DNA from: a virus
Taxonomy: Duplodnaviria; Caudoviricetes
Strand: one strand, 5' to 3'
Virus record (IMG/VR): IMGVR_UViG_3300037054_000205
Span: 1-59,698 of that record
Length of the DNA: 59,698 nucleotides
In this document: in pieces, positions 1 to 59,698 of the stretch
How positions within the stretch are numbered: the stretch's first letter is position 1
Layout of the letters: each line of letters starts with the position of its first letter
Made by a program: the position numbers and the translations under genes
Notes under the pieces: generated by a model
The model's database searches: none
What the model was told of the DNA's origin: nothing
The model's input: only the letters and a program-made list of their open reading frames with translations

Positions 1-43
1 TGACATATGGGAATGTCGGCGAGCGGCGACAAGAGGTGATGTG

Positions 44-220
44 ATGATTAACGATATCAACGCGTTGGCTGAGTCCATTAGAGATAGCAATGTACCGCAA
101 TGGCTGAGTGAATACATCGCTCGGCATCGCGAGCGGCTGGGCGCCGAGCTTAAGATATTTGGTGAGTGTGAGATACCAATGCCTGACGGCATGGTGATGG
201 TCGTGACGGCGAAGCGGTGA
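44..220 (+). CDS. small hypothetical protein (58 aa)
   Basis: Hand-translated MINDINALAESIRDS...TAKR*, with GAGGTG upstream. Confidence 0.4.
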   Translation: MINDINALAESIRDSNVPQWLSEYIARHRERLGAELKIFGECEIPMPDGMVMVVTAKR

Positions 221-523
221 CAGGGGGCAGGGCATTTTCGTTGCCTCTCACTCGAAGCATGAGCACCAGCCAGATGTATTTGCCCGTGCAGTGGCCCGTA
301 AGCCCGCTGCCTGACCTCATAGGAGTGAGAAGAGGGATGAGCGATGCATAAGATGCTGAATGAACTGTTGCGCGAGGCACTGCGCGAAGGATTGCGGAAG
401 CTGGTTGAATTGGTGCGGCGAGGTGCGAGATGATGATAGCGATTGGTGTTGCCCTCGGGCTGATTGCTGTTGGCGTGGTGCTCTGGGTGTGGGTGATGTA
501 TATGGAGTGCACGCGAGGTGAGC

Positions 524-556
524 GATGACGCGCGTGATGACGCGCGTGATGACGCG
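524..556. repeat. 12-bp tandem repeat GATGACGCGCGT, about 2.7 copies
   Basis: Copies start at 524, 536 and 548 (partial). Confidence 0.8.
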
Positions 557-702
557 ATGCATGCGGCAGCGCGTGATGTCGGACGGCGGCCAACATTATG
601 ATGTGTTGGTCTTTGACGATATCGTGAGGGAGAAGGCGTTGCCAGAGCCGAAGACCTTGGGCGAGTACACGCGCGATGCGCATAGGCGCAAGGCAGCAAA
701 GC

Positions 703-717
703 GTGTAAAGATTACAC
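703..717. promoter_or_regulatory. palindrome GTGTAA-N3-TTACAC (second copy at 986-1000)
   Basis: GTGTAAAGATTACAC at 703 and GTGTAAAGATTACAT at 986. Confidence 0.45.
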
Positions 718-753
718 ATGGGGTTGTAACTCAAACGAAGGGAGGCGACTAAG

Positions 754-921
754 ATGCGAACTCAATCGACTATCATCCGAGAGTATGCGAACGGCATGGC
801 GGATGGTTTTCTTAATGACTTGGTTGCTGGACACATCCCTGGTGGAGAGCCGAAGAGCGAGAACGCGCTCATCGAAGCTTTTATCCAGTATGTGTCTTCA
901 GCATCTAGCGTCAGAACATAG
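754..921 (+). CDS. small hypothetical protein (55 aa)
   Basis: GGAGG RBS at 741-745; MRTQSTIIREYANG... Confidence 0.45.
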   Translation: MRTQSTIIREYANGMADGFLNDLVAGHIPGGEPKSENALIEAFIQYVSSASSVRT

Positions 922-1049
922 GCGGGTTGGCATGTGTTATCCTCGTGGTGTGCGGGCTGGCGTGGGCTGGCTCGCATGTCCACGAGTGTAAAGATTACAT
1001 GGTGCGACGGCATAGTTGCTGCCGCGCTTGCGAGCGATTTATTTTTGCC

Positions 1050-1099
1050 TGACGACATTTCGTCACGACAAAAAGTGTCACACTGACGATATATCGTCA
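1050..1099. promoter_or_regulatory. two 16-bp palindromes TGACGA-N4-TCGTCA
   Basis: TGACGACATTTCGTCA at 1050-1065 and TGACGATATATCGTCA at 1084-1099. Confidence 0.55.
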
Positions 1100-1562
1100 C
1101 ATTGGGAGGATTCTACACATGACTTGGGACTTTGCGGTCGGAGTCGGTCTAATCTTGACGCTGGTGTGCGTGCTGACGTGCCGCCCGCGCAACTAACTCC
1201 TTGCGCATCATCACATTATTCGAAATCAGTATTTTGGCATAGTCTGCGCGGCGTGCTAAGTGCTGTGTTTGCATCAGTGAGGCAGCGATGCGCACGCGGC
1301 GCGCGGGCGGCACCAGCACCTGGACATCGCAGCGGCATTTCGAATGCGCCACAGCCCCACAACTCCAATCGAATCAACGAGGGAGCAAACCATTTCGAGC
1401 GGTCGGCGATGCGGTCATTGAAACTGTGGCGCCGGGCGGCGGCGAGCAGGGGTCCCTTTGGAATTCATGTTTGGTTTCGAAAAACCCCAGCCTGCCCGCC
1501 CGCCCAGCTAAGCTTGACTACACACACACCTTTCCGTCCGTTAAAGTTTATTACGAATTCGC

Positions 1563-1591
1563 TTGACACCATTTTCGGTTTTTGGTAATCT
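1563..1591 (+). promoter_or_regulatory. sigma70-type promoter
   Basis: TTGACA-17bp-TAATCT with a TG extended -10, upstream of the first long ORF. Confidence 0.7.
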
Positions 1592-1610
1592 CGGAGAGTG
1601 GAGACACCCC

Positions 1611-2345
1611 ATGTATAAAGTGGTTCCAATGGGTCCGACGATGTTCGGGCTTGTTCACAAGTTGTTGATGGATAACAAGTATCCAACCATGGCCGGGCTC
1701 CTGAAAGACAGGTGGGACGAAGAAAAACCCTGCGATGATGAGAATCCGCCGCAGGGCACCAAAACCCCAAGTACCGTCTTCCCGGGGGCTGAAGCGGTCA
1801 AATTCGTAACAGGAGGAAATTCGATGGCGAAAGGTGATGTTCACGATATTCTCTACAAGTCCCTGCGAAGTTACCAAGACGGCGTATTTCGCCACGGTAA
1901 TGGTAACCTCACTGGGCGACTCGGGCCGGAATTGACAGCCCTGTACGACCATCTTAAGGCGGCGCTCGACCAGATTGGGGCCGGGCTTCCGACTTTGCCC
2001 GACCGTGACCAGCCTCAAAAGGCGACCAGCCCCGCCGTGTCCGAGTGGGTCCGCCTTTCTCCGAACACAACCTCTGCCGCGCGCGAACTCGGCTATGGCG
2101 TGGCGTCGACACCCACGGAACCCCCGGCGCCGCCCGCGAAGACCTACGGGATTGACTTCGGCGTGAACACCATTAAGGTTTTGACTAAAGACCAATGGAT
2201 TGCGTACCTGGAACGTCGGATTCTGACCGGGGTGATTGACTTCCTCCCGTCCATCCCGGATACCCTTTCCATTTACGCCACCCCTCGAAATTGGAGCCTG
2301 GAGTCCCTGCGCCGGGAATGGCAAACTCTAAAGGGGAAAAAGTAA
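1611..2345 (+). CDS. hypothetical phage protein
   Basis: Long ORF; ATG at 1611 follows GGAG; stop overlaps the next start. Confidence 0.75.
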   Translation: MYKVVPMGPTMFGLVHKLLMDNKYPTMAGLLKDRWDEEKPCDDENPPQGTKTPSTVFPGAEAVKFVTGGNSMAKGDVHDILYKSLRSYQDGVFRHGNGNLTGRLGPELTALYDHLKAALDQIGAGLPTLPDRDQPQKATSPAVSEWVRLSPNTTSAARELGYGVASTPTEPPAPPAKTYGIDFGVNTIKVLTKDQWIAYLERRILTGVIDFLPSIPDTLSIYATPRNWSLESLRREWQTLKGKK

Positions 2346-2587
2346 TGGGCATCTTATCCTGTACTGACCATGATGACATCGTGGTGTCTTACATCCAGCA
2401 CTATACCGCCCGGGGCGGGAACTGCCCCTTGTGCCAAACCTTGACCCGCGTCACAGAACTGGAATTCGAAGTCAAGGGTCTGGAGTCCCAGGTTCGTATC
2501 CTGGAAGACGACGTTGCGGAACTGCAGTCCGATGTCGACGCGGCAGAAGCAGCGGCAGAAGCATCGGCAGCGGAGGAATCGGTATGA
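2345..2587 (+). CDS. small CxxC/coiled-coil protein
   Basis: CPLC followed by an acidic heptad helix; translationally coupled. Confidence 0.7.
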   Translation: MGILSCTDHDDIVVSYIQHYTARGGNCPLCQTLTRVTELEFEVKGLESQVRILEDDVAELQSDVDAAEAAAEASAAEESV

Positions 2588-3174
2588 TAACCCCCACCGT
2601 GCGAGTCGGTCAAATCTGGGTCGACAATGACCCCCGGTGTAAGAAGACTCGGTCTCTCCGGGTCGATTCTCTTCTGCAGGAGAATGTCCGCGACCCCGAG
2701 TTTGTCCCCTATGCCATTTGCACTGTCCTGGAAACTGGACGCCCGGTTAAGATTCTTCTCTCACGGTTCAAACCAACGCGGAGCGGGTACCGTCTCATCA
2801 CCTCCAAGACCCTGCCCGTCTCTCTCAACGGCATCACCTATCCATCACCCCCGATATTCGACGACGAAGGCTTTGCGACTTCCGAATCTCCCTTTCCGCG
2901 ATTGGTTCGCCCAGTGTTCCGGGTGGAGTTAGAGAGTCCGGTGACGGCGGGCAATGAAATTCGAGTCAGGTCGGAGTTTGACGTTCTGGACGTCGTCGAC
3001 AATCAGTCCAACACCTATACCCGCGACGCCCAAGATTTCGGTTGGCGCACTATCGCCGGGAAGACCGCGTATCTTGCACTAACCGCAACATCAGTTAATG
3101 TATACTGCACCGAGAACCGCCTCACAGTCGAGGAGTGGACCCTTCCAAATTTCATTCAACGGAGCAACCAATGA
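2584..3174 (+). CDS. hypothetical protein (N-terminal GQIWVDNDPR small beta-domain)
   Basis: ATGA overlap with the upstream gene; GGAGG RBS. Confidence 0.7.
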   Translation: MITPTVRVGQIWVDNDPRCKKTRSLRVDSLLQENVRDPEFVPYAICTVLETGRPVKILLSRFKPTRSGYRLITSKTLPVSLNGITYPSPPIFDDEGFATSESPFPRLVRPVFRVELESPVTAGNEIRVRSEFDVLDVVDNQSNTYTRDAQDFGWRTIAGKTAYLALTATSVNVYCTENRLTVEEWTLPNFIQRSNQ

Positions 3175-3704
3175 AATATCCAGTGTTCAAAGGTAATGGT
3201 TTGATAGCCGCTGCGCTGCTAGCGATGGGCGGCGACTTCAGTTCGTTTGACGTCGGGAATCCCGCGAAGGGGGAACCCAAGAAAGAGTATGACACCCCAG
3301 AAAATATCCTGCGGGGAAAACTTCGGGCCGAAGACAAGCGCCGCGCGCGCGGGCAGGCTCGAATCTCGGCGGCCTTCGTCGGCGGCTTCCCGTGGTCGGA
3401 TGGTTTCGCACCTCGACACGAACTTCCACCAGCCCCTCGGCGAAGCAATGATGATTCATCCGTTGTAACCCGGCAGCAGACTCGCGCCGCCGCGCGCAGG
3501 AAGTCTGTAATCACTGCGAACTGCGCTCATGGGGTGTGGACCCGACGTCAACGGAGGCTTTTAGCGCTGCATTCGTTTCGGGTCAACTGCCGGAAGAACG
3601 GTCCTCGCGGGGGCCTCGCTGCCAAGCAATTACTACTTCGGCGAACGGTTCTCGCCGCGTTTGGGTTTGGCAATTCCCTAGCAGATGAGTTACTCTTTCG
3701 GTAG
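3171..3704 (+). CDS. basic hypothetical protein
   Basis: GGAG RBS; coupled start. Confidence 0.65.
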   Translation: MKYPVFKGNGLIAAALLAMGGDFSSFDVGNPAKGEPKKEYDTPENILRGKLRAEDKRRARGQARISAAFVGGFPWSDGFAPRHELPPAPRRSNDDSSVVTRQQTRAAARRKSVITANCAHGVWTRRQRRLLALHSFRVNCRKNGPRGGLAAKQLLLRRTVLAAFGFGNSLADELLFR

Positions 3705-3713
3705 GAGGTTTCT

Positions 3714-3992
3714 ATGGCGCAATGGTCGGAGAAAGCAATCGCAGAGCGAGTCGCCGCAAAGAACGCGGGCATCATCGAAGAACGGATAGCCCTGTTCAAT
3801 ACGTTTCGTGCTGGCGGCTGGGAAATCCGGGTCATCGACCCGATGCAGGACCGAACCATCCTCAAGCAAACCGATATCTGGTTCAAGCCCGGGATTGGCG
3901 CGCACTTCCTGGTTAAGATGCCCGGAGCCTATCCGATGCGCATCAGGACCGTCGAACAACTTCGAAGACTTGCGAACGGGGTGACGCGATGA
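3714..3992 (+). CDS. hypothetical protein
   Basis: AGGAGG RBS. Confidence 0.75.
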   Translation: MAQWSEKAIAERVAAKNAGIIEERIALFNTFRAGGWEIRVIDPMQDRTILKQTDIWFKPGIGAHFLVKMPGAYPMRIRTVEQLRRLANGVTR

Positions 3993-4156
3993 TTGGACTC
4001 TCTCTTCTCGTCGCCGCTCTCGCCGCTATCTTTTTTGGCTGCCTAATCGTCATTGCGGACGCTCTCTCCCGCATCGCGAGGGTTCTGATAGACTTCTTGG
4101 AGGCATCATGATTCAGGTTGCGCAGAAAGACATCAAACCCGCTAAGAGGAGGCACG

Positions 4157-4348
4157 ATGAACATCGAGCAAGTGGTTTATAATCCCGAAGTAGACCGTTG
4201 GTATCGGCACGGCGAACACCTCAACCTGAAATTCATGGACAACGGCGTCCAGGCCGTGACGGCAGCCGAGGCGTTCGAGAAGTTGTTCGGACACGCGCAG
4301 CCCATTCCGCCCAACGTCCGGGCACGGCGCAAAGAGGTGCTGGCATGA
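4157..4348 (+). CDS. hypothetical protein
   Basis: GAGGAGG RBS. Confidence 0.65.
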   Translation: MNIEQVVYNPEVDRWYRHGEHLNLKFMDNGVQAVTAAEAFEKLFGHAQPIPPNVRARRKEVLA

Positions 4349-4548
4349 AACCGATAACTCAACGCGAGGCCGACAGGCTCCGCGAAAATTTACTTAACAT
4401 AGTTCGGTTCTTACCCATCGACCAAGTGCAACGCCTCGATACGATTGTCCAACTCGTGTTTTTGGGGCGCATCATCACATCCCCGGCTCCCAAACATCCG
4501 GCTAACGGTGATTGTCCGGTGTGCGGGATAGGAATGGGACACTCATGA
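4345..4548 (+). CDS. hypothetical protein with C-terminal CxxC
   Basis: GAGG RBS; ATGA overlap. Confidence 0.6.
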   Translation: MKPITQREADRLRENLLNIVRFLPIDQVQRLDTIVQLVFLGRIITSPAPKHPANGDCPVCGIGMGHS

Positions 4549-4685
4549 ATTACGGCAGACTCATTTCGTGGGTAAGTGTTGGGCTCTCCGTGGGCGGTTG
4601 CGTCGGGTACGCTCTCGCAGGCGACTGGCGACGGACAGCGTATTTCTTTTTCGCGGCGTGCATTACGGCGTCGGTGATTTGGTAA
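4545..4685 (+). CDS. small two-TM membrane protein (46 aa)
   Basis: Hand-translated MNYGRLISWVSVGLSVGGCVGYALAGDWRRTAYFFFAACITASVIW. Confidence 0.6.
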   Translation: MNYGRLISWVSVGLSVGGCVGYALAGDWRRTAYFFFAACITASVIW

Positions 4686-4755
4686 GGTCTTGCTGGTTGC
4701 CCAAGTCGAAAGGGCTATAGGCTACGCCGAGCGTCCCTCCAATTTCTGAGGAGAC

Positions 4756-5010
4756 ATGATGCCTTTGTTTGCGCCATCACACCCGAACGACGTTCATTGG
4801 TATCCAGTGCCTGGGACATTCTGGGCCGGGTTGGTTTGTCGGGTGTACGGACATGCACCTTGGCTGACGGAAGTGTATAACTTCTGGTGCGCAGATGAAA
4901 TTGCGTTTTACCGCTGCACGCGGTGCGGCAGAGGAGGAACCATACCATGCACGAAACCTTCTGGACCCTACTCGGGGACCCCGCCCATTGGATGTTCGAA
5001 CTGTTTTTGA
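4756..5010 (+). CDS. small Zn-ribbon protein (CxxxGH...CxRCG, DUF1660-like)
   Basis: LVCRVYGH...CTRCG; GAGGAG RBS. Confidence 0.5.
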   Translation: MMPLFAPSHPNDVHWYPVPGTFWAGLVCRVYGHAPWLTEVYNFWCADEIAFYRCTRCGRGGTIPCTKPSGPYSGTPPIGCSNCF

Positions 5011-5438
5011 TGGCGTTGTTCGACGGCTTGTTGTTCGGGCTGTGCTGGCCGTTTCTGCGGAAGCACTACCAGCATCATATTGCCCGCGACAACAAGGAAG
5101 CCCAGTGGAGCGGCACGCCGCTAAGGTTTCCGAACGACCAGTATGAAGAAATCTCTCAGCCTGTTGATACCCGCTGCGATTTTTATCAGCGTTGTTACCG
5201 AGAGAATGCGCATGTGGGTCCTCATCATTTTGAAATCATCTCTCCCGAACCCGGCAAGATGGGCGGGAGGGTTTTTCCCCGGTGTGGGTATGATGGAGAT
5301 GACTTCCCAAAGGGGGGCGGGCGGTGGGACGGGCCTTTGAAAGTCGTTAATGGAGTCCTTCAACCAGAGGAGGAGACTGTTGAGCCGTTTCCGATGGGCG
5401 AGGGGGATAAGTGGGATGGAAACTACGAGCCATCGTAA
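4947..5438 (+). CDS. membrane-anchored hypothetical protein
   Basis: GAGGAGG RBS; N-terminal hydrophobic segment. Confidence 0.6.
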   Translation: MHETFWTLLGDPAHWMFELFLMALFDGLLFGLCWPFLRKHYQHHIARDNKEAQWSGTPLRFPNDQYEEISQPVDTRCDFYQRCYRENAHVGPHHFEIISPEPGKMGGRVFPRCGYDGDDFPKGGGRWDGPLKVVNGVLQPEEETVEPFPMGEGDKWDGNYEPS

Positions 5439-5482
5439 ATTCCGCGAAAACCGTGACAACCCCGTGAACCCCGGTTACAGTT

Positions 5483-5505
5483 TCTGACTTTTCATTCTAT
5501 AGTAG
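5483..5505 (+). promoter_or_regulatory. phage-specific promoter-like motif (variant copy)
   Basis: TCTGAC-TTTTCATTC-TATAGTAG, intergenic. Confidence 0.5.
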
Positions 5506-5539
5506 AGCGAGGATTCCTGACGGAATTCTCGGGAGCATC

Positions 5540-5929
5540 GTGGTGAGCATCTGGACTCGATTCTTTCATGCAGAACATTTGAGAGAGACGCAGACTTTTA
5601 TTCGCGTCATCCCCGCGCCCCCGTTGGCATCCCCTGACCCTGCGCTCAAAGCGGATATTCTGCAACTCAAATTCTTGTTGAGTCAGGCACCGATGCTTGA
5701 CGTGGGGTTGAAACCGGACTGGTTCAGCACAGCCCGCGCTCCATATGCGTTAGTGAACCCAAAAACCATTGCGCCCTTTACGAGGTATTCGCTGCAGAAG
5801 AAAACCATCGCGCCGTACGTGATGTTCCCCGGTTCGAACACGCAATGGGTCGTGACTTCGTTAATGCCGGAAGGCCGTGTCATCTTCACTCCGAACCCGC
5901 TCCCTGGATATGAAAAGCGGATGGCGTAA
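5540..5929 (+). CDS. hypothetical protein
   Basis: GGGAG RBS before GTG. Confidence 0.65.
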   Translation: MVSIWTRFFHAEHLRETQTFIRVIPAPPLASPDPALKADILQLKFLLSQAPMLDVGLKPDWFSTARAPYALVNPKTIAPFTRYSLQKKTIAPYVMFPGSNTQWVVTSLMPEGRVIFTPNPLPGYEKRMA

Positions 5930-5931
5930 CC

Positions 5932-6108
5932 ATGCAGACCTCCGTTCAGTGGCATGGACCTTTGTTTGTTAGCAAACGGGCAGAAATAGATGTGGCCGTT
6001 CTGAAAGAAGATGTGGAATTTGTTCCTGGCTATGTGTACGACGAGAAGCAGATTCTGATTGACGCGCTGGAAGCTTGGCTCGGGGCAGAACAGAGACGGA
6101 ATGCGTAA
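5932..6108 (+). CDS. small hypothetical protein (58 aa)
   Basis: Hand-translated MQTSVQWHG...; fills the gap between neighbouring genes. Confidence 0.45.
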   Translation: MQTSVQWHGPLFVSKRAEIDVAVLKEDVEFVPGYVYDEKQILIDALEAWLGAEQRRNA

Positions 6109-6277
6109 AACACCAAAGCGAGTTATCAGAGGTACCATTTTTCGAGTTTTTGAAAGTCGATCAGGACACTTCAAGGCGTATCTGGATGGGAGATACGGAG
6201 GTTGGACTTCCATCTGGGCGGACTCGGATGAAAATCTTTTGCGCCGGGTCCAACGGGCGAAGAATGGTGGGCAATGA
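6101..6277 (+). CDS. small basic hypothetical protein
   Basis: Overlapping start/stop with neighbours. Confidence 0.45.
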   Translation: MRKTPKRVIRGTIFRVFESRSGHFKAYLDGRYGGWTSIWADSDENLLRRVQRAKNGGQ

Positions 6278-6576
6278 AGTACCTTATACGGCTAAACCCA
6301 AAAGCTTTCAATCCGCTCACGCGGAAGGTAAACGCCGCCCGGCTCTGGGAAGTTGAACAGTGCGCGATGCTTGGTCGAGATGGGAAAGTGAAGAGCGAGA
6401 AAGTGATTTGGCATTGCGCGGATATTCGTATCGACGGGGAGAACATTAGCCACAAATTTTCCTTGCCGAAAGAAGGGCAGAAACCCTGGGAAGCAGAGTA
6501 CTGGGGGGCTTGTGCTCGCGGCCAGGACGACGTAGTTGAAATTCATACGGGGCGACCAGATGCTTCAGGAAATTGA
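6274..6576 (+). CDS. hypothetical protein
   Basis: Coupled ORF, 100 aa. Confidence 0.7.
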   Translation: MKYLIRLNPKAFNPLTRKVNAARLWEVEQCAMLGRDGKVKSEKVIWHCADIRIDGENISHKFSLPKEGQKPWEAEYWGACARGQDDVVEIHTGRPDASGN

Positions 6577-6609
6577 CGGCTGCGTTTCGTTTGGGGGATC
6601 ATAATCCGC

Positions 6610-7014
6610 ATGCCTCACGGATTAATGGCTGTCCCGGAAGAGCGCATTTGCGGCGATTGCGCGAAACCGTATCTCGCGCGAAACGGAATGACTATTTTCT
6701 GTGTCGCCTGTCGGGTGAGCGACCGTGCCAAATATCGACGATATGCGCTGAAGATCAAAGAGCGGGTTTATACGGTCTATGGAAACTGCTGCAAGCATTG
6801 CGGATTTTCAGACCGTCGGGCTTTGCAACTAGACCACGTTCTTGGTGGAGGGACTAAAGAACGAAAAGAAAAACGCTGGTCTAGTTCTTCGGTCTACGCA
6901 GACGCGTTGAAGAACCCAGAAAAGTATCAGTTACTGTGCGCTAACTGTAACGCCATTAAGCGATATGAGAACCAGGAGATTCCGGTCAATGTCCATTATA
7001 AATGCTTTGTGTAA
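6610..7014 (+). CDS. HNH-type endonuclease
   Basis: CKHCG...LQLDHVLGGG...YQLLCANCN. Confidence 0.8.
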   Translation: MPHGLMAVPEERICGDCAKPYLARNGMTIFCVACRVSDRAKYRRYALKIKERVYTVYGNCCKHCGFSDRRALQLDHVLGGGTKERKEKRWSSSSVYADALKNPEKYQLLCANCNAIKRYENQEIPVNVHYKCFV

Positions 7015-7348
7015 GGATGTTCAAAAAGTGAGGGAGACGTATCAAGGACTTGGTGTGGTTGCATCATTTTTTTCTTGGTTCCAGGGGCGGGCTACCTTTT
7101 TTGCAATCATATTTACCGTCTGCGGACTGATTGGATTTTTCAAGAGGATTGATTTAGGCTCTTACTCTCTATTCGTCGCATCGATTCTCACTGGTGTAGT
7201 TGGGCACAGTCTGAAAGAAGATTATTTTGAAATGCGACGTAACCGGGACGAACAGTCTACCACCATCACAACGATTCCGACGCCTCCTGCCGACCCGACG
7301 ACGACCGTCGTGACGCCGAGCCCTATTCCCGAAAGGACGCAGCAATGA
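6989..7348 (+). CDS. two-TM membrane protein (holin-like)
   Basis: AGGAG RBS; two hydrophobic helices and a P/T-rich tail. Confidence 0.55.
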   Translation: MSIINALCKDVQKVRETYQGLGVVASFFSWFQGRATFFAIIFTVCGLIGFFKRIDLGSYSLFVASILTGVVGHSLKEDYFEMRRNRDEQSTTITTIPTPPADPTTTVVTPSPIPERTQQ

Positions 7349-8094
7349 AACGCTATCTGGCCATAGCCCTGGTGTTTTTTTCTGCGGTGTCTGCCAGCGC
7401 AGTGCATGCGCCGACAGGCTATGCAGGAAAACTGTGGGCGGGAACCTTAGCGTTGTACGGCACCCGAAACAATAGCGACAGATTCATATGTACGACGGAA
7501 CCATTCGAAAAGACTAAGGATGGGTATATCCTGATGAGCGCGGGGCACTGCGTGCAGGGCGTGCCTGCGGATGTGACGTTCTCCGTGGCGGACTTTATTG
7601 GCGGCCCGTTGACCCCGGTCAAGATGGTCAAAGCCTATCGCGGTGACGGATTCGACTTCTCCGAGTTCGAGTTGAAGACCAAGCACCAGTACCCAGTGTT
7701 TGTTTTGGGAGATGAGCGTACCGCGCGCGTCGGAGACACTATCATCAATCCGAATTTTGCGGTAGGGTTAGGAAAGCAACTGAGTTTCGGGTATGTGTCG
7801 TCCCAGCCTCTCGGGGTATCTCGGTCCTGCCCGGACATCAATGCTTGCGTGGGAAACTTTATCGTGCAATCCTATGGCGGTCCCGGGTCATCGGGCTCGG
7901 TGGTGGTGGACGTCCGAACTCGAACCGTGATAGGGGTTGTGGTTCAAGGCTTCGATGCGTCAGGAGACGGGTTTATCGGTTTTGCTGTGAATCCTATTTC
8001 GTCGTTCTATAAATTTTTGGCTGCGCCGGGGCAACCACATCCTGTGCCGCCGCCCCTAATTATTTCAGACGATGACCCGGATGATGACAAATAA
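7345..8094 (+). CDS. secreted trypsin-like serine protease
   Basis: Signal peptide; SAGHC, DFS and GSSGS catalytic-triad motifs. Confidence 0.85.
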   Translation: MKRYLAIALVFFSAVSASAVHAPTGYAGKLWAGTLALYGTRNNSDRFICTTEPFEKTKDGYILMSAGHCVQGVPADVTFSVADFIGGPLTPVKMVKAYRGDGFDFSEFELKTKHQYPVFVLGDERTARVGDTIINPNFAVGLGKQLSFGYVSSQPLGVSRSCPDINACVGNFIVQSYGGPGSSGSVVVDVRTRTVIGVVVQGFDASGDGFIGFAVNPISSFYKFLAAPGQPHPVPPPLIISDDDPDDDK

Positions 8095-8095
8095 C

Positions 8096-8410
8096 ATGCT
8101 CATCTACGACAAAAACGAAACTCTCCAACCGCCCGCAGGATTTGAGGTGGACGGCGTGGAGCCACACGGTGCGTATTTGGTCTTGAGCTACCACCGCTCC
8201 GAAGAAGAGAAAGACCATTTCAACATCCAACTGGTGCATGTATACTTGAACGACATGGGGCGCGAAGTCCTGCGGACGGTAGAGAACGCATTGGACTGGA
8301 AAGCAGAACCAGCAGTGGCTGTGACGGTTTCGCGGTGGTACCGTTTTTGTAATGGATGGTTAATCGCCCTTCAGGGCCTACAGGAGATGTGGTCATGTCT
8401 AAACAAATGA
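8096..8410 (+). CDS. hypothetical protein
   Basis: ORF in a tightly packed operon. Confidence 0.6.
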   Translation: MLIYDKNETLQPPAGFEVDGVEPHGAYLVLSYHRSEEEKDHFNIQLVHVYLNDMGREVLRTVENALDWKAEPAVAVTVSRWYRFCNGWLIALQGLQEMWSCLNK

Positions 8411-8700
8411 TATCCCAGCGCGTGAGGCAAACCTGCGACGGATGCGGGGAGTCCAAAGACACCGAAACTGTTGGCATCAGCGAGCAAGAAGTTGTTGCCG
8501 AGATTGTGCGGTGGTACGTGGTCGGACGAAAGGCCCTGATAAATGGGCAGCTAGAACAACTGTCCGTCGATGCCTGCTGCCTGTCATGTGTCCCGGTGGC
8601 GGCGGTCAAGCTTGCGCTGCCGACACCAACGGAAGAGCCTGCCGACAACATCGACATGAATTCTTTGAGGGCGGGCAACGTGGACCCGACCGCCAACTAA
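8395..8700 (+). CDS. Cys-containing hypothetical protein
   Basis: CDGCG...CCLSC; AGGAG RBS. Confidence 0.65.
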   Translation: MSKQMISQRVRQTCDGCGESKDTETVGISEQEVVAEIVRWYVVGRKALINGQLEQLSVDACCLSCVPVAAVKLALPTPTEEPADNIDMNSLRAGNVDPTAN

Positions 8701-8701
8701 C

Positions 8702-10303
8702 ATGAGCAAAAATCTTAGATTCGGGAAAGAGGCACGCGAGGCTTTATTGCGAGGAGTGGATTTTCTCGCCAACGCAGTGGCAATTACTGAAGGGCCGCGC
8801 GGCAGATGTGTTATTCTCGGGCAGCGCGTGTTGGGGCAGAGCCCTAAGGTGACGAGAGACGGGGTAACGGTGGCTAACTATGCCGACCCATCAGACCCTA
8901 CGGAGCAACTTGGGGCTGACCTCGTCCGCGAAGCCGCGCAGAAAACTGACAACGCGGTAGGCGACGGCACCACTGCGGCAATCGTATTGGCGCAGTCCAT
9001 GATTCACGAAGGCTTCCGACTGATTGACGCCGGGGCGAATCCTATGGCTATGGAGCGCGGGATTCACAAAGCGACAGACGCAATCATTGCCCGTTTAACG
9101 CAAATGGCAGTACCGTGCTCAGGTTCGAAAATTGCGCAAGTGGCGACGGTCTCGGCGCACGGTGATGCGCTTATCGGGACGCTGGTCGCTGGCGCGGTTG
9201 AGACGGCGGGCAAGGATGGAGTCGTGACGGTCGAGCCGTCCTCTACTTCTGACACGCGCGTGGATACGGTCGCCGGAATCGAATTGGAAAAGTCGAACCT
9301 CCTTCACAGTGCGTTTATTACACATCCCGAGGATATGATAGCCCAATGGGAAGACTGCCGAATTTTACTTTGGGAAGGGGTGATTGCTACAGCAAGGTCT
9401 CTGGTTCCGATTCTCTCCCAGGTTAAGGAAGAGGCTGACAAACACAATGCGGTTCCGTTGCTGATTATCGCCGGGGGCTATGAGCAAGAGGCTCTCGCGG
9501 TCATCATCAAAGCCCGCCTCGGCATCGCGCTCCCCATCATCGCCGTGCGGATGGACGCCTATGGCGAACGCCGCAAAGAAGTGATGCGCGACATCGCGGC
9601 GTTGACGGGCGGCAAGGCGTACACCGAAGATATGGGATTGAAGATTGAGTCCATCAAGCTGGCGGACTTGGGTCGCGCGCGCAAAGTCATCACGAGCATG
9701 TCCAAGACCCAGATTATCGAAGGCCGGGGAAATCAATCCGAACTGGTGGGTCGCATCGACTATTTGCGCCAGTGCATCGACAACGCCTCCCCTGCGGAAA
9801 GAAAACCGCTACAACAGCGTCTCGCGGCGTTGTTGGGCGGCATCACCATTATCAAGGTCGGCGGCGTCACAGTCACCGAAATGGAAGAGAAGAAAGACCG
9901 GGTCGTCGACGCCATGTCGGCTGCGAAAGCTGCAGTTGAATCTGGAATCGTTCCTGGCGGCGGCACCGCGCTTCTCCAGGCGTCGGTTGTCCTGGCGGGT
10001 TTGAAAACGTCCGTCGAGGAGCACGCCGGAATCCTCGTGGTATGGAATGCTTGCCGTGCGGTGGCGAAACAGATAGCCGAGAACGCGGGCATTGACGGTG
10101 ACGTACTGTTGACTCAGTTGATGGCGACCTCAACCCTGGGGTACAACGCACTGTCCGGGGCCTTTGAGGATTTGGTGGAATCTGGTATAATAGACCCTGT
10201 GAAAGTAGTGTGCGAATCGCTCAAAAACGCCTCGGCAGTAAGTTGTAGTATCCTCACTATGGGGGCCACCGTGGCGGAAGTGGCTATTAAACATGAATCG
10301 TAA
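8702..10303 (+). CDS. groEL: chaperonin GroEL (Hsp60)
   Basis: LRFGKEAREALLRGVD, VTRDGVTVA, GDGTTAA, GIVPGGG, GIIDPVKV. Confidence 0.97.
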   Translation: MSKNLRFGKEAREALLRGVDFLANAVAITEGPRGRCVILGQRVLGQSPKVTRDGVTVANYADPSDPTEQLGADLVREAAQKTDNAVGDGTTAAIVLAQSMIHEGFRLIDAGANPMAMERGIHKATDAIIARLTQMAVPCSGSKIAQVATVSAHGDALIGTLVAGAVETAGKDGVVTVEPSSTSDTRVDTVAGIELEKSNLLHSAFITHPEDMIAQWEDCRILLWEGVIATARSLVPILSQVKEEADKHNAVPLLIIAGGYEQEALAVIIKARLGIALPIIAVRMDAYGERRKEVMRDIAALTGGKAYTEDMGLKIESIKLADLGRARKVITSMSKTQIIEGRGNQSELVGRIDYLRQCIDNASPAERKPLQQRLAALLGGITIIKVGGVTVTEMEEKKDRVVDAMSAAKAAVESGIVPGGGTALLQASVVLAGLKTSVEEHAGILVVWNACRAVAKQIAENAGIDGDVLLTQLMATSTLGYNALSGAFEDLVESGIIDPVKVVCESLKNASAVSCSILTMGATVAEVAIKHES

Positions 10304-10931
10304 GTTCTACGCTTATTTGTGGCTGCGAGAAAATGGAACTCCCTACTATGTGGGGAAGGGGTTTGGGCGTCGCGCATTCAAGTCAGTTCCTGGTCATCGC
10401 CCACCTAAAGACACGTCTCGCATTGTGATTCTCACGCGCGTCTCCGAGAGGGCGGCGATTGAAACTGAGATTGAGATGGTTCATAACTGGGGTCGGAGAG
10501 ATATCGGTACAGGACGTCTTTATAATCGCACTGACGGAGGAGAGGGGAAAAGTGGCTACACCCTTTCTGAAGAGACCCGAGCGAAAATAGGAGAGGGAAA
10601 TCGGGGAAAACGCAGGTCTTCGGAAACACGAATGCTGCTATCACTTGCCCGCCAAGGCAGAAAAGCATCTTTGAATACTAGAAAAAAACTCTCAGCCATG
10701 AGGCAAGGGCATGTTGTCTCTCCCGAGTGTCGTGCCAAGTTGTCGGCTATTATGAAGATGAATGAAAAAGTTCGCACATCTAGGTTAGGGCACCACAACA
10801 CTGCAGAACATAACGCCAATATATCGGCGGGGAAGATAGGTCATTCGGTTTCTTCTGAGACACGTCAGAAGATACGAGAGACTATGGCTCGCAAGAGAGA
10901 TGCCAAACTACAGGAGAGAACCAATGCCTAA
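10293..10931 (+). CDS. GIY-YIG homing endonuclease with NUMOD3-type repeats
   Basis: FYAYLWLRENGTPYYVGKG...NRTDGGEG and repeated SEETRAKI helices. Confidence 0.88.
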   Translation: MNRKFYAYLWLRENGTPYYVGKGFGRRAFKSVPGHRPPKDTSRIVILTRVSERAAIETEIEMVHNWGRRDIGTGRLYNRTDGGEGKSGYTLSEETRAKIGEGNRGKRRSSETRMLLSLARQGRKASLNTRKKLSAMRQGHVVSPECRAKLSAIMKMNEKVRTSRLGHHNTAEHNANISAGKIGHSVSSETRQKIRETMARKRDAKLQERTNA

Positions 10932-11205
10932 CCATTTCTTAGAGCCCGCCAGCAATCACATCTTGGTGGTCGACGCCTCGTCCGAGATAACACTGGACGG
11001 AATTTCACTGCCCGCGAATGTGCGGCAGCAGGATATGGTCGGAGGCACGGTGATGTTCGTGGGTCCTGATGTGAAGCATACGAAGCCCAACGACCAAGTA
11101 TTGTACGGCCCTTACGCAGGGAAGACCGTGGTGTTTAACGGGTCGGAATTTCGACTTCTGCTCGAAGGGCATATTGAACTGTACGTTAGAAAGAGCCCGG
11201 AATGA
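10924..11205 (+). CDS. groES: co-chaperonin GroES (Hsp10)
   Basis: LEPASNHILV...GISLP...VGPDV...VLYGPYAG; AGGAG RBS. Confidence 0.88.
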   Translation: MPNHFLEPASNHILVVDASSEITLDGISLPANVRQQDMVGGTVMFVGPDVKHTKPNDQVLYGPYAGKTVVFNGSEFRLLLEGHIELYVRKSPE

Positions 11206-11714
11206 GCGAACAAACACGAATGCCACTGGAGGAATTACGGCTCACGCCTGAATTCCAAAAGCTTACGCAGAAGCAGCAACTCTTCTGCTCGACCTATTGC
11301 GCCGGGGGGATTGCTGACGGGACGTACGATGCGGTCCTGGCGACCCATACGGCGTACGCCTGCAAATCCATGGAGGTAGCCCGCATTATGAGCTACTCGA
11401 TGATGGCGAACATCCGCATCATTTCAGTGTTGAATCGCCACTTCAATACCACGCCGACCCAAGAACTTCTCGTGCAAATTGACCGTGCCATCAACAACAA
11501 GAAACTGACTGTTGCTCAACTGAACGCCTTGAAACTCAAGTGCGACCTGTTAGGGCTTTCGACCGGGCTCATCGGCCCCACCTACACGCGCCCGAGCGCG
11601 GTGCCGAACGACGTGCAAGAAGCTTCGAAGGCTGTCCGCAAATCCAAACGCAAGCCGCGCGCGACCCCTGCTCCTAAAGAGTCCCCGAAGTCCCAGTTCG
11701 ACGGCGCGTTTTAA
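11202..11714 (+). CDS. putative terminase small subunit
   Basis: LTQKQQLFCSTY...DAVLATHTAY resembles the TerS N-terminal HTH. Confidence 0.6.
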   Translation: MSEQTRMPLEELRLTPEFQKLTQKQQLFCSTYCAGGIADGTYDAVLATHTAYACKSMEVARIMSYSMMANIRIISVLNRHFNTTPTQELLVQIDRAINNKKLTVAQLNALKLKCDLLGLSTGLIGPTYTRPSAVPNDVQEASKAVRKSKRKPRATPAPKESPKSQFDGAF

Positions 11715-11734
11715 GACTTTTTCTTCCATCAGTG
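11712..11734 (+). promoter_or_regulatory. phage-specific (late) promoter-like motif
   Basis: TAAGAC-TTTTTCTTC-CATCAGTG. Confidence 0.7.
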
Positions 11735-11745
11735 AGGACACTCCC

Positions 11746-11913
11746 ATGGCAGAGAAAATGGGGAAGGCGGAAGCCTTTCATGAAGTTTACGCCAAGACGC
11801 CGAAAACCGTGACCGCCACGGGAAAGACTGGCGCGGCCAAGCGCAAAATGATGATAGCCGTGGCTCTGTCGAAAGCGGGCATGTCGAAGCCCGGGAAGAA
11901 CGCGAAGAGGTAA
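11746..11913 (+). CDS. small basic protein (55 aa, IAVALSKAG motif)
   Basis: Hand-translated MAEKMGKAEAFHEVY...KNAKR*; GAGGA RBS. Confidence 0.7.
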   Translation: MAEKMGKAEAFHEVYAKTPKTVTATGKTGAAKRKMMIAVALSKAGMSKPGKNAKR

Positions 11914-11917
11914 ACCA

Positions 11918-12259
11918 ATGTTGCCTTTCTCGCGGCGGGAGACGACCGCAGTCACAGTGTTTGCCTGTATCTTCGTAAACCGGGACGCGACCGCGCTCAC
12001 TACTAGCGTGCCACAAATTTCCGCGTTGTCTTTGAACTACGCAAAGCTGCTGCGCGTATATCGCCAACTGTGCCATCAGGATATTGCGAACCAAGAAATC
12101 ATTTTGCAGAGCCTCATTGCAGAAGCAGGTTCGGTCATAGGGGATTTGAACGCAACTGTCCAAGCCATCACCTCGACGCCGTCCAACAGCATTGTTCTGA
12201 CGGAGGTGCAGATTAAAGCGCAGAACGCAGTGACAGTGATGGCCAATCCGCTACTCTAA
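11918..12259 (+). CDS. hypothetical protein
   Basis: GAGG RBS. Confidence 0.65.
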   Translation: MLPFSRRETTAVTVFACIFVNRDATALTTSVPQISALSLNYAKLLRVYRQLCHQDIANQEIILQSLIAEAGSVIGDLNATVQAITSTPSNSIVLTEVQIKAQNAVTVMANPLL

Positions 12260-12267
12260 GCGACGTT

Positions 12268-12290
12268 TAAGACTTTCTCTTTCATGAATA
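12268..12290 (+). promoter_or_regulatory. phage-specific (late) promoter-like motif
   Basis: TAAGAC-TTTCTCTTT-CATGAATA. Confidence 0.65.
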
Positions 12291-12303
12291 GGGAGACCTT
12301 GGT

Positions 12304-12591
12304 ATGGGTCTGGCAATGAGTAAACCTGTCAATTCTGCCGCGAAGGCTCTGGCTTCGGCGGCCCCTACGTCGACCGTTGTGACTCCAGGCGCGAACGCGG
12401 CCAAAGCACCTGCTGACATACCGCATCTGCACCACGGCGGTCCTGTCCCAACCGATGGAATTTACAAGCTAAAAGCGGGCGAACACGTTCTTACCGCGAA
12501 GGAAGCGGCCAAGGCAAAGAAACATGCACTGTTGGCATCGGGACTAAAATCTCTGGCTATGCCAGGAAAAGGGAGTCAGGAAAATGATTAA
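12304..12591 (+). CDS. small virion-associated-type protein
   Basis: HHGGPV...LKAGEHVLT motif seen in phage head/internal proteins. Confidence 0.65.
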   Translation: MGLAMSKPVNSAAKALASAAPTSTVVTPGANAAKAPADIPHLHHGGPVPTDGIYKLKAGEHVLTAKEAAKAKKHALLASGLKSLAMPGKGSQEND

Positions 12592-12889
12592 GGCAAAAGG
12601 AAATAGCGGTGGTGAGAAATCACCGACACCCAAGTCCGTGACGATGTTCAAAGGCATCAAGGGTCTTGTGGCGTCAGGTCCAGGAACGAAGAAAACTCCT
12701 GACATCCAGAAACTGCGCCCTGAAGGTAAGGTGCATATTGACGCCGGAAACTTGAAGCCCGCCACGGGTATGAAAAAGACAGTGGCCGGGTCCCCGAAAC
12801 CAGTCGGCCACGGTTCGGTTAGCGTCACGCCAAAGATTCGACCCGAGGGTGGAATTCGGCGCGACAGCGCGGGCGTCATCAAGCCATAA
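12584..12889 (+). CDS. K/G/P-rich basic protein
   Basis: Low-complexity basic ORF with RBS. Confidence 0.6.
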   Translation: MIKAKGNSGGEKSPTPKSVTMFKGIKGLVASGPGTKKTPDIQKLRPEGKVHIDAGNLKPATGMKKTVAGSPKPVGHGSVSVTPKIRPEGGIRRDSAGVIKP

Positions 12890-12894
12890 AGAAG

Positions 12895-13425
12895 ATGATT
12901 TTTTATACCTATCTGTGGCTTCGTGACGACGGAACACCCTACTATGCGGGGAAGGGTTCTGGGAAGCGGGCTTTTGTACTGCACGGTCACCACTTAAAGC
13001 CGCCGAAGGTCCGAGAGAACATTTTGATTCAGGAGTGGCCTGACGAAGCGGGAGCCCTTGAAGGAGAAAAACTTCTGATTGCAATTTATGGCAGGAAGGA
13101 CATAGGGACTGGATGCCTGCGAAATCTAACGGACGGGGGAGAAAATCCCCCAAAGCGCAGTTTTCTTGGGTGCAAGCATTCTGACGAGAGCAAAGAACGT
13201 AATAGGCTCTCCCATTTGAATCCGTCCGCAGAAACCAGAGCGAAAATCTCGGCGGCGGGTATCGGAAGAATAGCTTCAGAAGAGACGCGAAAGAAAATGA
13301 GTGCGTCACAAAAGGGAAAAACGAAAGGGCGTCCGTGTACTCTTGATAGGGCGCTAAAAGCGAGTTTAGCATTGAAAGGTAGACCTTGGTCGGAATCTCG
13401 ACGCAAGGCTCAAAAGGTGAAATAA
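12895..13425 (+). CDS. GIY-YIG homing endonuclease with NUMOD3-type repeats
   Basis: FYTYLWLRDDGTPYYAGKG...NLTDGGE; paralog of 10293..10931. Confidence 0.88.
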   Translation: MIFYTYLWLRDDGTPYYAGKGSGKRAFVLHGHHLKPPKVRENILIQEWPDEAGALEGEKLLIAIYGRKDIGTGCLRNLTDGGENPPKRSFLGCKHSDESKERNRLSHLNPSAETRAKISAAGIGRIASEETRKKMSASQKGKTKGRPCTLDRALKASLALKGRPWSESRRKAQKVK

Positions 13426-13426
13426 C

Positions 13427-14083
13427 ATGGGCGTTGTGCGCACACTGGGGCAGGTCACCGCCCCGAATACGGCTGGCTTTCGCACCCCCGTCTACACAGG
13501 CGCGGTGCTCGTAGCAACAGGGTTCATTATCCAGAACGGTATCTGCACCGTGTTCCTCGGGGCGGGGAACCTTCCGAAGAACGGGTACAACGGGCCGAAT
13601 GGATACCCGACGCATAATGCCGCCACAAACTCGACGTTTGATATCCACGGCGGCGTGTCGGGCGGTTCTGGTGGTCCTGCGGGCGGACAGCAAGTCACGT
13701 TGTGGGGATTCGCCACCGCTGTCGGGTTGTTGTTCAACGGGTTGACCGTGACGTCTATCGGATGCAATCCCCAGGCAGACTCCTTCAGTTTCTATTTCAA
13801 CCATGCGGACGACCTCACCGCTGGTGCGACCGATACGGGAAATACTGCCGTCGCGCCGTCGCAACACTATCGCGCCGTGCGCCTTGAGTGTGACGCGAGC
13901 AACTCCACCAACATCGTGTATGTTGGCGACTTCGCCGTGAGCGCGACTCGATACATGGCCGCGTTGACCTTGGCGGGACAACTCGCAATCGTGATTGCGT
14001 CCGATAACATTCCCGCTGACCGCATCTTCATCTTCGGCAGTGCGGGTTCGGCTTGCAAAGTTCAGGCGTCACTAATTTACTAA
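13427..14083 (+). CDS. putative structural protein
   Basis: G/T/A-rich beta-type composition in the late region. Confidence 0.6.
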   Translation: MGVVRTLGQVTAPNTAGFRTPVYTGAVLVATGFIIQNGICTVFLGAGNLPKNGYNGPNGYPTHNAATNSTFDIHGGVSGGSGGPAGGQQVTLWGFATAVGLLFNGLTVTSIGCNPQADSFSFYFNHADDLTAGATDTGNTAVAPSQHYRAVRLECDASNSTNIVYVGDFAVSATRYMAALTLAGQLAIVIASDNIPADRIFIFGSAGSACKVQASLIY

Positions 14084-14151
14084 TGGCTCGCCTGCTGCGG
14101 GCACGGTGGTCTTCACTATTTCCGTGACCTAACGTTCAAAGGGAAAAAGCA

Positions 14152-16263
14152 ATGGCCCCAGTATTTGTCTCGGATAATTTCAATAGACCGGATGGAACGC
14201 TAGGCTCGAACTGGACGCCGATTCTTCCAGTCCACTACGGGTCTGACCCGGTATTGTCCATCCGCAACCATGGGTATACGAACAGCACGCCAAGTACAAA
14301 TGAGGCCGGGGAATTTATTTGGAATGCTGACGCCTTTCCAAACGACCAGTATGCGCAAGCAACTTTTACTGCGGTTGGGGCGCCCGGAACCGACTCAATT
14401 CCTGGAGTAATCGCGCGGGGCTCGGTAGCGAGTAATGGCAATTGCTATTTTGCGCTTGTTGGGCGTAACTCCTATCTCGGGAATACATGGTGCAATGAAC
14501 TTTGGGAGCGCGTAAATGGAGTAGAGCTTTTCCTTGCAGGCGGTGCGGGTGTCGGTCCCGACATACATCTTGGGGACACCTTTGGAATTGAGGTGCGAGG
14601 TACTCTCATCAGGCTTCGGCGTAATAACTCCGTGGTTTTTGCGGTACTGAATTCCGATATTGCCTCCGGTTCAGGAGGCATCGGATTCAACACGGGTGAC
14701 CCTGCTACAAGCACCCCGGACAACAACACTATTGCTTCTGATTTTATAGCGGGAAGTATTCCGGTTCTAGCGTTTAATGAGCAAGATACTTTCATTCGAA
14801 CCAACGCAGATATTGGACCCAACTGGAAAGAAGTTGTTGGGGCGATGGCTATAAATTCCAATGTGGCTATCGGGAGTACTGCATCAGTTTACAACCGTGC
14901 CTATTGGATTGACACTTGGCCTGCCAATCAGTTTAGTCAGGCAGTGTATGAAGGGCCGTCTCCCGCGCGGCAAGCCATATCCGTTTGGGTGAGAATGGGT
15001 GACTCAGGCAATGGGTACCTGTTGCAGGGCAATGACGACATTTCAGGTACCCATTACCAAATAACTCTCGTTACTGGGGGGTCAACATTCACTGCTCTGC
15101 TTGCCACATCAACCGTTCCAGTATCTGGAGACGTATTTCGCCTGGAAATTGTAGGCACAACTCTGACGGCCAAGGTGAACGGCGGGGTAATCGGGACGAT
15201 AACCAATACCAGTATAGCCTCGGGTTCCGCAGGCATCGGGGCGTATGGTAACACTAACTTGAATCAACTCGGCGGAACTTGGGTCGGTGGCCCGCTGTAC
15301 CCGCCGCCAACCCCGGTTAGCACTGATACGGCAAGCGGGGCGCAAGAGACTACTTTTAACATTACCATTACGGGGACCGATTTTGCTGCGGGCGGCCCCA
15401 GCACTCTGTCATTTAGCGGCACTGGCATCACTGTTAATTCCTACGGTACCCGCAACGCGACGACCCTGGTTGCGAACATAACGATTGCCTATAACGCCGC
15501 CTTAACTGCGCGCAATATTGTTATCACGAACGCCGACACGCAGACTGGGACTCTCGCGAGCGCTTTCACCATCACAGCAGGCGCGCCAAATCCCATTTCT
15601 ATTTCCCAAGCAACTGGGGAGCAGGGATACACTCTCTCCGCGTTCACGGTTACCGGAACAAATTTTGATGCGGGCGGAACGAGTATATTGTCTTTCAGCG
15701 GAGCAGGCGTCACGGTAAACTCGTACGGGACCCGCAACGCGACGACCCTGGTTGCGAACATAACGATTGCCTATAACGCCGCCTTAACTGCGCGTGATGT
15801 AATTATCACAAACGCGGACACGCAAACAGGCGCCTTGGCCGCCTCGTTCACTATTATGAGCGGGGCTCCGGTCCCGTCGGGCGCGGTCTCGCCAACCTCG
15901 GGCGTCCAAGGCGCGACCATCACTACCTTTACTGTGAACGGCACGAACTTCGCCACCCCAACGCTGTCTTTTTCAGGCACAGGCATTACCGTGAACTCGT
16001 ACAGTGTGCAATCTTCGACGCAAGTCGTCGCGAACATCACTATTTCTGGCGTAGCGGCAACAACGGCGCGGGACGTGATAATCACAAACGCCAACGCTCA
16101 GACAGGTACTCTAGCCGCTGCATTTACCGTTACCTCCAGCAGCCCGTCGACAACTCCACCCATTACCGGGACGTTCAGGTCGGGCGGGGGTGTTGCAACA
16201 CTCATTGATTCAGGACGCACATCAATTTTCGGCACAAATTTGGGAACCAATATCTTCGGGTAA
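14152..16263 (+). CDS. fibre/receptor-binding-like protein: two lectin-like beta-sandwiches plus three IPT/TIG-like Ig repeats
   Basis: Two DxFxRxxxxxGxNW...IASGSxGIG units and three ITGTxF...SGTGITVNSY...TGTLA repeats. Confidence 0.75.
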   Translation: MAPVFVSDNFNRPDGTLGSNWTPILPVHYGSDPVLSIRNHGYTNSTPSTNEAGEFIWNADAFPNDQYAQATFTAVGAPGTDSIPGVIARGSVASNGNCYFALVGRNSYLGNTWCNELWERVNGVELFLAGGAGVGPDIHLGDTFGIEVRGTLIRLRRNNSVVFAVLNSDIASGSGGIGFNTGDPATSTPDNNTIASDFIAGSIPVLAFNEQDTFIRTNADIGPNWKEVVGAMAINSNVAIGSTASVYNRAYWIDTWPANQFSQAVYEGPSPARQAISVWVRMGDSGNGYLLQGNDDISGTHYQITLVTGGSTFTALLATSTVPVSGDVFRLEIVGTTLTAKVNGGVIGTITNTSIASGSAGIGAYGNTNLNQLGGTWVGGPLYPPPTPVSTDTASGAQETTFNITITGTDFAAGGPSTLSFSGTGITVNSYGTRNATTLVANITIAYNAALTARNIVITNADTQTGTLASAFTITAGAPNPISISQATGEQGYTLSAFTVTGTNFDAGGTSILSFSGAGVTVNSYGTRNATTLVANITIAYNAALTARDVIITNADTQTGALAASFTIMSGAPVPSGAVSPTSGVQGATITTFTVNGTNFATPTLSFSGTGITVNSYSVQSSTQVVANITISGVAATTARDVIITNANAQTGTLAAAFTVTSSSPSTTPPITGTFRSGGGVATLIDSGRTSIFGTNLGTNIFG
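15448..15794. repeat. 65-bp identical direct repeat within the Ig repeats (15448-15512 / 15730-15794)
   Basis: ACCCGCAACGCGACG...TTAACTGCGCG occurs twice. Confidence 0.9.
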
Positions 16264-16280
16264 AGAACAGGGAGCAGCCT

Positions 16281-18191
16281 GTGTTCGAAGTCGACGACGA
16301 CCTACTCAAAAAGTATAAAGCCTCCATCGACCTCTCCAACTTCCCTCGGGAGTTCGTGAGGCAATTCAATTTGACGCATCCTGATAGCCAAGAGTTATGG
16401 TACCGTGAACGGTTCAAGTGCCTGAAGTACCACGTCTATCTCAGCGGTTACGCCGAAGCCACTAAGGCGGGCGATGAAGACAAGCCCATCAATTACGTGC
16501 CGATTCTTGGGATGGACTTCCAACCAGACCCCCACAATATCTTGTTCAGCCGCTTTGTCCAAAAACGCCCGGGAGAAAACAAAGTATTCCTGGACCTGGA
16601 ACTTCTCGCCAAAAAGATGATGATACTCTGGCCGCGAGGATTGTTCAAAACCTCTGCGGTCATTGTGGACATCGTTCAGACCATTCTGAACTACCCCAAC
16701 ATTCGCATATGCTTCCTGACGGGCGGCGACCAACTCGCCAAGCGGCAATTGGAGCGCGTGAAGCGCGTGTTCGAGAAGCCTTCACCCCGATTCAAGTGGT
16801 TGTTTCCCGAATTCTGTTTGAAGGATGTGCGCAACCGGAAAGTCAAGAACGATGACAGTGAGGCTGCGTGGACATCTGAACTTTGCAAGATGGGAACGCA
16901 ACATGAGTTCACGGTCCCGTGTCGGACGAACCTGACGTTCGCCGAACCGACGTTCGCTATTTCAACCGCGAAGTCCGTTAAGGCCGGGTCGCACTACGAC
17001 ATCATCTACATCGACGACTTGGTGAACGAACAAAACTACCGCAGCATTCCCATGTTGGAGAAATGCTACGACGACTATATCGCCATATGCCCGTTGCTTG
17101 AACCCTCGGGCTATATCGTCATGACCGGAACGCGGTACTCGTTCGGCGACACGTACGAACGCATTCAGGAGTTGGCGCACGACGAAGATAAACGAGAAGG
17201 TCGCAGCATTTGGAGGTTTTCGATTCGGGATTGCTGGAGTCATGGTTGCCAGAATTGCGTCCATACCAGCGTCTATCACGACTTCGAAAAGAACATCATA
17301 GAGCCGCCATGTATTATGCCCGGATGCGCGTGCCCGGGATTCAAAGACCGTGGCGATAAAGGCGTGCTGTTTCCGCTGACTCGGTCAGTAGACGGCAGAC
17401 CTATTGGGCACACCGTAGAAATGTTGGAGGCAAAACGCAGAGAGTATGGTCAGGAGTTCTTCGCAAACCAATACGAGAACTGCCCCATCGCGGCGGGAAC
17501 GCAGACCTTCGACGAAAATATGATAGGGGCTCAGACGTTCCACAACTTGAATCAGATGCCGTCCGACCCGAGCGGGTTCACCTTCGCAGTCGGGGACCTC
17601 GCGTACGTGGGTCAACCTGACCGCGACTACTCGGTGATTTACATCTGCAGGGCAATCCAAGGTCGCATCTGGGTGTACGACTGTCTTTTTGGGAACTGGG
17701 ACTCGGGGCAGGTCGCCGACGTCACGGTTGACGAAGTACTGTTAAAGTTCCGTCCGAACATCGTCTATTATGAAAAGGTCAACGGCTGGGACGGGTTCGA
17801 TAAACTCATCGCGGCGGCGGCGGCCACGCGCGGGATGCCCAAGGTCCCGCTGCAGTGGGAAAAGGGCTCGCAGGCTAAGAACGCCAAGATGCGGCGTATC
17901 GGCGATATCAAAGGCTGGATTACGAGTCGGCGCCTTTGGATTTACGGAGGGATGCGCGGGTACGATAAACTGGTTGCGCAACTCACCCATTGGCCGAAAC
18001 ACGGACGCCACGACGACTTTGCAGACTGTATGGGCATGGTGGTGGCGGCGCCGACCGGAGTGCAACTCAGCGCACCCCCGCCCGCCGACGACTCGGGGAA
18101 CTGGCTGCGGAAACTGCATGACATGAACCCTACCGGGCCGGGCAGCGATGCATACCCAGACAATGGATGCGGAAGCGGTGTCACATGCTAG
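16281..18191 (+). CDS. terL: terminase large subunit
   Basis: WPRGLFKTS Walker A variant, GSHYDIIYIDD Walker B, GTRY, GDLAY...DYS, HDDFADC nuclease motifs. Confidence 0.92.
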   Translation: MFEVDDDLLKKYKASIDLSNFPREFVRQFNLTHPDSQELWYRERFKCLKYHVYLSGYAEATKAGDEDKPINYVPILGMDFQPDPHNILFSRFVQKRPGENKVFLDLELLAKKMMILWPRGLFKTSAVIVDIVQTILNYPNIRICFLTGGDQLAKRQLERVKRVFEKPSPRFKWLFPEFCLKDVRNRKVKNDDSEAAWTSELCKMGTQHEFTVPCRTNLTFAEPTFAISTAKSVKAGSHYDIIYIDDLVNEQNYRSIPMLEKCYDDYIAICPLLEPSGYIVMTGTRYSFGDTYERIQELAHDEDKREGRSIWRFSIRDCWSHGCQNCVHTSVYHDFEKNIIEPPCIMPGCACPGFKDRGDKGVLFPLTRSVDGRPIGHTVEMLEAKRREYGQEFFANQYENCPIAAGTQTFDENMIGAQTFHNLNQMPSDPSGFTFAVGDLAYVGQPDRDYSVIYICRAIQGRIWVYDCLFGNWDSGQVADVTVDEVLLKFRPNIVYYEKVNGWDGFDKLIAAAAATRGMPKVPLQWEKGSQAKNAKMRRIGDIKGWITSRRLWIYGGMRGYDKLVAQLTHWPKHGRHDDFADCMGMVVAAPTGVQLSAPPPADDSGNWLRKLHDMNPTGPGSDAYPDNGCGSGVTC

Positions 18192-18203
18192 CCCGAAGAT
18201 GAT

Positions 18204-18226
18204 TAAGACTTTCTCTCCCATGTGTG
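18204..18226 (+). promoter_or_regulatory. phage-specific (late) promoter-like motif
   Basis: TAAGAC-TTTCTCTCC-CATGTGTG. Confidence 0.7.
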
Positions 18227-18236
18227 AGGGCTGATT

Positions 18237-18716
18237 GTGTCAAATATACGTGGAAGTCAGTGGAGCAAACTGGCCGAAACCCCTTTTCGGATTGAAAATA
18301 GCAGGAGAAAATACCGATGTTCTCACGGGCGAAGACAAGATGCTTGTAGAGAATGCGGCGGGCTCAAATTAGCCGTTCGGTGCATGTACTATTCCGCCCG
18401 AACTCGGGCGCGTCGGGACGGAATACCGTTTACCATCTTGCGAGCGGAGATTTGGGATTTGGTAGGCGACGGGGTTTGTCCTGTGTTGGGTATTCGCTAT
18501 GAATTTGCGACTCAAAAAGGACAAGGAGGGTGTGATAGTTCGCCATCCCTTGACCGATTTTACCCCGAGCGTGGGTATGTCGCTGGGAATTGTTTTGTAA
18601 TCTCCAGCTTAGCCAACAGAATCAAAAATAATGCCACTTCTCCGCAAGTGGCTCAAGTGGCAACTTGGATGAAACAGACGGAAGAACAGATGGAGATTAC
18701 TTATGGCCGAGATTAA
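18237..18716 (+). CDS. HNH-like homing endonuclease
   Basis: CPVLG...SPSLDR...GYVAGNCFVISSLANRIK. Confidence 0.8.
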   Translation: MSNIRGSQWSKLAETPFRIENSRRKYRCSHGRRQDACRECGGLKLAVRCMYYSARTRARRDGIPFTILRAEIWDLVGDGVCPVLGIRYEFATQKGQGGCDSSPSLDRFYPERGYVAGNCFVISSLANRIKNNATSPQVAQVATWMKQTEEQMEITYGRD

Positions 18717-20937
18717 CAAAAAAAATGTGAACGCTACGGAGCATTTCACAGATTCTGGCCAAATCCGCATCATCGAACTGCCTGGAGCAATCCCGTACGG
18801 CGAGACCGCGATGCCGATTACCGCCGCGCAGGTTGCTTTCGACGACCAGTTGCGTTCTGACGTATCCATGCTACAGGAAGCGAACCTGAATCGCGAGGAA
18901 TCCGAAAGTTTTATCGCTACCCGTGGCTTGATTGGACGCTGGAACCTCGCGGAACTGATGTTACGCGCTTGGGTAGAGCCCGTGAAGTGGAAAGGGAGCG
19001 AGCAATTTCGGTCTCACCTCGGGGTACCCCTTGTCGCGGAGCAATTTTATAGCATTCACAGTGTCGTCAACCAAACTTTATTTGGCGGCTACCAAATTTT
19101 CAAAGTGGATGCGACTTCAGGCACGCCGTTGGATTGCGCCGAAGCCCAGCAAGCCATCCTGAACGCGCAGTTGAAGACCTGCGGGTACAAAGGCGTCTCA
19201 GCCAAGACCGAATTCCGCGAAATCACCTACGACGGACTGTTCTACGGGTTCGGCGTGGCTCACTACGGCTGGCAGAAGACGAAACAGAACATCATCAAGA
19301 AGGTGGCGAAATTCCATCCGCAGACGACCGTCGTAAACGGGGTCGCGGTGACGGTTCCGGTCGCAGATGAAGACGATTACACAGAAGAGATTGTCGGCGT
19401 GCTGGAATTCAATCAGCCGAAAATTGAACATGTGCCGATTCGGCGCTATCGTTATGCTCCTGACCTTCGTCGCGGCGACTCGCGCACCGCTGAATGGAGC
19501 GGGCGCCTACTTTATGTGACGTCCTATGACCTGGATGGGCTCCGAAACACGGACGGGTGGAAGATTCCTACCCGCGCCCAACTGGTAGCCCTCACAACTC
19601 CGCAAATGCAGAACAACGCGACCACGAACCCGCTCGAAACGATGGGTTCGAACACAGGACAACCGATTTTCCAGCAAACCACAACTCCGCAGAAGGCGTT
19701 GCCCGAAAATTACACCGAACGTACCGCGCATGACCCGTTGATGCGGAAATTCGAGCTATTCGACTACTGGACGAGCCTGCGGCATGTGATTATTCTCAAT
19801 AGAGAGTACGTGCTGCTGAATGAAACGCACAAATTCGGTCGTCCACCGTTTTTGAGTTTCTGTTTCCGCGCCGCGCCCGATTCCGCGCATGGATATGGCA
19901 TTGCTTTCTGGCTTACTGACTTTCAACGCATATGCAATGGCGTTATCAACTCGTTTTTGGACGATATGAACCTGAACATGATGGGAACCTACACCGCGCC
20001 CGCTGGCACCAACAACAGCGCTCAGGCTCAGTGGATATTCCCGGGGAAAATCTTCAAATCCGACACCCCGAACGGTAAAATCGAAGCTTTGACACGCAAC
20101 GGCATCGACGCGAAGGAACCTTTGGCGGTTATCGCGCAGATGAAGGCGTGGGCGGCGTCAATCACTGGCGCAGGCCCGGGTACCCTTGGGTCCAACCCCG
20201 GCGCGGCTGGGGATATGCGCACTCCTGCGGGAGTTGAAGCTTTGTCGGGCGGCGAATCGGTCAAGTTGCAAGATTTGGTGGATGTAATCTCCGAACAGGT
20301 ATTCGTTCCGTTCTTGGAGTTCTGTATTGACCAGAATCAGAAGTTGAAGCCGTCGCAACTGCGCGCGATGCTGTCGCAAGCTCTTGGTGAGGCATTCAAA
20401 GCCACGCCGCTGGACATTCTCAACGGCACCTACAAAGTTGACATCTCCGCAGCGACGAAACTCGCGGCGCGCGAAGCGTTGAATAAATACATGGGAATTC
20501 TGCAGACATTCTTGAGTTCCCCGGGCACCGTCGAGAACCTCGCTACGCAGGCGATGAAGTTGGACTACAACGCGATGTTCTCGGCCCTATATGACTCCTT
20601 CGGCGTCCCGTACAAGGAAAAGATTATCGTGCCGATGAACGACGACGACAAACAACGGCTGGCGGCCATGAAGAACCAGCAACAGCCGCAGGATAAGATG
20701 TCGTTGATTAAGGCTCAGGGCGAATCGAAGAAAGACATCGACAACAACCAAGCCGAGAATCGCATGCTGATTGAGACGGGCAAACACACACTCAATACAC
20801 ACGGCGCGGACCATCAAGCGACCATCGACCAAGCGCAAGCGAAGGCGGAAGCCGCCACGCCCCAAGCACAGGGTCTCGACCGGGCGGCGAAGGGTTCATT
20901 CGCCAATATGGATAAAGCCGCATTTCCAGGCAAGTAA
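18703..20937 (+). CDS. portal protein
   Basis: 744 aa, lies between terL and scaffold/capsid; DGLFYGFGV and helical C-terminus. Confidence 0.8.
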   Translation: MAEINKKNVNATEHFTDSGQIRIIELPGAIPYGETAMPITAAQVAFDDQLRSDVSMLQEANLNREESESFIATRGLIGRWNLAELMLRAWVEPVKWKGSEQFRSHLGVPLVAEQFYSIHSVVNQTLFGGYQIFKVDATSGTPLDCAEAQQAILNAQLKTCGYKGVSAKTEFREITYDGLFYGFGVAHYGWQKTKQNIIKKVAKFHPQTTVVNGVAVTVPVADEDDYTEEIVGVLEFNQPKIEHVPIRRYRYAPDLRRGDSRTAEWSGRLLYVTSYDLDGLRNTDGWKIPTRAQLVALTTPQMQNNATTNPLETMGSNTGQPIFQQTTTPQKALPENYTERTAHDPLMRKFELFDYWTSLRHVIILNREYVLLNETHKFGRPPFLSFCFRAAPDSAHGYGIAFWLTDFQRICNGVINSFLDDMNLNMMGTYTAPAGTNNSAQAQWIFPGKIFKSDTPNGKIEALTRNGIDAKEPLAVIAQMKAWAASITGAGPGTLGSNPGAAGDMRTPAGVEALSGGESVKLQDLVDVISEQVFVPFLEFCIDQNQKLKPSQLRAMLSQALGEAFKATPLDILNGTYKVDISAATKLAAREALNKYMGILQTFLSSPGTVENLATQAMKLDYNAMFSALYDSFGVPYKEKIIVPMNDDDKQRLAAMKNQQQPQDKMSLIKAQGESKKDIDNNQAENRMLIETGKHTLNTHGADHQATIDQAQAKAEAATPQAQGLDRAAKGSFANMDKAAFPGK

Positions 20938-20957
20938 ATCTTGATTGAGGAGCATCT

Positions 20958-21383
20958 ATGAGCAGCCCTATCCCCGTCACCGCAGCCACTGCGCCGTTTG
21001 TTCCCACCACCACTCCAAACATTGAGCGGGCGAACCGCCTCATCAGTCTTCGGAGCAATCCCGGTTTTCTTGACCTCCTGCGTCTCTCGCAGGAACTTGT
21101 CGATGAGGCCGTTGAAACGTGTTCTGACTATCCTGGGTGGGACCCGCAACAAATGGTGGTGTTAAAGGTCCGCCAGCAATGCGCCAAGGAGCACCACCGG
21201 ATGATTCTCGTCAAAATCAACGACGCGATTCAGTCGGGAGTCGATGAGATGAAGTCGCATCTCGCGGCGAATACATTGCCCGAGAAGACCGCAGAGGAAG
21301 CGGTTGACCAGGGAGATTACGTGCGTCAGGAGACCCTGAAGAAGTTTGACGAGTTCGATAGCCGCCCTGCCGGGAGTTTCTGA
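20958..21383 (+). CDS. hypothetical head-module protein
   Basis: GAGGAG RBS; typical small gene after the portal. Confidence 0.75.
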   Translation: MSSPIPVTAATAPFVPTTTPNIERANRLISLRSNPGFLDLLRLSQELVDEAVETCSDYPGWDPQQMVVLKVRQQCAKEHHRMILVKINDAIQSGVDEMKSHLAANTLPEKTAEEAVDQGDYVRQETLKKFDEFDSRPAGSF

Positions 21384-21400
21384 CATCTTATTACGAAGTT

Positions 21401-21423
21401 TTAGACTTTCTTCTCCATAAGTG
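21401..21423 (+). promoter_or_regulatory. phage-specific (late) promoter-like motif
   Basis: TTAGAC-TTTCTTCTC-CATAAGTG. Confidence 0.75.
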
Positions 21424-21456
21424 AACCACTACGGAGATACCACAAGGAGCATTCAC

Positions 21457-22563
21457 ATGTCCGATGACACCCGAGTTTTGGCTACCCCGACCATGAACGA
21501 AGAGATTAACGCCGCCGTCCGGGCTGCGCTTGACCCCGCCGACGTTCGCGCGGCAATTTTGGCAGAAGCCGAAAAGCAAGGGCGCGCGTCTGACGATGCC
21601 GTTGCGGCTCAGGCTGCTGCGGACCAAGCCGTTGCTGATAAGGATGCCGCTGACGCTGCGCATGCCGCCGCGCCGAAAGCATTCACCCGCACCGAGACCA
21701 TCGCCGGGACGTCCTTCAACTTTGAAGCGGCCACGGAAATCGAGTTGGAACGCATGGTCAACAACGCATACCGCGTTGCGTACGCCGTGCAGAAGACTGA
21801 AGCGACCGCCACCGTTGTGGACCCCGCCACTACCGCCGCCGCTGCCAAGAAGGAAGCGGAAGCTGCCACTGCCCGCAAAGCCGAATTGGAATTGAATTTC
21901 CGAAGCGGGAATATCACCGCTGCCGAATACATCGAACAGTCAGGCGCGATGAGTGAGTACCTTGCCTCGCAGGGTGTGCCCCTCGACCAACTCAAACAGG
22001 TTGTGGAGCAAACACAAATGAACTCAGAAGCCCAATCGTGGGCCGACGCTGTCGAGGACTTCAAGAATTCTCCTGCTGGTAATGACTGGCCGGGTGGAGA
22101 TGGAAATCTCGTCACTCTTAATGACAAATTGCTTTCTCTTGGATTGGAGGACTCGACCGACAGAGTCGGGGCGTTGACCCGGGCATATGCGGCCATGAGA
22201 AAAGCGGGACAGGTGATTCCGTATACGCCGCCTGCAGAGGAACCAACGAATACTGCGGAAGAAGTTGCGGACGGTGCATCGCGCAGAGCACTTGCTGACA
22301 AACTGGCGAACGATGCTGCGGCTGCAGCGGCTGCGCTTAAAGCAAAGCCTCTGGCGGCGCGCACATCCTCTTCGCTTTTCGGTGCCAGTTCTGGCGTCAG
22401 CGACATACCCACCACAACCACCACAAAAGCGGGAGCAACAATCGAGATTCCGAGAGAAGTATCTCCTGCCGAAATTATTGACGCCTGGAAGAAAGCAGTA
22501 GTGGCGCAGGGTGGTTCTCCCAACGATGAGTTTAAGTCCGCCTTCGCGGGAAAAGCTCGATAA
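21457..22563 (+). CDS. capsid scaffolding protein
   Basis: Ala/Glu-rich helical protein immediately before the capsid gene; AAGGAG RBS. Confidence 0.7.
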   Translation: MSDDTRVLATPTMNEEINAAVRAALDPADVRAAILAEAEKQGRASDDAVAAQAAADQAVADKDAADAAHAAAPKAFTRTETIAGTSFNFEAATEIELERMVNNAYRVAYAVQKTEATATVVDPATTAAAAKKEAEAATARKAELELNFRSGNITAAEYIEQSGAMSEYLASQGVPLDQLKQVVEQTQMNSEAQSWADAVEDFKNSPAGNDWPGGDGNLVTLNDKLLSLGLEDSTDRVGALTRAYAAMRKAGQVIPYTPPAEEPTNTAEEVADGASRRALADKLANDAAAAAAALKAKPLAARTSSSLFGASSGVSDIPTTTTTKAGATIEIPREVSPAEIIDAWKKAVVAQGGSPNDEFKSAFAGKAR

Positions 22564-22667
22564 CGAATTGCGGGTGTAGGCCACACTCGTTTAGGCGCGC
22601 AGAGGGGACTAATTGAACGTCCCCCGCGCAGCCCTCCTGCATTAAATCCTTCAGTCCATTCAAAGTT

Positions 22668-22690
22668 TCTGACTATTCCTTCCATAAGTG
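22668..22690 (+). promoter_or_regulatory. phage-specific (late) promoter-like motif upstream of the capsid gene
   Basis: TCTGAC-TATTCCTTC-CATAAGTG. Confidence 0.75.
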
Positions 22691-22756
22691 TACAGACTCC
22701 TTGAGCAAGAGACTGGTTGACTTTAGAACCGATTACGGTTCACAAGGAGCACTACC

Positions 22757-23752
22757 TTGATTCTACCTCCCGGCGTAGTCAGCACTACCTTAGCGGCTTT
22801 TCCGCAGATTGCTTACGACCGCACCGCCATTCTCGAATGGCAGTTCAATACACCTGTCTTGGAAGAGCTTTGCGACTTCCGTCCGCTGCCTCGGCGTTCG
22901 GGTCGGACGCTTCAGTTCTACGGGCAGACCCCGTTCGCTGCTGCGACCTACGACCTGTCCGAAGGTATTCCGGGTCCGTCACTCCAACTGAACCAAGTGT
23001 TCAGCGATGCATTCGCCGAGGAATACGGCGACTGGATTGGCGTGAGTAACGTAGCCCAGCAAATGTTCCTCGCGGACATTACGCTGGACGCCACCCGCAA
23101 CCTGTCTTACCGTGGCGCTCTCACGAGCAACTTGATTGCGATTAACGGATTCGAAGCTGCCTCAGTCGCGCAGCCGTCCGCCCGCATCGACCTGCTCGAC
23201 AACGAGTTTATGCTTTCCAACACCATTCGGAAGTGCGAATCCCAGTTGATGGGCAACGCTGTTCCGGGTCGTGATGGCGGGCTCTACACGGCTGCGATGC
23301 ATCCTTACGTTGTGTACGACTTCATGTCGGACAACAGCGCCGGGTCTGCCGTCGACGTGATGAAACGCAGTGAAGCTGGCTCGGCTGTCCTGAAGTCGGA
23401 CATGACGCGCGGCTACACCGTGCTGGAGTGGGCTGGCGTTCGAATCATACGCACCCAGACCACGCCGACCTACAGCAATTATCCTTCGGCGGGCAAGACT
23501 GGTTACGCCTCGTACGTGGTTGGCCGAGAAGCCATGATGGCTTCCGAGTTACTCGGCACCCGCGTCCCCCGCAACCCCAGTTTCAAAGTGAACGTGAAGA
23601 CCTTCGGCGACAACGACATCGACTTGTCGAACCCGATGCTTCAGACTCGCGCGATTGTTTCTTACGATTGGTTCCTTGGGGTCGTTGCGAGGCCAAACAC
23701 CAATAATACACCAGGATTCAGGCGTGTTCGTGGTGAAGTTTCCGCCGTGTAA
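22757..23752 (+). CDS. major capsid protein (N4-gp56-like)
   Basis: PLPRRSGRTLQF, LSEGIPG, EYGDWIGVS, MHPYVVYD, GVRIIRT; TTG start with AAGGAG. Confidence 0.88.
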   Translation: MILPPGVVSTTLAAFPQIAYDRTAILEWQFNTPVLEELCDFRPLPRRSGRTLQFYGQTPFAAATYDLSEGIPGPSLQLNQVFSDAFAEEYGDWIGVSNVAQQMFLADITLDATRNLSYRGALTSNLIAINGFEAASVAQPSARIDLLDNEFMLSNTIRKCESQLMGNAVPGRDGGLYTAAMHPYVVYDFMSDNSAGSAVDVMKRSEAGSAVLKSDMTRGYTVLEWAGVRIIRTQTTPTYSNYPSAGKTGYASYVVGREAMMASELLGTRVPRNPSFKVNVKTFGDNDIDLSNPMLQTRAIVSYDWFLGVVARPNTNNTPGFRRVRGEVSAV

Positions 23753-23798
23753 CATGGACGGCGCTCAGTAAGGCTTATTTTGCAGGACAAAATTCGTA

Positions 23799-23830
23799 GG
23801 TGGGTTGAAACCCCCACCCCATTTTTTCTT
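23799..23830 (+). terminator. rho-independent terminator after the capsid gene
   Basis: GGTGGG...CCCACC stem followed by a T-tract. Confidence 0.55.
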
Positions 23831-23850
23831 GAACGAACAGGAGAACTCCA

Positions 23851-24447
23851 GTGTCTAACGCATCTACAGTTCGACGGCAACTCGGCGGAACCCAGCAATT
23901 GACGATTGCTCAGATTCTCGGGACGGCAATCCAAACCACTCCGACCGCATTCCAATTGAACAACAACGGTTTGACTCTGACTGGCGGGGGTGTAATTCCT
24001 CTGTCCGCTGGCGTCACCGGACTGTACCAGGGAACTGGCGCAGTGCTGCATTTCGCGGCTGTTGGAAGTATCGTCGGGGTTGCGAGTACCACATTCATCG
24101 TGCAACTTTACCAAGTTCCGGCGTCTTTGCTTCCCATCGCCGACACTTTGGCGGCCGCACAAACCTTCACGAACTGGAACCTGATTGCCACGTCGTCCAC
24201 TCGCACCATTGGCGCGGCGACCGCTGCATGGTCTCTTGACTCTCGCGTTCAGTTGGACGCCGCAGGACACCTGACCGGGCAGTTCACAGACGAAATTGAT
24301 TCTCTGGTTGACGTGTACGCTCCGATTACCGCAGTGTCGAGTTTGGTTGGCGAAGCCGATTTGAACTTCGTCCTAGTGGCCACTCTGGCGGGCGGCGAGA
24401 CTGGCGTCATCATCACCTGCAATGAGCTGCGGCTTGATTTGGAATAA
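23851..24447 (+). CDS. putative capsid decoration/structural protein
   Basis: AGGAG RBS; beta-rich; follows the capsid gene. Confidence 0.7.
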   Translation: MSNASTVRRQLGGTQQLTIAQILGTAIQTTPTAFQLNNNGLTLTGGGVIPLSAGVTGLYQGTGAVLHFAAVGSIVGVASTTFIVQLYQVPASLLPIADTLAAAQTFTNWNLIATSSTRTIGAATAAWSLDSRVQLDAAGHLTGQFTDEIDSLVDVYAPITAVSSLVGEADLNFVLVATLAGGETGVIITCNELRLDLE

Positions 24448-24458
24448 AGTACGAACTT

Positions 24459-24481
24459 TAAGACTTTCCCCTCCATATATA
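24459..24481 (+). promoter_or_regulatory. phage-specific (late) promoter-like motif
   Basis: TAAGAC-TTTCCCCTC-CATATATA. Confidence 0.7.
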
Positions 24482-24492
24482 GGAGGGACAAC

Positions 24493-24528
24493 GAAACCCT
24501 CCAATCTCAACTTGGAGGGTTTTCTTTT
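24493..24528 (+). terminator. hairpin/terminator that contains the downstream RBS
   Basis: GAAACCCTCCAA / TTGGAGGGTTTT stem plus T-run directly before ATG 24529. Confidence 0.65.
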
Positions 24529-25155
24529 ATGGTCGTATACACGATAGTCAACAGTGAGACCTTAAAGATTTACATCGGACAGCACAATCGAGAGGACGAC
24601 CTAGGAAAGTATTTTTCAAAGAAATTTTACGATGCTCAACGTAAATCGGGAAAACGTTCGCACATCTACGCAGCGATGCGAAAATACTCCCGAGACAAGT
24701 GGAGCATTCACCCATTGATTTCAGGAATCGCGGATAAAAAAGAACTTGACGAAACCGAACAGCTTTTGATTTACGCACTGAACGCGCAGCATCCCGATGT
24801 AGGCTACAACATTTGTGATGGCGGCGAAGGTTTCACAGGACCCCAGTCGCCTGAAGCCAAAGCCAAAATCTCAGCGGCGCTAACAGGTCGTCCCGTGTCC
24901 GCAGAGACTCGTGCCAAAATCGGCGCATCCCAGCCTCGGTCAGCCGCTCAGTTGGCAGCCATTGACCGTACAGGAAAACCTCACACCCCTGAAACTATCG
25001 CAAAAATGATGGGCAACCAAAACTGTCTGGGTCGGGTAAACTCTGAAGAGACTTTGGTAAAGATGCGGGAGTCGGCGAAGATGCGGGGTATCTCACCAGA
25101 AACAAAGAAGAAGATGCAGGATGCTCGGTTTTTGAAGACCGTAGCGTGGGGATAG
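24529..25155 (+). CDS. GIY-YIG homing endonuclease with NUMOD3-type repeats
   Basis: VVYTIVN...KIYIGQ, GYNICDGGEG, SAETRAKI repeats. Confidence 0.88.
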   Translation: MVVYTIVNSETLKIYIGQHNREDDLGKYFSKKFYDAQRKSGKRSHIYAAMRKYSRDKWSIHPLISGIADKKELDETEQLLIYALNAQHPDVGYNICDGGEGFTGPQSPEAKAKISAALTGRPVSAETRAKIGASQPRSAAQLAAIDRTGKPHTPETIAKMMGNQNCLGRVNSEETLVKMRESAKMRGISPETKKKMQDARFLKTVAWG

Positions 25156-25158
25156 GAA

Positions 25159-25181
25159 CAAGACCTTTCAAACCATACATG
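25159..25181 (+). promoter_or_regulatory. phage-specific (late) promoter-like motif
   Basis: CAAGAC-CTTTCAAAC-CATACATG. Confidence 0.6.
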
Positions 25182-25194
25182 AGAGGTGAATTAT

Positions 25195-25401
25195 ATGAGT
25201 GGATTATTGGTTCCCCTAGGGTTCCCGACAGTGAATGCTGGCGGCACCGAAGGATTAGGTGTTGGCGTGCGGACAGACAATCTCACGCTTGTTGCGCCGA
25301 ACGGCACGAGCGGCACGCGCGCGCAAATCGCAGCGGATATCGCAGCGGTGCTCGCGGGCGGCGGACAGAACGTGTTCGGCTTGCAAGGAAACACGCGCTA
25401 A
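25195..25401 (+). CDS. small Gly-rich hypothetical protein
   Basis: GAGGTG RBS. Confidence 0.65.
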   Translation: MSGLLVPLGFPTVNAGGTEGLGVGVRTDNLTLVAPNGTSGTRAQIAADIAAVLAGGGQNVFGLQGNTR

Positions 25402-25422
25402 TTTCGAACGGGAGGAAAGATT

Positions 25423-25629
25423 ATGTCTGTACTCACACCACACATTGGGATAGGAACTGCGTCCCTTAAATCTCCGCTCATCACCCCGGGCTGGCCGCTT
25501 GCGTCTGTGCCCGCCTCGAACCCTATCGCGGGAAATCCCGGGACGACTCCGGGAATGAATACGACCGACGCTGCAGATTTGCTTGCTGCGGCAACCGCAG
25601 CGGGGAACCAAAACAACTCAGTCCTGTAA
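25423..25629 (+). CDS. small hypothetical protein
   Basis: GGAGG RBS. Confidence 0.65.
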   Translation: MSVLTPHIGIGTASLKSPLITPGWPLASVPASNPIAGNPGTTPGMNTTDAADLLAAATAAGNQNNSVL

Positions 25630-25635
25630 ATAGAA

Positions 25636-25658
25636 CAAGACTTTTTCTTCCATAAGTG
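25636..25658 (+). promoter_or_regulatory. phage-specific (late) promoter-like motif
   Basis: CAAGAC-TTTTTCTTC-CATAAGTG. Confidence 0.75.
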
Positions 25659-25691
25659 AAGTTCAATCCTGAATTTTCACTGAGGGTTCCC

Positions 25692-26507
25692 ATGTACCAC
25701 GAGCCAAAAGTTCCCTGCACGTATCCGCACAAACCCGACAACGATTTCTATATCGAATGTGTAATCGTTTGCCATAAGTTCGCCGATTTTCTGTGTCACA
25801 CTTTGCCGCATAATAAATCTTTCTTCAATCGCATCGTGGTCGTGACTTCCCCGGAGGACAAAGCGACTCAGAAACTCTGCGAGTTCTACCATGTCGAGTG
25901 CGTTGTGACTGACCGTCTGCAGACCAAGCAAGGGAAGTTTTGTAAAGGTGCGGGCATTAATGATGGATTGGCGCGCCTGAGCAAACGCGGGTGGGTGGTT
26001 CATATGGACGCCGACATTTGGCTGCCTCCACAATTTCGACTTTTGGTTGCCTGGGCGAACTTGGACAAACGCATGCTTTACGGCATAGACCGCTTTGCCG
26101 TAGTCGGCGCACATAAATGGCAAGCTTTTTTGGAATCCCCTAAACTTCAACATGAGTGTGGGTCCTACATTCATCTCCACAATTCTGGGTTTCCGCTCAG
26201 TACACGGGTAATGCAAACGCACATGGGCGGCTACATGCCGATAGGGTTTTTTCAGTTGTGGAATCCCCCCGGGAGCGGTGTTAGGCATTACCCCGAAGGG
26301 CATCTCGACGCCGGGCGCGAAGACCTGCAGTTCGGTAACAACTGGTTGCGAAACCAACGGGGATTTATTCCCGAAGTGGTATGCTATCACCTCGAAAGCG
26401 AGTCGGGCAAAATGGGTGTGAACTGGGGTGGGCGGCAAACAAAGCCATTTTCCACTAAAGCCCCCACATCTCGGGAGCGGCGCCTGTCCCGTAAATTGGT
26501 CAGTTAA
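25692..26507 (+). CDS. GT-A fold (family 2-like) glycosyltransferase
   Basis: IVVVTSPED, FCKGAGINDG, HMDADIWL (DxD), GFFQLW, EDLQF. Confidence 0.82.
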   Translation: MYHEPKVPCTYPHKPDNDFYIECVIVCHKFADFLCHTLPHNKSFFNRIVVVTSPEDKATQKLCEFYHVECVVTDRLQTKQGKFCKGAGINDGLARLSKRGWVVHMDADIWLPPQFRLLVAWANLDKRMLYGIDRFAVVGAHKWQAFLESPKLQHECGSYIHLHNSGFPLSTRVMQTHMGGYMPIGFFQLWNPPGSGVRHYPEGHLDAGREDLQFGNNWLRNQRGFIPEVVCYHLESESGKMGVNWGGRQTKPFSTKAPTSRERRLSRKLVS

Positions 26508-26508
26508 A

Positions 26509-26531
26509 CAAGACTTTTCCTATCATAAGTG
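26509..26531 (+). promoter_or_regulatory. phage-specific promoter-like motif directly before the tRNA
   Basis: CAAGAC-TTTTCCTAT-CATAAGTG. Confidence 0.75.
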
Positions 26532-26535
26532 TAGC

Positions 26536-26612
26536 TGCGGGGTAGTTCAGCCTGGAAGAATAGTCGGCTCATAACCGAAAGGTCGTTGGTTCAAATCCAA
26601 CCCCCGCAACCA
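26536..26612 (+). tRNA. tRNA with CAT anticodon (Met, or possibly Ile2)
   Basis: Acceptor TGCGGGG/CCCCGCA, anticodon loop CTCATAA, GGTTCAAATCC T-arm, encoded CCA. Confidence 0.95.
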
Positions 26613-26622
26613 AAGTTTCTTC

Positions 26623-26651
26623 TTGACCGCCGAACATGTCGGTGATACACT
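26623..26651 (+). promoter_or_regulatory. sigma70-type promoter
   Basis: TTGACC-17bp-TACACT with TG extension. Confidence 0.5.
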
Positions 26652-26750
26652 GAAAGTCAAGGCATTTGTGGACACAATGCAATGTCCGCGTTGTAAATGC
26701 ACGGTTGCACGCGACCCGAGTAAGCGCGCGGAACCATTTTACTGTTTGGT

Positions 26751-27233
26751 TTGCGGCTGGATTTCTTGGCCGAAAGGAAAGACAAGTTGATGGCTCTAGG
26801 ACACCATAAGCGGGATGTGACAGGGAAGTCACTTTCTCGCACCCACGAAACTCGGGCGTATCGTCTGAAATACCCAGGACGACGACGACCTTGGGATGCG
26901 ACATATCGGCAATCCGAAGCAGGGCACATCGCCCATCAAGAGTACAACGACTCAGAAAAAGGTCGTCTAAATTCGGCGGACGGGAACCTGAAAAGAAAAT
27001 ACGGCAAAGGGCTAGACGACAAAATAGCCCAACATCAGACACAGAATGGACTATGCGGGGTTTGTGGTAATCCGTTATCTACCAAGATGAATGAATGCCA
27101 TTGGGACCATCGTCACGAAACTGGGGAGTTGCGCGAGATTTTACATCCGCGTTGTAATATTGCAGTTGGTTTTATGGAGAGTGAACTACAGCAGCCTGTT
27201 TTAGAGTATCTCAAGAGGCATCGCCATGATTAA
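26751..27233 (+). CDS. endonuclease VII-like (HNH) protein; start may be ATG 26790
   Basis: LKRKYG...QNGLCGVCG...WDHRHETGELREILHPRCN. Confidence 0.82.
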   Translation: MRLDFLAERKDKLMALGHHKRDVTGKSLSRTHETRAYRLKYPGRRRPWDATYRQSEAGHIAHQEYNDSEKGRLNSADGNLKRKYGKGLDDKIAQHQTQNGLCGVCGNPLSTKMNECHWDHRHETGELREILHPRCNIAVGFMESELQQPVLEYLKRHRHD

Positions 27234-27840
27234 TCTGGACCCGTCAAAAGAGAGAATTGGATTTCTGGTGAGACATGGTGAGTTGACCAATCCAGGATGC
27301 TGGGACGGCTGGGGAGACCTGACTCTGAGTGAAGAAGGTCGCCAGCAAGCCGAGCGCGCCGCGCACTGGCTTTCATTCGAGAAAATCGGACGGGCTGTGT
27401 GTTCCGATCTTCCCCGCACTATCGAGACCGCCGAGTACCTCATGAATACGGGTGTAGTGGCCTGTCCGCATCTGGCTTGTGACCCTAACCTGCGACCACG
27501 AAAAGTCGGAGATTTTACGGGCAAGGAAAAGACCCCAGCGCTCCTCGCTGAATTTCAAAAGTATCTGGATGACCCGTCCCTGCAAATTCCAGACGGCGAG
27601 AGCCAAGACCAACTCACGACGCGCGTGCAGGTGATTTATCAGTATCTGTGTGCTCCGTACGAAGCGCTTCCCACGGCCTGTTTCGTTCACAACTCCGTCC
27701 TCAAAGCCTTGATGGGACTGCAGGGGGAGAAGGAAGCCGTCACGCCGGGTGGAATAATTGGGGTGTACATGGACGAAAAAGGTGAGGTATCATTCCAAAT
27801 TGTGCTGGGCGAAGCTAACGCAGAAAAGGGAGTAAGTTAA
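27226..27840 (+). CDS. histidine phosphatase (phosphoglycerate mutase family)
   Basis: LVRHGE, LSEEGRQQA, SDLPRTIETA, GES, VHN. Confidence 0.9.
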   Translation: MINLDPSKERIGFLVRHGELTNPGCWDGWGDLTLSEEGRQQAERAAHWLSFEKIGRAVCSDLPRTIETAEYLMNTGVVACPHLACDPNLRPRKVGDFTGKEKTPALLAEFQKYLDDPSLQIPDGESQDQLTTRVQVIYQYLCAPYEALPTACFVHNSVLKALMGLQGEKEAVTPGGIIGVYMDEKGEVSFQIVLGEANAEKGVS

Positions 27841-28397
27841 TGGACCCCCAATCACCATTTATTGACCACGCCGCGCCGATTCTGAAGGGCGAGCCCTCGA
27901 TTACCGACGACCAGCGCGCGGATTTGTGGGACGTGTTCCACAACTCAAAGTCCGCCGAAGACCTGCAGCAAAAGCTGCAGCCGCTTGCCGTGCCCGACGA
28001 CTTGAAACAGAGCCTCTGGGATAAGAAAAAGAAAACGATGCCTCTGGTAAGTCCTGTGACTACCGCTATTTCTCAACTGGCTCAACTGGACCCCCCGAAC
28101 CGAGAACTGGCCGAGGGGCATCCTAACCTCTTGAAGGCTCTTATAGCCGCCAATACACCGGAGCCAGAGCCCGCTGCAGGGGCTTCAGCCGCTGGGAAGG
28201 GGAAACCTGCAGGGAAGGCCCAAAAGGCTGCCCCGCTGGTCCAGGGACCCCGCCCTGATGGACTAGAGCACATGCCGCCGATACCTGACGGGCACCACCG
28301 TGTCAAAACCAGTGATGGCGGAATTTGGGACGTGCCCGCCGAGGGGCTCGATGCGGCGCGAGAGAAAGACCCCAATCTTCATGTTTTGAACCCCTAA
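27840..28397 (+). CDS. hypothetical protein, probably internal virion/ejection
   Basis: Directly precedes the giant gene. Confidence 0.7.
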   Translation: MDPQSPFIDHAAPILKGEPSITDDQRADLWDVFHNSKSAEDLQQKLQPLAVPDDLKQSLWDKKKKTMPLVSPVTTAISQLAQLDPPNRELAEGHPNLLKALIAANTPEPEPAAGASAAGKGKPAGKAQKAAPLVQGPRPDGLEHMPPIPDGHHRVKTSDGGIWDVPAEGLDAAREKDPNLHVLNP

Positions 28398-28435
28398 AAG
28401 GGATGATTAGAGCGGAATGAACCCCTAAAAGGGAT
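28387..28435. repeat. 18-bp direct repeat TGAACCCCTAAAAGGGAT, two copies
   Basis: 28387-28404 and 28418-28435, directly before ATG 28438. Confidence 0.9.
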
Positions 28436-28437
28436 AT

Positions 28438-31400
28438 ATGGCCAACGGCGACCCAACAACGACTCCGACCGTGACTCCCCCCGCTGCCCCGGCAGCGCCT
28501 GACGCCACCCCTGCGCCTACTGACGAAGGGCTGCTGCATTCCTTCGCTACTGGATGGGGAGTTGACCCCGAGGCTGTCAAATGGGCGGCTAAGACTATTT
28601 GGAATGACCCCATCGGGTCGGCCAAAGCCATAGGCGGCGCGCAGGTAGACGAACTCAAACATGCATTTACGCACCCGATAGAAGCCGCGAAGGAAGTAGG
28701 GGAGGGGGTAGTGTCCGCCGTCACCCCGAACCCTGATGCGGTAAAGACGGCGCAAGCCCACCTACACGCACCGGGGCTTGTCAATAAATTGGTGGGCGGC
28801 GCGGAGTATTTGACCAGCGGCGTACCGTTGTTCGGTGCGGCTGGCGTCAAGGCCGAGGAGCAGGGCGCGAAGGGAAATATCCCCGGCATGCTTGGCACCA
28901 CGGCGGCTGTCGCCTCGCAAGTTTTCGCTGGCGGAAAAGCTGGCGAAGAATCGCCCAAACTTTCGAAGGAAACGAAGCTGGGGTCTGTTTCCCCCGAGGC
29001 TGGAAAAACTCCCGGCGAACTTGAACCGTTGAACCGTGCGAATGCGAAAACACTACAAGACCTGGGGTACTCCAACCAAACTATCACGAACTTGAATGCC
29101 ACCGAAGTTGACCATATTCTCAAGAACAACATTCCGGCACCCCCACGCGTCGACCTGACAAGCGAGGGCGCGAAAGAAGTCATGCCCGCCCCGCATATGC
29201 ATCCTCCCGCCGAAGATGTGGCGGCTACTGCTGCGGCTGCGGCGGAACCCGCAGACCTTCAGATGGGCGAATCTCGCAAAATAGATGTCCCGAAAGGAAG
29301 ACAGGGCTCGGACGCGCAGGTTATCCAAAAAGGGGGATGGCTCCTGCCTAATGGACAAAACTACGTGCATCCTGACCTTCACATGACTCATGGCGAATCT
29401 GCACTGGACGCGGGTTTTAGTGGACTTGGAGTGGTGAATCCATCCACCGGATTGGATATGCCCGATGCACTAACTGCGCGCATCCAGGCGTTGCGGAGTG
29501 GGGCCATTCGTTCTACTCTCGACCGAAAAGGAACGACCACCTTAGAGTTGTTTGGCATCACTGAAGAAAGTAAGCCGCGCTTGTTAGACGCGCTGGCAGT
29601 CGCACCGCCTCATAAGCCTGTATTTATTGCACATGCTGGAGGTAGAGGGGCCGAATTTCAAAACTCCAACTCAACCCAACAGTTTAGCAATCCCGCAGAG
29701 GCAATTGATTGGGTTGACCGCCAAGCAACGGTCAGTTCCATTCAGACAGGCGAGTCCAAGGGACCGTTAGCGAAACTCGGTATTGATACCACCACGCTGA
29801 AACCACCAAAGGGACAGGGACGGCGAGCCTTTGACCGCCCTGAGGGCGAGCCCGCAACAGGCGCGGAAGAAACTCCGACCACTGGGGCTACTTCAGACAA
29901 GGGCATCTTAGGCAGACTAGGCATTGACACCACTAAACTCCCGCCCGCGCCTGGGCAGGGCAGTCAAGCGTTTGACCGTCCGCAAGGAGGACACGCGGGC
30001 GGCGGCGTTGCGTCCCTCGAAGAATTGAATCGTCCTGGCCGCTTTGTTTCCGTTGACCGCGCGGGCACGACTAGTGACCAAGGAAAAACTCCAGACTTTA
30101 ATTTGCGTCCAGGCTCGGTCGGGTATCAAGTCAAGCCTGACGGCACGCACCAACTGATTGATGGGCAGGAAACTCCTACGCATAAAGCCGCCATTGAGAA
30201 TTACAAGCAGAACGTGTACCCGAGTCCTGCGCCCGAGCATCTCAACACCCTCGCCAAGCGCGGACAACTCGAAGGGCAGAGGTATAATCTCGGAGATATT
30301 GATGGCGCCACGTATCGCGGCGGCCTCGACCAATCACCGCGCCCGGGGTCCGAGGACGCGACGGACAAACTTCAGATGGGTGAGCGTCAATCACCGCTCA
30401 AGGAACCGTATACGGTTGAAGTGACGGACCAAGATGGAACCAAGCACACCGAGACGATTGAGGGATTCTCCTCGAAAAACGCGCTGGCGGCGGCGCAAAA
30501 ACAATTCCCGAACGGGTACAACTGGAGCCTCGCGTCAGGAAAGTCAGATGGACCCAGGACCCTGTCGACGGAATACACTCCCGGAACCAAGAAGCCCCTA
30601 TCCATGCGGGCTTCGAATACTGGCAGAACGGCGCGAGAGCGACGTGGGCATGAAGTCGGGCATGTAATGGAAGCGCAAGCGGTGGGGATAAAGCAACTTG
30701 GGATAGCGAGAAGTTCGCATCCAGATAATCGAGGAGATTATGACACCTTCGCCATCTTCTCAGGCGAAGGGGTATACGTTCCTGGGACGAGGGTCATCAA
30801 GCCGGAAAGGCGGATGGACGTCGTACGCCTTCTGGTGGGGGGCATCGCGAGAGATGAAGGCGCTGGATTGCATCGCGCTTCCAACCATAATTTCAGCATT
30901 AATCTTGAGGGTTCTGACGGTCATCAAGCCTACAGCATTTTGACGGCGGCAGACTACACGCATGAGAACGCAATGGACCGCATGAACCAACTCATAGACA
31001 TAGCTGCGGACCATCAGTCCAGACCTCACGTTGCCAGTGTCATCGAAGAGAATCTCGATACCCGCGAAGAGGGGCTATCTCGGCATTACGACTACAGTCC
31101 CGAGCGGTTGGATAATATGTGGGCTGAATCCCAGAGGAGAGCACAAAATGCAACCGAAAAGCGTGACGCTGCAGGAAATGGCGCAGGACTTGCTGAAGGA
31201 AGCCCAGAAAGCCTCGCCCGAGGAGAAAGCGGAATTTCGAAAGCAATTGGACCAGTATCTGAAGGACCAGATAGCGGCCCTGAACCCGGAGCAAAAGGCG
31301 AACTTTCTCAAACTCCAGGCGCAGAGAAAGAAGACCTCACCGCAGGAGCCAGCAAAGTAGCCCCCACTACAGGTGAGGAAGTGATTGCCAAACTAGAGAA

Positions 31401-34400
31401 ACCCCCTATCGGCTTCCAAGACGCTAAACCAATTCCGTATTCCTCCGACGCAGAGTTTACCAATCGAACCGCCCCTTCCATGATTCTGCCTGATGGCAGA
31501 ATTATCAACGCGCGGCTGGCTCATACTGAAATTGCGGCGGCTGCTGGTTTTAAGGATACTGGGTCATCGCTGGATAAAACGTACGTTTCTGGCGTAACCG
31601 CTTTTCAACGGGCAACCGGAGTGGTGCGAGTTATCTACCCCGAGCACGGCGGAAATATAGGCATTGAAATACACCAACGACCCTCTAATGACCAGTTAGG
31701 CATCATTGGAAAGAATCTAAAGAATGCGACTGCAGCGGGCAAGGGTGATGGTTCCCTGACGTGGGATTTGGCAGACGCTAACGGCAAATTCACATCGGGT
31801 CACGGGTCTATCGGGGATTTTCGGCGCGCGGTAGATACCGCTTATCTAGAGCAAGGTCTATCCAATCGCGTGAACTCCGCGCCCGTCACAAAGACGCCGA
31901 AACTACAAGCGGGCGAGATTAAAGGTGACGCTGTCGACAAGCCCGCTGCGACGTACCATGAAGCTGCCGCGACCGAAGGAAACCCGTGGGTGCGCCGTTC
32001 CGCTGACCCCGCCGACGACGCCGCCCCGACAAACAAGGGTCGGCAGGTAATGGTACAGTTCAGTTCTGACCTCATCAACAAGGACCTTCCGTCTGGCACA
32101 GGCGGGGCATATTATGACAAGCTGTACGGCGGCGCGCGCCCCGGCTACGCGCGCATGCAGGATACCTGGGAGATTCCGCAATGGATGGGATTTGCTTCCC
32201 ATGCACTGCCAAAAGCAGATGTCTATTTTGTCCGCGACATGGCGCAAGCGAAAAAGTTCTTGAACGAGGCGGGTTACGACCGCGCGCTCTTCAGCGCGCT
32301 GGACGTAAACACCCCGCTGATTAAGGAATTGGCGAAAGGTTACAAGGGCGCGGTGGACGTCGGCGGGTATCAGAAGCCTGGGACGTTCCTGGACAGCCCG
32401 AACGTCACGTACCATGCGTCTATCCAGGACATGATGAACCACCCCTACTATAAAGGGCAGGGCCTGGAATATAAGAACGGCACCGACTATCGGCACTTCG
32501 AAGGTTCTGATGTCATCCCTCGCCTGACCATGTCCGATGGCTGCTTGCACAAGTGCGCGTTCTGCGTGGTGGAAAAGAAGATTGACGTTACCCCGGAGAG
32601 CGTGGTCGACCAACAGGCTGAATCCATTGCAAAGCTCGGCGCGAAGCTGGTTTACCTGAATGACAAGACCTTCGGGCAAGCGTCAAACTATCAACATCTG
32701 TCCGACGTGTACGCGAAGATGAAAGAAGCGAATCCCGCGTTCCACGGCTTCGTCGTGCAGACCACTGCCGCCCAAATGGGCAAGATTCCTTCTGACTGGT
32801 TGCAGAAGTCGGGCATCAAGTATGTGGAACTCGGCATTGAAAGTTACAATGACCCCATCCTAAAGGAAATGCACAAGCCCGCGAACCAGAAACTGATTGA
32901 CGCGGCCACGCAGAAACTACGCGAGAACGGTATCGCGCTCATTCCGAACATCCTGGTCGGCTTGCCCGGCGAGACCGCGCAAACATACGCCAACACCCTG
33001 AAGTTCCTGCAGGATAACAAAGACATCATCTCGCACGCGAACATCTACAACCTCGCGCTGTATGAGAATTCAGAGTTGGGCAAGAAACTGACGACCGCCA
33101 ACCCCGACGACTTCAACGAGAACGTATTGGAGAAGTCATTCCACTCCGACCCCGCAGTGCATAAGCAGTTCGCGGGTGACCTGTACGGCGCTGCGCAGGA
33201 CATGTTAGACCAACCGCCCCCAAGCGCGACGAAGACGAATGAACCCGCTACGCTGCAGATGGGCTTTGCAAAACAGAAAGCTAAGGCTAAAGACCAAGCC
33301 CCGAAAATTACGGACATGACTGCGGAGGATTTGGCGTTCGACAAGAGGCACGCCGAGTTTGCTGCGCCCGATGCGGCTGCGGAAGAACCAGTGACGCCGA
33401 CTCGCGAAACAATCGTCGCCGCTAACGCCGACATTAAAGAGCGGCAGCGGATTCAAGACCATTTAGCAAAGGTGGATAAAAGAAATCAACCCGCCGAAGC
33501 TGCGGCTCCTGAAGTCGCGCGCACTGCCACGTCCCAAGAAGCCATTGCCAACATCGTCAAAAACAACGAGCATGACGATTACAAGGTTACACCCCCAGGC
33601 AAGGCCGTAGCGCGAGACGCTTATGGGTATTTGCTGGCTGATGGGAGTCTGGTCGAGAACGCCGACGATACCCGCGAGTACACCCATTCCCAACTTGCCG
33701 ACTTGTTGGACTGGGATGATATGAGGAACGCAAACGCCATCCGAACTAATGGTCCCGATAACATTGAGGTTCTGCATGACGCCCCGACCGAACAACAGCG
33801 CGGGGAAATAGCCCGATTCGTCAAAGAGGGCGGGAAAGACAAACTTACTTGGGACTTCCATAAAATCACAGACTTCGATGGCTACGAGAATTTTCTGCGC
33901 GGCTCAGATTCTCTATATGGCGGGGAAGACAAACCACCTCTCGAAAGCGGCGAAGGTAGCCTCGGGGATTTCCTGCGCGCGGCTGATAAGTTCTACAAGA
34001 AGCCCGAGCCAGTTTCTGGGGGAGCCTCGATAGGCGACCGTCTCCAAACTGGATTTGCGAAGACCAAGAAGCCTGCCGAGGCTGCGGCTCCTGAAGCGGC
34101 ACTGAAGTTCACGCACAAAACTTTCGGAGTCGATGACTCCATTGCCCGCGTGTCTGCGCTCGATGCCAAGGGAGAGGATGTCGGACACGTCACTTACGGG
34201 TTGCCTAAACCCGCGAAGCGCACGGGGGATTTCAGTGCCACGATAGCGATGGCGGCGGTTGACACTCCAGGTCAAGGTCTGGGCCAGAAACTTTATCTGC
34301 AAGCGGCGGATGCGGCGAAGACCAAAGGCGCGCGGTATTTGGTCTCCGACGTGGCGCACGGGGTGGACCCGTCCGCTGTTCGTGTTTGGGATGCGCTCGT

Positions 34401-36768
34401 GGCAAAAGGATATCCCGTAGAAAAGCTGGGCGCGAAGAACTATCGTATGGACCTTTCGAAATTTCAAACGCCATCGAATGCGGCTCCTGTCCAGAGTATA
34501 TATGAGAAAAAGGGAGCCCAAGAATTAGCAGACCATATCGGCGGAAGAGTGGTCGGGTCCGTCGCCACAAAGGGCGTCTCAACCCATGATTTAGATTTGG
34601 CGGTTGACACCTATGACCAACCTAAGATTGAAGCGGCGATGAAAGCCCGAGGATTTGAGCCGATAGGTAGTTCAGTAGTGTCTCCTGCCGAAGCAAAAAC
34701 ATCTGGTAAGACTTTTGGCGGCGATTCTGCCGACTGGAATCGAGCACACCATTTTGAAAATAACACGACGCAATCAAAAGCCTCGGAACCTCGGCGGAGG
34801 GTGGATATTTGGAGCAAAGAACCCGCTGAAAGCGATGTCATCGACCACATCAAGTCGGGCGGGCAGTTCGGTGTCCTGACCGCCGAGAACCCGCAGAACA
34901 GAACGCTGTCGGCGAAAGAGAACGCTACTCGCAACGAGGCCCTGCGCCAGCAACTGGAAGCGCGCGGACACGACCCAATCCAGTTGACTGGGCACTCCGA
35001 TGCGGTTGGCCCGGCGACGGAGAATCCCTTCTTTGTGAAAGACCTTCCTGCGGCTGAGACGGCGGCGCTGGGGCGCGAGCACGGACAACAGTCCGTCCTG
35101 ACGCATCAAGGTCTGCACGACCTGAACAAGGATGTGGTGAATCCGCTCGACCCGTCGCAAGGAATCATGACGGGTCCTGATGCCGAGAAGCAGAAGTATT
35201 TCTCCAAGCATGATGGACAGGCGTTCTCTGCACCAGTTAATTGGGATAAGACGGTTGCGCCGGAAGGAAAAGGGGAGTCTCTCTCTGGGGTTCCTGTTGT
35301 GAGCACGCGGGTGCCGCACGGGACCCTGAATAAAGTAAAGTTCCAGCGGCATGAAGATACAACCCGCATGTCCGACATGGAAGCAGCGACGGCGGCGCCT
35401 GGATATCTGCAAAAGATGATGGACAAGGTACACGATATTCCCGGGTTTGTCGCGCCGCAGGGCGGGACCATTCAGGAGCAAACCGAAGCCTTTATTCAGC
35501 ACGGGCTGGACAACATAATGTTCGTTCACTCTAAGATGACACCTGAAAAAATCGCACTGAACAAGCAGTGGTACCCGGTTGGAGCGCATGGACGCGGAAT
35601 CATTCTCGCGCATCAAAATGGGATTACGCCCGCGCAAGCCTACGGCATCACGTCGGTCGAGTCGCCGCTAACGGACTGGGACCAGAACACATCCTTGGCC
35701 GAGCGTACCGCCAGCATCTATCAGCAACAGCAAAACACGCGCTTCACGCCGGAAATGGCAAAAGCCGCCGACGCGATTCTTACCATACCCGCTATGGCAG
35801 GATTCAAAAAATCGTTTAGTTTGCTTCGCGGGAAGACTCTCGCCGAACTACCGGATATCGAGGATAAGGCATACTGGCTACGCATCTACGACGAAGCCCA
35901 CAACCCCCGCGAGTATATGCAATGGAACGCGGACGGCACCCAGGCGGGCATCGCTAGGAGCATGGACGGCACGCCAAGGGCAGTAGGCTGGAGTTTCTTC
36001 ACTCATATTGAGAAGGCAATCAGGATTGCCCAGGACGGGTCTCCAGAAAATATCAGTCGACAACTAGGGCTGAATCATAAGGTGCGGAACTTCTACAACA
36101 ACCAAGCCGACCCAGACAACCCGCGATACCTGACCATCGACACCCATGCGGGCGCCGTAGCGCAGTTGCGCCCGTTGTCGGGAGGGCATCCTGACATTTT
36201 CCACATCTTCGGGAATCCATCCAACAACGCGTTTGGTCTCTCTGGCACCTATCCGCTTTATGACGAGATGTACAGGCGGGCAGCGAAAAAACTTGACGAA
36301 CCTATCCCGAGCAGGGTACAATCGTCCGTATGGGCGGAGATTCGAGAAGTGTTCAACGACGATTTTAAGACGCCAGAGAATCTGGCCGCAGTAGACGCGA
36401 TTTGGAAGGAGTCGACCGATGGCAAAATCACAGCCGACGAAGCCCGAAACAGAATCTGGGACTTCGCAACTCGATGGAACAGAGAAGCTGCTGAAAAAGG
36501 GCGGGCTTCCGATAACCAGGGAAAACTATTTGCTCCTGACGTTTCTGGGACACCCGCCAGCGGAACCCCTGAGCGAGGAAATGGAGCAGGAGTTGCCCCA
36601 CCACCTGCAGCGGAAGAGGTAGGCGATACCTCGTTTGACTTCGGTGCGAACGTCAAGCCGGAAGCGGGCAGCTTCGGGCGGGCGCCGAAAAAGAGCAAGG
36701 CGAAAACGCAACTGAACGCCGTAGACCTCCTGAAGGCTTTGAGCAACCTGAAGAAACCCGCACGCTAG
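28438..36768 (+). CDS. giant multidomain (polyvalent-type) protein, probably virion-injected: zincin protease, radical SAM, GNAT, nucleotidyltransferase, DUF3293-like, glycosylase-like domains and three copies of an unknown domain
   Basis: 2776-aa ORF; HEVGH, CLHKCAFC, GQGLGQKLY, GS..DLD, LTAENP, KVRNFYNN..TIDTHA motifs. Confidence 0.85.
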   Translation: MANGDPTTTPTVTPPAAPAAPDATPAPTDEGLLHSFATGWGVDPEAVKWAAKTIWNDPIGSAKAIGGAQVDELKHAFTHPIEAAKEVGEGVVSAVTPNPDAVKTAQAHLHAPGLVNKLVGGAEYLTSGVPLFGAAGVKAEEQGAKGNIPGMLGTTAAVASQVFAGGKAGEESPKLSKETKLGSVSPEAGKTPGELEPLNRANAKTLQDLGYSNQTITNLNATEVDHILKNNIPAPPRVDLTSEGAKEVMPAPHMHPPAEDVAATAAAAAEPADLQMGESRKIDVPKGRQGSDAQVIQKGGWLLPNGQNYVHPDLHMTHGESALDAGFSGLGVVNPSTGLDMPDALTARIQALRSGAIRSTLDRKGTTTLELFGITEESKPRLLDALAVAPPHKPVFIAHAGGRGAEFQNSNSTQQFSNPAEAIDWVDRQATVSSIQTGESKGPLAKLGIDTTTLKPPKGQGRRAFDRPEGEPATGAEETPTTGATSDKGILGRLGIDTTKLPPAPGQGSQAFDRPQGGHAGGGVASLEELNRPGRFVSVDRAGTTSDQGKTPDFNLRPGSVGYQVKPDGTHQLIDGQETPTHKAAIENYKQNVYPSPAPEHLNTLAKRGQLEGQRYNLGDIDGATYRGGLDQSPRPGSEDATDKLQMGERQSPLKEPYTVEVTDQDGTKHTETIEGFSSKNALAAAQKQFPNGYNWSLASGKSDGPRTLSTEYTPGTKKPLSMRASNTGRTARERRGHEVGHVMEAQAVGIKQLGIARSSHPDNRGDYDTFAIFSGEGVYVPGTRVIKPERRMDVVRLLVGGIARDEGAGLHRASNHNFSINLEGSDGHQAYSILTAADYTHENAMDRMNQLIDIAADHQSRPHVASVIEENLDTREEGLSRHYDYSPERLDNMWAESQRRAQNATEKRDAAGNGAGLAEGSPESLARGESGISKAIGPVSEGPDSGPEPGAKGELSQTPGAEKEDLTAGASKVAPTTGEEVIAKLEKPPIGFQDAKPIPYSSDAEFTNRTAPSMILPDGRIINARLAHTEIAAAAGFKDTGSSLDKTYVSGVTAFQRATGVVRVIYPEHGGNIGIEIHQRPSNDQLGIIGKNLKNATAAGKGDGSLTWDLADANGKFTSGHGSIGDFRRAVDTAYLEQGLSNRVNSAPVTKTPKLQAGEIKGDAVDKPAATYHEAAATEGNPWVRRSADPADDAAPTNKGRQVMVQFSSDLINKDLPSGTGGAYYDKLYGGARPGYARMQDTWEIPQWMGFASHALPKADVYFVRDMAQAKKFLNEAGYDRALFSALDVNTPLIKELAKGYKGAVDVGGYQKPGTFLDSPNVTYHASIQDMMNHPYYKGQGLEYKNGTDYRHFEGSDVIPRLTMSDGCLHKCAFCVVEKKIDVTPESVVDQQAESIAKLGAKLVYLNDKTFGQASNYQHLSDVYAKMKEANPAFHGFVVQTTAAQMGKIPSDWLQKSGIKYVELGIESYNDPILKEMHKPANQKLIDAATQKLRENGIALIPNILVGLPGETAQTYANTLKFLQDNKDIISHANIYNLALYENSELGKKLTTANPDDFNENVLEKSFHSDPAVHKQFAGDLYGAAQDMLDQPPPSATKTNEPATLQMGFAKQKAKAKDQAPKITDMTAEDLAFDKRHAEFAAPDAAAEEPVTPTRETIVAANADIKERQRIQDHLAKVDKRNQPAEAAAPEVARTATSQEAIANIVKNNEHDDYKVTPPGKAVARDAYGYLLADGSLVENADDTREYTHSQLADLLDWDDMRNANAIRTNGPDNIEVLHDAPTEQQRGEIARFVKEGGKDKLTWDFHKITDFDGYENFLRGSDSLYGGEDKPPLESGEGSLGDFLRAADKFYKKPEPVSGGASIGDRLQTGFAKTKKPAEAAAPEAALKFTHKTFGVDDSIARVSALDAKGEDVGHVTYGLPKPAKRTGDFSATIAMAAVDTPGQGLGQKLYLQAADAAKTKGARYLVSDVAHGVDPSAVRVWDALVAKGYPVEKLGAKNYRMDLSKFQTPSNAAPVQSIYEKKGAQELADHIGGRVVGSVATKGVSTHDLDLAVDTYDQPKIEAAMKARGFEPIGSSVVSPAEAKTSGKTFGGDSADWNRAHHFENNTTQSKASEPRRRVDIWSKEPAESDVIDHIKSGGQFGVLTAENPQNRTLSAKENATRNEALRQQLEARGHDPIQLTGHSDAVGPATENPFFVKDLPAAETAALGREHGQQSVLTHQGLHDLNKDVVNPLDPSQGIMTGPDAEKQKYFSKHDGQAFSAPVNWDKTVAPEGKGESLSGVPVVSTRVPHGTLNKVKFQRHEDTTRMSDMEAATAAPGYLQKMMDKVHDIPGFVAPQGGTIQEQTEAFIQHGLDNIMFVHSKMTPEKIALNKQWYPVGAHGRGIILAHQNGITPAQAYGITSVESPLTDWDQNTSLAERTASIYQQQQNTRFTPEMAKAADAILTIPAMAGFKKSFSLLRGKTLAELPDIEDKAYWLRIYDEAHNPREYMQWNADGTQAGIARSMDGTPRAVGWSFFTHIEKAIRIAQDGSPENISRQLGLNHKVRNFYNNQADPDNPRYLTIDTHAGAVAQLRPLSGGHPDIFHIFGNPSNNAFGLSGTYPLYDEMYRRAAKKLDEPIPSRVQSSVWAEIREVFNDDFKTPENLAAVDAIWKESTDGKITADEARNRIWDFATRWNREAAEKGRASDNQGKLFAPDVSGTPASGTPERGNGAGVAPPPAAEEVGDTSFDFGANVKPEAGSFGRAPKKSKAKTQLNAVDLLKALSNLKKPAR
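31148..31360 (+). CDS. nested +1-frame gene inside the giant ORF (70 aa, helical)
   Basis: AGGAG at 31135-31139, 8 nt before ATG; MQPKSVTLQEMAQDLLKEAQKASPEEKAEFRKQLDQYL... Confidence 0.6.
   Translation: MQPKSVTLQEMAQDLLKEAQKASPEEKAEFRKQLDQYLKDQIAALNPEQKANFLKLQAQRKKTSPQEPAK
36419..36622 (+). CDS. nested +1-frame gene inside the giant ORF (67 aa)
   Basis: AAGGAG at 36406-36411, 7 nt before ATG; protein-like GLPITRENYLLLTFLGHPP...EQELP. Confidence 0.65.
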   Translation: MAKSQPTKPETESGTSQLDGTEKLLKKGGLPITRENYLLLTFLGHPPAEPLSEEMEQELPHHLQRKR

Positions 36769-36779
36769 GAGCATGTTAC

Positions 36780-37298
36780 ATGTCACGAGCGAAAAAGGTC
36801 CCGACAGATGAAGACCGGAAACGCGCCCAAGACAAGCGCATCCAGCGAAAATTCGGCATCACCCTCGCCGACCGCGATAGGCGCATTTACGAACAAAACA
36901 ACCTCTGCAAAATCTGCGGAGGAGCCCTCGATGCCTACGGACCCCCCAACATCGACCATTTCCATTTCTATGTGAATGTGGTGCGGGAAAAAGACCCCAG
37001 TATGTTAGCGGTGGGTCTGAAATGGTGCGCAATTTCCTATAACGAGATACGAATACCAGTTTTTACTCGCTATTCCCGCACCAAAGCTGGTGCCATCGAA
37101 AGCGTCAAGATGGCGACTATGCCATGGGCCGTGCGCGGCATTCTCTGCTTCAAGTGCAATCGCGGCCTGGGATACATCGAGCGGTTCTTTGGCGCCTCCC
37201 ACCACCCTGAAAATATCATCCCCGTCATTGATTATTTACGTGCCCGACTCCCGAAAACCCTTGACAAGTCCTACGATTTCGACTATCCTGATGTTTGA
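36780..37298 (+). CDS. endonuclease VII-like protein
   Basis: RKFGIT...QNNLCKICG...IDHFH...VRGILCFKCNRGLG. Confidence 0.85.
   Translation: MSRAKKVPTDEDRKRAQDKRIQRKFGITLADRDRRIYEQNNLCKICGGALDAYGPPNIDHFHFYVNVVREKDPSMLAVGLKWCAISYNEIRIPVFTRYSRTKAGAIESVKMATMPWAVRGILCFKCNRGLGYIERFFGASHHPENIIPVIDYLRARLPKTLDKSYDFDYPDV
37261..37289 (+). promoter_or_regulatory. sigma70-type promoter
   Basis: TTGACA-17bp-TATCCT upstream of the GGAGG RBS of 37312. Confidence 0.7.
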
Positions 37299-37311
37299 TT
37301 TGGAGGATTGA

Positions 37312-38100
37312 ATGGCAACAACACCTGTTCCAGTTCTTGCTCCAGTTCCCGTTCCGGCTGCCACCAGTAACCCGGTGAGCACATTCTTGAAAGCCCACGA
37401 AAAACTTATCATTTTGGTCCTCTGCTTGCTGGTAGGCTGGCATTTCTACGCCAAAGCCGTAAGTGCTTGGGAATCATACGACCAGCGCAAGGATAACCTC
37501 GCCCATGCCGCGCTCGCGGCGGACGTCACCACGGCGAATCAAATTGCTACCGTCAATGCGCAGGAAGCGGCTGATTATAAAGTACTTGCGGCTCAACTGG
37601 CGGCCAGTAACACGGCCCTGGCGTCCGCCCGGGTAACTCGCGCTGCCGCCACCCAGACCCAGCAAGCCGCCGACCGGACATTGCCCCCTACCGAACTGGC
37701 AACCCGCTGGACGACCCTTCTCAAAATGCCGCCAGGGACTGTCCTGGTCGAGCCTGGGGGGAAAGGCGTGCCGGATGCGCTTGTGATTACGCCCGCTGGC
37801 GCGACCGAGACCGTCTTGCAGTTAGAGACCGTCCCGATGCTGCAAGCCGACCTCCAAGACGAAACCACTGTCGCAACCAATTACTCTACCCAAGTCACGT
37901 CTCTGGAACGGGTCAACGTCGGGCTGAACACCCAAATCGACGCATTAGATGCGGAGATTATCACTGCAAACGCCGCATGCGTTGCGGACAAAAAATTACT
38001 GGTCGCGAAGGCGCGGAAGTCGAAACTGCACTGGTTTGAAGCTGGCGTGGTGGTAGGCTTCGTCGGACGGCAACTAATTAAGACCTTTGGAGGTATATAG
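37312..38100 (+). CDS. membrane-anchored coiled-coil protein (spanin-like)
   Basis: N-terminal TM helix, Ala-rich coiled coils, hydrophobic C-terminus. Confidence 0.55.
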   Translation: MATTPVPVLAPVPVPAATSNPVSTFLKAHEKLIILVLCLLVGWHFYAKAVSAWESYDQRKDNLAHAALAADVTTANQIATVNAQEAADYKVLAAQLAASNTALASARVTRAAATQTQQAADRTLPPTELATRWTTLLKMPPGTVLVEPGGKGVPDALVITPAGATETVLQLETVPMLQADLQDETTVATNYSTQVTSLERVNVGLNTQIDALDAEIITANAACVADKKLLVAKARKSKLHWFEAGVVVGFVGRQLIKTFGGI

Positions 38101-38103
38101 AGC

Positions 38104-38361
38104 ATGCCGAACGCGGCTCAATATGCCGCCCTGAAAGCGGCGGGGGTATGCAGTCGAGGCTGTGGTCAGCCTATTTGGATGGCCGGGTTCTGTTAACCAT
38201 GCTGGCTCGATAAGCAGCGCCGGAATTTCCGTCGAGGGGACCGCTTTGCAGCGCGCGGCATCGGCAGAGGAATTAGACCAGAGTGGGAAGCGCAACGGGA
38301 CGAGAAAATTAACGCCATAGCAGCCCAAATCCTCAAATCGCAGGAGGCACCATGTTCCTGA
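38104..38361 (+). pseudogene. Zn-finger gene with in-frame TAA at 38194-38196; paralog of 40760..41038
   Basis: MPNAAQYAALKAAGVCSRGCG...FC*PCW...[14 protein letters not shown]; GGAGG RBS. Confidence 0.7.
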
Positions 38362-39281
38362 ACGACAACGGCATCCAGGTTTTGCAGTGGGAGACCATGA
38401 TTCCCATAGAAGACATTGATGTGTTTGATGGCCGCAACGGGTTGGTCATTCCTCAGAAAATATCACACTTCGAAAAGGTCTTTCGTGTCGAAGGGTTTCG
38501 GCTACCGCTCACGGGTCGCCGCCTGCCGAACGGGCGCGTGAAACTATTATGCGGGCATCATCGTACCCCCGCAGCAAAGAATCTGGGGCTGCGTTTCATT
38601 CCTATGGTTCTCCTGCCCGACGACGCCCCTGACCAACTTGGTATAGACATCTATTTAGGAGATAACAATCGTCTTCTGAACTTGGCAACGCCCTTGATTA
38701 TTAGTGCCGTACGCATTGCCGACTTGAACCGACAGGCGGGGTTGGATGATAGCGAACACAACTCCATAACCGGGGAGAAAGTCGGGCTCGACAAAGAAGA
38801 AGTCCGGGATGTTCGGGGTCTTGCGGACGGCTTAGACGCCAAGACAATGCATCCCGGTATCGCTGAGATTGCGAACTCTGACACAGCCATCCAGGCTTAT
38901 CGGTTGTTTACGAAATACAGCCTGACAGTGGAGGCCCAAGGCCCGGTATTACAGGCTGTAGGTCAAAACCCCAAGGATGGGCTTCGCATTCTCTCACGCC
39001 AACTCTCCAAAGGGGATTACCAACCCGCGCGCCCTCGGCCCAAGCCAAAGGCTCTAGTAACTATTGATGAATTAGGAGACCGGGTGCGGGTTGCGGTGGA
39101 AAATTTTGTGAGCTTCGTAGAATCCGCCGAAGAGCTTGAAATGGACCCGAAGATTCGGCGTGAAATGAGCGACGGCTGGACTCAATTGACCCAAGTATGC
39201 CCAGAACTCCCGGAGGATAACAATGTTGAAAGTGAAATTCGTCAAACGTCCTGCTTCTCGGAAGTCGAAGAAACCTACTAA
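38352..39281 (+). CDS. ParB/Srx N-terminal-domain protein
   Basis: EGFRLPL...LLCGHHRTPAAKNLG...IP...DN. Confidence 0.7.
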   Translation: MFLNDNGIQVLQWETMIPIEDIDVFDGRNGLVIPQKISHFEKVFRVEGFRLPLTGRRLPNGRVKLLCGHHRTPAAKNLGLRFIPMVLLPDDAPDQLGIDIYLGDNNRLLNLATPLIISAVRIADLNRQAGLDDSEHNSITGEKVGLDKEEVRDVRGLADGLDAKTMHPGIAEIANSDTAIQAYRLFTKYSLTVEAQGPVLQAVGQNPKDGLRILSRQLSKGDYQPARPRPKPKALVTIDELGDRVRVAVENFVSFVESAEELEMDPKIRREMSDGWTQLTQVCPELPEDNNVESEIRQTSCFSEVEETY

Positions 39282-40749
39282 GCCGTTAAAGGCCGGAACC
39301 ATCGACGGGGTTGAGCCTGTTCTGGCCACGTTGCCGACCGGGGAGGCCATAACCCGGTACATCATCACGTCGGCGCAGAATAACACTGAGATGCACGAGG
39401 GGACGTGGCAGAACCTACTTGCGCTGACCAATTACTATAAAGCCACGTTGTTGGTTGGAACCTTTACCTATAACAAGAGTGCTTATGGGGAAGCCTCCGT
39501 TAAACGAGGAACCGCCGACGAGGGAGACCATGGTTCCCTCTATGACCCGCGTCTCGTGCAGTACTTCTGCGATAAGCGCGTGCAACTCGGTCGGGGACTG
39601 GTGTGGTGCGGGGACTTGAACATTCAGCCCACCGCAAGTAACCCGCTCTCCGGTTACGACACCTTTTGCGGACGCAATTCCTGTATCTTTCCACACGCCA
39701 AGATAGCGGAACGGAGCGTGGCATCAACGGGCGGGAGCGGCGCGAAACTCATCTACACCACGGGAACGACAACCTGCAGGAACTACGTCCAGATGAAGGC
39801 CGGGCAAAAAGCAGAATTCAATCACACCTTCGGCGGACTGATTGTCGAAGTTGATAGCCAAGGTGTATGGAAGGTCCGCCAACTCGACGCCGAAACAGAC
39901 ACCGGAACCATCTGCGACTTGAATTTGAAGGTCGAGCGCGGGGTGGTGACCGACACGCATGGAGACAACGTGGAAGCTATCGTGTTCGGCGATATCCACG
40001 CCACCATCATCGACCCGACAGTCCTGGCTTTATCGGCCACGGCCCCGGGCAATATGATTGATTTTTTGAAACCAAAATACGTCGTCATTCATGACTTAAT
40101 GGAGGGGGCTTCCGTCAACCACCATGACGTGAAGAAACCAGTAGAGAGGTTCAAAAAAGAGTTGCGCGATTTGACGGTCGTCCAACACGAACTGCAGGCC
40201 ACCGCCGAGGTCCTCACCAAGTATTACCGCCCGGGCTCGCAAATTGTGGTGGTGAATTCTAATCACGACCGCTGGCTCGACCTTTGGCTCGATACCTACA
40301 ACGCGCAAAAAGATGATGTGCGCAATTTAGAAATCTATCACGACGGCAACGCCGCGCGCCTCAAACAACAGCGACTCTGCGGCAGCGCCATGAACGTCCT
40401 CGAATACTTGCTCCGCAATCACACCGATTGTACCGCCCCCGCCCGATTCCTGGGTCTGGACGAACCCTTCTTGCTTTGCGACAATCGTCTCGAATGCTAC
40501 CATGGAGACCTGGGACCGAACGGGACGCGCGGGTCCGCCCCGGCACTCTCTAAGGTGGGGCGTCGGGCTATCATCGGCCACTCTCACGTTGCGGGCATCT
40601 GGGATGGGTTGTACTCAGTCGGCACCAGTACTGAACTGCGAATGGGATACAATCATGGCCCCAGTGCCTGGACACACAGCCATGTGATTGTCTACAAGAA
40701 CGGGAAGCGGGCTATAGTCACCATGTACGAAGGAAAGTGGAAAGCCTAA
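39223..40749 (+). CDS. T5 A1-like metallophosphoesterase/nuclease
   Basis: IITSAQNNT, NYVQMKAGQKAE, GDIH, HDL, SNHD, HGD, GHSH, MGYN..SAW match the A1 family pattern as recalled. Confidence 0.85.
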   Translation: MLKVKFVKRPASRKSKKPTKPLKAGTIDGVEPVLATLPTGEAITRYIITSAQNNTEMHEGTWQNLLALTNYYKATLLVGTFTYNKSAYGEASVKRGTADEGDHGSLYDPRLVQYFCDKRVQLGRGLVWCGDLNIQPTASNPLSGYDTFCGRNSCIFPHAKIAERSVASTGGSGAKLIYTTGTTTCRNYVQMKAGQKAEFNHTFGGLIVEVDSQGVWKVRQLDAETDTGTICDLNLKVERGVVTDTHGDNVEAIVFGDIHATIIDPTVLALSATAPGNMIDFLKPKYVVIHDLMEGASVNHHDVKKPVERFKKELRDLTVVQHELQATAEVLTKYYRPGSQIVVVNSNHDRWLDLWLDTYNAQKDDVRNLEIYHDGNAARLKQQRLCGSAMNVLEYLLRNHTDCTAPARFLGLDEPFLLCDNRLECYHGDLGPNGTRGSAPALSKVGRRAIIGHSHVAGIWDGLYSVGTSTELRMGYNHGPSAWTHSHVIVYKNGKRAIVTMYEGKWKA

Positions 40750-40759
40750 TTCGGAGGGA

Positions 40760-41038
40760 TTGAGCGTGACTCCAAGTACGGTTCGGTATCACCAACAGAA
40801 AGCGGCGCGGAGAGACGCAGGATTATGTCATATTCCTCGGTGCCCGCATCCTGCGCGTCCAGGACGGGTCGACTGCGAGCACTGCAGCATGATACAAAGG
40901 CGCCGCGATACCCGACGCGCGGACGCATTCGAAGCGCGCGGCATCGGCAGAGGAATTAGACCAGAGTGGGAAGCGAAACGGGCCGAGAACCTCAACGCCA
41001 TAGCAGTCAAAATTTTACAAGGGCAGGAGCAATTATGA
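40760..41038 (+). CDS. small Zn-finger protein
   Basis: GLCHIPRC...CEHC; GGAGG RBS. Confidence 0.65.
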
Positions 41039-42045
41039 GCAGCAAAGATGAAGTTTCCACCAATCTCGATGACATCGTCGCCAAGATTGAAAAAGACCAC
41101 GGCAAGGGGAGCATCATGATGTTGGGTAGCAAGAAGTTTGCTCCCATCGACGTGATACCCACCTCTTCACTAGCTCTCGATGAAGCCCTGGGCGTCGGAG
41201 GTCTCCCGCGCGGGCGGGTAATCGAAATCTACGGGCCGGAATCGGGCGGCAAGACCACGCTGTCGCTGCACTGCATCGCCGAGGCCCAGAAGCTGGGCGG
41301 CAAGGCGGCGTTCATTGACGCAGAGAACGCCCTGGACCCTATCTATGCCCGCAAGTTAGGCGTAGATGTCGACCACCTCCTGGTATCCCAGCCTGACAAC
41401 GGCGAACAGGCTTTGGAAATTGCAAAGACCCTGATTGAGTCGGGCAAAATTGCTATCGTCGTCATCGACTCAGTCGCGGCGTTAGTCCCGAGGGCCGAAC
41501 TTGAAGGGGATATGGGAGACCCCCAGATGGGGCTGCAGGCCCGGCTGATGTCGCAAGCGCTGCGGAAGCTTACTGCCTTGACTAACAAGACCCGTACCGT
41601 TGTCATCTTCATCAACCAGATTCGGGAGAAGATTGGGGTCATGTTCGGCAGTCCCGAGACCACAACGGGAGGGCGCGCGCTGAAGTTTTACGCTTCCGTG
41701 CGGCTCGACATTCGAAAGACCGGGCCGATTAAAGACGGGGACAAAGTCATCGGGGCCGAAACCCGCATCAAGGTGGTGAAAAATAAGGTGGCCTCTCCGT
41801 TCTGCGTGGCCGAAGTCAAGATTCTGTATGGGCAAGGTATCTCCCGCGAAAGTGATTTGTTGACTCTGGGGGTCCTGCGCAACGTCATCGAAAAGAACGG
41901 GTCCTGGTTGTCGTATAAGGGCGAGAGAATTGGGCAAGGGGCGGAGCAGGCGCGTTTATTTCTCGTGAATCATGTTGACATCGCCACCAAGATTGATGTA
42001 GAATTACGGAATATAATTTTCAAAAAAGAGGTGACAGTTGATTAA
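41035..42045 (+). CDS. recA: recombinase RecA
   Basis: [59 protein letters not shown]. Confidence 0.98.
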
Positions 42046-42664
42046 CACGAGTCCTGCAGAACATGCCTATGTCGAAGGCACCCCGCTCTTTGATATGTGC
42101 CGCATTTGTGGTTTGCATTACACAGCCCACACTCTGAACTACCGCGACGGGATAGTGCCCTGGGGGCTCGGGGGGACCGTCTCCCCCGCTCCGCAAGCTC
42201 CCGAACCACCATCTGTGACTGTCCAGACCACAGCAGGTGATAATGACAAATGGGCGGGTGGAAAAGTTCACCCGGATGAACCCCAATCTGTTCTGCCTTC
42301 CGACGCGGCGGCACGAAAGGGAATTCCAATCGGAACCGGGGTCATAGATTATTTCCCAGCAGCCTTAGCGGAAGTCGCCAAGGTGTCGTTCGCGGGGAAC
42401 CAGCAACATAATCCCGGCGAACCTCTACATTGGTCGCGCGGGAAGTCTACCGACCAAGCCGACACGATAATCCGGCATTACCTGGAGCGCGGGAAGATTG
42501 ACAGTGACGGACAGCGGCACTCCGCGAAGCTGGCATGGCGGACTCTCGCGCTATTGCAGCTTGAACTCGAAGAGGCAGGAGCCCCACTCGCACGAGGGGC
42601 TACTTTACCCGACGCCGCCCCGCAGGTTTATCCTGGATATGCCATCATCAAGGGGAAAATATGA
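42038..42664 (+). CDS. dATP/dGTP diphosphohydrolase-like (DUF5664-type) protein
   Basis: [18 protein letters not shown]...W...IRH...HSAKLAW. Confidence 0.75.
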
Positions 42665-42900
42665 ATCGCTCTTCCGCCATAGACTCGGTTGTTCGAGAAT
42701 TCGAGTCGGCCATCTCACGGTACCCGGCATTTCATTCTGCGCACGAAGGATACGCCATCATATTAGAAGAAGTTGATGAACTCTGGACAGAAGTCAAGAA
42801 GAGCCCAAAGAAACGCGACCCTATTCTCATGCGAGAGGAAGCAATTCAAGTGGCCGCTATGGCTTTGCGATTTCTGATTGACGTATGCCCAAATGAATGA
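42661..42900 (+). CDS. MazG-like all-alpha NTP pyrophosphatase
   Basis: SAHEGYAIILEEVDE...EEAIQVAAMA. Confidence 0.75.
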   Translation: MNRSSAIDSVVREFESAISRYPAFHSAHEGYAIILEEVDELWTEVKKSPKKRDPILMREEAIQVAAMALRFLIDVCPNE

Positions 42901-42914
42901 CTAACGGAGGTCCT

Positions 42915-43331
42915 ATGCTTAAGGTTTACCTCGCAGCACCGTACCAGAAAAAAGAAGACATTCGAAATTATGCCAAGGAGCTTCGGTCCTTGGGTATCGA
43001 AGTGACTTCTCGGTGGATAGATGAACCAGACAAACCAAATGTTCAGTTGAAGGATGTAGATGCGGCGATGTTGCGACTCTACGCAGGACACGATGTTGCG
43101 GATGTGCAGGCGGCGGACGTTTTCGTACTGTTCACTGACCCCACGAAAACCATCATTCGCCAAGGTCGCACGGTGGAGTCGGGTCTGGCTATCGCGTTTG
43201 GTATGCCCATTGTAGCGGTTGGGCTTGAATTTGAAAATATCTTCCACTACTTGCCGCAATTCACCCACTTCGAAACGTGGTATGATGTCCGGGACAAACT
43301 TTACGCTATGTACGTGCAAGCCACCCAATAA
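42915..43331 (+). CDS. nucleoside 2-deoxyribosyltransferase-like protein
   Basis: KVYLAAPY, DVADVQAAD, GRTVESGLA. Confidence 0.78.
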   Translation: MLKVYLAAPYQKKEDIRNYAKELRSLGIEVTSRWIDEPDKPNVQLKDVDAAMLRLYAGHDVADVQAADVFVLFTDPTKTIIRQGRTVESGLAIAFGMPIVAVGLEFENIFHYLPQFTHFETWYDVRDKLYAMYVQATQ

Positions 43332-43906
43332 TGCGCCCCAGACCCCCATGGAAGTGCCCGCACACCACCAGACCCTATCGGGCTCTGGGGCTCTGCAATG
43401 CCTGCTATTTGAAACAAAACGGCGGAAGTAAGCGATGGTATGCTCGCCATCGGACCCAAATGATTCAAACAGCAACTCAGTGGAATAAAATCCACGGAGA
43501 ACGACGACGAGAAATTTCAAGATTGTCTGCGCGGCGAGTGTACCGCCGAGACCCCCAGAAAGCGATGCGTGCGGTGATGCTCGAATACCACACAAATTTG
43601 AATTATCACATCGCCTGGAATTTGCGGGCGAAAGTTCGCATGGCTCTCCATGGTCGGGCTAAAACCGCCTCGACCCTAAATTTGCTCGGGTGCTCGCTAG
43701 ACGACTTCATCCGGCACTTAGAATCTCTTTTTACTTTCGGCATGACATGGGAAAATTATGGTTTAAGAGGATGGCATATCGACCATAAGCGTCCATGCGC
43801 GTCCTTCGACTTAAGCCAGCCCGCTCAACAACGAGCGTGTTTTCATTACACCAACCTCCAACCGCTCTGGGCCTTCGACAACTTGTCTAAGGGGAACAGA
43901 ATATGA
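43331..43906 (+). CDS. HNH-like endonuclease
   Basis: MTWENYG..WHIDHKRPCASFDL...CFHYTNLQPLW..DNLSK. Confidence 0.82.
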   Translation: MRPRPPWKCPHTTRPYRALGLCNACYLKQNGGSKRWYARHRTQMIQTATQWNKIHGERRREISRLSARRVYRRDPQKAMRAVMLEYHTNLNYHIAWNLRAKVRMALHGRAKTASTLNLLGCSLDDFIRHLESLFTFGMTWENYGLRGWHIDHKRPCASFDLSQPAQQRACFHYTNLQPLWAFDNLSKGNRI

Positions 43907-46177
43907 ACCAATCATACCTGTTCCTTTGACTTCGAAACATTCTCTCTTCTCGACTTGACCGAGGTGGGTCTCGATAACTACGTTAATCACCCCTCAACAG
44001 GCGTCTCGATGCTCGGCTGGGCGTTGGACAAAGAAGATGTGGAGTTGTGGTTCCCGCACAAGGGACCCATGCCGCAGAAACTGCTCGATGCCCTGCTGGA
44101 CCCCGCCATCATTAAAGTTGCTTGGCATGCCATGTTCGAGTGCATGTTTATGAATCGTGTAGTCTTCGGCCCTCGGTACGCGGCGGGGGACCACCAAGTC
44201 CCCATTAGTGAATACCGCGACCCCATCATTCTGGCGCGCGCGTTGTCGCTTCCCGGAAAACTGAAAACCGTCGCGGAAGTTCTGCAAATGCAGAATCTGA
44301 AAGACCCGCGCGGGGAAGAACTGATGCAGATGTTCTGCCAGCCCGTCAGCCTGGGCGGGGAAATGACGTTGTTCGGGATGACCACGCCGCTCTTCCGAGA
44401 CCATAACAGCCACCCGCGCGAATTTGCCGAGTACGGCGAGTACTGCAAGCAGGACATACGGACAGAACGAGACCTCTGGTACCGCCTGCTGCAGATTCCG
44501 TTTCCAGAGATTGAATGGCAGGGATGGCTTCTGGACCAGAAGATTAACTCCTTTGGAATACCGGGGCGCAGGGACCTCGCCGAAAAAGGGCTGCGGCTTG
44601 CGCTAAAGTGGTTAGGAATCCAGAAAAAGCTTCTGAAAGAGAAGACCGGGTTGGCGAATCCCAACTCCGATGCGCAGTTTAAGGTGTGGGCTGCGGAGCG
44701 GGGGTATCGCCTAAACTCTCTTCGCGCGGAGACCGTAGCCGCCGAACTCAAAAATCCCGAAGCCCAGATAACTCAGGAATGCCGCGAAGCCTTCGCGTTG
44801 CGGTCTTCTGCCCGCAAGTCGTCTTATACAAAAATCGAGAAGTTCTTGAGTCTTCTGTCTACCCTTGATGACCGTCTACGCTACCAGTTTAATTACATGG
44901 GCGCATCGCGGACAGGGCGTTGGAAGAGCGGTGGCGGGGAAGATGCATCTATGCAGGTGCAGAACCTCGCGCGCGGGGTGAAGGCGGTCAAGAAGAAACT
45001 GGCATTGGCTCTAAAACTTTTGGAAGCGGAAGATTACGACGGAATTGTGAAGGAATTTACGAATACCAAAGACCCGAAGGATTCCATCACCATCATGGAG
45101 TTTGTCATCACCCTTCTGCGGTCGCTGTTCCAAGCCAAGCCAGGAAAGAAATTTCTCGTTGCTGATAAGAACGCTATCGAAAACCGCATGCTGGGCTGGG
45201 CGGCGGGATGCGAGAAGATTCTGGAGGTTTTCCGCCGAGGCCGCTGCCCCTACATGTCTTTCGGCGCGGAACTGTTTGGAATTCCATACGAACAATGGTG
45301 CCGAGTCGAGAACGGGGTTCATAAACCTAAGCCCGAATTTGAAGAGCGTCGGCAGCAGGCGAAAGCACCCGTACTCGGCGGGGGATACGGTCTCGGCGGC
45401 GGCGACAGCTACATCGACGAATACGGCGACGAAAAGCGTGGTGGGCTGTGGGGATACGCGCTGAACGTCTGTGGCGTCGATATGCCCAGAGAGTTGGCGC
45501 ATAAAGCCGTCAAGATTCTGCGAGAGACTTGGGTTGAGGTTCCGGTCTTTTGGACAGACCTCGAAGAGGGGTTCAAACAGGTCCTAAAGCGCGGCGGGTC
45601 TATCAGCGTCGGAAAGGTAACCTGGAATAAACACACCGAGGAGTGGGTCGAGCACCCCACCCACGGCAAGCAGTGCGTCATCACCTTTCGACGCATCGCG
45701 ATGGGGAACGGGAAATATACGATTCGGATGGAACTGCCGTCCGGGCGGGCTCTGCATTACCTGAACGCCACGATTGAGGACGAACAGCGCGTTAGCAAAA
45801 AGACGGGGAACCCCTACACCTCGCATACCATTTATTACGACGGCATCGAACATAGCGCGACCCAGGACGCGGCGGGCAAGACACAGAAGAAACACCACAA
45901 ATGGGGCCGGGTCAAGACGTACGGCGGCAAGCTGGCCGAGAACGCGGTCCAAGCTATGTCGCGGGACGACCTTTTGAACTCTATGTTCCTGGCCGATGAG
46001 ATGGGGTTTGACATTTGGGGTCTCTTTCACGACGAACTCGCGGTCGAAGTCTCCGACGACATGTTCGGGCTGCGGCTGGAAGACCTAATTTGGTGTTTTG
46101 TTCAGATTCCGTGGTGGGCTCCGGGGCTCCTCCTGGGGGCCGAAGGGTACGAGTCGAAAGTTTACAAGAAAGGCTGA
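43903..46177 (+). CDS. polA: family A DNA polymerase with 3'-5' exonuclease; needs a +1 shift at 43924-43930
   Basis: MNQSYLFL/DFETFS ExoI, YCKQD, TGRW, ADKNAIENR (motif A), RQQAKAPVLGGGYG (B), ENAVQ, HDE (C). Confidence 0.92.
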
Positions 46178-46185
46178 GAAATTTC

Positions 46186-46214
46186 TTGACAAGGTTCCAG
46201 TACTTTGGTACTAT
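46186..46214 (+). promoter_or_regulatory. sigma70 promoter overlapped by palindrome AGTAC-TTTG-GTACT
   Basis: TTGACA-17bp-TACTAT; palindrome at 46199-46212. Confidence 0.75.
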
Positions 46215-46228
46215 TGACGTGAGCAGAA

Positions 46229-46582
46229 ATGAGTTCGGATTTTACAATGCGGAGCATTCAGCAGGCTATTCGAGACGCGGGCGGGGAGTGGATTGGCGTT
46301 CAGACCGCGTTTCAGCCTTGGGATTCTGCGGCCCCCCAAATAGTGTTTAGGCATCCCCGTACAAAAAAGGTCGTCGTCCTGCGTTTCAACCCCATCTTGG
46401 ATAGTGCGGAGAAAATGTACGAAAAGGTCCTGGCAGTTCTTACCGAAGGTTACCCTTCTCCCATGCCAAGTCTTGAGCCCCAGGTCACGGTCCCTCTCGC
46501 GGCACTATTGAAACTCGGGGAGATTCTTTCGGACGCATCTAAAGAAATTACCGCGCTTTGCAAACAGGAGAAAAAGAAATGA
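46229..46582 (+). CDS. hypothetical protein
   Basis: First ORF after the promoter; coupled to ERF. Confidence 0.65.
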   Translation: MSSDFTMRSIQQAIRDAGGEWIGVQTAFQPWDSAAPQIVFRHPRTKKVVVLRFNPILDSAEKMYEKVLAVLTEGYPSPMPSLEPQVTVPLAALLKLGEILSDASKEITALCKQEKKK

Positions 46583-47553
46583 CAGACACACCGAAATTGA
46601 ATTTGCGCCAGAAGCTGATTCAGGTCTATTCCGAAATCGACCACATCGAGAAGTCCGGTCGCAACACAAAACAGAACTACAATTTCGTCAAGGCAGCCGA
46701 CGTTCTGCGCGCAATTCGCGACTCGTTCGCGAAGTTGGGTATCTACGCCCAGACGAACTATGAGTTGCTGGGGACGTATGACATCAAGACCAATAGCGGC
46801 GGGAATATGCACACCGCGACTGTGAAAGCCACCATCGTGCTGTACGATGCTGACTCCGATGAGACCAAGGCCATTAGCGGCCTGGGCGACGGGGCGGACT
46901 CAGGTGATAAGGGCATCTTTAAGGCCCAAACCGGAGCCACCAAGAACGCGCTCCGCAACGGAACTCTCTTGCCCGACGAAGCGGACCCTGAAGCAGATGA
47001 AGAGGTTGATGATAGAACCGCGCCGACCGCATCTAGGACCTACCAGGAAGACAAGCATGACGCTCCGCGCTCCCAGGCCACCCCTAAACAGGGCACGGAA
47101 CGCCCTACTCAGGCCCCTGCGACGGTACACGAGAAGGGGACCTCGCCAGCGGCCCACACCCAGGAGACCCCTACATTGTTTGGTGTGGCACCTGCGGCTG
47201 CCCAAGAGTCGACGGAGATTGCACAGGCTGCGGGTCGTGAACCCGGCGACGAGTCCGAGACAACCCCGCCGACAGAAGCCGAGTTGGTGACGTACCGCGA
47301 GAAATTCAAGAAGTTGGGTGATGACCTCTCGGCGGATGGTCAGTTGAAAGCCAGCAAGGGTCTCCCCCTCAACCGCAAACTGCTTGTCTTCCTATTGAGC
47401 ATCACGAAGGCGGCGGACGCAAAGGTTCTCACGAAGGCGCAATGGGATAACTTTTTCGGGCGCGTCAAGACGGCGATGGAGGAACCCACAATTGGTTTGG
47501 TCGGCATCACGAAGTTGGTCAACAAGGCAAACGGGCTCGACGACAAGAAGTAA
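46579..47553 (+). CDS. erf: ERF-family single-strand annealing protein
   Basis: IEKSGRNTKQNYNF, GDGADSGDKGIFKAQTGATK, DPEAD. Confidence 0.88.
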   Translation: MTDTPKLNLRQKLIQVYSEIDHIEKSGRNTKQNYNFVKAADVLRAIRDSFAKLGIYAQTNYELLGTYDIKTNSGGNMHTATVKATIVLYDADSDETKAISGLGDGADSGDKGIFKAQTGATKNALRNGTLLPDEADPEADEEVDDRTAPTASRTYQEDKHDAPRSQATPKQGTERPTQAPATVHEKGTSPAAHTQETPTLFGVAPAAAQESTEIAQAAGREPGDESETTPPTEAELVTYREKFKKLGDDLSADGQLKASKGLPLNRKLLVFLLSITKAADAKVLTKAQWDNFFGRVKTAMEEPTIGLVGITKLVNKANGLDDKK

Positions 47554-47577
47554 CTAATTTCACACTAGGAGAGAACA

Positions 47578-47988
47578 ATGAACAATCTGGTAATTGTTGG
47601 ACGCATCGGACGCGTGGGTGATTTGAAATACACCCAAAGTAGCAAAGCAGTGGCTTATTTCAGTGTCGCGGTCGACAATGGGAAGACTTCGGATGGAGAG
47701 AAGCGCGAAGCCACTTGGTTCGAAGTGACTCTCTGGGAGAAGCAGGCGGAAAGTCTGCATCAGTACCTGCATGTCGGCGACAGAATCGGCGTCAGCGGAC
47801 AGGTTCAGTTGAAAGCGGCTGAAGAGCGGGGCGAGAAGACCTACCCAGCCAAACTGACCGTATCCTTTCCTCGGATTGAACTCCTGGGAGACTCCAACAA
47901 GCAGAATGACACTCAAAACGCCAAACCCGCGCAGCGACAGGCGGCGCCAGCCTCGACGCAAGTCAACGACGAAGATATCCCCTTCTAA
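47578..47988 (+). CDS. ssb: single-stranded DNA-binding protein
   Basis: MNNLVIVGRIG, ATWFEVTLWEKQAE, C-terminal DEDIPF. Confidence 0.95.
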   Translation: MNNLVIVGRIGRVGDLKYTQSSKAVAYFSVAVDNGKTSDGEKREATWFEVTLWEKQAESLHQYLHVGDRIGVSGQVQLKAAEERGEKTYPAKLTVSFPRIELLGDSNKQNDTQNAKPAQRQAAPASTQVNDEDIPF

Positions 47989-47996
47989 TCGAAGTT

Positions 47997-48103
47997 GCGG
48001 AGTCGCACTCCGCTGATTTGGTGGTAGTATGAGATACGGCTAGCCTGCGGGAGCGGGCACAGGGTTTTCCCCGTGTCGTCTCATGCGCGCGTGGTAGCAC
48101 CAA
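47997..48103 (+). ncRNA. candidate structured RNA between ssb and uvrD
   Basis: GCGGAGT/ACTCCGC hairpin and nested stems TTGGTG/CACCAA, GATACGG/CCGTGTC, CCTGC-GGGA-GCGGG. Confidence 0.4.
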
Positions 48104-48139
48104 CGAGAATGCCAAAAATCCACGCACAAATTTTATGAG

Positions 48140-49732
48140 GTGTCTGTGGTATCTCTAAATCAAGACCAAACTGCCGTTGTCTTCGACTCCCAGGGCGCGC
48201 GCTCTATTGTGGCAGGTCCTGGGAGCGGAAAGACCACCACGATGGTGGAGTTGGTTCGCCACCTTATCGCAGATGGTGTCTCCCCTACCGAAATTCGCGC
48301 AGTCACCTTCTCGAAAGAAATGGCAGGGCATCTCGCGAAGAAGCTAGGCATCGACGGCATCGCATCCACCTTCCATAGCCTGGGCTACGCAATTTGTTCC
48401 GAGACCGAACGCAAACCCGTCGAGCCAGAACTGCGGTATCGGCTGATGTGCCGACTCTGCAAGCGGTGGGGGCTCGACTACAAGGAACTGGACATGTTCA
48501 TTGCCCGGATGCGCCGCGAGAACATCACCCCTGCGGCGGTGGAGTATGACGACGGCGGGAACTACCCTGTCGATTTAGGGAGCGCGTACGTCGAGTATGA
48601 GGATACCCGCGCGCGGGAAGGCTGGATGGACTTCGACTCCATGCTGGCAGACGCGGTGCAGTTGCTGGAGACCAACACCCAATGCCGGGCGCGCTGGCAG
48701 CCAAAATACCTCATCGTCGACGAAGCCCAAGACACCGATAACTGCCAATGGCGCATGATGCAACTAATGGCCGAGACGCATAACAACATCACGGTCGTTG
48801 GCGACCCGAACCAAGCCATCTACGGCTTTCGTGGGGCGAAGCCCGACAACATCACCAATTTCCAACAGTGGTTCCCAGAAGGCCGCCGCTATTACTTGGG
48901 GTTGAACTACCGAAGCACACAAACCATTGTGAAGTTTGTTCGCGAGAACGTACCCCCCGGCACCCCGCAGGAGTTACTCGACCGAATGGTCGCCGCCCGC
49001 GACGTGAAGGGCGCGCCGATTGGGCTGAAGATGTATTGGAACGACGACGACGAAGCCGAGTCAGCGTTGAAGCTGGCACAGGCGGACCCGCTCAACAGTA
49101 TTATTCTTGCCCGCACTAACCGCGCCGTGGGACTCCTGGAGCGGTTGTGTAATCGGTATAGTGTTCGATACCACCTGATGGGCAAGACCGGATTCTGGAA
49201 ACAGAATGAGATTCGGAAGGCCGTCCAAGCGCTGGGAAATTATCCGCTAATTTCCTGTGAGGCCGGGCTGAACCTTACCCTCCCGGGCATTGAAAAGAAA
49301 TATGCCGTAGACGACCGGACGGAGCGCGATAACGACGCGCTGGAAAATTTACAGACGTTGCGAATCATCGGCAAAGATTTCAGCAAGGCCAGAGATTTTG
49401 TGATACACGCCAACAAGATGATGCACCGCCGCAACGACCCGAGGGGCGTCTCGATATCCACCGTCCACCAAGCCAAGGGCGGAGAATGGAAGAACGTCTA
49501 CATCATCGGAGCCAACGCGAAGGGATTCCCGCACCCAAAGGGAGACCCTATGGAAGAAAAGCGCATCTACTTCGTAGCAATATCACGGGCAATCGATAAC
49601 CTGCGTATTTCGTTCGCCGGGACGCCGTCGTTGTACTTGCGAAAATATTTAACGGAAGAAATTTTGGATACGCTTCGTGAGAAGGCGGAAGAGGTTGACC
49701 GACTGCAGGAACAGAAAAAACTTTTCGCATAG
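48140..49732 (+). CDS. uvrD: UvrD/Rep SF1 helicase
   Basis: AGPGSGKTT, VDEAQD, VGDPNQAIYGFRGA, NYRS, TVHQAKGGEW, YFVAISRA. Confidence 0.95.
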   Translation: MSVVSLNQDQTAVVFDSQGARSIVAGPGSGKTTTMVELVRHLIADGVSPTEIRAVTFSKEMAGHLAKKLGIDGIASTFHSLGYAICSETERKPVEPELRYRLMCRLCKRWGLDYKELDMFIARMRRENITPAAVEYDDGGNYPVDLGSAYVEYEDTRAREGWMDFDSMLADAVQLLETNTQCRARWQPKYLIVDEAQDTDNCQWRMMQLMAETHNNITVVGDPNQAIYGFRGAKPDNITNFQQWFPEGRRYYLGLNYRSTQTIVKFVRENVPPGTPQELLDRMVAARDVKGAPIGLKMYWNDDDEAESALKLAQADPLNSIILARTNRAVGLLERLCNRYSVRYHLMGKTGFWKQNEIRKAVQALGNYPLISCEAGLNLTLPGIEKKYAVDDRTERDNDALENLQTLRIIGKDFSKARDFVIHANKMMHRRNDPRGVSISTVHQAKGGEWKNVYIIGANAKGFPHPKGDPMEEKRIYFVAISRAIDNLRISFAGTPSLYLRKYLTEEILDTLREKAEEVDRLQEQKKLFA

Positions 49733-49740
49733 GAGAGAAC

Positions 49741-50865
49741 ATGAGCACCATGAAGCCGCATCTGTACATAAATTCGAAAGGGTACTTCGTCACCCGCCAC
49801 AGCTACAGCGGCGGCGACTCGTTCAATTACTGTGCCCGCAAGTACTACCTTGAGCGCGTGCAGGGTTGGTCAGAGAAACAGGAGCGAATCGCCAAGTATT
49901 TTGGCATTGCGCTGGAAAAGGCGTGGACGTTCTGGCACCAGCGCGGCCAGGACACCAGCGCCGCTGTCGCCGAGTTTGTGCGCGTGTGGGCGGAACATAA
50001 AGATAAGGATTACATCTACTCCAAGCCTGAAAAAGACTGGGACACGCTGAATCTCACGGGGCAAGAACTCATTCGCCTCTACGCTATCCGCTACCCAACG
50101 TTGCCATATGTCGTGAATAACACCAAGGATTTCCAGGTCGAGACCACATTTGAAGTGTTTCCCGGCACCAAGCTGGCGGGCATTGAATTCACCAGCTATA
50201 TCGACTTGCTGGCGCAGGACAAAGTTTCGGGAAAGCCCATCATCATTGACTGCAAGACCTCGGGCAAGGATATCCCCGACCTTATCGTGCTGGACCCGCA
50301 GCTTCGGAGCTATTCCTGGGTGAAGGGATTCCGAAAAGTGGCGTTTTTGTGGTTCCGCAAGATGGGGCGGTCGATTTCGCGCGGCGACACGGCTACGATG
50401 CTGGAGCCCTACGCCGGATTGGCGCCGGGCACCGACGTCACGGTCCTGGCGACAGGTGAATTCGGAGTCTGGGTGACCCCGGACGAGAATGGATACACGG
50501 AAATGGCCGAGAAGTTTGTTGGCGAATCGAAGGCGGTGAAGGCGGCGCGATTTGATTATGTGGCTCTTCGTGGCTCCCATGTCACCGAATCATCTCTCAC
50601 TAAACAGCGCGTTCAATTTGGGATGTCCACGATCACCTCCGAGAGTGCCGAGGATATCGGGCGGTCCATCAAACAGGACATCATCAACATCACGACCGCA
50701 ACGGAGAAAGAATTCTTTCCAATGCAGAGCGGGATAAGATTCCCAAATGAAAAGTGCCCAAATTGCGCGATGCGTGGAATTTGTGCCAACCGTCCCGAAC
50801 TGCGGGACATGCTGTTGGTTCGGAAACAGCAGGATGAACTTGCTTTTTCGCAAGAAACGGAGTAG
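49741..50865 (+). CDS. PD-(D/E)XK nuclease (RecB/AddB-like, Cys cluster)
   Basis: HSYS...CARKYY, IDLL...IIDCKT, QLRSY, CPNC...C. Confidence 0.85.
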   Translation: MSTMKPHLYINSKGYFVTRHSYSGGDSFNYCARKYYLERVQGWSEKQERIAKYFGIALEKAWTFWHQRGQDTSAAVAEFVRVWAEHKDKDYIYSKPEKDWDTLNLTGQELIRLYAIRYPTLPYVVNNTKDFQVETTFEVFPGTKLAGIEFTSYIDLLAQDKVSGKPIIIDCKTSGKDIPDLIVLDPQLRSYSWVKGFRKVAFLWFRKMGRSISRGDTATMLEPYAGLAPGTDVTVLATGEFGVWVTPDENGYTEMAEKFVGESKAVKAARFDYVALRGSHVTESSLTKQRVQFGMSTITSESAEDIGRSIKQDIINITTATEKEFFPMQSGIRFPNEKCPNCAMRGICANRPELRDMLLVRKQQDELAFSQETE

Positions 50866-50889
50866 GCTCTAGGTTCCACTGAGCCTCCT

Positions 50890-53043
50890 ATGGTAAAATC
50901 CAAATTTTCCAATGACGACCTGACGCGGTGGAAACGAGAAATCAACCCCTCGCCGATTATCGGGTCTCGGGTCCCTTTGCGCCGCGAGAACGCTGAGTAT
51001 CTCGGGTTATGCCCGTTTCATCCTGACAAAAACCCCTCATTCAAAGTTTGGAAGTCTGACGAAGGGGTGTGGGGGTTCAAGTGTTTCGGATGCGGCGAGG
51101 CCGGGAACGTGTTTCAGTTCGTGCAGAAATTTGACCAAATTCCGTTCACCGTCGCCGTCGCTAAAGTCTTAACGGAAGCGGGTGTCGCTGGCTGGGAAGA
51201 CGGGCAATCACAAGCGGACCCCAAGATTCCCGACCAGACCCCGAAGGAAACCGTTACCTTCCCGATGGCGCAATACCAACCCGCTACGGCGGCACTGGAG
51301 CGCTCCCCTGCAGGGCAGAAATGGTTGGCGGCGCGCGGAATCACCATGGAAACCGCGCGAAAGTTTCACCTGGGTTTCGTGCAGAGCGCGGCGGCAATTT
51401 CTAACAGCAACTCCTGGGTAAACGACGGCTGGGTGCTGTTTCCGACCATTTCAACAGACGTTGAAACCGTCACTGCAGTGAAATATCGGAGCCTTATCGC
51501 AAAGAAGGGCAAGCGCCCGGACGGGCATGAGAATTCTGGCATCTTGCGCGCGCCCGACACCTCCACGACCCTCTATAATCTTCAAACAGTGACGCCGCAG
51601 GGGGATGTGTGGGTCTGCGAAGGCGAACCCGACACTCTGGTGCTGGCCCAGGCCGGATTGACCGCCGTAGGGTACCCGATGGCGGGATATAAGCCTACAG
51701 AGGAGGAATGTGAGTTGCTTTCCTCGGCGAAGCGTCGGTTCCTGGCAGGGGATAATGACGCGGTGGGCTCTAAGGCCATGGCGGGATTACTGGCAAGATT
51801 ACGCGGAGAGACCCACGTCATTCGCTGGCCGAACAACCGAAAAGACGCCAACGACGTTCTGACAAACGAATGTGGGAACGACCCGGCCAAGTTTAGGGCG
51901 CTCGTTGGGGAATTACAAGCTCGGGCTACCCGAACCGGGCCGATCACTATAGAGTTTCACACCCCCGCACTTCCAGACCCTGATGGAGAATATGTGGTTG
52001 CGCCTGCGGAGCATCAAGAAGATGGCTGGTTTCCGCTCGGGGATATCAGCCTGATTGGTGGGGCCAGCGGTACGGGAAAGACAACTTGGATTTTCGAAAT
52101 GCTCCATAAACAAAAACAGGGTTGGGAAGTCTTAGGGCACAGCACCTTCAAGCACTCTTTTCATGTTCTGGCGTACGACAGGGGAGCAAACGCTTTTACC
52201 CGCACGCTGCGGCGGCTGAATTTAGCGCCGAGGGATATCCCAACAACCCCCCTCCCGCTGTCTTTCGGCACCGACGCGGTGCAAAACATCATCAATGAAA
52301 TCGAGAAGATGAGGCCGACCCCCAATATAATATTCATTGAAGGGTTAGACATGCTGCTCGATGACGCCAATAAAAAGTCAGTCGTATCCCCATTCATGCG
52401 ACAAATGCAAGAGACGGCGGCGCATTTTCACATCGCTTTGATTTGTAGTGTCGGAGCACCCAAAACCAAGCGCGGGGAAGACTACGCCGCCAAGCGGGAT
52501 AAGCTCTCAGGGAGCGAAGCCTGGGGTCGGAACTGCGAAACGGTCTGTGTACTCGAATTCTCTGAAGAAGACGACGGGACCGCCCCCCAGCGCGAATTAA
52601 CCATACTCCCACGCAATGCCCCGGCTGAAAAGTTCACCCTTCAGTTCGAAGGCGGGCGTCTTGTGCCAGTAAAAGCAACCGAAGAAGAAGAACCAGACCA
52701 AAAACCCACAGGGCGGCCACCTCTGGCGTTACAGAAGGCTGTTCGGTTTTTGGAGCGAGAACTGCAAGATGGAACCAGGAAAGACAGCCAGGAAGTGTAC
52801 GCCCGCGCGCAAGGGTTGGAGAGAATCAGCAGGAGTACTCTGGACCGCGCCATCGACTCGATGCACATCAAAACCGAGATGGAGCCGTATACAACCACAA
52901 ATCCTCGTTCACATGTGGTCAAGCACGGTTACCGGGTCATGTGGTCATTAGAGCCCATGAGTGTTGGCGGTGAAAACAACATCGAAGAGATGAACGGACA
53001 ATCATCACCTTTGCTGGACTATGGGTCGTCACATGGGAAATAA
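50890..53043 (+). CDS. primase-helicase (CHC2 Zn finger, TOPRIM, RecA-like ATPase)
   Basis: CPFHPDKNPS..CFGC, CEGEPD, DND, KDAND, GASGTGKTT. Confidence 0.92.
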   Translation: MVKSKFSNDDLTRWKREINPSPIIGSRVPLRRENAEYLGLCPFHPDKNPSFKVWKSDEGVWGFKCFGCGEAGNVFQFVQKFDQIPFTVAVAKVLTEAGVAGWEDGQSQADPKIPDQTPKETVTFPMAQYQPATAALERSPAGQKWLAARGITMETARKFHLGFVQSAAAISNSNSWVNDGWVLFPTISTDVETVTAVKYRSLIAKKGKRPDGHENSGILRAPDTSTTLYNLQTVTPQGDVWVCEGEPDTLVLAQAGLTAVGYPMAGYKPTEEECELLSSAKRRFLAGDNDAVGSKAMAGLLARLRGETHVIRWPNNRKDANDVLTNECGNDPAKFRALVGELQARATRTGPITIEFHTPALPDPDGEYVVAPAEHQEDGWFPLGDISLIGGASGTGKTTWIFEMLHKQKQGWEVLGHSTFKHSFHVLAYDRGANAFTRTLRRLNLAPRDIPTTPLPLSFGTDAVQNIINEIEKMRPTPNIIFIEGLDMLLDDANKKSVVSPFMRQMQETAAHFHIALICSVGAPKTKRGEDYAAKRDKLSGSEAWGRNCETVCVLEFSEEDDGTAPQRELTILPRNAPAEKFTLQFEGGRLVPVKATEEEEPDQKPTGRPPLALQKAVRFLERELQDGTRKDSQEVYARAQGLERISRSTLDRAIDSMHIKTEMEPYTTTNPRSHVVKHGYRVMWSLEPMSVGGENNIEEMNGQSSPLLDYGSSHGK

Positions 53044-53100
53044 CTACCCATGTCTGCTTGTAAGGGTTCGTCAAATGAGTTTTAGCTGTGTGCAGGAGAA

Positions 53101-53203
53101 TACTTTTGGAAATGGTTGTATATATATGATTCTATTATATATAAGTCTTTCCAAAACCCTTCTGGAAAACAAGGGGGACTTCTGGAAACACTTTCCAAAA
53201 GTA
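53101..53203. other. candidate replication origin
   Basis: 12-bp inverted repeat TACTTTTGGAAA/TTTCCAAAAGTA, TA-rich core, CTTCTGGAAA direct repeats. Confidence 0.5.
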
Positions 53204-53234
53204 AACTATTTTCTGCGCCGAGGAGGAAAAGACC

Positions 53235-53735
53235 ATGTCTCGACTAAGTAAGAGTTTGCCTCGAATCGCAGCCCATGAACTGCAAAACACCCGCTGCGGG
53301 TTGAAGAACCTTCAGTTTAAGTTGGAACTGATATCGGAAGCCTACGGGGCCGCCGATGTAGAAAACGATTTTCGAGATTGGTGCCGGGGCTTGGAGGAAG
53401 GGCTCCATCCGAAATACCCGATTTTCGATTACATGAAGGTGATTGACTCTCGGTTAGGGTCTTCCCCTGAAGAGAAGCGGGCCGATTTCGACGACCCGGC
53501 CATCAGTGAATTGCAATCCCTCGCATATGAGTTGACCGGGCTGTTTCCGGTAAAAACTTCAGTCGCAAATGCGCGGGTGATATACTCGGTCGAAGAGATC
53601 AAAGATGCCTTGGTAGAATACACCGAGGCTCTACCGGATAAAGGCTCGAAAGCGGACATGCGGGCCTTCTGGGCCGAAGGCGGGGTCGACGCCATCATTC
53701 TTGCCCGCAGACGGAGAGCCGAACATGCCCGTTAA
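53235..53735 (+). CDS. hypothetical protein
   Basis: GAGGAGG RBS. Confidence 0.75.
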   Translation: MSRLSKSLPRIAAHELQNTRCGLKNLQFKLELISEAYGAADVENDFRDWCRGLEEGLHPKYPIFDYMKVIDSRLGSSPEEKRADFDDPAISELQSLAYELTGLFPVKTSVANARVIYSVEEIKDALVEYTEALPDKGSKADMRAFWAEGGVDAIILARRRRAEHAR

Positions 53736-54039
53736 AGTGGTGAAGATTAGTCGGAAGTATCTGAATTTCGGGACCTACATCGGACGGGAGTGGGCGGGGA
53801 ACGGTGAGTCTCTTTTTCACAATCCTTACCACATCGGTCCCGACGGTTCCCGTGCGGAGGTGATTGCTAAATTTGCGGAGTACTGGTATAGTCCGCAACA
53901 GAAGTTTCTCCGCGAGGCGGCCTTGACTCATATTGCGCAGCATGCTACACTGGGTTGTTGGTGCAAGCCCCGCGACTGTCATGGAGACATTATCGCGGGG
54001 TATCTTAACTGGAAACGACAGGAGCCCAGATTATGGTAG
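53725..54039 (+). CDS. DUF4326-family protein
   Basis: YIGR...NPY...LGCWCKPRDCHGD. Confidence 0.85.
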   Translation: MPVKVVKISRKYLNFGTYIGREWAGNGESLFHNPYHIGPDGSRAEVIAKFAEYWYSPQQKFLREAALTHIAQHATLGCWCKPRDCHGDIIAGYLNWKRQEPRLW

Positions 54040-54320
54040 ATGCAGCCGACCACACCGAACCAGATTGTCGCGGGAACTGCGGGTTCTGCAAGAATCACGA
54101 AGACGGGTACGCTAAAATGGATGAGAATGGGAAAATGCAGCCCGCTTGTTGGCCCTGCATCGACAAAGACCGCGTGGCGGTAAAGTTTCGCCCCCGTAAG
54201 CCCGTGGGAACGACATTCACGGAAGACACCGACACCGATGTCCATATTAAAGCGCGGGAGAAGAAAGAGAAACACGCCCCCGGTCTCGCGCCATCCGAAG
54301 TTCGACCAAAGGTGAACTAA
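54033..54320 (+). CDS. Cys-rich hypothetical protein
   Basis: AGGAG RBS; CRGNCGFC...CWPC. Confidence 0.65.
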   Translation: MVDAADHTEPDCRGNCGFCKNHEDGYAKMDENGKMQPACWPCIDKDRVAVKFRPRKPVGTTFTEDTDTDVHIKAREKKEKHAPGLAPSEVRPKVN

Positions 54321-54586
54321 TGGAAACCAATGAACAGAAAATAGCAAGAGAAGAGATTAGTGCCGTTGTGGCGAGCCTGCTTCGAATTGCCACGAAAAAC
54401 AAATGCGCCGTCGTCGGATTTGTGATTGGAGCGGAGCCCGCGCTGATGATTCGATTTGGCAACGTGAAAGAGAAGGGTCCTGCGCTGGCTGAGTTGTATT
54501 TGAAACTCTCCGATATCTCCGAAGAAAAAGAAGAGTCGGGAGAGACGATTATCCGCAACATAAAATCCGAAGGGTTGGGAAATTAA
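54320..54586 (+). CDS. hypothetical protein
   Basis: Coupled ORF. Confidence 0.65.
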   Translation: METNEQKIAREEISAVVASLLRIATKNKCAVVGFVIGAEPALMIRFGNVKEKGPALAELYLKLSDISEEKEESGETIIRNIKSEGLGN

Positions 54587-54587
54587 C

Positions 54588-55223
54588 ATGGAAATGTACG
54601 CGACCAGTCCTGACGTAGACCCCATTCAACATGTTCGGGAGTGGGCGATGCATATGGCGGTCAATGAGGACAACTCTGAGCGGGGGTATGCACACCTCGG
54701 GTGGTTGTTGCTGCAGGTCGCGGATATGCAATACTGGCGCGTACATTTTACGACCTTCCGAGAGTACCTCCGAAGTGTGGCGCAAGTCTCCAGGAAGTCT
54801 GTCGGGCAACTTCACCAGTATTTTCTTACTGTCCGAGACTTGAGCGACACATTTTCGGCAGAGCAACTTGAAATTATGGGAATTTCGAAAGCTATCAAAC
54901 TGCGCGCGGCGAAAGATTATGCCATAGTTCTGCCCGCCGTCGTGGTGAATGCCGCGCTCGACCCGAAGATTACTGTTCAGGACCTGAAAAAAGTTATTTC
55001 CGTCGCACTTAAGATGCCGGAGGAAGAGGGCGACTGGATGGACCTGGAATTTGAGTTCATGGTGACGCCGGAACAACGCGCCCTATTTACGCAAGCCGTG
55101 GATGTGGCGATGCACACGGAGCCGTTGACGAAATCAACGATTTCTAAATCTGCCCAGATGCTGGACGTGGCAACCAAGTTGGCTCAGGAATTTTTAGGGT
55201 CTCATTGCGGTGATGGGCAATGA
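54588..55223 (+). CDS. hypothetical protein (possibly DNA-binding)
   Basis: LGWLL...YW...TFREYL helical pattern. Confidence 0.7.
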   Translation: MEMYATSPDVDPIQHVREWAMHMAVNEDNSERGYAHLGWLLLQVADMQYWRVHFTTFREYLRSVAQVSRKSVGQLHQYFLTVRDLSDTFSAEQLEIMGISKAIKLRAAKDYAIVLPAVVVNAALDPKITVQDLKKVISVALKMPEEEGDWMDLEFEFMVTPEQRALFTQAVDVAMHTEPLTKSTISKSAQMLDVATKLAQEFLGSHCGDGQ

Positions 55224-55612
55224 GAAAATTTGTGTGTGTGGAATTAGACCAGACCCGGAACTGGGTGGTGAGGATTTTTCGCAGCGAGAGCGCCGCATAT
55301 GGCGCGCAGGGTCCTACGGATGTCATTTTATATTCGAAGGCCGTGAGTAGTATCCGTCACGCGTTGTTTATTCGGTCCAAAGGGTTATGTGAACTTTGCA
55401 GTGAAATTTTGACCGAAAAGTCCGGGCATATGCATGAACAAATGCATCGCGGAAAGGGTGGTGAGATAAGTCTGGAGAATAGTGTTTTTATTTGCGCCCG
55501 TACGCATAAGCGAGAGCATCGCGACAGGAATGTGCGATGGGGCGAGACCGTCTGTCAGCACATGAACAATCCATTTGAATGTAAACTTTGTCGAGAGAGG
55601 AGTATTTTGTGA
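55220..55612 (+). CDS. HNH-like endonuclease
   Basis: CELCSE...HMHE..HRGKGG...NSVFIC..HKREH. Confidence 0.7.
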   Translation: MRKFVCVELDQTRNWVVRIFRSESAAYGAQGPTDVILYSKAVSSIRHALFIRSKGLCELCSEILTEKSGHMHEQMHRGKGGEISLENSVFICARTHKREHRDRNVRWGETVCQHMNNPFECKLCRERSIL

Positions 55613-57066
55613 TAAAACACTTAATTCGGGTACTGGTATTGGTGATGGCTGTTTTCGTGATTAACGGCAGGGGGGTAGCGACCCCAATTGGCGGCCCTAC
55701 GGGATACACGCTTTGCGCTTCAGAAAATGGTACGTGTTCATTTACTGGAACGGCGAGCGTGGCGTATGGGGCGAACGGACAATTCAATTATCAAAACCTC
55801 ACGGGAGGCACGCTCTGCGCTAATTCGGTCTTTGGTGACCCAATTTACGGAGTTGCAAAGGCATGCTATACGCAGGCGGCACTACCACCGAGCGGAGGTC
55901 CTACGGGCTACACGTTCTGCTCTTCTGAAAGCGGAACTTGTTCCTTTACGGGAACGATGAGCGTGGCTTTCGGAGCTAACGGTCAATTCAACTATAAGAA
56001 CCTCACGGGCGGAACGTCCTGTACCAACACCGTGTTCGGCGACCCAATTTACGGAGTTGCAAAATCGTGCTACACGCAAGCGGTGACACCTCCCCCAAGC
56101 GGCGGACCCACGGGTTACACATTCTGTGCTTCGGAAAACGGCGCGTGTGCGTTTACCGGAACTGCGAGTGTGGCTTTCGGAGCTAATGGCGCATTTAACT
56201 ATAAGAACCTCACAGGCGGCACGCCATGCACGAATGTCATCTTCGGCGACCCAATTTACGGAGTTGCAAAATCTTGCTACACGCAGTCCGTCACTGTTGG
56301 GAGTGTCGTGATTACCACGGCGTCAATTCCTGGCGGCATGGTTGGGTTGTCTTATCAAACTACCATCGCCACCACGGGCGGAACGGCCCCCTACACCTTT
56401 TCCATATCGGGGGGTTCTCTTCCACCTGGGCTCTCTTTGGCGTCTAGCACAGGAATGATTTACGGAACACCAATAGTTTCAGGGGTATTCCCGTTCACTA
56501 TTCAGGTAGTTGATTCGGAGAATCCAGCCGCATTAGCTACGCATCCGTATACTATCGCCGTTGTGTCGACGTTGGCAATCTCTACAGCATCCTTGCCTGC
56601 CGCGAACATCGGGGTGGGGTACACCACAACCATTACCGCAACGGGAGGCGTTGTGCCGTACACGTTCGCGGTTACGAATGGTTCATTGCCTGCGGGGTTG
56701 CCTTTGAATTCTGCAACTGGCGTTCTCGCGGGGACTCCAACAACGGGAGGGGCTTTTAACTTCACACTGACGGCTTCCGACAGCGCAGTGCCTCAAGATA
56801 AATCCTCGGCCCCATTTCTCATTGTTGTGGGGCATACGGTTATTGTGCAGTGGACGGCATCCATTACTCCAGGGGTTTCCTATAACGTGTACTCTGGAAT
56901 CACTTCGGGGGGACCTTACACCTCGATTGGAACCACATCCGCGTTGAATTTTAGGGACCCCACATCTACTGCGGGAAACACTTATTACTATGTGGTAACC
57001 GCGTTCGACACTAATGGTGAGAGTGGGTATTCCAATGAAGCGTCAGCAGTGATTCCAAAACCCTAA
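55609..57066 (+). CDS. exported protein: three Cys-rich repeats, two putative-Ig domains and an FN3-like domain
   Basis: Signal peptide; 3x GGPTGYTxC..E.G.C.F...FGDPIYGVAKxCY; GGxxPYTF...LPxGL; YYYVVTAFD...ESGYSNE. Confidence 0.85.
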   Translation: MIKHLIRVLVLVMAVFVINGRGVATPIGGPTGYTLCASENGTCSFTGTASVAYGANGQFNYQNLTGGTLCANSVFGDPIYGVAKACYTQAALPPSGGPTGYTFCSSESGTCSFTGTMSVAFGANGQFNYKNLTGGTSCTNTVFGDPIYGVAKSCYTQAVTPPPSGGPTGYTFCASENGACAFTGTASVAFGANGAFNYKNLTGGTPCTNVIFGDPIYGVAKSCYTQSVTVGSVVITTASIPGGMVGLSYQTTIATTGGTAPYTFSISGGSLPPGLSLASSTGMIYGTPIVSGVFPFTIQVVDSENPAALATHPYTIAVVSTLAISTASLPAANIGVGYTTTITATGGVVPYTFAVTNGSLPAGLPLNSATGVLAGTPTTGGAFNFTLTASDSAVPQDKSSAPFLIVVGHTVIVQWTASITPGVSYNVYSGITSGGPYTSIGTTSALNFRDPTSTAGNTYYYVVTAFDTNGESGYSNEASAVIPKP

Positions 57067-57098
57067 AGAAAAAACTTGACAATGGATTATCTTTAGGG
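57061..57098. promoter_or_regulatory. inverted repeat CCCTAAAGA/TCTTTAGGG bracketing a TTGACA
   Basis: Arms at 57061-57069 and 57090-57098; TTGACA at 57076. Confidence 0.45.
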
Positions 57099-57214
57099 CA
57101 GTATTAAAGGTGCGAAGTGGAGTAGGATTCACCTAGTATACCCCGGCGGCGAGCCGATGAGCAGACGGCTCGCCAGCCTCCTTCGAATTCAATCTGCCAA
57201 ATACGAGGAGAATT

Positions 57215-57985
57215 ATGAGACTTCCGAAATTTCTTGCGACGTTCTTATTGATTTTGGTCCTGGCGTCAGGCGTGTTTGCCCAATCCACCCCGGCAGTGAA
57301 GTACCCAACGTCGAGCCAGTATTGGGTCGGCGTGACGGGCGGTGACTCATTCAACAACACGAATCTGGGAATTGAAGTTGGTTTAGAGAAGCCGTTTTCG
57401 AAGCGCTTCGCAATCAGCTTGACGGAACGTTTCCTGCCGCTAGAAACCAAACGTGCGCTGGGAACAGGTGATGCGAACATCGTCCGGGGTACGACATATG
57501 TCTGGTTGACTCCAAAGTTCGGTTTCGCGGCCAATGCGGAATTATCCAGCTACTCAATTTCGCAAGTCAATAAGGCGACCATCTATGTGTTCGGCGGACC
57601 TGTATGGCGCCATACCATATTTGGAGCCCCCGCGCGCCTGGAATTGGATTACGTCGGGCAAGTCGACAACCACTACATCAACCAATTCCTGGTCAACCAC
57701 AACTTGCAGACGGGCGGAATTGAACCCGGCCAGATGCAGGGCGCTCGATTTGCGCTGAACCTTCGAGCCGGATGTTTCTCAAACTTCTGCGTTAATATCA
57801 ATGAGGAATATTCCCTCGGAAGGGTTTTGACGCAAGGCAACCCAATTTGTGACGGCACCATTGGGAACGGCAGTCAAGCCGGAATTGCCTCCTGCCCGCG
57901 CGGTAGCGGTATCTCGGGAAGCGTGGCGGCATCCGTCCGCTTCGTGTTTCCGCGACCTCGTGGTCACGAAAACGATTTGTTCTAA
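57215..57985 (+). CDS. exported protein, possibly an outer-membrane beta-barrel
   Basis: Signal peptide ending VFA-Q; alternating amphipathic strands; GAGGAG RBS. Confidence 0.65.
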   Translation: MRLPKFLATFLLILVLASGVFAQSTPAVKYPTSSQYWVGVTGGDSFNNTNLGIEVGLEKPFSKRFAISLTERFLPLETKRALGTGDANIVRGTTYVWLTPKFGFAANAELSSYSISQVNKATIYVFGGPVWRHTIFGAPARLELDYVGQVDNHYINQFLVNHNLQTGGIEPGQMQGARFALNLRAGCFSNFCVNINEEYSLGRVLTQGNPICDGTIGNGSQAGIASCPRGSGISGSVAASVRFVFPRPRGHENDLF

Positions 57986-58049
57986 GTTTGCAACCTAAAG
58001 GGGGCGGTAAATCGCACGTCGCCGCCCCCATCTAATCTTCTGTGAGGAG

Positions 58050-58250
58050 ATGGAAATGGGCCACAACGTTGGAGATCAAGCAAATCGAGCGGTGAAAGCG
58101 GGAGAGCGAAAGGCGGCGGAAGAGAAGCGCACCCCCGAGGAAATCATTAAGGGGATTCGCGGAAATCTCGCGGCGCATCTGGCGGTCACGCCCAGCGACA
58201 CGCAGTTTTTGCTGGCGCAGTATGATGCTGCGGTAAAGTCCAATGTTTAA
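58050..58250 (+). CDS. hypothetical protein
   Basis: GAGGAG upstream. Confidence 0.6.
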   Translation: MEMGHNVGDQANRAVKAGERKAAEEKRTPEEIIKGIRGNLAAHLAVTPSDTQFLLAQYDAAVKSNV

Positions 58251-58440
58251 CATCCACATCGAAGTGCCGTCCGGTGCGGTCTCGCGGGGGTATGAGCGTG
58301 AGACCGAGGAAGAGGCTGTCAAGGTGTTCGAGCGCAATGTGGCGCAGATTAAGCCGTGGGACGGCATCGTCTGCGACGTCGTGATGACCGAAGAGGGTAA
58401 GGAAGTGAAGAGGGAGCATATCGACAATGGCTCACGATAA
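58243..58440 (+). CDS. hypothetical protein
   Basis: Overlapping operon arrangement. Confidence 0.6.
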   Translation: MFNIHIEVPSGAVSRGYERETEEEAVKVFERNVAQIKPWDGIVCDVVMTEEGKEVKREHIDNGSR

Positions 58441-58744
58441 GGCCGGGAACCGCATCTTTCGTAAAGTCCAGGTCCGGGTCATCTTCCCGGACGATATTTT
58501 TCCGCCGAAGCTGTTCACGCAGCGTGCCGGGCCGAAACAGGGATTTGGGGACTCAGGCAGAGCGGCAATGCTGGACCAGATTGCTGATCAACTCGACACA
58601 CTTTACCCGTACTGGGAATTCAATCTGACTGAACTCGCTCCTATCGGAAGTACGGCGAAATATGTGATGACATTTGCTGGGTATCGTCGCGCGGCGAACA
58701 CAGACCCCCAACTGGGGATGGACGACTCAAGGGTGAGCGTATGA
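58427..58744 (+). CDS. hypothetical protein
   Basis: GGGAG RBS. Confidence 0.65.
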   Translation: MAHDKAGNRIFRKVQVRVIFPDDIFPPKLFTQRAGPKQGFGDSGRAAMLDQIADQLDTLYPYWEFNLTELAPIGSTAKYVMTFAGYRRAANTDPQLGMDDSRVSV

Positions 58745-58908
58745 AGCGCGAACTTTATGATATATGGGAAGAGGCGGACCCCCTTGGCCATCCGAACCTC
58801 TGGCGGTGCCAGTTGATAAATTTTATTGCTAGTTTCCCCAGCCAGGAGTACGCCGAACGGTATGTCGCGGCTGTGAAGAAGACTCGGAAAGAACTGGGGC
58901 TCAAGTAA
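58741..58908 (+). CDS. small hypothetical protein (55 aa)
   Basis: Hand-translated MKRELYDIWEEADPLGHPNLWRCQL...; ATGA overlap. Confidence 0.6.
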   Translation: MKRELYDIWEEADPLGHPNLWRCQLINFIASFPSQEYAERYVAAVKKTRKELGLK

Positions 58909-59077
58909 GAGTGAATGGTGGGCGCCACCCGCAAAGCATAGGTCCGCATTTACAATCCACGCATGTAGTTTGAAACGGCTCCCAGCACAGAGTATTGAGG
59001 CAAGTCCACTCCGCCCCGCAGACTTTGCAGACGTGCGGCTGGCTCCAGGGGACCTCTTCGGAAAGTCGTTTCTTCAT
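58901..59077 (-). CDS. small Cys-rich protein (58 aa)
   Basis: MKKRLSEEVPWSQPHVCKVCGAEWTCLNTLCWEPFQTTCVDCKCGPMLCG...; TGA-TATACT extended -10 lies 7 nt upstream. Confidence 0.45.
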   Translation of the reverse strand: MKKRLSEEVPWSQPHVCKVCGAEWTCLNTLCWEPFQTTCVDCKCGPMLCGWRPPFTLT

Positions 59078-59102
59078 GCCCGCAAGTATATCATAAAATC
59101 CC

Positions 59103-59131
59103 TTGACAGGGTACTAGTACTTTGGTACTCT
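59103..59131 (+). promoter_or_regulatory. sigma70 promoter overlapped by palindrome AGTAC-TTTG-GTACT
   Basis: TTGACA-17bp-TACTCT; palindrome at 59116-59129; ATG 6 nt after the -10. Confidence 0.72.
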
Positions 59132-59137
59132 TGATTT

Positions 59138-59602
59138 ATGGCAAACTTCTCCATCGCCGTGGCTCTCACTCTTCAGCATGAAGGGGGCTATGTTGACAAT
59201 CCCGCCGACCCTGGCGGGGCGACGAACATGGGGATTACCCAGTACGATATGCCGGGGCAGGATATAAAGACCCTGAATGTGGCTCAGGCGACGGCCTATT
59301 ATTTAGAACACTACTGGAAACCCTTCTATTCGCAGATTTCCAATCAGGCGATTGCTTCCAAGCTCTTCGATCTCGGCGTCCTTTTCGGTGTCGGCACCGC
59401 CGTGAAAGTCCTTCAGGGAGTTTTATCGCTAGTTCAGGATGGGAATTTCGGTCCCGTCTCTTTGTCTGCGGTGAACGCGGCAGGCTCGGGTCTATTGTCG
59501 GGATATAAAAACGCTCTAAGCCAACACGCCGTAAACGTGGTAGCATCGAACCCCCGTGAGGCAATGTTTCTAGCGGGCTGGCAGCGGAGGATAAACTCTT
59601 AA
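59138..59602 (+). CDS. glycoside hydrolase family 108 endolysin
   Basis: HEGGYVDNPADPGGATNMGIT, DGNFGPVSL, FLAGWQRR. Confidence 0.93.
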   Translation: MANFSIAVALTLQHEGGYVDNPADPGGATNMGITQYDMPGQDIKTLNVAQATAYYLEHYWKPFYSQISNQAIASKLFDLGVLFGVGTAVKVLQGVLSLVQDGNFGPVSLSAVNAAGSGLLSGYKNALSQHAVNVVASNPREAMFLAGWQRRINS

Positions 59603-59623
59603 AGACTTTTTATTTCATAAGTG
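59601..59623 (+). promoter_or_regulatory. phage-specific (late) promoter-like motif
   Basis: AAAGAC-TTTTTATTT-CATAAGTG. Confidence 0.75.
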
Positions 59624-59698
59624 AAGACTATTTTGGCCCAGACGGAGGGCAAGGCTCATCAGTCAATTGGGGCTAATCAAACAAAAAGCCGTCGGACG

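Follow-up and report, generated by a model that had tools for sequence, protein, structure and literature searches.

A giant polyvalent phage protein with a recurring linker motif and an FtsH-like zincin as a candidate self-processed polyprotein

The window, which is the whole stretch of 59,698 nucleotides of viral DNA that was analysed, encodes a giant protein, P0001, that may be a self-processed polyprotein whose recurring linker motif is cut by its own zincin cassette. The probability of this reading is estimated at about one half. P0001 would be a chain of independently folding, swappable cassettes on disordered linkers, in the order N-terminal helical domain, two further domains, zincin, radical SAM, GNAT, nucleotidyltransferase, DUF3293, and DUF7178 module. 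Eight linkers would bear the pattern h-Q/x-x-G-[E/F] (LQMGE twice, IQTGE, LARGE, LTAGA, LQAGE, LQMGF, and LQTGF), which the zincin cassette (aa 650-925) would recognise. The linker would bind as an extended strand along the zincin edge strand 767-775, and its third motif residue would lie beside the zinc site. The cut would most likely fall between Q and the following M, T, or A, releasing the cassettes, although E and F alternate at one motif position and more than one scissile bond is conceivable. Cutting could take place within the head or once the protein has entered the cell along with the DNA, if it is indeed packaged and injected. A broader reading is held tentatively, at somewhat less than even odds: the internal zincin of each lineage may co-evolve with its own linker motif, forming a "cut-site code" by which cassettes are freed as effectors, with LQxG[E/F] as the version used here.

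Domain content of P0001

P0001 is encoded by one open frame, and its features are collected in Table 1. Upstream of it are the terminase, portal, and major head genes and downstream of it are replication genes, in a virus record whose completeness is rated at about 60%. Megablast of the gene against GenBank phages gave no match, and tblastn gave matches in pieces only, at 28-39% identity. Flavobacterium phage elemoE carries a 3694-aa DUF3293 protein that is labelled "structural protein" in the annotation as found. This label and the place of the P0001 gene after the head genes are only indirect hints that the protein may enter the host with the DNA. In total, 43 large proteins were found as relatives of P0001.

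Several unrelated domains are joined in this polypeptide, namely radical SAM, DUF3293, DUF7178, an FtsH-like zincin, and a probable GNAT and nucleotidyltransferase. None of the polyvalent-specific Pfam families (MPTase, ART-PolyVal, and LPDs) matches P0001 itself. Relatives that have its DUF7178 or radical SAM cassettes bear ART-PolyVal, LPD22, and LPD38, which supports the earlier description of P0001 as a polyvalent protein.

Table 1. Positions of P0001, its cassettes, and its motif copies in the window
Feature	Nucleotides	Residues (aa)	Strand	Remarks
P0001, polyvalent protein and candidate polyprotein	28438..36768		+	single open frame, 2776 aa
N-terminal helical domain	28525..28929	30-164	+	AF2 helices H32-164
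Small three-helix module	29035..29157	200-240	+	pLDDT 96-97
Linker motif 1, LQMGE	29257..29271	274-278	+	pLDDT block 37
Cassette	29272..29739	279-434	+	52% identical cassette in P0032
Linker motif 2, IQTGE	29740..29754	435-439	+	pLDDT block 30
Small conserved domain starting PQGGHAGGGVAS	29980..30267	515-610	+	pLDDT 93-98
Linker motif 3, LQMGE	30370..30384	645-649	+	N-terminal edge of zincin cassette; pLDDT blocks 37 and 60 (two models)
Zincin cassette, FtsH/M41-like protease fold	30385..31212	650-925	+	AF2 pLDDT >90
Extra motif copy, LARGE	31213..31227	926-930	+	C-terminal edge of zincin fold; pLDDT block 45
Degenerate motif, LTAGA	31336..31350	967-971	+	pLDDT block 35
Cassette	31351..31902	972-1155	+	paralog of aa 1611-1868
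Linker motif, LQAGE	31903..31917	1156-1160	+	pLDDT block 37
Radical SAM cassette	31918..33252	1161-1605	+	PF04055
Linker motif, LQMGF	33253..33267	1606-1610	+	copy used for docking prediction
Cassette	33268..34041	1611-1868	+	paralog of aa 972-1155
Linker motif, LQTGF	34042..34056	1869-1873	+
Probable GNAT acetyltransferase	34057..34449	1874-2004	+	weakly supported
F-type look-alike, DLSKFQTP	34450..34473	2005-2012	+	bin with 15 homology endpoints
Plausible minimal nucleotidyltransferase	34495..34812	~2020-2125	+	G-S...DLD pattern, Atlas
DUF3293	34876..35097	2147-2220	+	Pfam E 1e-12
C-terminal module with DUF7178	35293..36693	~2286-2752	+	common to ART-PolyVal/LPD-bearing giants
C-terminal tail motif, SFDFGAN	36631..36651		+	45 aa from end

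The recurring linker motif

All seven motif copies listed in the initial annotation were found at the positions given there, including the degenerate LTAGA. The LARGE copy, which was not in that list, is directly followed by S. The strict pattern [LI]Q.G[EF] occurs six times in P0001 against 0.11 expected, a number reached by none of 20,000 shuffles, and a PSSM of the motif gives nine matches against 0.46 expected. Beyond the giant ORF, the six-frame translation of the window has the strict motif in only two places. One copy, at 46558, is located where an ORF has its TTG, and that ORF reads as more likely to start from a downstream ATG; the other is on the minus strand; neither appears to lie within an evident gene. 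The last 900 residues of P0001, which comprise at least four domains, contain F-type look-alikes only and no strict copy.

The motif had been placed in stretches between domains, and the models agree with this. The five sites covered by AF2 models, as well as LARGE, all lie in blocks of pLDDT 30-60, that is, in low-confidence linkers and not inside folded domains; since pLDDT is <50 for 36-44% of the residues in the two models, this location is only moderately specific. The sites also mark cassette borders. Among 558 homology endpoints, which are not independent and come mostly from a few cassettes, 37% lie within 25 aa of a motif site, compared with 12% for random sites (0 of 2000 random sets).

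Synonymous codons differ among the seven motif copies, and apart from a stretch of about 11 nt in one pair, the copies share no DNA microhomology. Because the codons vary, selection acts on the peptide rather than on the DNA, and recent gene conversion is argued against. The earlier suggestion of a recombination joint is therefore unsupported at the DNA level. Codons are also unlike among the copies of FMAEK, FMPK, and QFQ[AP] in three related loci (L027, L017, and L008, respectively). Internal translation starts at a motif ATG were rejected as well, since Met is present in just three of the seven copies and no Shine-Dalgarno-like sequence was seen upstream by eye. Reading the motif as a packaging tag does not explain its seven internal copies.

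The zincin cassette and its predicted docking

In the model, the zincin cassette, which is about 280 aa long, includes a small beta-alpha N-subdomain. Pfam Peptidase_M41 gave no match to aa 650-966, even with E values of up to 10 allowed. By structure, the best match is the FtsH/M41 protease domain (PDB 3kds, 2ce7, 6az0, and 6nyy). The model aligned to 3kds_E (residues 410-603) with a VIA Z of 14.0 (rmsd 2.8, 151 aligned), and the 21 best entries of the search were all FtsH-type, with the next at Z 7.8. This result upholds the M41/FtsH-like layout proposed for the HExxH zincin, whose HEVGH lies at aa 738-742 (nt 30649-30663). GG-x-A-x-D-E is a motif of FtsH, and P0001 shares this stretch in addition to HExxH. 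Unlike FtsH, the P0001 zincin is without an AAA+ ATPase module, is embedded in a candidate polyprotein, and has an identity of 12-15%. Sequence-specific cutting is not a known trait of FtsH-type proteases.

The catalytic residues are kept in relatives: H738 in 41/42, E739 in 41/43, H742 in 40/42, E807 in 43/44, and D827 in 43/47. Downstream of HEVGH, D806, E807, and D827 are kept and are Asp/Glu candidates for the third ligand. With an FtsH fold and these residues, the modelled cassette looks like a working protease. Both of its flanks carry a kept hydrophobic-x-x-x-E signature in relatives. At the N flank (linker motif 3), L is found in 19/34 and E in 26/38 aligned relatives; at the C flank, where LARGE stands in P0001 and relatives read V-A-[GR]-G-E, V or L is found in 36/47, G in 27/47, and E in 31/47.

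A complex of the zincin and a 38-aa linker was predicted with a score of 0.67, against 0.02 for the best control; this score is a model confidence and may lean on solved substrate-bound FtsH-type structures. Of 80 solved complexes, 58 came up to that mark, as did 2 of 110 mismatched pairs. The docking runs have at least 67% of their contacts in common, and the partner pLDDT is at least 51. Confident peptide contacts in the predicted complex are exactly A1604-K1614 (ATLQMGFAKQK), and the contacts on the zincin side include H738, E739, H742, strand 763-777, and D827. The motif is thus predicted to sit in the zincin cleft beside H738/E739/H742. The initial annotation had offered a cleavage site, possibly for the internal zincin, as one meaning of the linker. 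This proposal has the best support of those offered, from the location at linkers and borders, the kept catalytic residues, and the predicted docking, and it stays at the level of a prediction.

Linker motifs in relatives

The exact motif appears to be private to this phage, based on a comparison of 155 large proteins including P0001. Among the 154 other distinct proteins that are at least 900 aa long, none has more than three PSSM matches, and no protein of at least 400 aa other than P0001 has three or more strict copies. Other lineages have recurring linker motifs of their own at cassette borders, namely FQAPK, QF[QS]P, FMPK, FMAEK, PENPKL, and ISPRLES. AEQR is a further recurring linker motif of relatives, and FQAP recurs seven times (p 1e-14, uncorrected). 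Hence, what is conserved in homologs is not the exact motif but the habit of having a lineage-specific one. Motifs of the QF/FM type are enriched near homology endpoints in 7/7 proteins tested (observed 0.28-0.58, null 0.09-0.15), where the null reached the observed value in 0-42 of 1000 cases. P0043 and P0037 had no enrichment near endpoints. A clear recurring linker motif was found in only P0001 and P0032 of the 11 giants with the same type of zincin (P0001-P0010 and P0032), but the motif-finding methods are insensitive, as 7-mer clustering missed the 5-residue motif of P0001 itself, and a blank does not mean absence. Counts of exact 4-mers, set against a shuffle null, proved too coarse.

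Among close relatives, the motif is comparable only near junction 1 (P0054) and junctions 1-2 (P0032). P0054, the closest relative there, has DLPNGF near the junction of linker motif 1, and P0032 has QIETK after the same VSS that precedes linker motif 2. For the radical SAM cassette, the closest relative is P0004, which is 83% identical there and has LKSEK in place of LQAGE and an 11-aa gap at the position of LQMGF. Comparison of aa 1595-2300 with shorter proteins gave one weak match, and a metagenome scan gave one 1.6-kb contig, which ends just short of the first junction.

Alternative explanations

It appears unlikely that the motif is cut in trans by another protease while the internal zincin serves as an effector against host proteins. 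The protease could be a head-maturation enzyme in the missing ~40% of the genome, the trypsin-like protease encoded at 7345-8094 (Trypsin_2, E 9.2e-8), or a host protease. As the window record is about 60% complete, a trans-acting protease may lie outside the view. Four relatives (P0011, P0016, P0017, and P0022) have a recurring motif and no HExxH at all. Cutting of giant-phage head proteins at AXE by a prohead protease is reported for SPN3US in the available part of the source (PMC10052503), and the available text of Iyer et al. 2017 (PMC5512222) allows some zincins as effectors. Against a trans protease, searches for S78 and S49 prohead proteases gave no match, either in the window or among four related records, of which three are rated 100% complete; the S77 search was uninformative, as its control was silent too. 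Trypsin_2 is present in just 2/5 records and is absent from three whose giant proteins have motifs. The copy in the window reads as beginning with a secretion signal, so that it should not meet cytoplasmic proheads, and the signal and the patchy presence together make it an unlikely processing enzyme. The docking prediction also favours the internal zincin.

There is likewise a small chance that the motif is bound and left uncut, either as a pseudo-substrate that parks the zincin or as a tether to the capsid interior, portal, or a chaperone, with the protein delivered whole. The zincin-bearing virion RNA polymerase of N4 is packaged uncut according to the available text of Iyer et al. 2017 (PMC5512222). 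Peptide-level selection in disordered linkers would suit such binding, for which the GroEL-like chaperonin encoded by the phage could be a partner, and predicted binding is not proof of catalysis. However, the copies stand at nearly every cassette border and not at one docking place, the catalytic residues of the zincin are kept, and the peptide is predicted to run across the HExxH site itself. Moreover, recurring lineage-specific motifs between domains typify viral polyprotein cut sites, and this is the pattern found here. It is very improbable that the motif has no function of its own and is a remnant of domain-plus-linker duplication or of cassette-swap joints. Two cassettes that precede motif copies are indeed paralogs (BLASTP E 5.7e-5 over 153 columns), the homology comparison indicates that cassettes are clearly shuffled between lineages, and the closest radical SAM relative is without the motif. 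Nevertheless, only 2/8 copies follow the paralogous cassettes, and even there the spacers have no similarity while the five motif residues persist. The unlike codons, the scarcity of DNA microhomology, and the motif excess over shuffles all argue against a remnant, as do the different motifs that different lineages evolved at the same kind of place and the ~15-aa shift of the motif relative to the radical SAM cassette between lineages.

Comparison with known systems

Picornavirus 3C and potyvirus NIa are internal proteases of long translation products, with lineage-specific short motifs between the products. The P0001 model resembles these RNA-virus polyproteins in its one long product, its internal protease, and its lineage-specific motifs between units. 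It differs in that it belongs to a DNA phage, has a metalloprotease and not a chymotrypsin-like one, links effector cassettes instead of replication proteins, and is known from sequence alone.

Zincin-driven processing of polyvalent proteins was proposed by Iyer, Burroughs, Anand, de Souza, and Aravind (2017, PMC5512222), and the comparisons made here concern the available part of that text. Like the polyvalent proteins described there, P0001 is a giant phage polypeptide with unrelated enzyme domains and an HExxH zincin. P1 DdrB, a giant virion-delivered zincin protein, is proteolytically processed. It and the N4 virion RNA polymerase are both giant, virion-delivered, and zincin-bearing, but no recurring linker motif is reported for them in that text. 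The words "linker," "radical SAM," "DUF3293," and "FtsH" do not occur in it, and the FtsH/M41-like fold of its zincin sets P0001 apart from the polyvalent proteins as described there. The literature, as far as it was available, gave no account of polyvalent proteins with a linker or cleavage motif; the supplementary alignments and architectures of Iyer et al. may bear on this point. In SPN3US, gp245 acts as the prohead protease that cuts ejection and internal head proteins at AXE (PMC10052503, available part). Such head proteins are similar to the P0001 model in being packed in the head, delivered to the cell, and cut at a short recurring motif, sometimes with several sites per protein. In that system a separate protease works in trans and mostly N-terminal propeptides are removed, whereas the candidate protease of P0001 is part of its own substrate, with sites that divide entire enzyme cassettes from one another.

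Whether and where polyvalent proteins are cut has been a matter of conjecture since 2017, and with a specific motif, an identified candidate protease cassette, and a predicted mode of docking, this conjecture can be tested directly. In current thinking, polyvalent proteins belong to the earliest phage proteins to act in the infected cell. If the motifs are cut sites, they would provide a rule by which thousands of giant phage proteins from metagenomes can be divided into functional units and would explain how radical SAM, histidine phosphatase, and ADP-ribosyltransferase cassettes move between genes and fusions. The zincin would then be an ATPase-free and sequence-specific protease of the FtsH fold. 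If the cut-site code also holds, it would allow plug-and-play swapping of anti-host weapons, as a DNA-phage counterpart of RNA-virus polyproteins, through an FtsH-like zincin that lost its ATPase and gained sequence specificity.

Other cassettes

The C-terminal half of P0001 contains several enzyme-like units. The proposed GNAT is a probable, weakly supported acetyltransferase, with a Pfam E of 0.034 (under the cut-off), Atlas values of 0.75-0.79, and an alignment of aa 1905-2017 to P0002, which has precomputed GNAT families. For the minimal nucleotidyltransferase, the G-S...D-L-D pattern and Atlas leads of 0.81-0.83 to NTP_transf_2 clusters make the earlier assignment plausible. A PDB sequence search with the GNAT/nucleotidyltransferase part gave nothing significant. 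The DUF3293 unit was recovered by Pfam. The glycosylase-like units of the initial annotation were not confirmed, as the C-terminal part matches DUF7178 only and has nothing significant in the PDB by sequence.

In the N-terminal half, a two-copy LGIDTT...AFDRP repeat precedes the PQGGHAGGGVAS domain. Foldseek of the aa 1-660 model against BFVD returned meaningless matches only (TM up to 0.09), and Atlas had no usable match for aa 972-1155. A three-fold paralogy that adds aa 279-434 was not supported (BLASTP E 1.1), so that only aa 972-1155 and aa 1611-1868 are paired.

The radical SAM assignment was borne out by Pfam PF04055 (45.8 bits against a cut-off of 29.5, E 1e-11) and by CxxxCxxC read from the sequence; the cassette residues C209, C213, and C216 do not vary among 29 sequences. 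"IQGG" of relatives was rejected as the same motif, since it aligns to IKGD within this cassette and not to LQAGE. The cassette takes a variable position in the giant proteins of relatives and forms a separate gene at 22 of the 75 related loci, which came from an alignment query, while a query with the single radical SAM cassette gave none. The N-terminal helical domain is always found inside the first ~290 residues of relatives and is a candidate virion anchor.

Recurrence of the linker motif

The giant protein P0001 is encoded in a single uninterrupted frame, which is followed by replication and recombination genes; the window's 59,698 bases make up the entire virus record, whose completeness is rated at about 60%. 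Pfam matches only three of its pieces. The initial annotation had listed seven copies of a short linker motif in this protein, and all seven were found where it placed them. The strict pattern [LI]Q.G[EF] has six occurrences where 0.11 would be expected, a count that none of 20000 shuffles attained. In a six-frame scan of the window, only two occurrences lie beyond the giant ORF, neither of them, on our reading, within an evident gene. A looser scan added LARGE/S at aa 926-930 as an extra copy, and a scoring matrix from the eight copies gave 9 hits in P0001 against 0.46 expected. The recurrence of the motif is real and beyond chance. Codons for Leu, Gln, Gly, and Glu vary among the seven copies, as they likewise do in the motifs of other lineages, and because the copies differ in codons, selection acts on the peptide. 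Each of two paralogous cassettes (aa 972-1155 and aa 1611-1868, E 5.7e-5) is followed by a spacer and then by the motif; the spacers differ in length and are unrelated in sequence, and therefore duplication does not explain the recurrence.

Features of the window (nucleotides) and of P0001 (aa), with mean pLDDT of the 10-residue block holding each motif copy
Feature	Position	Strand	Remarks
Trypsin_2 gene (trypsin-like serine protease)	7345-8094	+	Pfam E 9.2e-8
GroEL-like chaperonin gene	8702-10303	+	phrog_5725, E 4e-120
Homing-endonuclease-like genes	10293-10931, 12895-13425, 24529-25155, 26751-27233, 36780-37298		
Terminase	16281-18191		Upstream of giant ORF
SU10-type portal	18703-20937		Upstream of giant ORF
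Major head protein	22757-23752		Upstream of giant ORF
His_Phos_1 gene	27226-27840	+	E 3e-24; immediately upstream of giant ORF
Giant ORF (P0001)	28438-36768	+	2776 aa
Glycine-rich hydrophobic stretches	28750-28930 (aa ~105-164)		In N-terminal domain
Piece	aa 277-434		Position varies in relatives
Repeat L-x-[KR]-LGIDTT-x-L...GQG...AFDRP-[EQ]-G with the small domain after it	29767-30267 (aa 444-610)		Repeat in two copies
Small domain	aa 505-600		Position varies in relatives
Zincin cassette	aa 632/645-940/985		Position varies in relatives
Beta-alpha subdomain	30385-30580 (aa 650-705)		Model residues 11-66
Cassette, no assigned fold	aa 978-1147		Position varies in relatives
Radical SAM cassette	aa 1145/1161-1597		Position varies in relatives
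Radical SAM	aa 1365-1524		Pfam
DUF3293	aa 2147-2220		Pfam
DUF7178	aa 2523-2637		Pfam
Tail motif	36631-36651		45 aa from end
LQMGE	aa 274		pLDDT 37
IQTGE	aa 435		pLDDT 30
LQMGE	aa 645		pLDDT 37 or 60
LARGE	aa 926		pLDDT 45
LTAGA	aa 967		pLDDT 35
LQAGE	aa 1156		pLDDT 37
LQMGF	aa 1606		
LQTGF	aa 1869		

Cassette mosaic and placement of the motif

When aa 1-1200 were used in an exhaustive profile search, 156 proteins were retrieved at E <= 0.001 (150 listed), and a word-based search with the whole of P0001 gave 43 large relatives; from these results, P0001 is a mosaic. Wherever the N-terminal domain (aa ~8-185) occurs among the matches listed, it is confined to the first ~290 residues of the relative, and the order and position of the other pieces vary among other giant proteins. 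The radical SAM unit is a separate gene of 375-549 aa at 22 of the 75 related loci. The histidine phosphatase His_Phos_1, free in the window, is a fused cassette in the relatives P0014, P0016, P0017, and P0022, so cassettes pass between free genes and fusions. Free-standing radical SAM phage genes (loci L051-L075 and others) encode ~375-550 aa and are 31-46% identical; this cassette family seems to be phage-specific and possibly merits its own study.

The placement of the motif between domains, as originally proposed, is supported by both AlphaFold and homology endpoints. Endpoints fell at most 25 aa from one of the seven sites in 37% of 558 cases against 12% at random (0/2000); most of the 558 come from a few cassettes, so they are not independent. 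Two AlphaFold models with alignments, covering aa 1-660 and aa 640-1160, placed folded parts at aa 30-164, 200-240, 343-432, 527-610, and 649-914, and the six motif copies that they cover fell in low-pLDDT blocks; since 36%-44% of the model residues have pLDDT < 50, this is supportive and not decisive. The site at aa 1606 is inside an 11-aa stretch absent from the relative P0004, which has no motif at either radical SAM border.

Within the N-terminal domain, the two hydrophobic stretches GLVNKLVGGAEYLTSGVPLFGAAGV and IPGMLGTTAAVASQVFAGG look, from their sequence, like membrane-inserting helices such as those of ejection proteins forming an envelope channel. The two-copy LGIDTT repeat is followed by a small domain starting PQGGHAGGGVAS (pLDDT 93-98), which recurs at 40-74% identity in over 40 other phage proteins and belongs to no Pfam family.

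Linker motifs in relatives

Judged by sequence, the exact motif is private to P0001. At least three copies of [LI][QT].G[EFA] occur in no other protein of at least 400 aa, and matrix hits number at most three in each of the other 154 distinct proteins of at least 900 aa. The only close relatives spanning a junction carry related yet different sequences there. P0054, whose N-terminal domain is 73-75% identical to that of P0001, has DLPNGF/KAV near junction 1 (aa 274). P0032, whose next cassette is 52% identical, has ISPRLE/SQKIEIPK at junction 1 and VSSQIE/TK at junction 2 (aa 435), and ISPR[LI]E occurs in it three times.

The most over-represented oligopeptide of many other lineages is one of their own, located in linkers (p-values from one of the counts carry no correction for the number of words tried): FQAP in P0021 (7 exact copies, 9 with FAAP), [AG]QF[QS]P in P0024 and P0025 (9-10 copies), QF/YQ[AP] in P0014, P0016, P0017, and P0018, FMPK in P0011, P0012, P0015, and L016-L018, FMA[ED]K in L027 (7 copies), AQF[AT]P in P0178, PENP[KA]L in P0080 and P0096, ARESR in P0037, and AAEQRV in P0043. 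Radical SAM and ART-PolyVal cassettes are bordered by these motifs. Relative to the radical SAM core, the motif of P0016-type proteins is shifted ~15-20 aa upstream from its place in P0001, and this different offset indicates that linker motifs do not descend as copies from a single sequence. Sites were enriched near endpoints in P0021, P0024, P0025, L027, L017, P0016, and P0014 (observed 0.28-0.58, null 0.09-0.15; observed value reached by the null in 0-42/1000), weakly in P0032 (47/1000), and not in P0043 or P0037. The fuller form [KT]PENP[KA]L[GS] is the linker motif of one lineage (P0080, P0096, P0134, P0062, P0082, P0118); ExNPG is the core of eukaryotic 2A skipping peptides, and the resemblance is probably a coincidence.

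FtsH-like zincin and predicted docking

An M41/FtsH-like layout had been read from the HExxH region, and the fold agrees with it. The model of aa 649-914 has pLDDT > 90, and its best Foldseek matches in the PDB are FtsH protease domains (E 5e-3). VIA re-alignment with the FtsH protease domain 3kds_E (residues 410-603) gave Z 14.0 and rmsd 2.8 over 151 residues; all 21 top-ranked entries are FtsH, YME1, AFG3L2, or FtsHi, and Z falls to 7.8 at the entry below them. In an alignment of 50 sequences, the zinc-site residues H738 (41/42), E739 (41/43), and H742 (40/42) are kept, as are the acidic residues D806 (40/44), E807 (43/44), and D827 (43/47). The cassette has neither an AAA+ module nor a Pfam M41 match; therefore, it has the FtsH fold yet stands outside the FtsH family proper. 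In relatives, it is flanked by conserved [DN]-L-x-x-x-E-[RLK]-Q-[ST]-P-L-K-E-P-Y upstream and V-A-[GR]-G-E-G downstream, exactly where LQMGE and LARGE lie in P0001. The beta-alpha subdomain before the zincin fold resembles T7 Gp2 (4lk0_M; Z 5.5, rmsd 1.6, 48/51 residues) and a phage P74-26 portal-vertex chain (Z 4.9), with Z too low for more than a common small fold.

Complex prediction of the zincin (aa 645-929, with alignment) and a 38-aa linker (aa 1588-1625) scored 0.67 against 0.02 for the best of three controls, a pass that may owe something to solved structures of FtsH-type proteins with bound substrate. In the benchmark, 58 of 80 solved complexes attained the mark for this score, as did 2 of 110 mismatched pairs. 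Contact agreement between runs was at least 67% and partner pLDDT at least 51. Peptide residues 17-27, A1604-K1614 (ATLQMGFAKQK), were placed confidently. L1606 and Q1607 are predicted to pair with F774, I773, and F771 of the zincin edge strand, the manner in which zincins usually hold substrates. M1608 is predicted to adjoin H742, L799, D827, and Q830, and the predicted interface includes H738 and E739.

Proposed processing and alternatives

P0001 belongs among the polyvalent proteins. The mechanism considered most likely, with a probability of about 0.5, is that the FtsH-like zincin processes its own protein at the linker motif; judging from the docking pose, the scissile bond would lie beside the third motif residue. 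In the available text of Iyer et al. 2017 (PMC5512222), polyvalent proteins are defined and processing by their zincins is proposed; that text describes no linker motif and lacks the words 'linker', 'radical SAM', 'DUF3293', and 'FtsH'. Cleavage motifs in polyvalent proteins were not found in the literature searched, supplementary files excepted.

Cleavage could instead be performed by a protease acting in trans, as in phage SPN3US, whose separate prohead protease cuts head and ejection proteins at AXE (PMC10052503). The P0001-type zincin occurs in P0001-P0010, P0032, and most of the profile-search matches listed, often as a tandem pair, and was not found in the QF/FM lineages; most of these have a different conserved 'aapHExxH' block (aa 548-700), and HExxH is absent from P0011, P0016, P0017, and P0022. 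Searches of the window and of four related records, of which three have a completeness rating of 100%, gave no match to Peptidase_S78 or S49. The Trypsin_2 gene is present in only two of these five records (the window and one other), and the N-terminus of its product reads as a secretion signal. Action in trans is given a low probability. It is also unlikely that the motif is a binding motif left uncut, the peptide being predicted to contact zinc-site residues; in favour of this reading, the N4 RNA polymerase is packaged uncut according to Iyer et al. 2017 (PMC5512222). A motif without function would suit its absence from the radical SAM borders of P0004, and, with the peptide itself under selection, is very improbable. 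Self-processing by the zincin remains the preferred reading.

Other features of the window

The GroEL-like chaperonin gene is of a kind rare in phages, and its product might aid the folding of the 2776-aa protein. Of the five homing-endonuclease-like genes, two are of the endonuclease VII type and three carry NUMOD3; one of these three additionally shows a GIY-YIG match below threshold (E 0.0025). The region of the giant gene is bracketed by two of the five. The tail motif [ST]F[ND]FG[AS]N, with acidic residues before it, was present in 9 of the 275 proteins examined (P0001, P0058, P0061, P0134, P0157, and others), mostly 20-45 aa before the C-terminus, and may act as a C-terminal signal for targeting or docking.

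Follow-up and report, generated by a model that had tools for sequence, protein, structure and literature searches.

Can the linker between two domains of a giant phage protein hold a second gene, read from the same bases in another frame, and if so, what might its product do? The question is raised by the window analysed here (the whole stretch of 59,698 nucleotides, from a virus of the Caudoviricetes), in which a short ORF lies wholly within a longer ORF on the same strand, its ATG offset by +1 from the frame of the larger one (Table 1). Our answer is that the short ORF is a genuine gene, translated independently, and that its product is a partner of the peptidase domain encoded directly before it, a reading to which we give a probability of about 0.62. 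Its parts deserve to be judged separately: going by composition and by the comparison of related loci, the stretch is very probably a real gene and, with slightly less assurance, one that is initiated in its own right and not by frameshifting, and structure prediction makes it likely that the peptide binds the domain.

Table 1. Features of the locus, in positions of the window
Feature	Position	Strand	Remarks
Giant multidomain 'polyvalent'-type phage ORF, host of the nested gene	28438..36768	+	2776 aa
FtsH/M41-like zincin peptidase domain	30568..31146	+	HEVGH at nt 30649-30663; without an AAA+ module
AGGAG Shine-Dalgarno of the nested gene	31135..31139	+	8 nt 5' of the ATG
Main-frame linker over the nested gene	31147..31362	+	Giant-protein residues 904-975; G/E/S/P/A-rich, interdomain
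Nested gene	31148..31360	+	70 codons plus TAG at 31358-31360; encodes a three-helix peptide

An earlier sequence-only reading of the window had proposed a 70-aa ORF opened by AGGAG and an ATG in the +1 frame, directly after a zincin domain, and both its coordinates and its position next to the HEVGH domain proved exact. The stop, which it had seen coincide with an LTAGASK linker, does so, the TAG falling on the K-V of main-frame LTAGASKVA. In the main frame the Shine-Dalgarno is spelled by the rare arginine codons AGG-AGA, AGR triplets making up only 15% of the Arg codons in the genes of the window. Over the nested gene the giant protein reads NATEKRDAAGNGAGLAEGSPESLARGESGISKAIGPVSEGPDSGPEPGAKGELSQTPGAEKEDLTAGASKVA, rich in G, E, S, P and A, the frame being open and its amino acids poorly conserved.

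The nested product includes the peptide SVTLQEMAQDLLK, and the core motif of the family is (L/V)T.(E/Q)(E/Q)(L/M)...(S/T)PE(E/Q)KA..R..L, of which residues 45-70 or thereabouts are a lineage-specific repeat. It is because of this duplication that the window's peptide stands at the upper end of a family range of 39-70 aa. An HMM of the nested peptide found no second copy in the window, nor did it match positions 8800-9054 of locus L006.

What kind of protein is the host, and what kind of domain precedes the gene?

The host ORF answers to the description of a polyvalent protein, since it joins unrelated domains to a zincin-like peptidase and has the genes for TerL (16281-18191), portal (18703-20937) and major head protein (22757-23752) as upstream neighbours; the giant protein is presumably packaged into the virion. 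Pfam recognises Radical_SAM, DUF3293 and DUF7178 in it. In the passages of Iyer et al. 2017 (PMC5512222) drawn on here, the zincin-like domains of polyvalent proteins are proposed to process the polypeptide, and our protein resembles those described there in being a giant multidomain phage protein with a zincin-like domain, encoded near packaging and head genes; it differs in that its domain has, more specifically, an FtsH/M41-like fold. The text of that paper does not once use the word 'overlapping', those passages hold no embedded partner gene, and in the papers found by our literature search an embedded gene within polyvalent proteins is not described.

The domain occupies giant-protein residues of about 711-903, and its fold was assigned from an AF2 model built on a 9-row alignment (pLDDT 85.2, pTM 0.82, with residues 1-23 of the 216 modelled disordered). 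All of the top 22 rows of a VIA-align search were FtsH-type chains, with Z scores from 14.5 down to 10.3 and the next family at 8.3, the best match being 3kds_E (Z 14.5, rmsd 3.0, 154 residues aligned); Foldseek put 3kds_F first (E 3e-3), and the nearest ESM Atlas cluster is a 'Peptidase M41 domain-containing protein' (score 0.94). Pfam Peptidase_M41 (PF01434) was unmatched at E<=0.1 with the whole giant protein and at E<=1 with nine domain sequences, and Pfam finds no AAA domain anywhere in the 2776 aa. The fold is thus M41-like and comes without the AAA+ module, and the domain is therefore not an FtsH.

How widely is the arrangement found?

There was no match to the region by blastn or tblastn among 50,697 phage records, and tblastn of P0001 against the same records gave only hits at E 0.8 and 5; word-based protein searches with giant-protein residues 720-1130, of near and of shorter lengths, found none, as did single-sequence scans of viral and metagenome contigs, viral-contig scans with P0003 and with the two-row alignment A1, and a scan seeded with P0013/P0006 (A7). 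Pfam and PHROGs held nothing meaningful for either the peptide or the domain. Two matches of a motif scan, L002 and L003, look like chance or unrelated sequences and were set aside.

Scans seeded with the peptidase domain identified ten related loci (3+6+1), which together with the window make 11 sequences, 8 of them distinct, and a +1 ATG ORF is present in 8/8. A scan for which the peptide alone served as seed gave 12 loci, and in every one of these (12/12) a giant ORF contains the small one in its +1 frame, the hosts running from 1296 to 2019 or more codons and the zincin HMM match ending just before the nested ORF. A further peptide-seeded scan added the 16th distinct locus, so that 16/16 distinct related loci carry a homologous ORF of 39-70 aa within a giant ORF and in its +1 frame. 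That a two-gene cassette was captured in frame, as the earlier reading proposed, is a conjecture; no stand-alone pair of a peptidase and a small gene was seen, the gene being already nested in all 16 distinct loci with DNA.

Ribosome-binding site, ATG and open +1 frame are conserved across these homologs, with GGAG 5-8 nt upstream of the ATG in 15/15 tabulated distinct loci. L033, for instance, reads AGGAG, then 8 nt, then ATG, and in L008 and L016 the GGAG comes from inserted Leu-Gly codons and not from Arg-Arg. In L017 and L026 the start was chosen by alignment and Shine-Dalgarno, because each has an additional in-frame ATG upstream. The family is a diverse one, nested peptides sharing 23-98% identity (28 pairs of 8 sequences) and the relatives' peptidase domains being only 25-37% identical to that of the window (8 rows).

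Which of the two frames is under selection?

The comparison of selection in both frames, which bore directly on the proposal of a second, out-of-frame gene, came down clearly on its side. Taking 105 pairs from 15 distinct sequences (pairs that are not independent of one another), pN is below pS over the overlap in 104/105 pairs when the nested frame is read and in 1/105 when the main frame is read, main-frame pN exceeding pS in the other 104/105. The flanks show the reverse: upstream, pN<pS holds for the main frame in 105/105 pairs and for the +1 frame in 43/105, and downstream for 98/105 and 49/105, respectively. The closest pair, L009 and L013, makes the same point in miniature, as their 6 nucleotide differences fall at nested codon positions 1, 2 and 3 in the proportions 1/0/5 and change one amino acid in the nested frame and five in the main frame. 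On these substitution patterns the nested frame is evidently under purifying selection and the main frame over the same bases behaves like a passenger linker. Together with the start signals kept in every tabulated relative, this upholds the second gene as real. The sole hint that the small gene's frame may predate the other lies in its codon usage, which is more typical of the genome, a comparison confounded by linker composition.

Does the peptide act on the peptidase domain?

The peptide had been described as amphipathic and helical. Helical it is by prediction, AF2 placing helices at residues 8-21, 24-43 and 47-63 when the peptide is modelled alone (pLDDT 68); amphipathic is correct for helix 8-21, with a hydrophobic moment of 0.62 that is reached by 0.1% of shuffles, and wrong for the other two, which are not amphipathic by hydrophobic moment.

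Prediction of the peptide-domain complex, for which the earlier reading of an inhibitor or chaperone had called, supports binding, with an ipSAE of 0.88, 0.89 and 0.88 in three runs and 0.00 for the best of 3 controls, on alignments that are shallow at 9 and 8 rows. The ipSAE mark is reached by 58/80 solved complexes and 2/110 mismatched pairs, counts that are only rough because our own alignments were used. The runs share at least 81% of contacts and the partner pLDDT is at least 80. In the predicted complex the N-terminal segment of the peptide runs along the domain beta-strand beside the HExxH helix, its helices pack on domain helices 102-112, 143-153 and 161-175, and the interface takes in His55 of HExxH and strand 84-90. 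Sequence searches of the PDB gave no significant match for either chain, and it is therefore unlikely that the pass reflects memory of a solved complex. Predicted binding to the adjacent domain fits the idea of an inhibitor or chaperone.

The most serious alternative accepts the embedded gene as real and has its product act elsewhere, for example as a host-directed or anti-defence peptide or as a regulator, a low-constraint linker simply tolerating the overprinting. We regard this as unlikely. Giant proteins of this kind have many other linkers, yet the gene comes directly after the zincin domain in 15/16 distinct loci, whatever domain follows, and the complex prediction passes where its controls do not. 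The exception, L033-L037 (one distinct locus), has its nested gene separated from the zincin core by another domain of ~200 aa, so that adjacency is not absolute and the alternative gains a point. It gains another from the feature neighbours of the nested peptide in ESM Atlas, which are LTXXQ (CpxP/Spy-like) clusters, at scores of 0.80-0.83 that lie below the 0.9 level and are a lead only.

A further point concerns catalysis. In two lineages the domain before the nested gene has lost the catalytic Glu, reading HTIIH (L017) and HTIRH (L019), and persistence of the gene beside such domains sits comfortably with a product that has no business with the peptidase; it equally favours a structural partner over a peptide that purely inhibits catalysis. 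Paralogous first-copy peptidase domains are followed by +1 ORFs of their own, from which it appears that domain and nested gene duplicate as a unit, and this speaks for a partnership and against a role elsewhere. We also considered that those first-copy domains that are inactive might be without a nested gene, and dismissed the idea, since other +1 ORFs are found there and two Glu-less second-copy domains keep the gene.

Could the +1 signal arise without a separate gene?

Were ribosomes to enter the +1 frame (or the -2 frame) by programmed frameshifting, the outcome would be a truncated giant protein with a helical tail and no separate small protein. Entry is physically possible in the window, where 48 codons free of +1-frame stops precede the ATG, but in 10/15 distinct loci the +1 frame is closed by a stop at a distance of only 0-4 codons before the ATG, leaving almost no room for it, which argues against this route. 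The ATG and GGAG kept in 15/15 loci would be needless for frameshifting, a slippery motif is not conserved, and the +1 reading 5' of the ATG is not protein-like. We consider frameshifting very improbable, and favour the separately initiated gene.

Chance, by which a compositionally biased linker lacks stops in a second frame by accident and gives no further product, is less probable still and is already contradicted, even though two properties of the locus are just what it would predict. The length of the ORF is not beyond chance, the +1 stop-free run of 118 codons being followed by a next-longest of 104 in the same gene, and neither is a Shine-Dalgarno with an ATG in one genome, given that the window has 68 sites of the form GGAG-N4-9-ATG where 44±7 would be expected. 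What the nested ORF does exceed chance by is composition and conservation. Main-frame codons ending in A number 36/72 over the overlap, against 16.8±3.3 expected, and 0/20000 synonymous main-frame shuffles reach 36; the nested-frame codon score stands at z=4.4 relative to such shuffles. Main-frame GC3 drops to 0.29 in the overlap from 0.60 gene-wide, and GC1/2/3 of the nested frame is 0.61/0.30/0.73. The +1 frame outscores the main frame by 12.4 nats, which only 44 of 13512 windows of 70 codons (59 genes) match, and this coding signature is confined to about 31132-31345, with change points at 31132 and about 31321-31345. Of nested-synonymous shuffles, for their part, only 8.6-8.8% leave the main frame open, and the actual main-frame codon score lies at z=3.1 above these open ones. 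Add to this that 16 distinct loci share the ORF, its ATG and Shine-Dalgarno and a conserved peptide sequence, with selection in the nested frame as described, and little is left for chance to explain.

Least probable of all is an assembly error or a recently compensated double frameshift, on which view the giant protein included, or still includes, the helical segment in its own frame and the +1 signature is a fossil: an AAAA run at the ATG and the motif occurring twice in one frame in P0003 could be cited for it, but contigs from other samples and studies cross both ends (31028-31308 and 31335-31537) with 0 gaps, so misassembly is not the source of the sequence, 16 distinct loci repeat this +1 arrangement with flanking stops, and a fossil would not remain open with pN<pS. 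The near-identical contigs carry only 3 variable sites in 2.4 kb, none within the nested gene.

What might the pair do?

In the model that we favour, the nested gene would be translated separately from its conserved GGAG Shine-Dalgarno and ATG, and the helical peptide of 39-70 aa would most likely bind the peptidase domain just made from the same mRNA. Its likeliest role would be that of a cis-encoded safety catch or an assembly chaperone, holding the domain in a masked or properly folded state inside the cell that makes it, and its place in a linker would keep domain and partner together as one shuffling unit; inhibition, chaperoning and their timing are conjecture on our part. If pressed, we would call an inhibitor possible, at rather less than even odds, and a chaperone or structural subunit less likely than that.

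A bolder and more doubtful version, which we would not expect to hold in full, sees domain and embedded peptide as a domain-level 'enzyme plus antidote' cassette in which the peptide times a virion-delivered polyprotein. The FtsH-like domain would be masked by the peptide during synthesis and packaging, the peptide would then be left behind or degraded, and the domain, no longer masked once ejected into the next host, would cleave the polyprotein into its effector domains. The overlap would let the pair be shuffled or duplicated as one unit among polyvalent proteins.

How does it compare with known systems?

The obvious precedent is Rz/Rz1 of phage lambda, in which a small gene lies wholly inside another in the +1 frame and its product binds that of the outer gene. 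Here too the nested gene is on the same strand, fully embedded, in the +1 frame and with its own start, and its product is predicted to interact with that of the surrounding gene. Unlike Rz, however, the host gene is a multidomain one of 2776 codons and the overlap is confined to an interdomain linker; the partner is one FtsH-like peptidase domain instead of a spanin, a lipoprotein signal is absent, and domain and nested gene appear to move and duplicate as a module.

A possible functional parallel is offered by lambda CIII, which, in the part of the source used here, forms amphipathic alpha helices, inhibits FtsH competitively and is itself a substrate of that protease (Kobiler et al. 2007, PMC1838920). 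Our nested product is likewise a short helical phage peptide paired with an FtsH-type metalloprotease fold, but CIII is a free-standing gene directed at a host enzyme, whereas here the peptide would target an AAA-less M41-like domain made by the phage itself.

The LTXXQ family (CpxP/Spy, PF07813) is also short and helical with LTxxQ-like motifs, and many nested peptides read LTTEQ; the window copy, by contrast, reads VTLQE, and no hydrophobic signal-peptide-like N-terminus is apparent. PF07813 was unmatched by P0001 at E<=0.1 and by 16 family members at E<=0.01.

The gene is uncatalogued, being absent from Pfam and PHROGs, and embedded genes on the same strand escape gene callers, yet at least 16 distinct phage lineages from soil, peat and other environments have conserved it. 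As an instance of dual coding within a giant 'polyvalent' phage protein it would be well supported, it points to a possible means of holding in check the zincin domains that are ubiquitous in such proteins, and it provides a small peptide-protease pair with an FtsH-like fold that is open to testing. Interdomain linkers of giant phage proteins can evidently hide genes, and other linkers may hold more.

A library-wide search for the family gave a single match, the P0003 mentioned above. Eight gene-caller proteins, P0006-P0013, also belong to the nested-peptide family and come from short contigs; four of them are extended at the C-terminus and might be free-standing genes that serve a different role.

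Is the nested frame a gene?

The 70-codon ORF in the +1 frame of the giant ORF, directly 3′ of its zincin domain, is a real, conserved and uncatalogued embedded gene. The sequence-only reading had located its signals exactly (see the table of features), and translation agrees that the main frame over the same bases is a G/E/S/P/A-rich linker. Neither the ORF's length nor its SD and ATG is evidence within a single genome, since the +1 stop-free run of 118 codons compares with a second longest of 104 in the giant gene, and the window holds 68 GGAG-N4-9-ATG sites where 44±7 would be expected.

Codon usage and composition are another matter. Main-frame GC3 is 0.29 in the overlap versus 0.60 gene-wide, the nested frame has the usual GC1/2/3 pattern (0.61/0.30/0.73), and a codon-usage model trained on 59 ORFs of the window puts the +1 frame ahead by 12.4 nats, which is equalled in only 44 of 13512 70-codon windows; those in which +1 outscores the called frame are confined to 5 clusters. 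The cumulative coding score turns at 31132 and ~31321-31345, matching the nested ORF's two ends. With the main-frame protein fixed and its codons redrawn, none of 20000 shuffles reached the observed 36 A-ending codons of 72 (16.8±3.3 expected), the +1 frame stayed open in 14.6%, and the nested codon score stood at z=4.4. Conversely, shuffles synonymous in the nested frame left the main frame open in only 8.6%, its score lying at z=3.1 above the open shuffles, so that both frames look constrained. At 25146-25469 and 2431-2680, +1 also outscores the frame called in a crude gene list; wrongly called frames or starts, not overlaps, are the likeliest cause. An assembly artefact is ruled out by Logan contigs that match with 0 gaps and come from other studies and samples (sequencing runs X2-X4).

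Coordinates of the features discussed (window positions unless a related locus, L, is named)
Feature	Location	Strand	Remark
Large terminase gene	16281-18191		upstream of giant ORF
Portal gene	18703-20937		upstream of giant ORF
Major head protein gene	22757-23752		upstream of giant ORF
Giant ORF	28438-36768	+	2776-aa product
AGGAG	31135-31139
Nested ATG	31148		70 +1-frame codons
Nested TAG	31358-31360
X2 contig	31028-31281		0 gaps
X3 contigs	31085-31308 and 31358-31537		0 gaps
X4 contig	31335-31485		0 gaps
Upstream +1 ORF, L023	1767-1964		65-81 aa, after HDLAH/HDIAH/HDMAH domain
Upstream +1 ORF, L026	2085-2300		as L023
Upstream +1 ORF, L024	2304-2549		as L023; = L006:8800-9054 region

How widely is it conserved?

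The region itself, as query, found no match in phage records (blastn, tblastn), viral/metagenome contigs or proteins (word-based). Library-wide HMMER with the 70-aa peptide gave a single match, the called protein P0003 (E 1.7e-4), in which the motif occurs twice, and a degenerate scan of viral contigs for that motif led to a 39-codon ORF. Its host ORF has 1980 codons, and it too is read in the +1 frame, directly 3′ of a homologous HELGH domain; in this region the two giant proteins share 36% identity over 299 residues (E 1.65e-34). Domain-seeded alignment scans gave 3 viral, 6 metagenome and 1 genome-collection loci, making 11 sequences with the window, and all 8 distinct ones have a +1 ATG ORF. 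The peptide profile, used in a word-based search, picked up 8 small called proteins (E 3e-12 to 1e-5), and a scan seeded by the peptide family alone found 12 viral loci, with the ORF +1-nested in every one, in host ORFs of 1296 to >2019 codons whose zincin HMM match stops just before it. The last scan yielded a 16th distinct locus, five identical viral contigs (L033-L037), +1-nested from ~nt 3977, with a different, unrelated ~200-aa domain between zincin core and nested gene. Left out of the counts as duplicate or identical were L011, L014, L015, L018, L021, L024, L025, L028-L032 and L034-L040.

In L033-L037 the helix before the nested gene resembles the last helix of the zincin domain (…AQKMHAEAQRRIAN), and this likeness, with the intervening domain, suggests domain insertion or recombination. 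The called proteins P0006/P0013 and P0007/P0008, from short metagenome contigs, are extended at the C terminus by conserved sequence (…EVMDFFEKLKTE.VKY.M or …EQQLFLNF.PEGK.VN); these and P0003 may be either free-standing or nested in a longer form. One locus, L016 (CABMCB010000010.1, 57.7 kb), is titled ‘uncultured archaeon isolate LFW-28’ and sits in an archaeal bin. It carries the same giant gene, the nested gene and an SD of bacterial type, and is probably of phage origin, swept into the MAG during binning.

Which frame is under selection?

A dN/dS-type check in both frames, called for by the sequence-only reading, came down on the side of the nested gene (see the table of pairs).

Selection in both frames (105 non-independent pairs, 15 sequences, L033 not included)
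Region	Frame	pN<pS	Mean aa identity
Nested region	nested (+1)	104/105	0.42
Nested region	main	1/105	0.29
Upstream 60 codons	main	105/105	0.56
Upstream 60 codons	+1	43/105	0.29
Downstream 60 codons	main	98/105	0.27
Downstream 60 codons	+1	49/105	0.17

Over these pairs, nested codon positions 1/2/3 carry 2147/1161/2095 differences. Between the two closest sequences, L009 and L013, there are 6 nt differences (1/0/5 by nested position), which change one amino acid in the nested frame and five in the main frame, and a first set of 28 pairs gave 27/28 both ways (exceptions L012-L016 and L007-L008).

The start, too, is conserved: an ATG with GGAG 5-8 nt upstream stands in all 15 tabulated distinct loci. 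The window's SD is spelled by the Arg codons AGG-AGA, though only 15% of Arg codons are AGR; in L008 and L016 Arg-Arg is AGA-AGA and the AGGAG comes from an inserted Leu-Gly, so it is the nucleotide signal that is preserved. A +1-frame stop 0-4 codons 5′ of the ATG in 10/15 loci leaves next to no room for entry by frameshifting; L017 and L026 have an additional in-frame ATG upstream.

What might the product do?

Judging from structure prediction, the probable partner of the nested product is the FtsH-like domain beside it. The AF2 model of the domain (9-row alignment; pLDDT 85.2, pTM 0.82) finds only FtsH chains as best Foldseek matches, all weak (best E 3e-3), and in VIA-align the top 22 chains are FtsH/M41-type (Z 14.5-10.3, rmsd 2.6-4.6, 119-169 residues aligned), the next family reaching Z 8.3; the closest cluster in the ESM Atlas bears the name Peptidase M41 domain-containing (0.94). 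Since Pfam gives no M41 match to the domain and no AAA+ module in the giant protein, we regard it as M41-like in fold, not as FtsH.

Alone, the peptide is predicted as three helices (pLDDT 68). The pairing anticipated by the sequence-only reading scored 0.88, 0.89 and 0.88 in three complex predictions against 0.00 for the best of 3 controls; the score's mark is reached by 58/80 solved complexes and 2/110 mismatched pairs, figures that are only rough here because our own alignments were used. At least 81% of contacts agree between runs, with partner pLDDT at least 80, and the predicted interface takes in His55 of HExxH, strand 84-90 (residues 86-87 contacted by peptide residues 6-7) and helices ~102-112, 143-153 and 161-175. 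These models support, at the level of prediction, binding of the peptide to the zincin domain.

Inhibition is a more tempered proposition, because L017 (HTIIH) and L019 (HTIRH) keep the nested gene although their domain is without the catalytic Glu, and because, in several relatives, a second zincin-like domain, a paralogue (HDLAH, HDMAH, HDIAH, HEHGH, HEWAH), lies further upstream and has other +1 ORFs after it. The L023 and L026 ORFs share 54% identity; in their own frame pN 0.28 < pS 0.66, and in the main frame 0.37 > 0.29. The A5 HMM has no match to the ORFs of L023, L026 or L024. This set of ORFs may represent a paralogue of the nested gene, and the L023/L026 likeness and pN<pS raise the possibility that a domain-plus-nested-gene module was duplicated, two sequences being the sole basis.

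Where did it come from, and what resembles it?

The nested arrangement is already present in all loci with DNA that we examined. A two-gene cassette captured in frame, as the sequence-only reading proposed, is a candidate origin, and the more genome-typical codon usage of the nested frame hints that it may be the older reading. The closest architectural analogy to the embedded gene is the lambda Rz/Rz1 pair. The closest functional analogy to its peptide is lambda CIII, a helical phage peptide described as a competitive inhibitor of FtsH (PMC1838920). The giant ORF itself has the domain architecture and gene context of the ‘polyvalent proteins’ described in the text of Iyer et al. 2017 (PMC5512222); full-text literature searches, and a term search of that text (‘overlapping’: 0 occurrences), turned up no account of such an embedded gene, though supplements might list one.

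Essentially all genes of the 59.7-kb window, an IMG/VR virus record, are on the + strand, and Pfam domains in the 2776-aa protein are Radical_SAM, DUF3293 and DUF7178. A small domain recurs three times (residues ~300-400, 990-1090 and 1700-1800; e.g. GGWLLPNG…, MILPDGRI…, YGYLLADGS…), relatives share a GNAT-like segment with it (52% identity over 46 aa), and the giant proteins of the window and L006 have in common a C-terminal motif, F(D/N)FGANVK. Near-identical copies of the window phage occur in peat metagenomes from several studies (30000-32400, runs X1-X4); 31847 T>C differs in 4/4 of these runs, but the short conserved piece there, 31798-31850, also matches unrelated contigs.

What the first reader, a model, noticed from the sequence alone, without database searches (positions are those of the whole stretch)
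35470..36622. Glycosylase-like C-terminal domain followed by a second nested gene
Seen: WY...SP..DWDQN...KVRNFYNN...TIDTHA...Y..AA...P..VQ..VW, reminiscent of the HhH-GPD-like fold. A +1-frame 67-aa ORF with AAGGAG at 7-nt spacing (36419-36622) starts at the end of this domain. Together with 31148 this gives the same effector-then-nested-partner design twice in the same relative frame. Inference: toxin/immunity-like pairs hidden within one ORF.
Basis: partly seen in the sequence, partly recalled or inferred. Interest (0 to 1): 0.75.

Follow-up and report, generated by a model that had tools for sequence, protein, structure and literature searches.

The report
Real small gene nested in phage giant gene
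A 67-codon gene sits one base out of step inside the end of a giant phage gene, is kept by selection in many other phages, and is predicted to bind the glycosylase-like enzyme domain encoded just before it.

Summary

- **Domain:** 35470-36622 is the 3' end of a 2776-codon phage polyvalent-protein gene (28438-36768). It encodes a Pfam DUF7178 domain. Its fold model matches HhH-GPD DNA glycosylases only at fold level (VIA Z up to 9.0); every sequence test was negative.
- **Nested ORF:** the +1-frame ORF (36419-36622, AAGGAG-7 nt-ATG) looks unremarkable in this window alone. Comparison shows it is a real gene.
- **Conservation:** a homologue follows the domain in 72 of 80 viral and 19 of 32 bacterial-genome loci. 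It is nested in 53, partly overlapping in 11 and free-standing in 10 of 74 classified.
- **Reverse linkage:** 79 of 80 loci fetched with the small protein carry the domain just upstream; the other is cut.
- **Selection:** the most variable codon position switches from the main frame to the small frame.
- **Binding:** co-folding supports it (0.82; best control 0.01).
- **Second case:** the ORF at 31148, after an HExxH domain, behaves the same way in 18 of 18 loci.
- **Function:** an inhibitor ("immunity") role is plausible but untested.

Earlier unchecked notes of this scan report similar nested genes in other phage genomes.

The parts
28438..36768 (+). Giant 2776-codon polyvalent-protein gene of a phage. 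It holds an HExxH domain, a radical SAM domain, DUF3293 and DUF7178.
   Evidence: ORF list and translation. Pfam hits Radical_SAM 1365-1524, DUF3293 2147-2220, DUF7178 2523-2637. Homologues are 500-4400 aa multidomain proteins. The gene lies after terminase, portal and major head genes.
35299..36507 (+). DUF7178 domain, all-alpha with an HhH-GPD-glycosylase-like fold. The confidently modelled core is 35470-36507.
   Evidence: Pfam PF23802 scores 57.6 bits against a cut-off of 27. 2073 representative clusters match at E<=1e-3. The AF2 model has pLDDT above 90 for residues 1-345 of the 35470 query. VIA-align top rows are HhH-GPD glycosylases, Z 9.0-5.2.
36076..36147 (+). Invariant motif block H-K-x-R-x-F-x-x-N ... 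P ... T-x-D-T-H (HKVRNFYNN...TIDTH), the candidate catalytic centre.
   Evidence: Invariant columns H203 K204 R206 F208 N211 P215 T222 D224 T225 H226 in the 36-sequence alignment A1. The likeness to the endonuclease III motif 'GRKTAN...AVDTH' is by eye (sequences seen) and is not supported by hhalign.
36406..36411 (+). Shine-Dalgarno sequence AAGGAG of the nested gene, 7 nt before its ATG.
   Evidence: Sequence. Real genes of this phage use AAGGAG-N7-start, at 21457 and 22757. 70 of 74 loci keep a start codon with an SD-like motif here, against 37 of 846 off-frame ATGs in the domain-coding part.
36419..36622 (+). Nested +1-frame gene of 67 codons. Its product is a small three-helix protein of an unnamed family, consensus D-x-VL-x-LKK-x-x-LP-x-TRENYL-x-LAY...E-x-E-x-x-LP.
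   Evidence: Homologue just 3' of the domain in 72 of 80 viral loci and 19 of 32 genome loci. Free-standing copies exist. Codon-position variability follows this frame. 460 called 'hypothetical' proteins match. No Pfam or PHROG family. AF2 gives helices 20-27, 34-41 and 53-58.
36473..36598 (+). Conserved core of the small protein (residues 19-60). It carries the residues predicted to touch the domain.
   Evidence: Alignment A2. Interface residues 19-30, 39-45 and 52-58 in the co-fold.
36511..36723 (+). Main-frame disordered G/P/S/A-rich linker that reads across the nested gene.
   Evidence: AF2 pLDDT below 50 for residues 348-418. Main-frame amino-acid identity here (0.313) equals that of the third, non-coding frame (0.311), against 0.478 for the small frame.
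36625..36765 (+). Main-frame C-terminal tail with its own conserved motifs (DTSFDFGAN, then a basic helix ...LKALSNLKKPAR). This is what the big protein reaches by reading through the nested gene.
   Evidence: The same motifs appear in P0003, P0004, P0008 and P0010 and in L005-L009. Helix 417-428 in the model. Motif position.
30358..31152 (+). HExxH (HEVGH at 30649) metallopeptidase-like domain that precedes the second nested gene.
   Evidence: Alignment A3 has invariant H98 E99 G101 H102. No Pfam hit. Motif position.
31148..31360 (+). Second nested +1-frame gene of 70 codons (GAGGAG at 31134-31139, 8 nt, ATG). Conserved core LTxEQL...MSPEEKAE(V/F)RKxL.
   Evidence: 18 of 18 viral loci fetched with the HExxH domain carry it in the +1 frame, with a GGAG-type SD and ATG. 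The same switch of codon-position variability is seen.

Best explanation
The stretch is dual-coding.

Main frame: it encodes the DUF7178 domain of a phage polyvalent, probably virion-delivered, protein. The domain is all-alpha and shaped like an HhH-GPD base-excision glycosylase. It has an invariant H-K-x-R...D-T-H centre and is inferred to be a glycosidic-bond or nucleic-acid-processing enzyme.

+1 frame: a separate 67-codon gene starts from its own AAGGAG/ATG inside the last helix of the domain. It runs through the DNA that the big protein reads only as a disordered linker.

The small three-helix protein is the selected product of that DNA, and it is predicted to dock on the DUF7178 domain made from the same mRNA.

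Shown here by computation: the gene is real, it is reciprocally linked to the domain, and the big gene merely stays open across it. Predicted: the two products bind.

Inferred, about 45% likely: the small protein is a domain-specific inhibitor or 'antidote' that keeps the enzyme quiet in the producing cell. About 35%: it is a chaperone or accessory subunit.

The likely origin is a domain gene followed by a partner gene. Fusion of further parts downstream forced the big frame to read through the partner gene. The same design recurs after the HExxH domain at 31148.
For: Linkage:
- An HMM of the small protein hits once per locus, always just 3' of the domain, in 72 of 80 viral loci and 19 of 32 bacterial-genome loci.
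- In the reverse direction, 79 of 80 loci fetched with the small protein have the domain ending within 150 nt. The remaining locus is cut 104 nt upstream.

Independent gene:
- Of 74 loci classified (72 of the 80 viral loci, phage locus L002, and the window itself), 53 are nested in the +1 frame, 11 partly overlap and 10 are free-standing after the main stop.
- 70 of 74 keep a start codon with an SD-like motif (65 with ATG), against 37 of 846 control off-frame ATGs.

Selection:
- In a frame-agnostic nucleotide alignment of 29 nested loci, the most variable position is main-frame position 3 (0.44-0.55) inside the domain.
- It becomes small-frame position 3 in the core. In the LPxTRENYL block, main position 3 is 0.009 and small position 3 is 0.408.
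- The same switch is seen in the window's own clade of 6 sequences.
- Amino-acid identity is 0.478 in the small frame, against 0.313 in the main frame and 0.311 in the third frame.

Binding:
- Co-fold score 0.82 in three runs, best of 3 controls 0.01. That mark was reached by 58 of 80 solved complexes and 2 of 110 mismatched pairs.
- The runs agree in at least 75% of contacts, and the partner's pLDDT is at least 76. My own alignments were used, so the counts hold only roughly.
- One in-frame fusion of the domain's end with the small module exists, P0275.

Fold: 20 of the top 21 VIA rows are HhH-GPD glycosylases or the related queuine-salvage enzyme. The best is 3n0u, Z 9.0, rmsd 3.9, 185 residues aligned.

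Second pair.
Against: - There are no expression or translation data for any member.
- Binding is a model's confidence, not a measurement.
- The glycosylase link is fold-level only, with middling Z for a helical protein. Foldseek found nothing at E<=1e-3, PF00730 found nothing at E<=10, hhalign gave probability 0.07%, and the PDB profile search found nothing.
- The predicted interface lies mostly on peripheral helices (residues 103-142). It touches T225 and 237-241 but not the H203/K204/R206 cluster, so blocking of the active site is not indicated.
- The window's small protein is only mildly acidic (pI 6.3; family core median 4.4), which weakens a DNA-mimic idea.
- The domain exists without the small gene in 6-7 of 80 viral loci, 13 of 32 genome loci, and in phages CRP-738 and zth2-2.
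- Interface residues lose somewhat more conservation in partner-less domains (drop 0.268 against 0.189; 257 of 10000 random sets reach this). The effect is weak and confounded by relatedness.
Confidence: 0.85

Rival explanations
1. The small protein is a real partner of the domain but not an inhibitor. It is a folding or assembly chaperone, an accessory subunit, or an adaptor for packaging or processing of that domain.
For: The co-fold places it mainly on a peripheral helical hairpin (103-142), away from the invariant H/K/R cluster. An in-frame fusion, P0275, is tolerated. Two different domains each have their own different small partner, which fits domain-specific chaperones as well as antidotes.
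Against: About a fifth of the domain loci examined lack it, so it is not an obligate subunit. There is no similarity to any known chaperone family.
Confidence: 0.35
2. The ORF is a chance open frame, and its apparent conservation is a by-product of selection on the main frame.
For: Within the window its length is ordinary: 99.8% of synonymous shuffles give such an ORF. Off-frame segments over conserved main-frame regions also give tblastn hits in close relatives, in 1-15 loci. P0002 alone found no homologue by word index or in isolated phages.
Against: Free-standing copies lie beyond the main stop in 10 loci. Variability follows the small frame, and the main frame is no better conserved than the third frame. 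SD plus start is kept in 70 of 74 loci against 4.4% of controls. 460 called proteins match.
Confidence: 0.03
3. There is no separate gene. A programmed +1 frameshift gives the giant protein an alternative C-terminus in the small frame.
For: Both frames are open over about 200 nt. One database protein, P0275, has the module fused in frame to the domain's end.
Against: A +1-frame stop lies 8 codons before the ATG in the window. A conserved SD and ATG are present in 65-70 of 74 loci. Free-standing copies begin after the main stop, each with its own GGAGG and ATG. I did not search for a slippery site.
Confidence: 0.05
4. The small gene is a selfish or mobile insertion that merely lodges in linkers, as hidden HNH genes do in phage methylase genes.
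For: Out-of-frame insertions read through by the host gene are described in PMC11855218 (abstract read).
Against: It has no nuclease or mobility domain. It is always next to the same domain: 79 of 79 assessable loci. It is predicted to bind that domain.
Confidence: 0.03

Closest known systems
Lambda Rz/Rz1 embedded spanin genes (own knowledge, no paper read here)
   Same: A complete small gene with its own start lies in the +1 frame inside a larger phage gene, and the two products act together as a complex.
   Different: Here the host gene is a 2776-codon multi-enzyme polyvalent gene. The nested gene overlaps a disordered linker, not a functional part. The products are unrelated to spanins. 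The arrangement occurs twice in one gene and also exists un-nested in relatives.
Hidden out-of-frame HNH endonuclease insertions in actinophage methylase genes (ShiLan element; PMC11855218, abstract read)
   Same: An out-of-frame gene sits inside a phage gene that stays free of stops and reads through it as a loop or linker.
   Different: Those are homing endonucleases, which are selfish insertions. This small protein has no nuclease domain, is strictly tied to one neighbouring domain, and is predicted to bind it.
Polyvalent proteins of phages and conjugative elements (Iyer et al. 2017, PMC5512222; term search of the main text)
   Same: A giant multidomain protein near the head genes of a phage, with peptidase-like and nucleic-acid-enzyme-like domains joined by linkers.
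   Different: The words 'glycosylase', 'overlapping' and 'radical SAM' do not occur in that paper's main text. Its supplements were not seen. Nested partner genes are not part of the described concept.
HhH-GPD base-excision glycosylases (endonuclease III, MutY, OGG, AlkA) and the queuine-salvage enzyme DUF2419
   Same: The best fold matches of the domain model (Z 9.0-5.2). An invariant Lys lies about 20 residues before an invariant Asp in a 'x-D-T-H' motif, which by eye resembles endonuclease III's GRKTAN...VDTH.
   Different: No sequence or profile similarity. The domain is larger, at about 345 residues. No activity is known.
Effector-immunity cassettes of polymorphic toxin systems, and small glycosylase inhibitors such as Ugi and p56 (own knowledge)
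   Same: A small, mostly acidic protein is encoded immediately after an enzyme domain and is predicted to bind it.
   Different: Neither toxicity nor inhibition has been tested. The gene is nested out of frame instead of following a stop. The interface does not clearly cover the presumed active site.

Membership tests
Pfam DUF7178 (PF23802) | Match to the family profile above the gathering score | tested here: met
   57.6 bits against a cut-off of 27, E 2.1e-15, two stretches, best at residues 2523-2637.
HhH-GPD glycosylase superfamily (Pfam PF00730) | Sequence or profile match to the HhH-GPD domain | tested here: not met
   No match in the window at E<=10, while 14 of 14 control genomes matched. 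hhalign of A1 against an EndoIII/MutY alignment gave probability 0.07%. The PDB profile search gave nothing relevant.
HhH-GPD glycosylase superfamily (Pfam PF00730) | Two-lobed all-alpha glycosylase fold | tested here: inconclusive
   VIA-align: 20 of the top 21 rows are members or the related DUF2419 enzyme, best Z 9.0, rmsd 3.9, 185 aligned. Such Z values are middling for helical proteins, and Foldseek gave no hit at E<=1e-3.
HhH-GPD glycosylase superfamily (Pfam PF00730) | Helix-hairpin-helix followed by a Gly/Pro-rich loop and a catalytic Asp (plus a Lys in bifunctional members) | tested here: inconclusive
   Invariant K204, P215 and D224-T225-H226 have suitable spacing. No residue-level alignment to a known member could be obtained.
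Embedded (gene-within-gene) phage genes, Rz/Rz1 type | A whole ORF inside another gene, on the same strand in another frame, with its own start signals | tested here: met
   36419-36622 lies inside 28438-36768, in the +1 frame, with AAGGAG-7 nt-ATG. SD plus start is kept in 70 of 74 loci.
Embedded (gene-within-gene) phage genes, Rz/Rz1 type | Purifying selection on the embedded frame | tested here: met
   Switch of codon-position variability. Free-standing homologues exist.
Embedded (gene-within-gene) phage genes, Rz/Rz1 type | The embedded product is made | not testable with these tools
   No proteomic or ribosome-profiling data were available. Sequencing-run tools were not used, because RNA cover cannot separate the two frames.
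Effector-immunity (toxin-antidote) pair | Conserved adjacency of the effector domain and a small partner gene | tested here: met
   72 of 80 and 19 of 32 loci in the forward direction. 79 of 79 assessable loci in the reverse direction.
Effector-immunity (toxin-antidote) pair | Direct binding of the partner to the effector | tested here: inconclusive
   Prediction only: score 0.82, best control 0.01. The mark was reached by 58 of 80 solved and 2 of 110 mismatched pairs.
Effector-immunity (toxin-antidote) pair | The effector is harmful and the partner neutralises it | not testable with these tools
   Needs expression and enzyme assays.
Polyvalent proteins (Iyer et al. 2017) | Many unrelated enzymatic or binding domains in one giant polypeptide of a phage or conjugative element | tested here: met
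   Radical SAM, DUF3293, DUF7178 and an HExxH domain in 2776 aa. The record is viral, and the gene follows head genes. Delivery with the virion is not testable here.

The most novel reading that the evidence does not exclude
Phage polyvalent-protein genes carry a hidden second layer of genes. Each effector domain travels with its own small partner (antidote) gene written out of frame in the linker that follows it. Domain-plus-partner cassettes can then be shuffled between giant genes as units, and the giant protein's 'linkers' are partly the read-through shadows of these genes. This window shows two such cassettes, one after the HExxH peptidase-like domain and one after the DUF7178 glycosylase-like domain.
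Probability: 0.35. Interest if true: 0.85.

Novelty: new variant of a known kind. Interest (0 to 1): 0.78.

Why it matters
- **Annotation.** Gene callers drop ORFs nested in longer ones, so this family is missed wherever it is nested. It has 460 database clusters, all 'hypothetical', and no Pfam or PHROG entry.
- **Meaning of the linkers.** Some 'disordered linkers' of giant phage proteins are conserved because another gene is written in them.
- **Route to function.** The pairing gives a testable handle on DUF7178, a widespread domain of unknown function (2073 representative clusters): a glycosylase-like enzyme with a dedicated small binding protein.
- **If the partner is an inhibitor.** Polyvalent effectors would then come with built-in antidotes, as polymorphic toxins do. 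That would change how these phage weapons are thought to be controlled and exchanged.

Tried and rejected
- **First reading, chance ORF.** Shuffle statistics fitted it. Comparative data then rejected it.
- **Searches with the single small protein found nothing.** tblastn against isolated phages gave only E 4-7 hits. The word-index protein search found nothing. So did the ESM Atlas and earlier scan notes searched by sequence.
- **DNA and single-protein searches for relatives.** blastn of the region against phages gave no match. A single-protein scan of viral contigs found no relative. An alignment was needed.
- **tblastn similarity in the +1 frame is not proof.** Other off-frame and antisense segments over conserved parts also hit 1-15 loci.
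- **Small protein against libraries.** No significant Pfam or PHROG family. No PDB fold match at E<=1e-3 for its model.
- **Domain against libraries.** Foldseek against PDB gave no hit at E<=1e-3. The PDB sequence-profile search gave nothing. PF00730 found nothing, and hhalign against EndoIII/MutY found nothing.
- **Fused forms.** Only 4 longer proteins were found. One is an in-frame fusion, one a tandem duplication, and two are unclear.
- **Interface-conservation test.** Only a weak signal, confounded by relatedness.
- **Other nested genes in the giant gene.** None was seen with the loci in hand, which cover only the surroundings of the two domains.
- **Technical retry.** The search for related loci with the wide small-protein alignment failed because it had no conserved stretch. 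I repeated it with a narrower alignment, so the reverse-linkage count holds for that subfamily only.
- **Literature.** 'DUF7178' returned 0 papers. 'Polyvalent protein' plus 'glycosylase' returned 2 papers, seen as listings only and apparently unrelated. An overlapping-gene search returned nothing on this case (listing only).

Full report
**What is there.** The window is a linear viral record of 59,698 bases, estimated 60% complete. The finding lies at the 3' end of one 2776-codon ORF, 28438-36768.
- The gene follows the large terminase (16281-18191), the portal (18703-20937) and the major head protein (22757-23752). It precedes endonuclease VII, a ParB-like gene, RecA, ERF, a UvrD helicase and a primase.
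- Pfam finds Radical_SAM (residues 1365-1524), DUF3293 (2147-2220) and DUF7178 (best stretch 2523-2637, 57.6 bits against a cut-off of 27). PHROGs finds only phrog_3842, of unknown function.
- An HExxH domain (HEVGH at 30649) is visible in alignment A3.
- This is the architecture called a polyvalent protein (PMC5512222; I searched its main text for terms only).

**Observation.**
- The +1-frame ORF 36419-36622 (67 codons) is preceded by AAGGAG (36406-36411) and 7 nt.
- Real genes of this phage use the same AAGGAG-N7-start, at 21457 and 22757.
- Within the window the ORF is not remarkable. Synonymous shuffles of the giant gene give on average 3.7 ATG-ORFs of 67 or more codons in that frame (observed 5), and 99.8% of 1000 shuffles have at least one.
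- The combination with AAGGAG occurs in 5.4% of 2000 shuffles.
- The small protein alone found no homologue.
- At that stage I rated it a chance ORF.

**The domain.**
- An exhaustive phmmer search with residues 35470-36768 found 2073 representative clusters at E<=1e-3 and 1212 at E<=1e-30. Most were inside proteins of 500-4400 residues. The conserved core is query residues ~5-335.
- Three isolated phages carry the domain: Roseobacter phage CRP-738 gp40 next to the portal, LS06-2018-MD07 and zth2-2.
- A 36-row alignment (A1) has invariant R138, G200, H203, K204, R206, F208, N211, P215, T222, D224, T225, H226, G256, G259, Y261, Q284, S285 and W288.
- The AF2 model is confident (pLDDT above 90) for residues 1-345, all-alpha, and disordered for 348-418.
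- Foldseek found nothing at E<=1e-3.
- VIA-align over 48,161 chains put HhH-GPD glycosylases, or the related queuine-salvage enzyme, in 20 of the top 21 rows. The best were 3n0u (Z 9.0, rmsd 3.9, 185 aligned), 7u07 (Z 8.0) and 1xqp (Z 7.2), followed by endonuclease III, Mag1, OGG1, MagIII, MutY, ROS1 and AlkA.
- Such Z values are middling for helical proteins.
- All sequence-level tests failed: PF00730 at E<=10 with 14 of 14 controls positive, hhalign against EndoIII/MutY at probability 0.07%, and the PDB profile search.
- So 'glycosylase-like fold' is a reasonable reading, and membership is not established.

**The nested gene is real.** An alignment-based scan of viral contigs gave 587 relatives of the domain, of which the best 80 were kept.
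- *Presence.* tblastn and then an HMM of the small protein hit once per locus, always just 3' of the domain, in 72 of the 80 loci and also in phage LS06-2018-MD07. Of the 8 misses, L079 is cut just after the start of the small ORF, L084 has a doubtful divergent copy, and six have no open frame there. CRP-738 and zth2-2 also lack it.
- *Layout.* Among 74 loci (72 viral, LS06 and the window itself), 53 have it nested in the +1 frame, 11 partly overlap the end of the big gene, and 10 have it free-standing after the stop of the domain gene, in either other frame. The free-standing copies have their own GGAGG/ATG.
- *Start signals.* 70 of 74 loci keep a start codon with an SD-like motif (65 with ATG), against 37 of 846 off-frame ATGs in the domain-coding part.
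- *Bacterial genomes.* In an independent collection, 19 of 32 domain loci have it, among them three Bradyrhizobium isolates.
- *Reverse linkage.* Of 80 viral loci fetched with a subfamily alignment of the small protein, 79 have the domain ending within 150 nt, and the last is cut 104 nt upstream.
- *Database relatives.* 460 clusters match the profile, all 'hypothetical' and typically 62-65 residues. There is no Pfam or PHROG family.

**Which frame is selected.** Off-frame similarity alone is not evidence, because other off-frame and antisense segments over conserved parts also hit 1-15 loci. The decisive test is where the variation sits.
- In a nucleotide alignment of 29 nested loci, made without regard to frame, the most variable position is main-frame position 3 (0.44-0.55) throughout the domain.
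- It becomes main-frame position 1, which is small-frame position 3, in the core of the small gene.
- In the block encoding LPxTRENYL, main position 3 varies at 0.009 and small position 3 at 0.408.
- The window's own clade (6 sequences) shows the same switch. There, the first 15 codons of the small ORF are conserved at all three positions (0.04/0.14/0.08), as expected for a double constraint.
- Over the core, amino-acid identity is 0.478 in the small frame, 0.313 in the main frame and 0.311 in the third frame. That alignment was guided by the small frame.
- The core overlaps exactly the stretch that the big protein reads as a disordered linker.

**Why the big frame reads on.**
- In free-standing and partly overlapping loci, the domain gene stops right after '...AGGINEPEWKQ'.
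- In nested loci it continues as a G/P/S/A-rich stretch into a short basic tail or into further domains.
- In the window's clade the tail has its own conserved motifs after the small stop: DTSF(D/N)FGAN and a basic terminal helix.
- The likely history is a domain gene followed by a partner gene, later bridged by read-through when more parts were fused downstream.

**Partner of the domain.**
- Co-folding of domain residues 1-346 (alignment A1) with the small protein (alignment A2) scored 0.82 in three runs, against 0.01 for the best of three controls.
- That mark was reached by 58 of 80 solved complexes and 2 of 110 mismatched pairs.
- The runs agree in at least 75% of contacts, and the partner's pLDDT is at least 76. 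My own alignments were used, so the counts hold only roughly.
- The interface uses domain residues 66-67, 103-118, 129-142, 174-181, 225 and 237-241, and small-protein residues 19-30, 39-45 and 52-58.
- It borders the D224-T225-H226 motif but does not touch the H203/K204/R206 cluster.
- One database protein (P0275) has the small module fused in frame to the end of the domain, and another (P0273) has two modules in tandem.
- Alone, the small protein models as three short helices after a disordered N-terminus, with no PDB fold match at E<=1e-3.
- Interface positions lose a little more conservation than others in partner-less domains (0.268 against 0.189; 257 of 10000 random sets reach this). This is weak and confounded by relatedness.

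**The same design twice.** The ORF at 31148-31360 (+1 frame, GAGGAG-8 nt-ATG) follows the HExxH domain.
- All 18 viral loci fetched with that domain carry a +1-frame ORF 'LTxEQL...MSPEEKAE(V/F)RKxL' with a GGAG-type SD and an ATG.
- The variability again switches to the small frame in 17 distinct sequences.
- No co-fold could be run for this pair.

**Function.**
- Shown by computation: a real nested gene, reciprocal linkage, and a big gene that only stays open across it.
- Predicted: binding.
- Inferred: the small protein controls the domain. I put an inhibitor or antidote role at about 45%. The reasons are that each of two domains has its own specific partner, the layout resembles effector-immunity cassettes, the family core is mostly acidic (median pI 4.4), and the partner is dispensable in about a fifth of loci.
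- I put a chaperone or accessory role at about 35%.
- Frameshifting, a chance ORF and a selfish insertion are each unlikely, for the reasons given under the rival explanations.

**Novelty.**
- Embedded phage genes (Rz/Rz1, own knowledge) and read-through of hidden out-of-frame HNH genes (PMC11855218, abstract read) are known.
- I found nothing in print on DUF7178 (0 papers) or on nested partner genes in polyvalent proteins. Supplements could not be seen.
- Earlier unchecked notes of this scan describe nested +1-frame genes in giant phage genes of other genomes. None matched this small protein by sequence.

Noticed in passing
window 31148-31360 (SD at 31134-31139), after the HExxH domain at 30358-31152: A second conserved nested +1-frame gene (core LTxEQL...MSPEEKAE(V/F)RKxL). 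It is present in 18 of 18 related viral loci, with the same switch of codon-position variability. In the window its 3' half looks like a degenerate second copy, and L127 has two tandem copies.
   Followed up: partly
window 29257, 30370, 31903, 33253, 34042 (main-frame LQ[MTA]G) and 36631 (SFDFGAN): Five 'LQ(M/A/T)G' motifs sit at domain boundaries of the giant protein (residues 274, 645, 1156, 1606, 1869), far more than my rough composition estimate of about 0.2. A 'TSF(D/N)FGAN' motif recurs in the linkers of relatives. These may be processing (prohead protease) or packaging signals.
   Followed up: no
window 32530-33009 (CxxxCxxC at 32542): A radical SAM domain lies inside a phage polyvalent protein. 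The term does not occur in the main text of the 2017 polyvalent-protein survey.
   Followed up: no
window 42038-42664: A protein matches the N-terminal domain of dATP/dGTP diphosphohydrolases (PF18909, E 3.8e-9). This hints at modified-nucleotide metabolism in this phage, which could relate to what a glycosylase-like effector must spare or attack.
   Followed up: no
window 24529-25155: A homing-endonuclease-like gene (phrog_314, E 1.4e-28) sits among the head genes.
   Followed up: no
proteins P0275 and P0273: P0275 carries the small module fused in frame to the end of a DUF7178 domain. P0273 is a tandem of two small modules. P0276 places the module among Cys-rich stretches.
   Followed up: partly
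loci L021, L023, L061, L064, L076 (AT-rich viral contigs): DUF7178 domains without the nested gene continue in frame with a conserved 'PVW(F/Y)EY(M/L)AD.N..S(M/L)D.NSAA.DQ' stretch where others have the small gene. This may be a replacement for the partner.
   Followed up: no
loci L098, L102, L105 (Bradyrhizobium isolates): Cultured rhizobia carry the domain with the small gene nested inside ORFs that run on for about 2 kb more. These are possible experimental systems.
   Followed up: no
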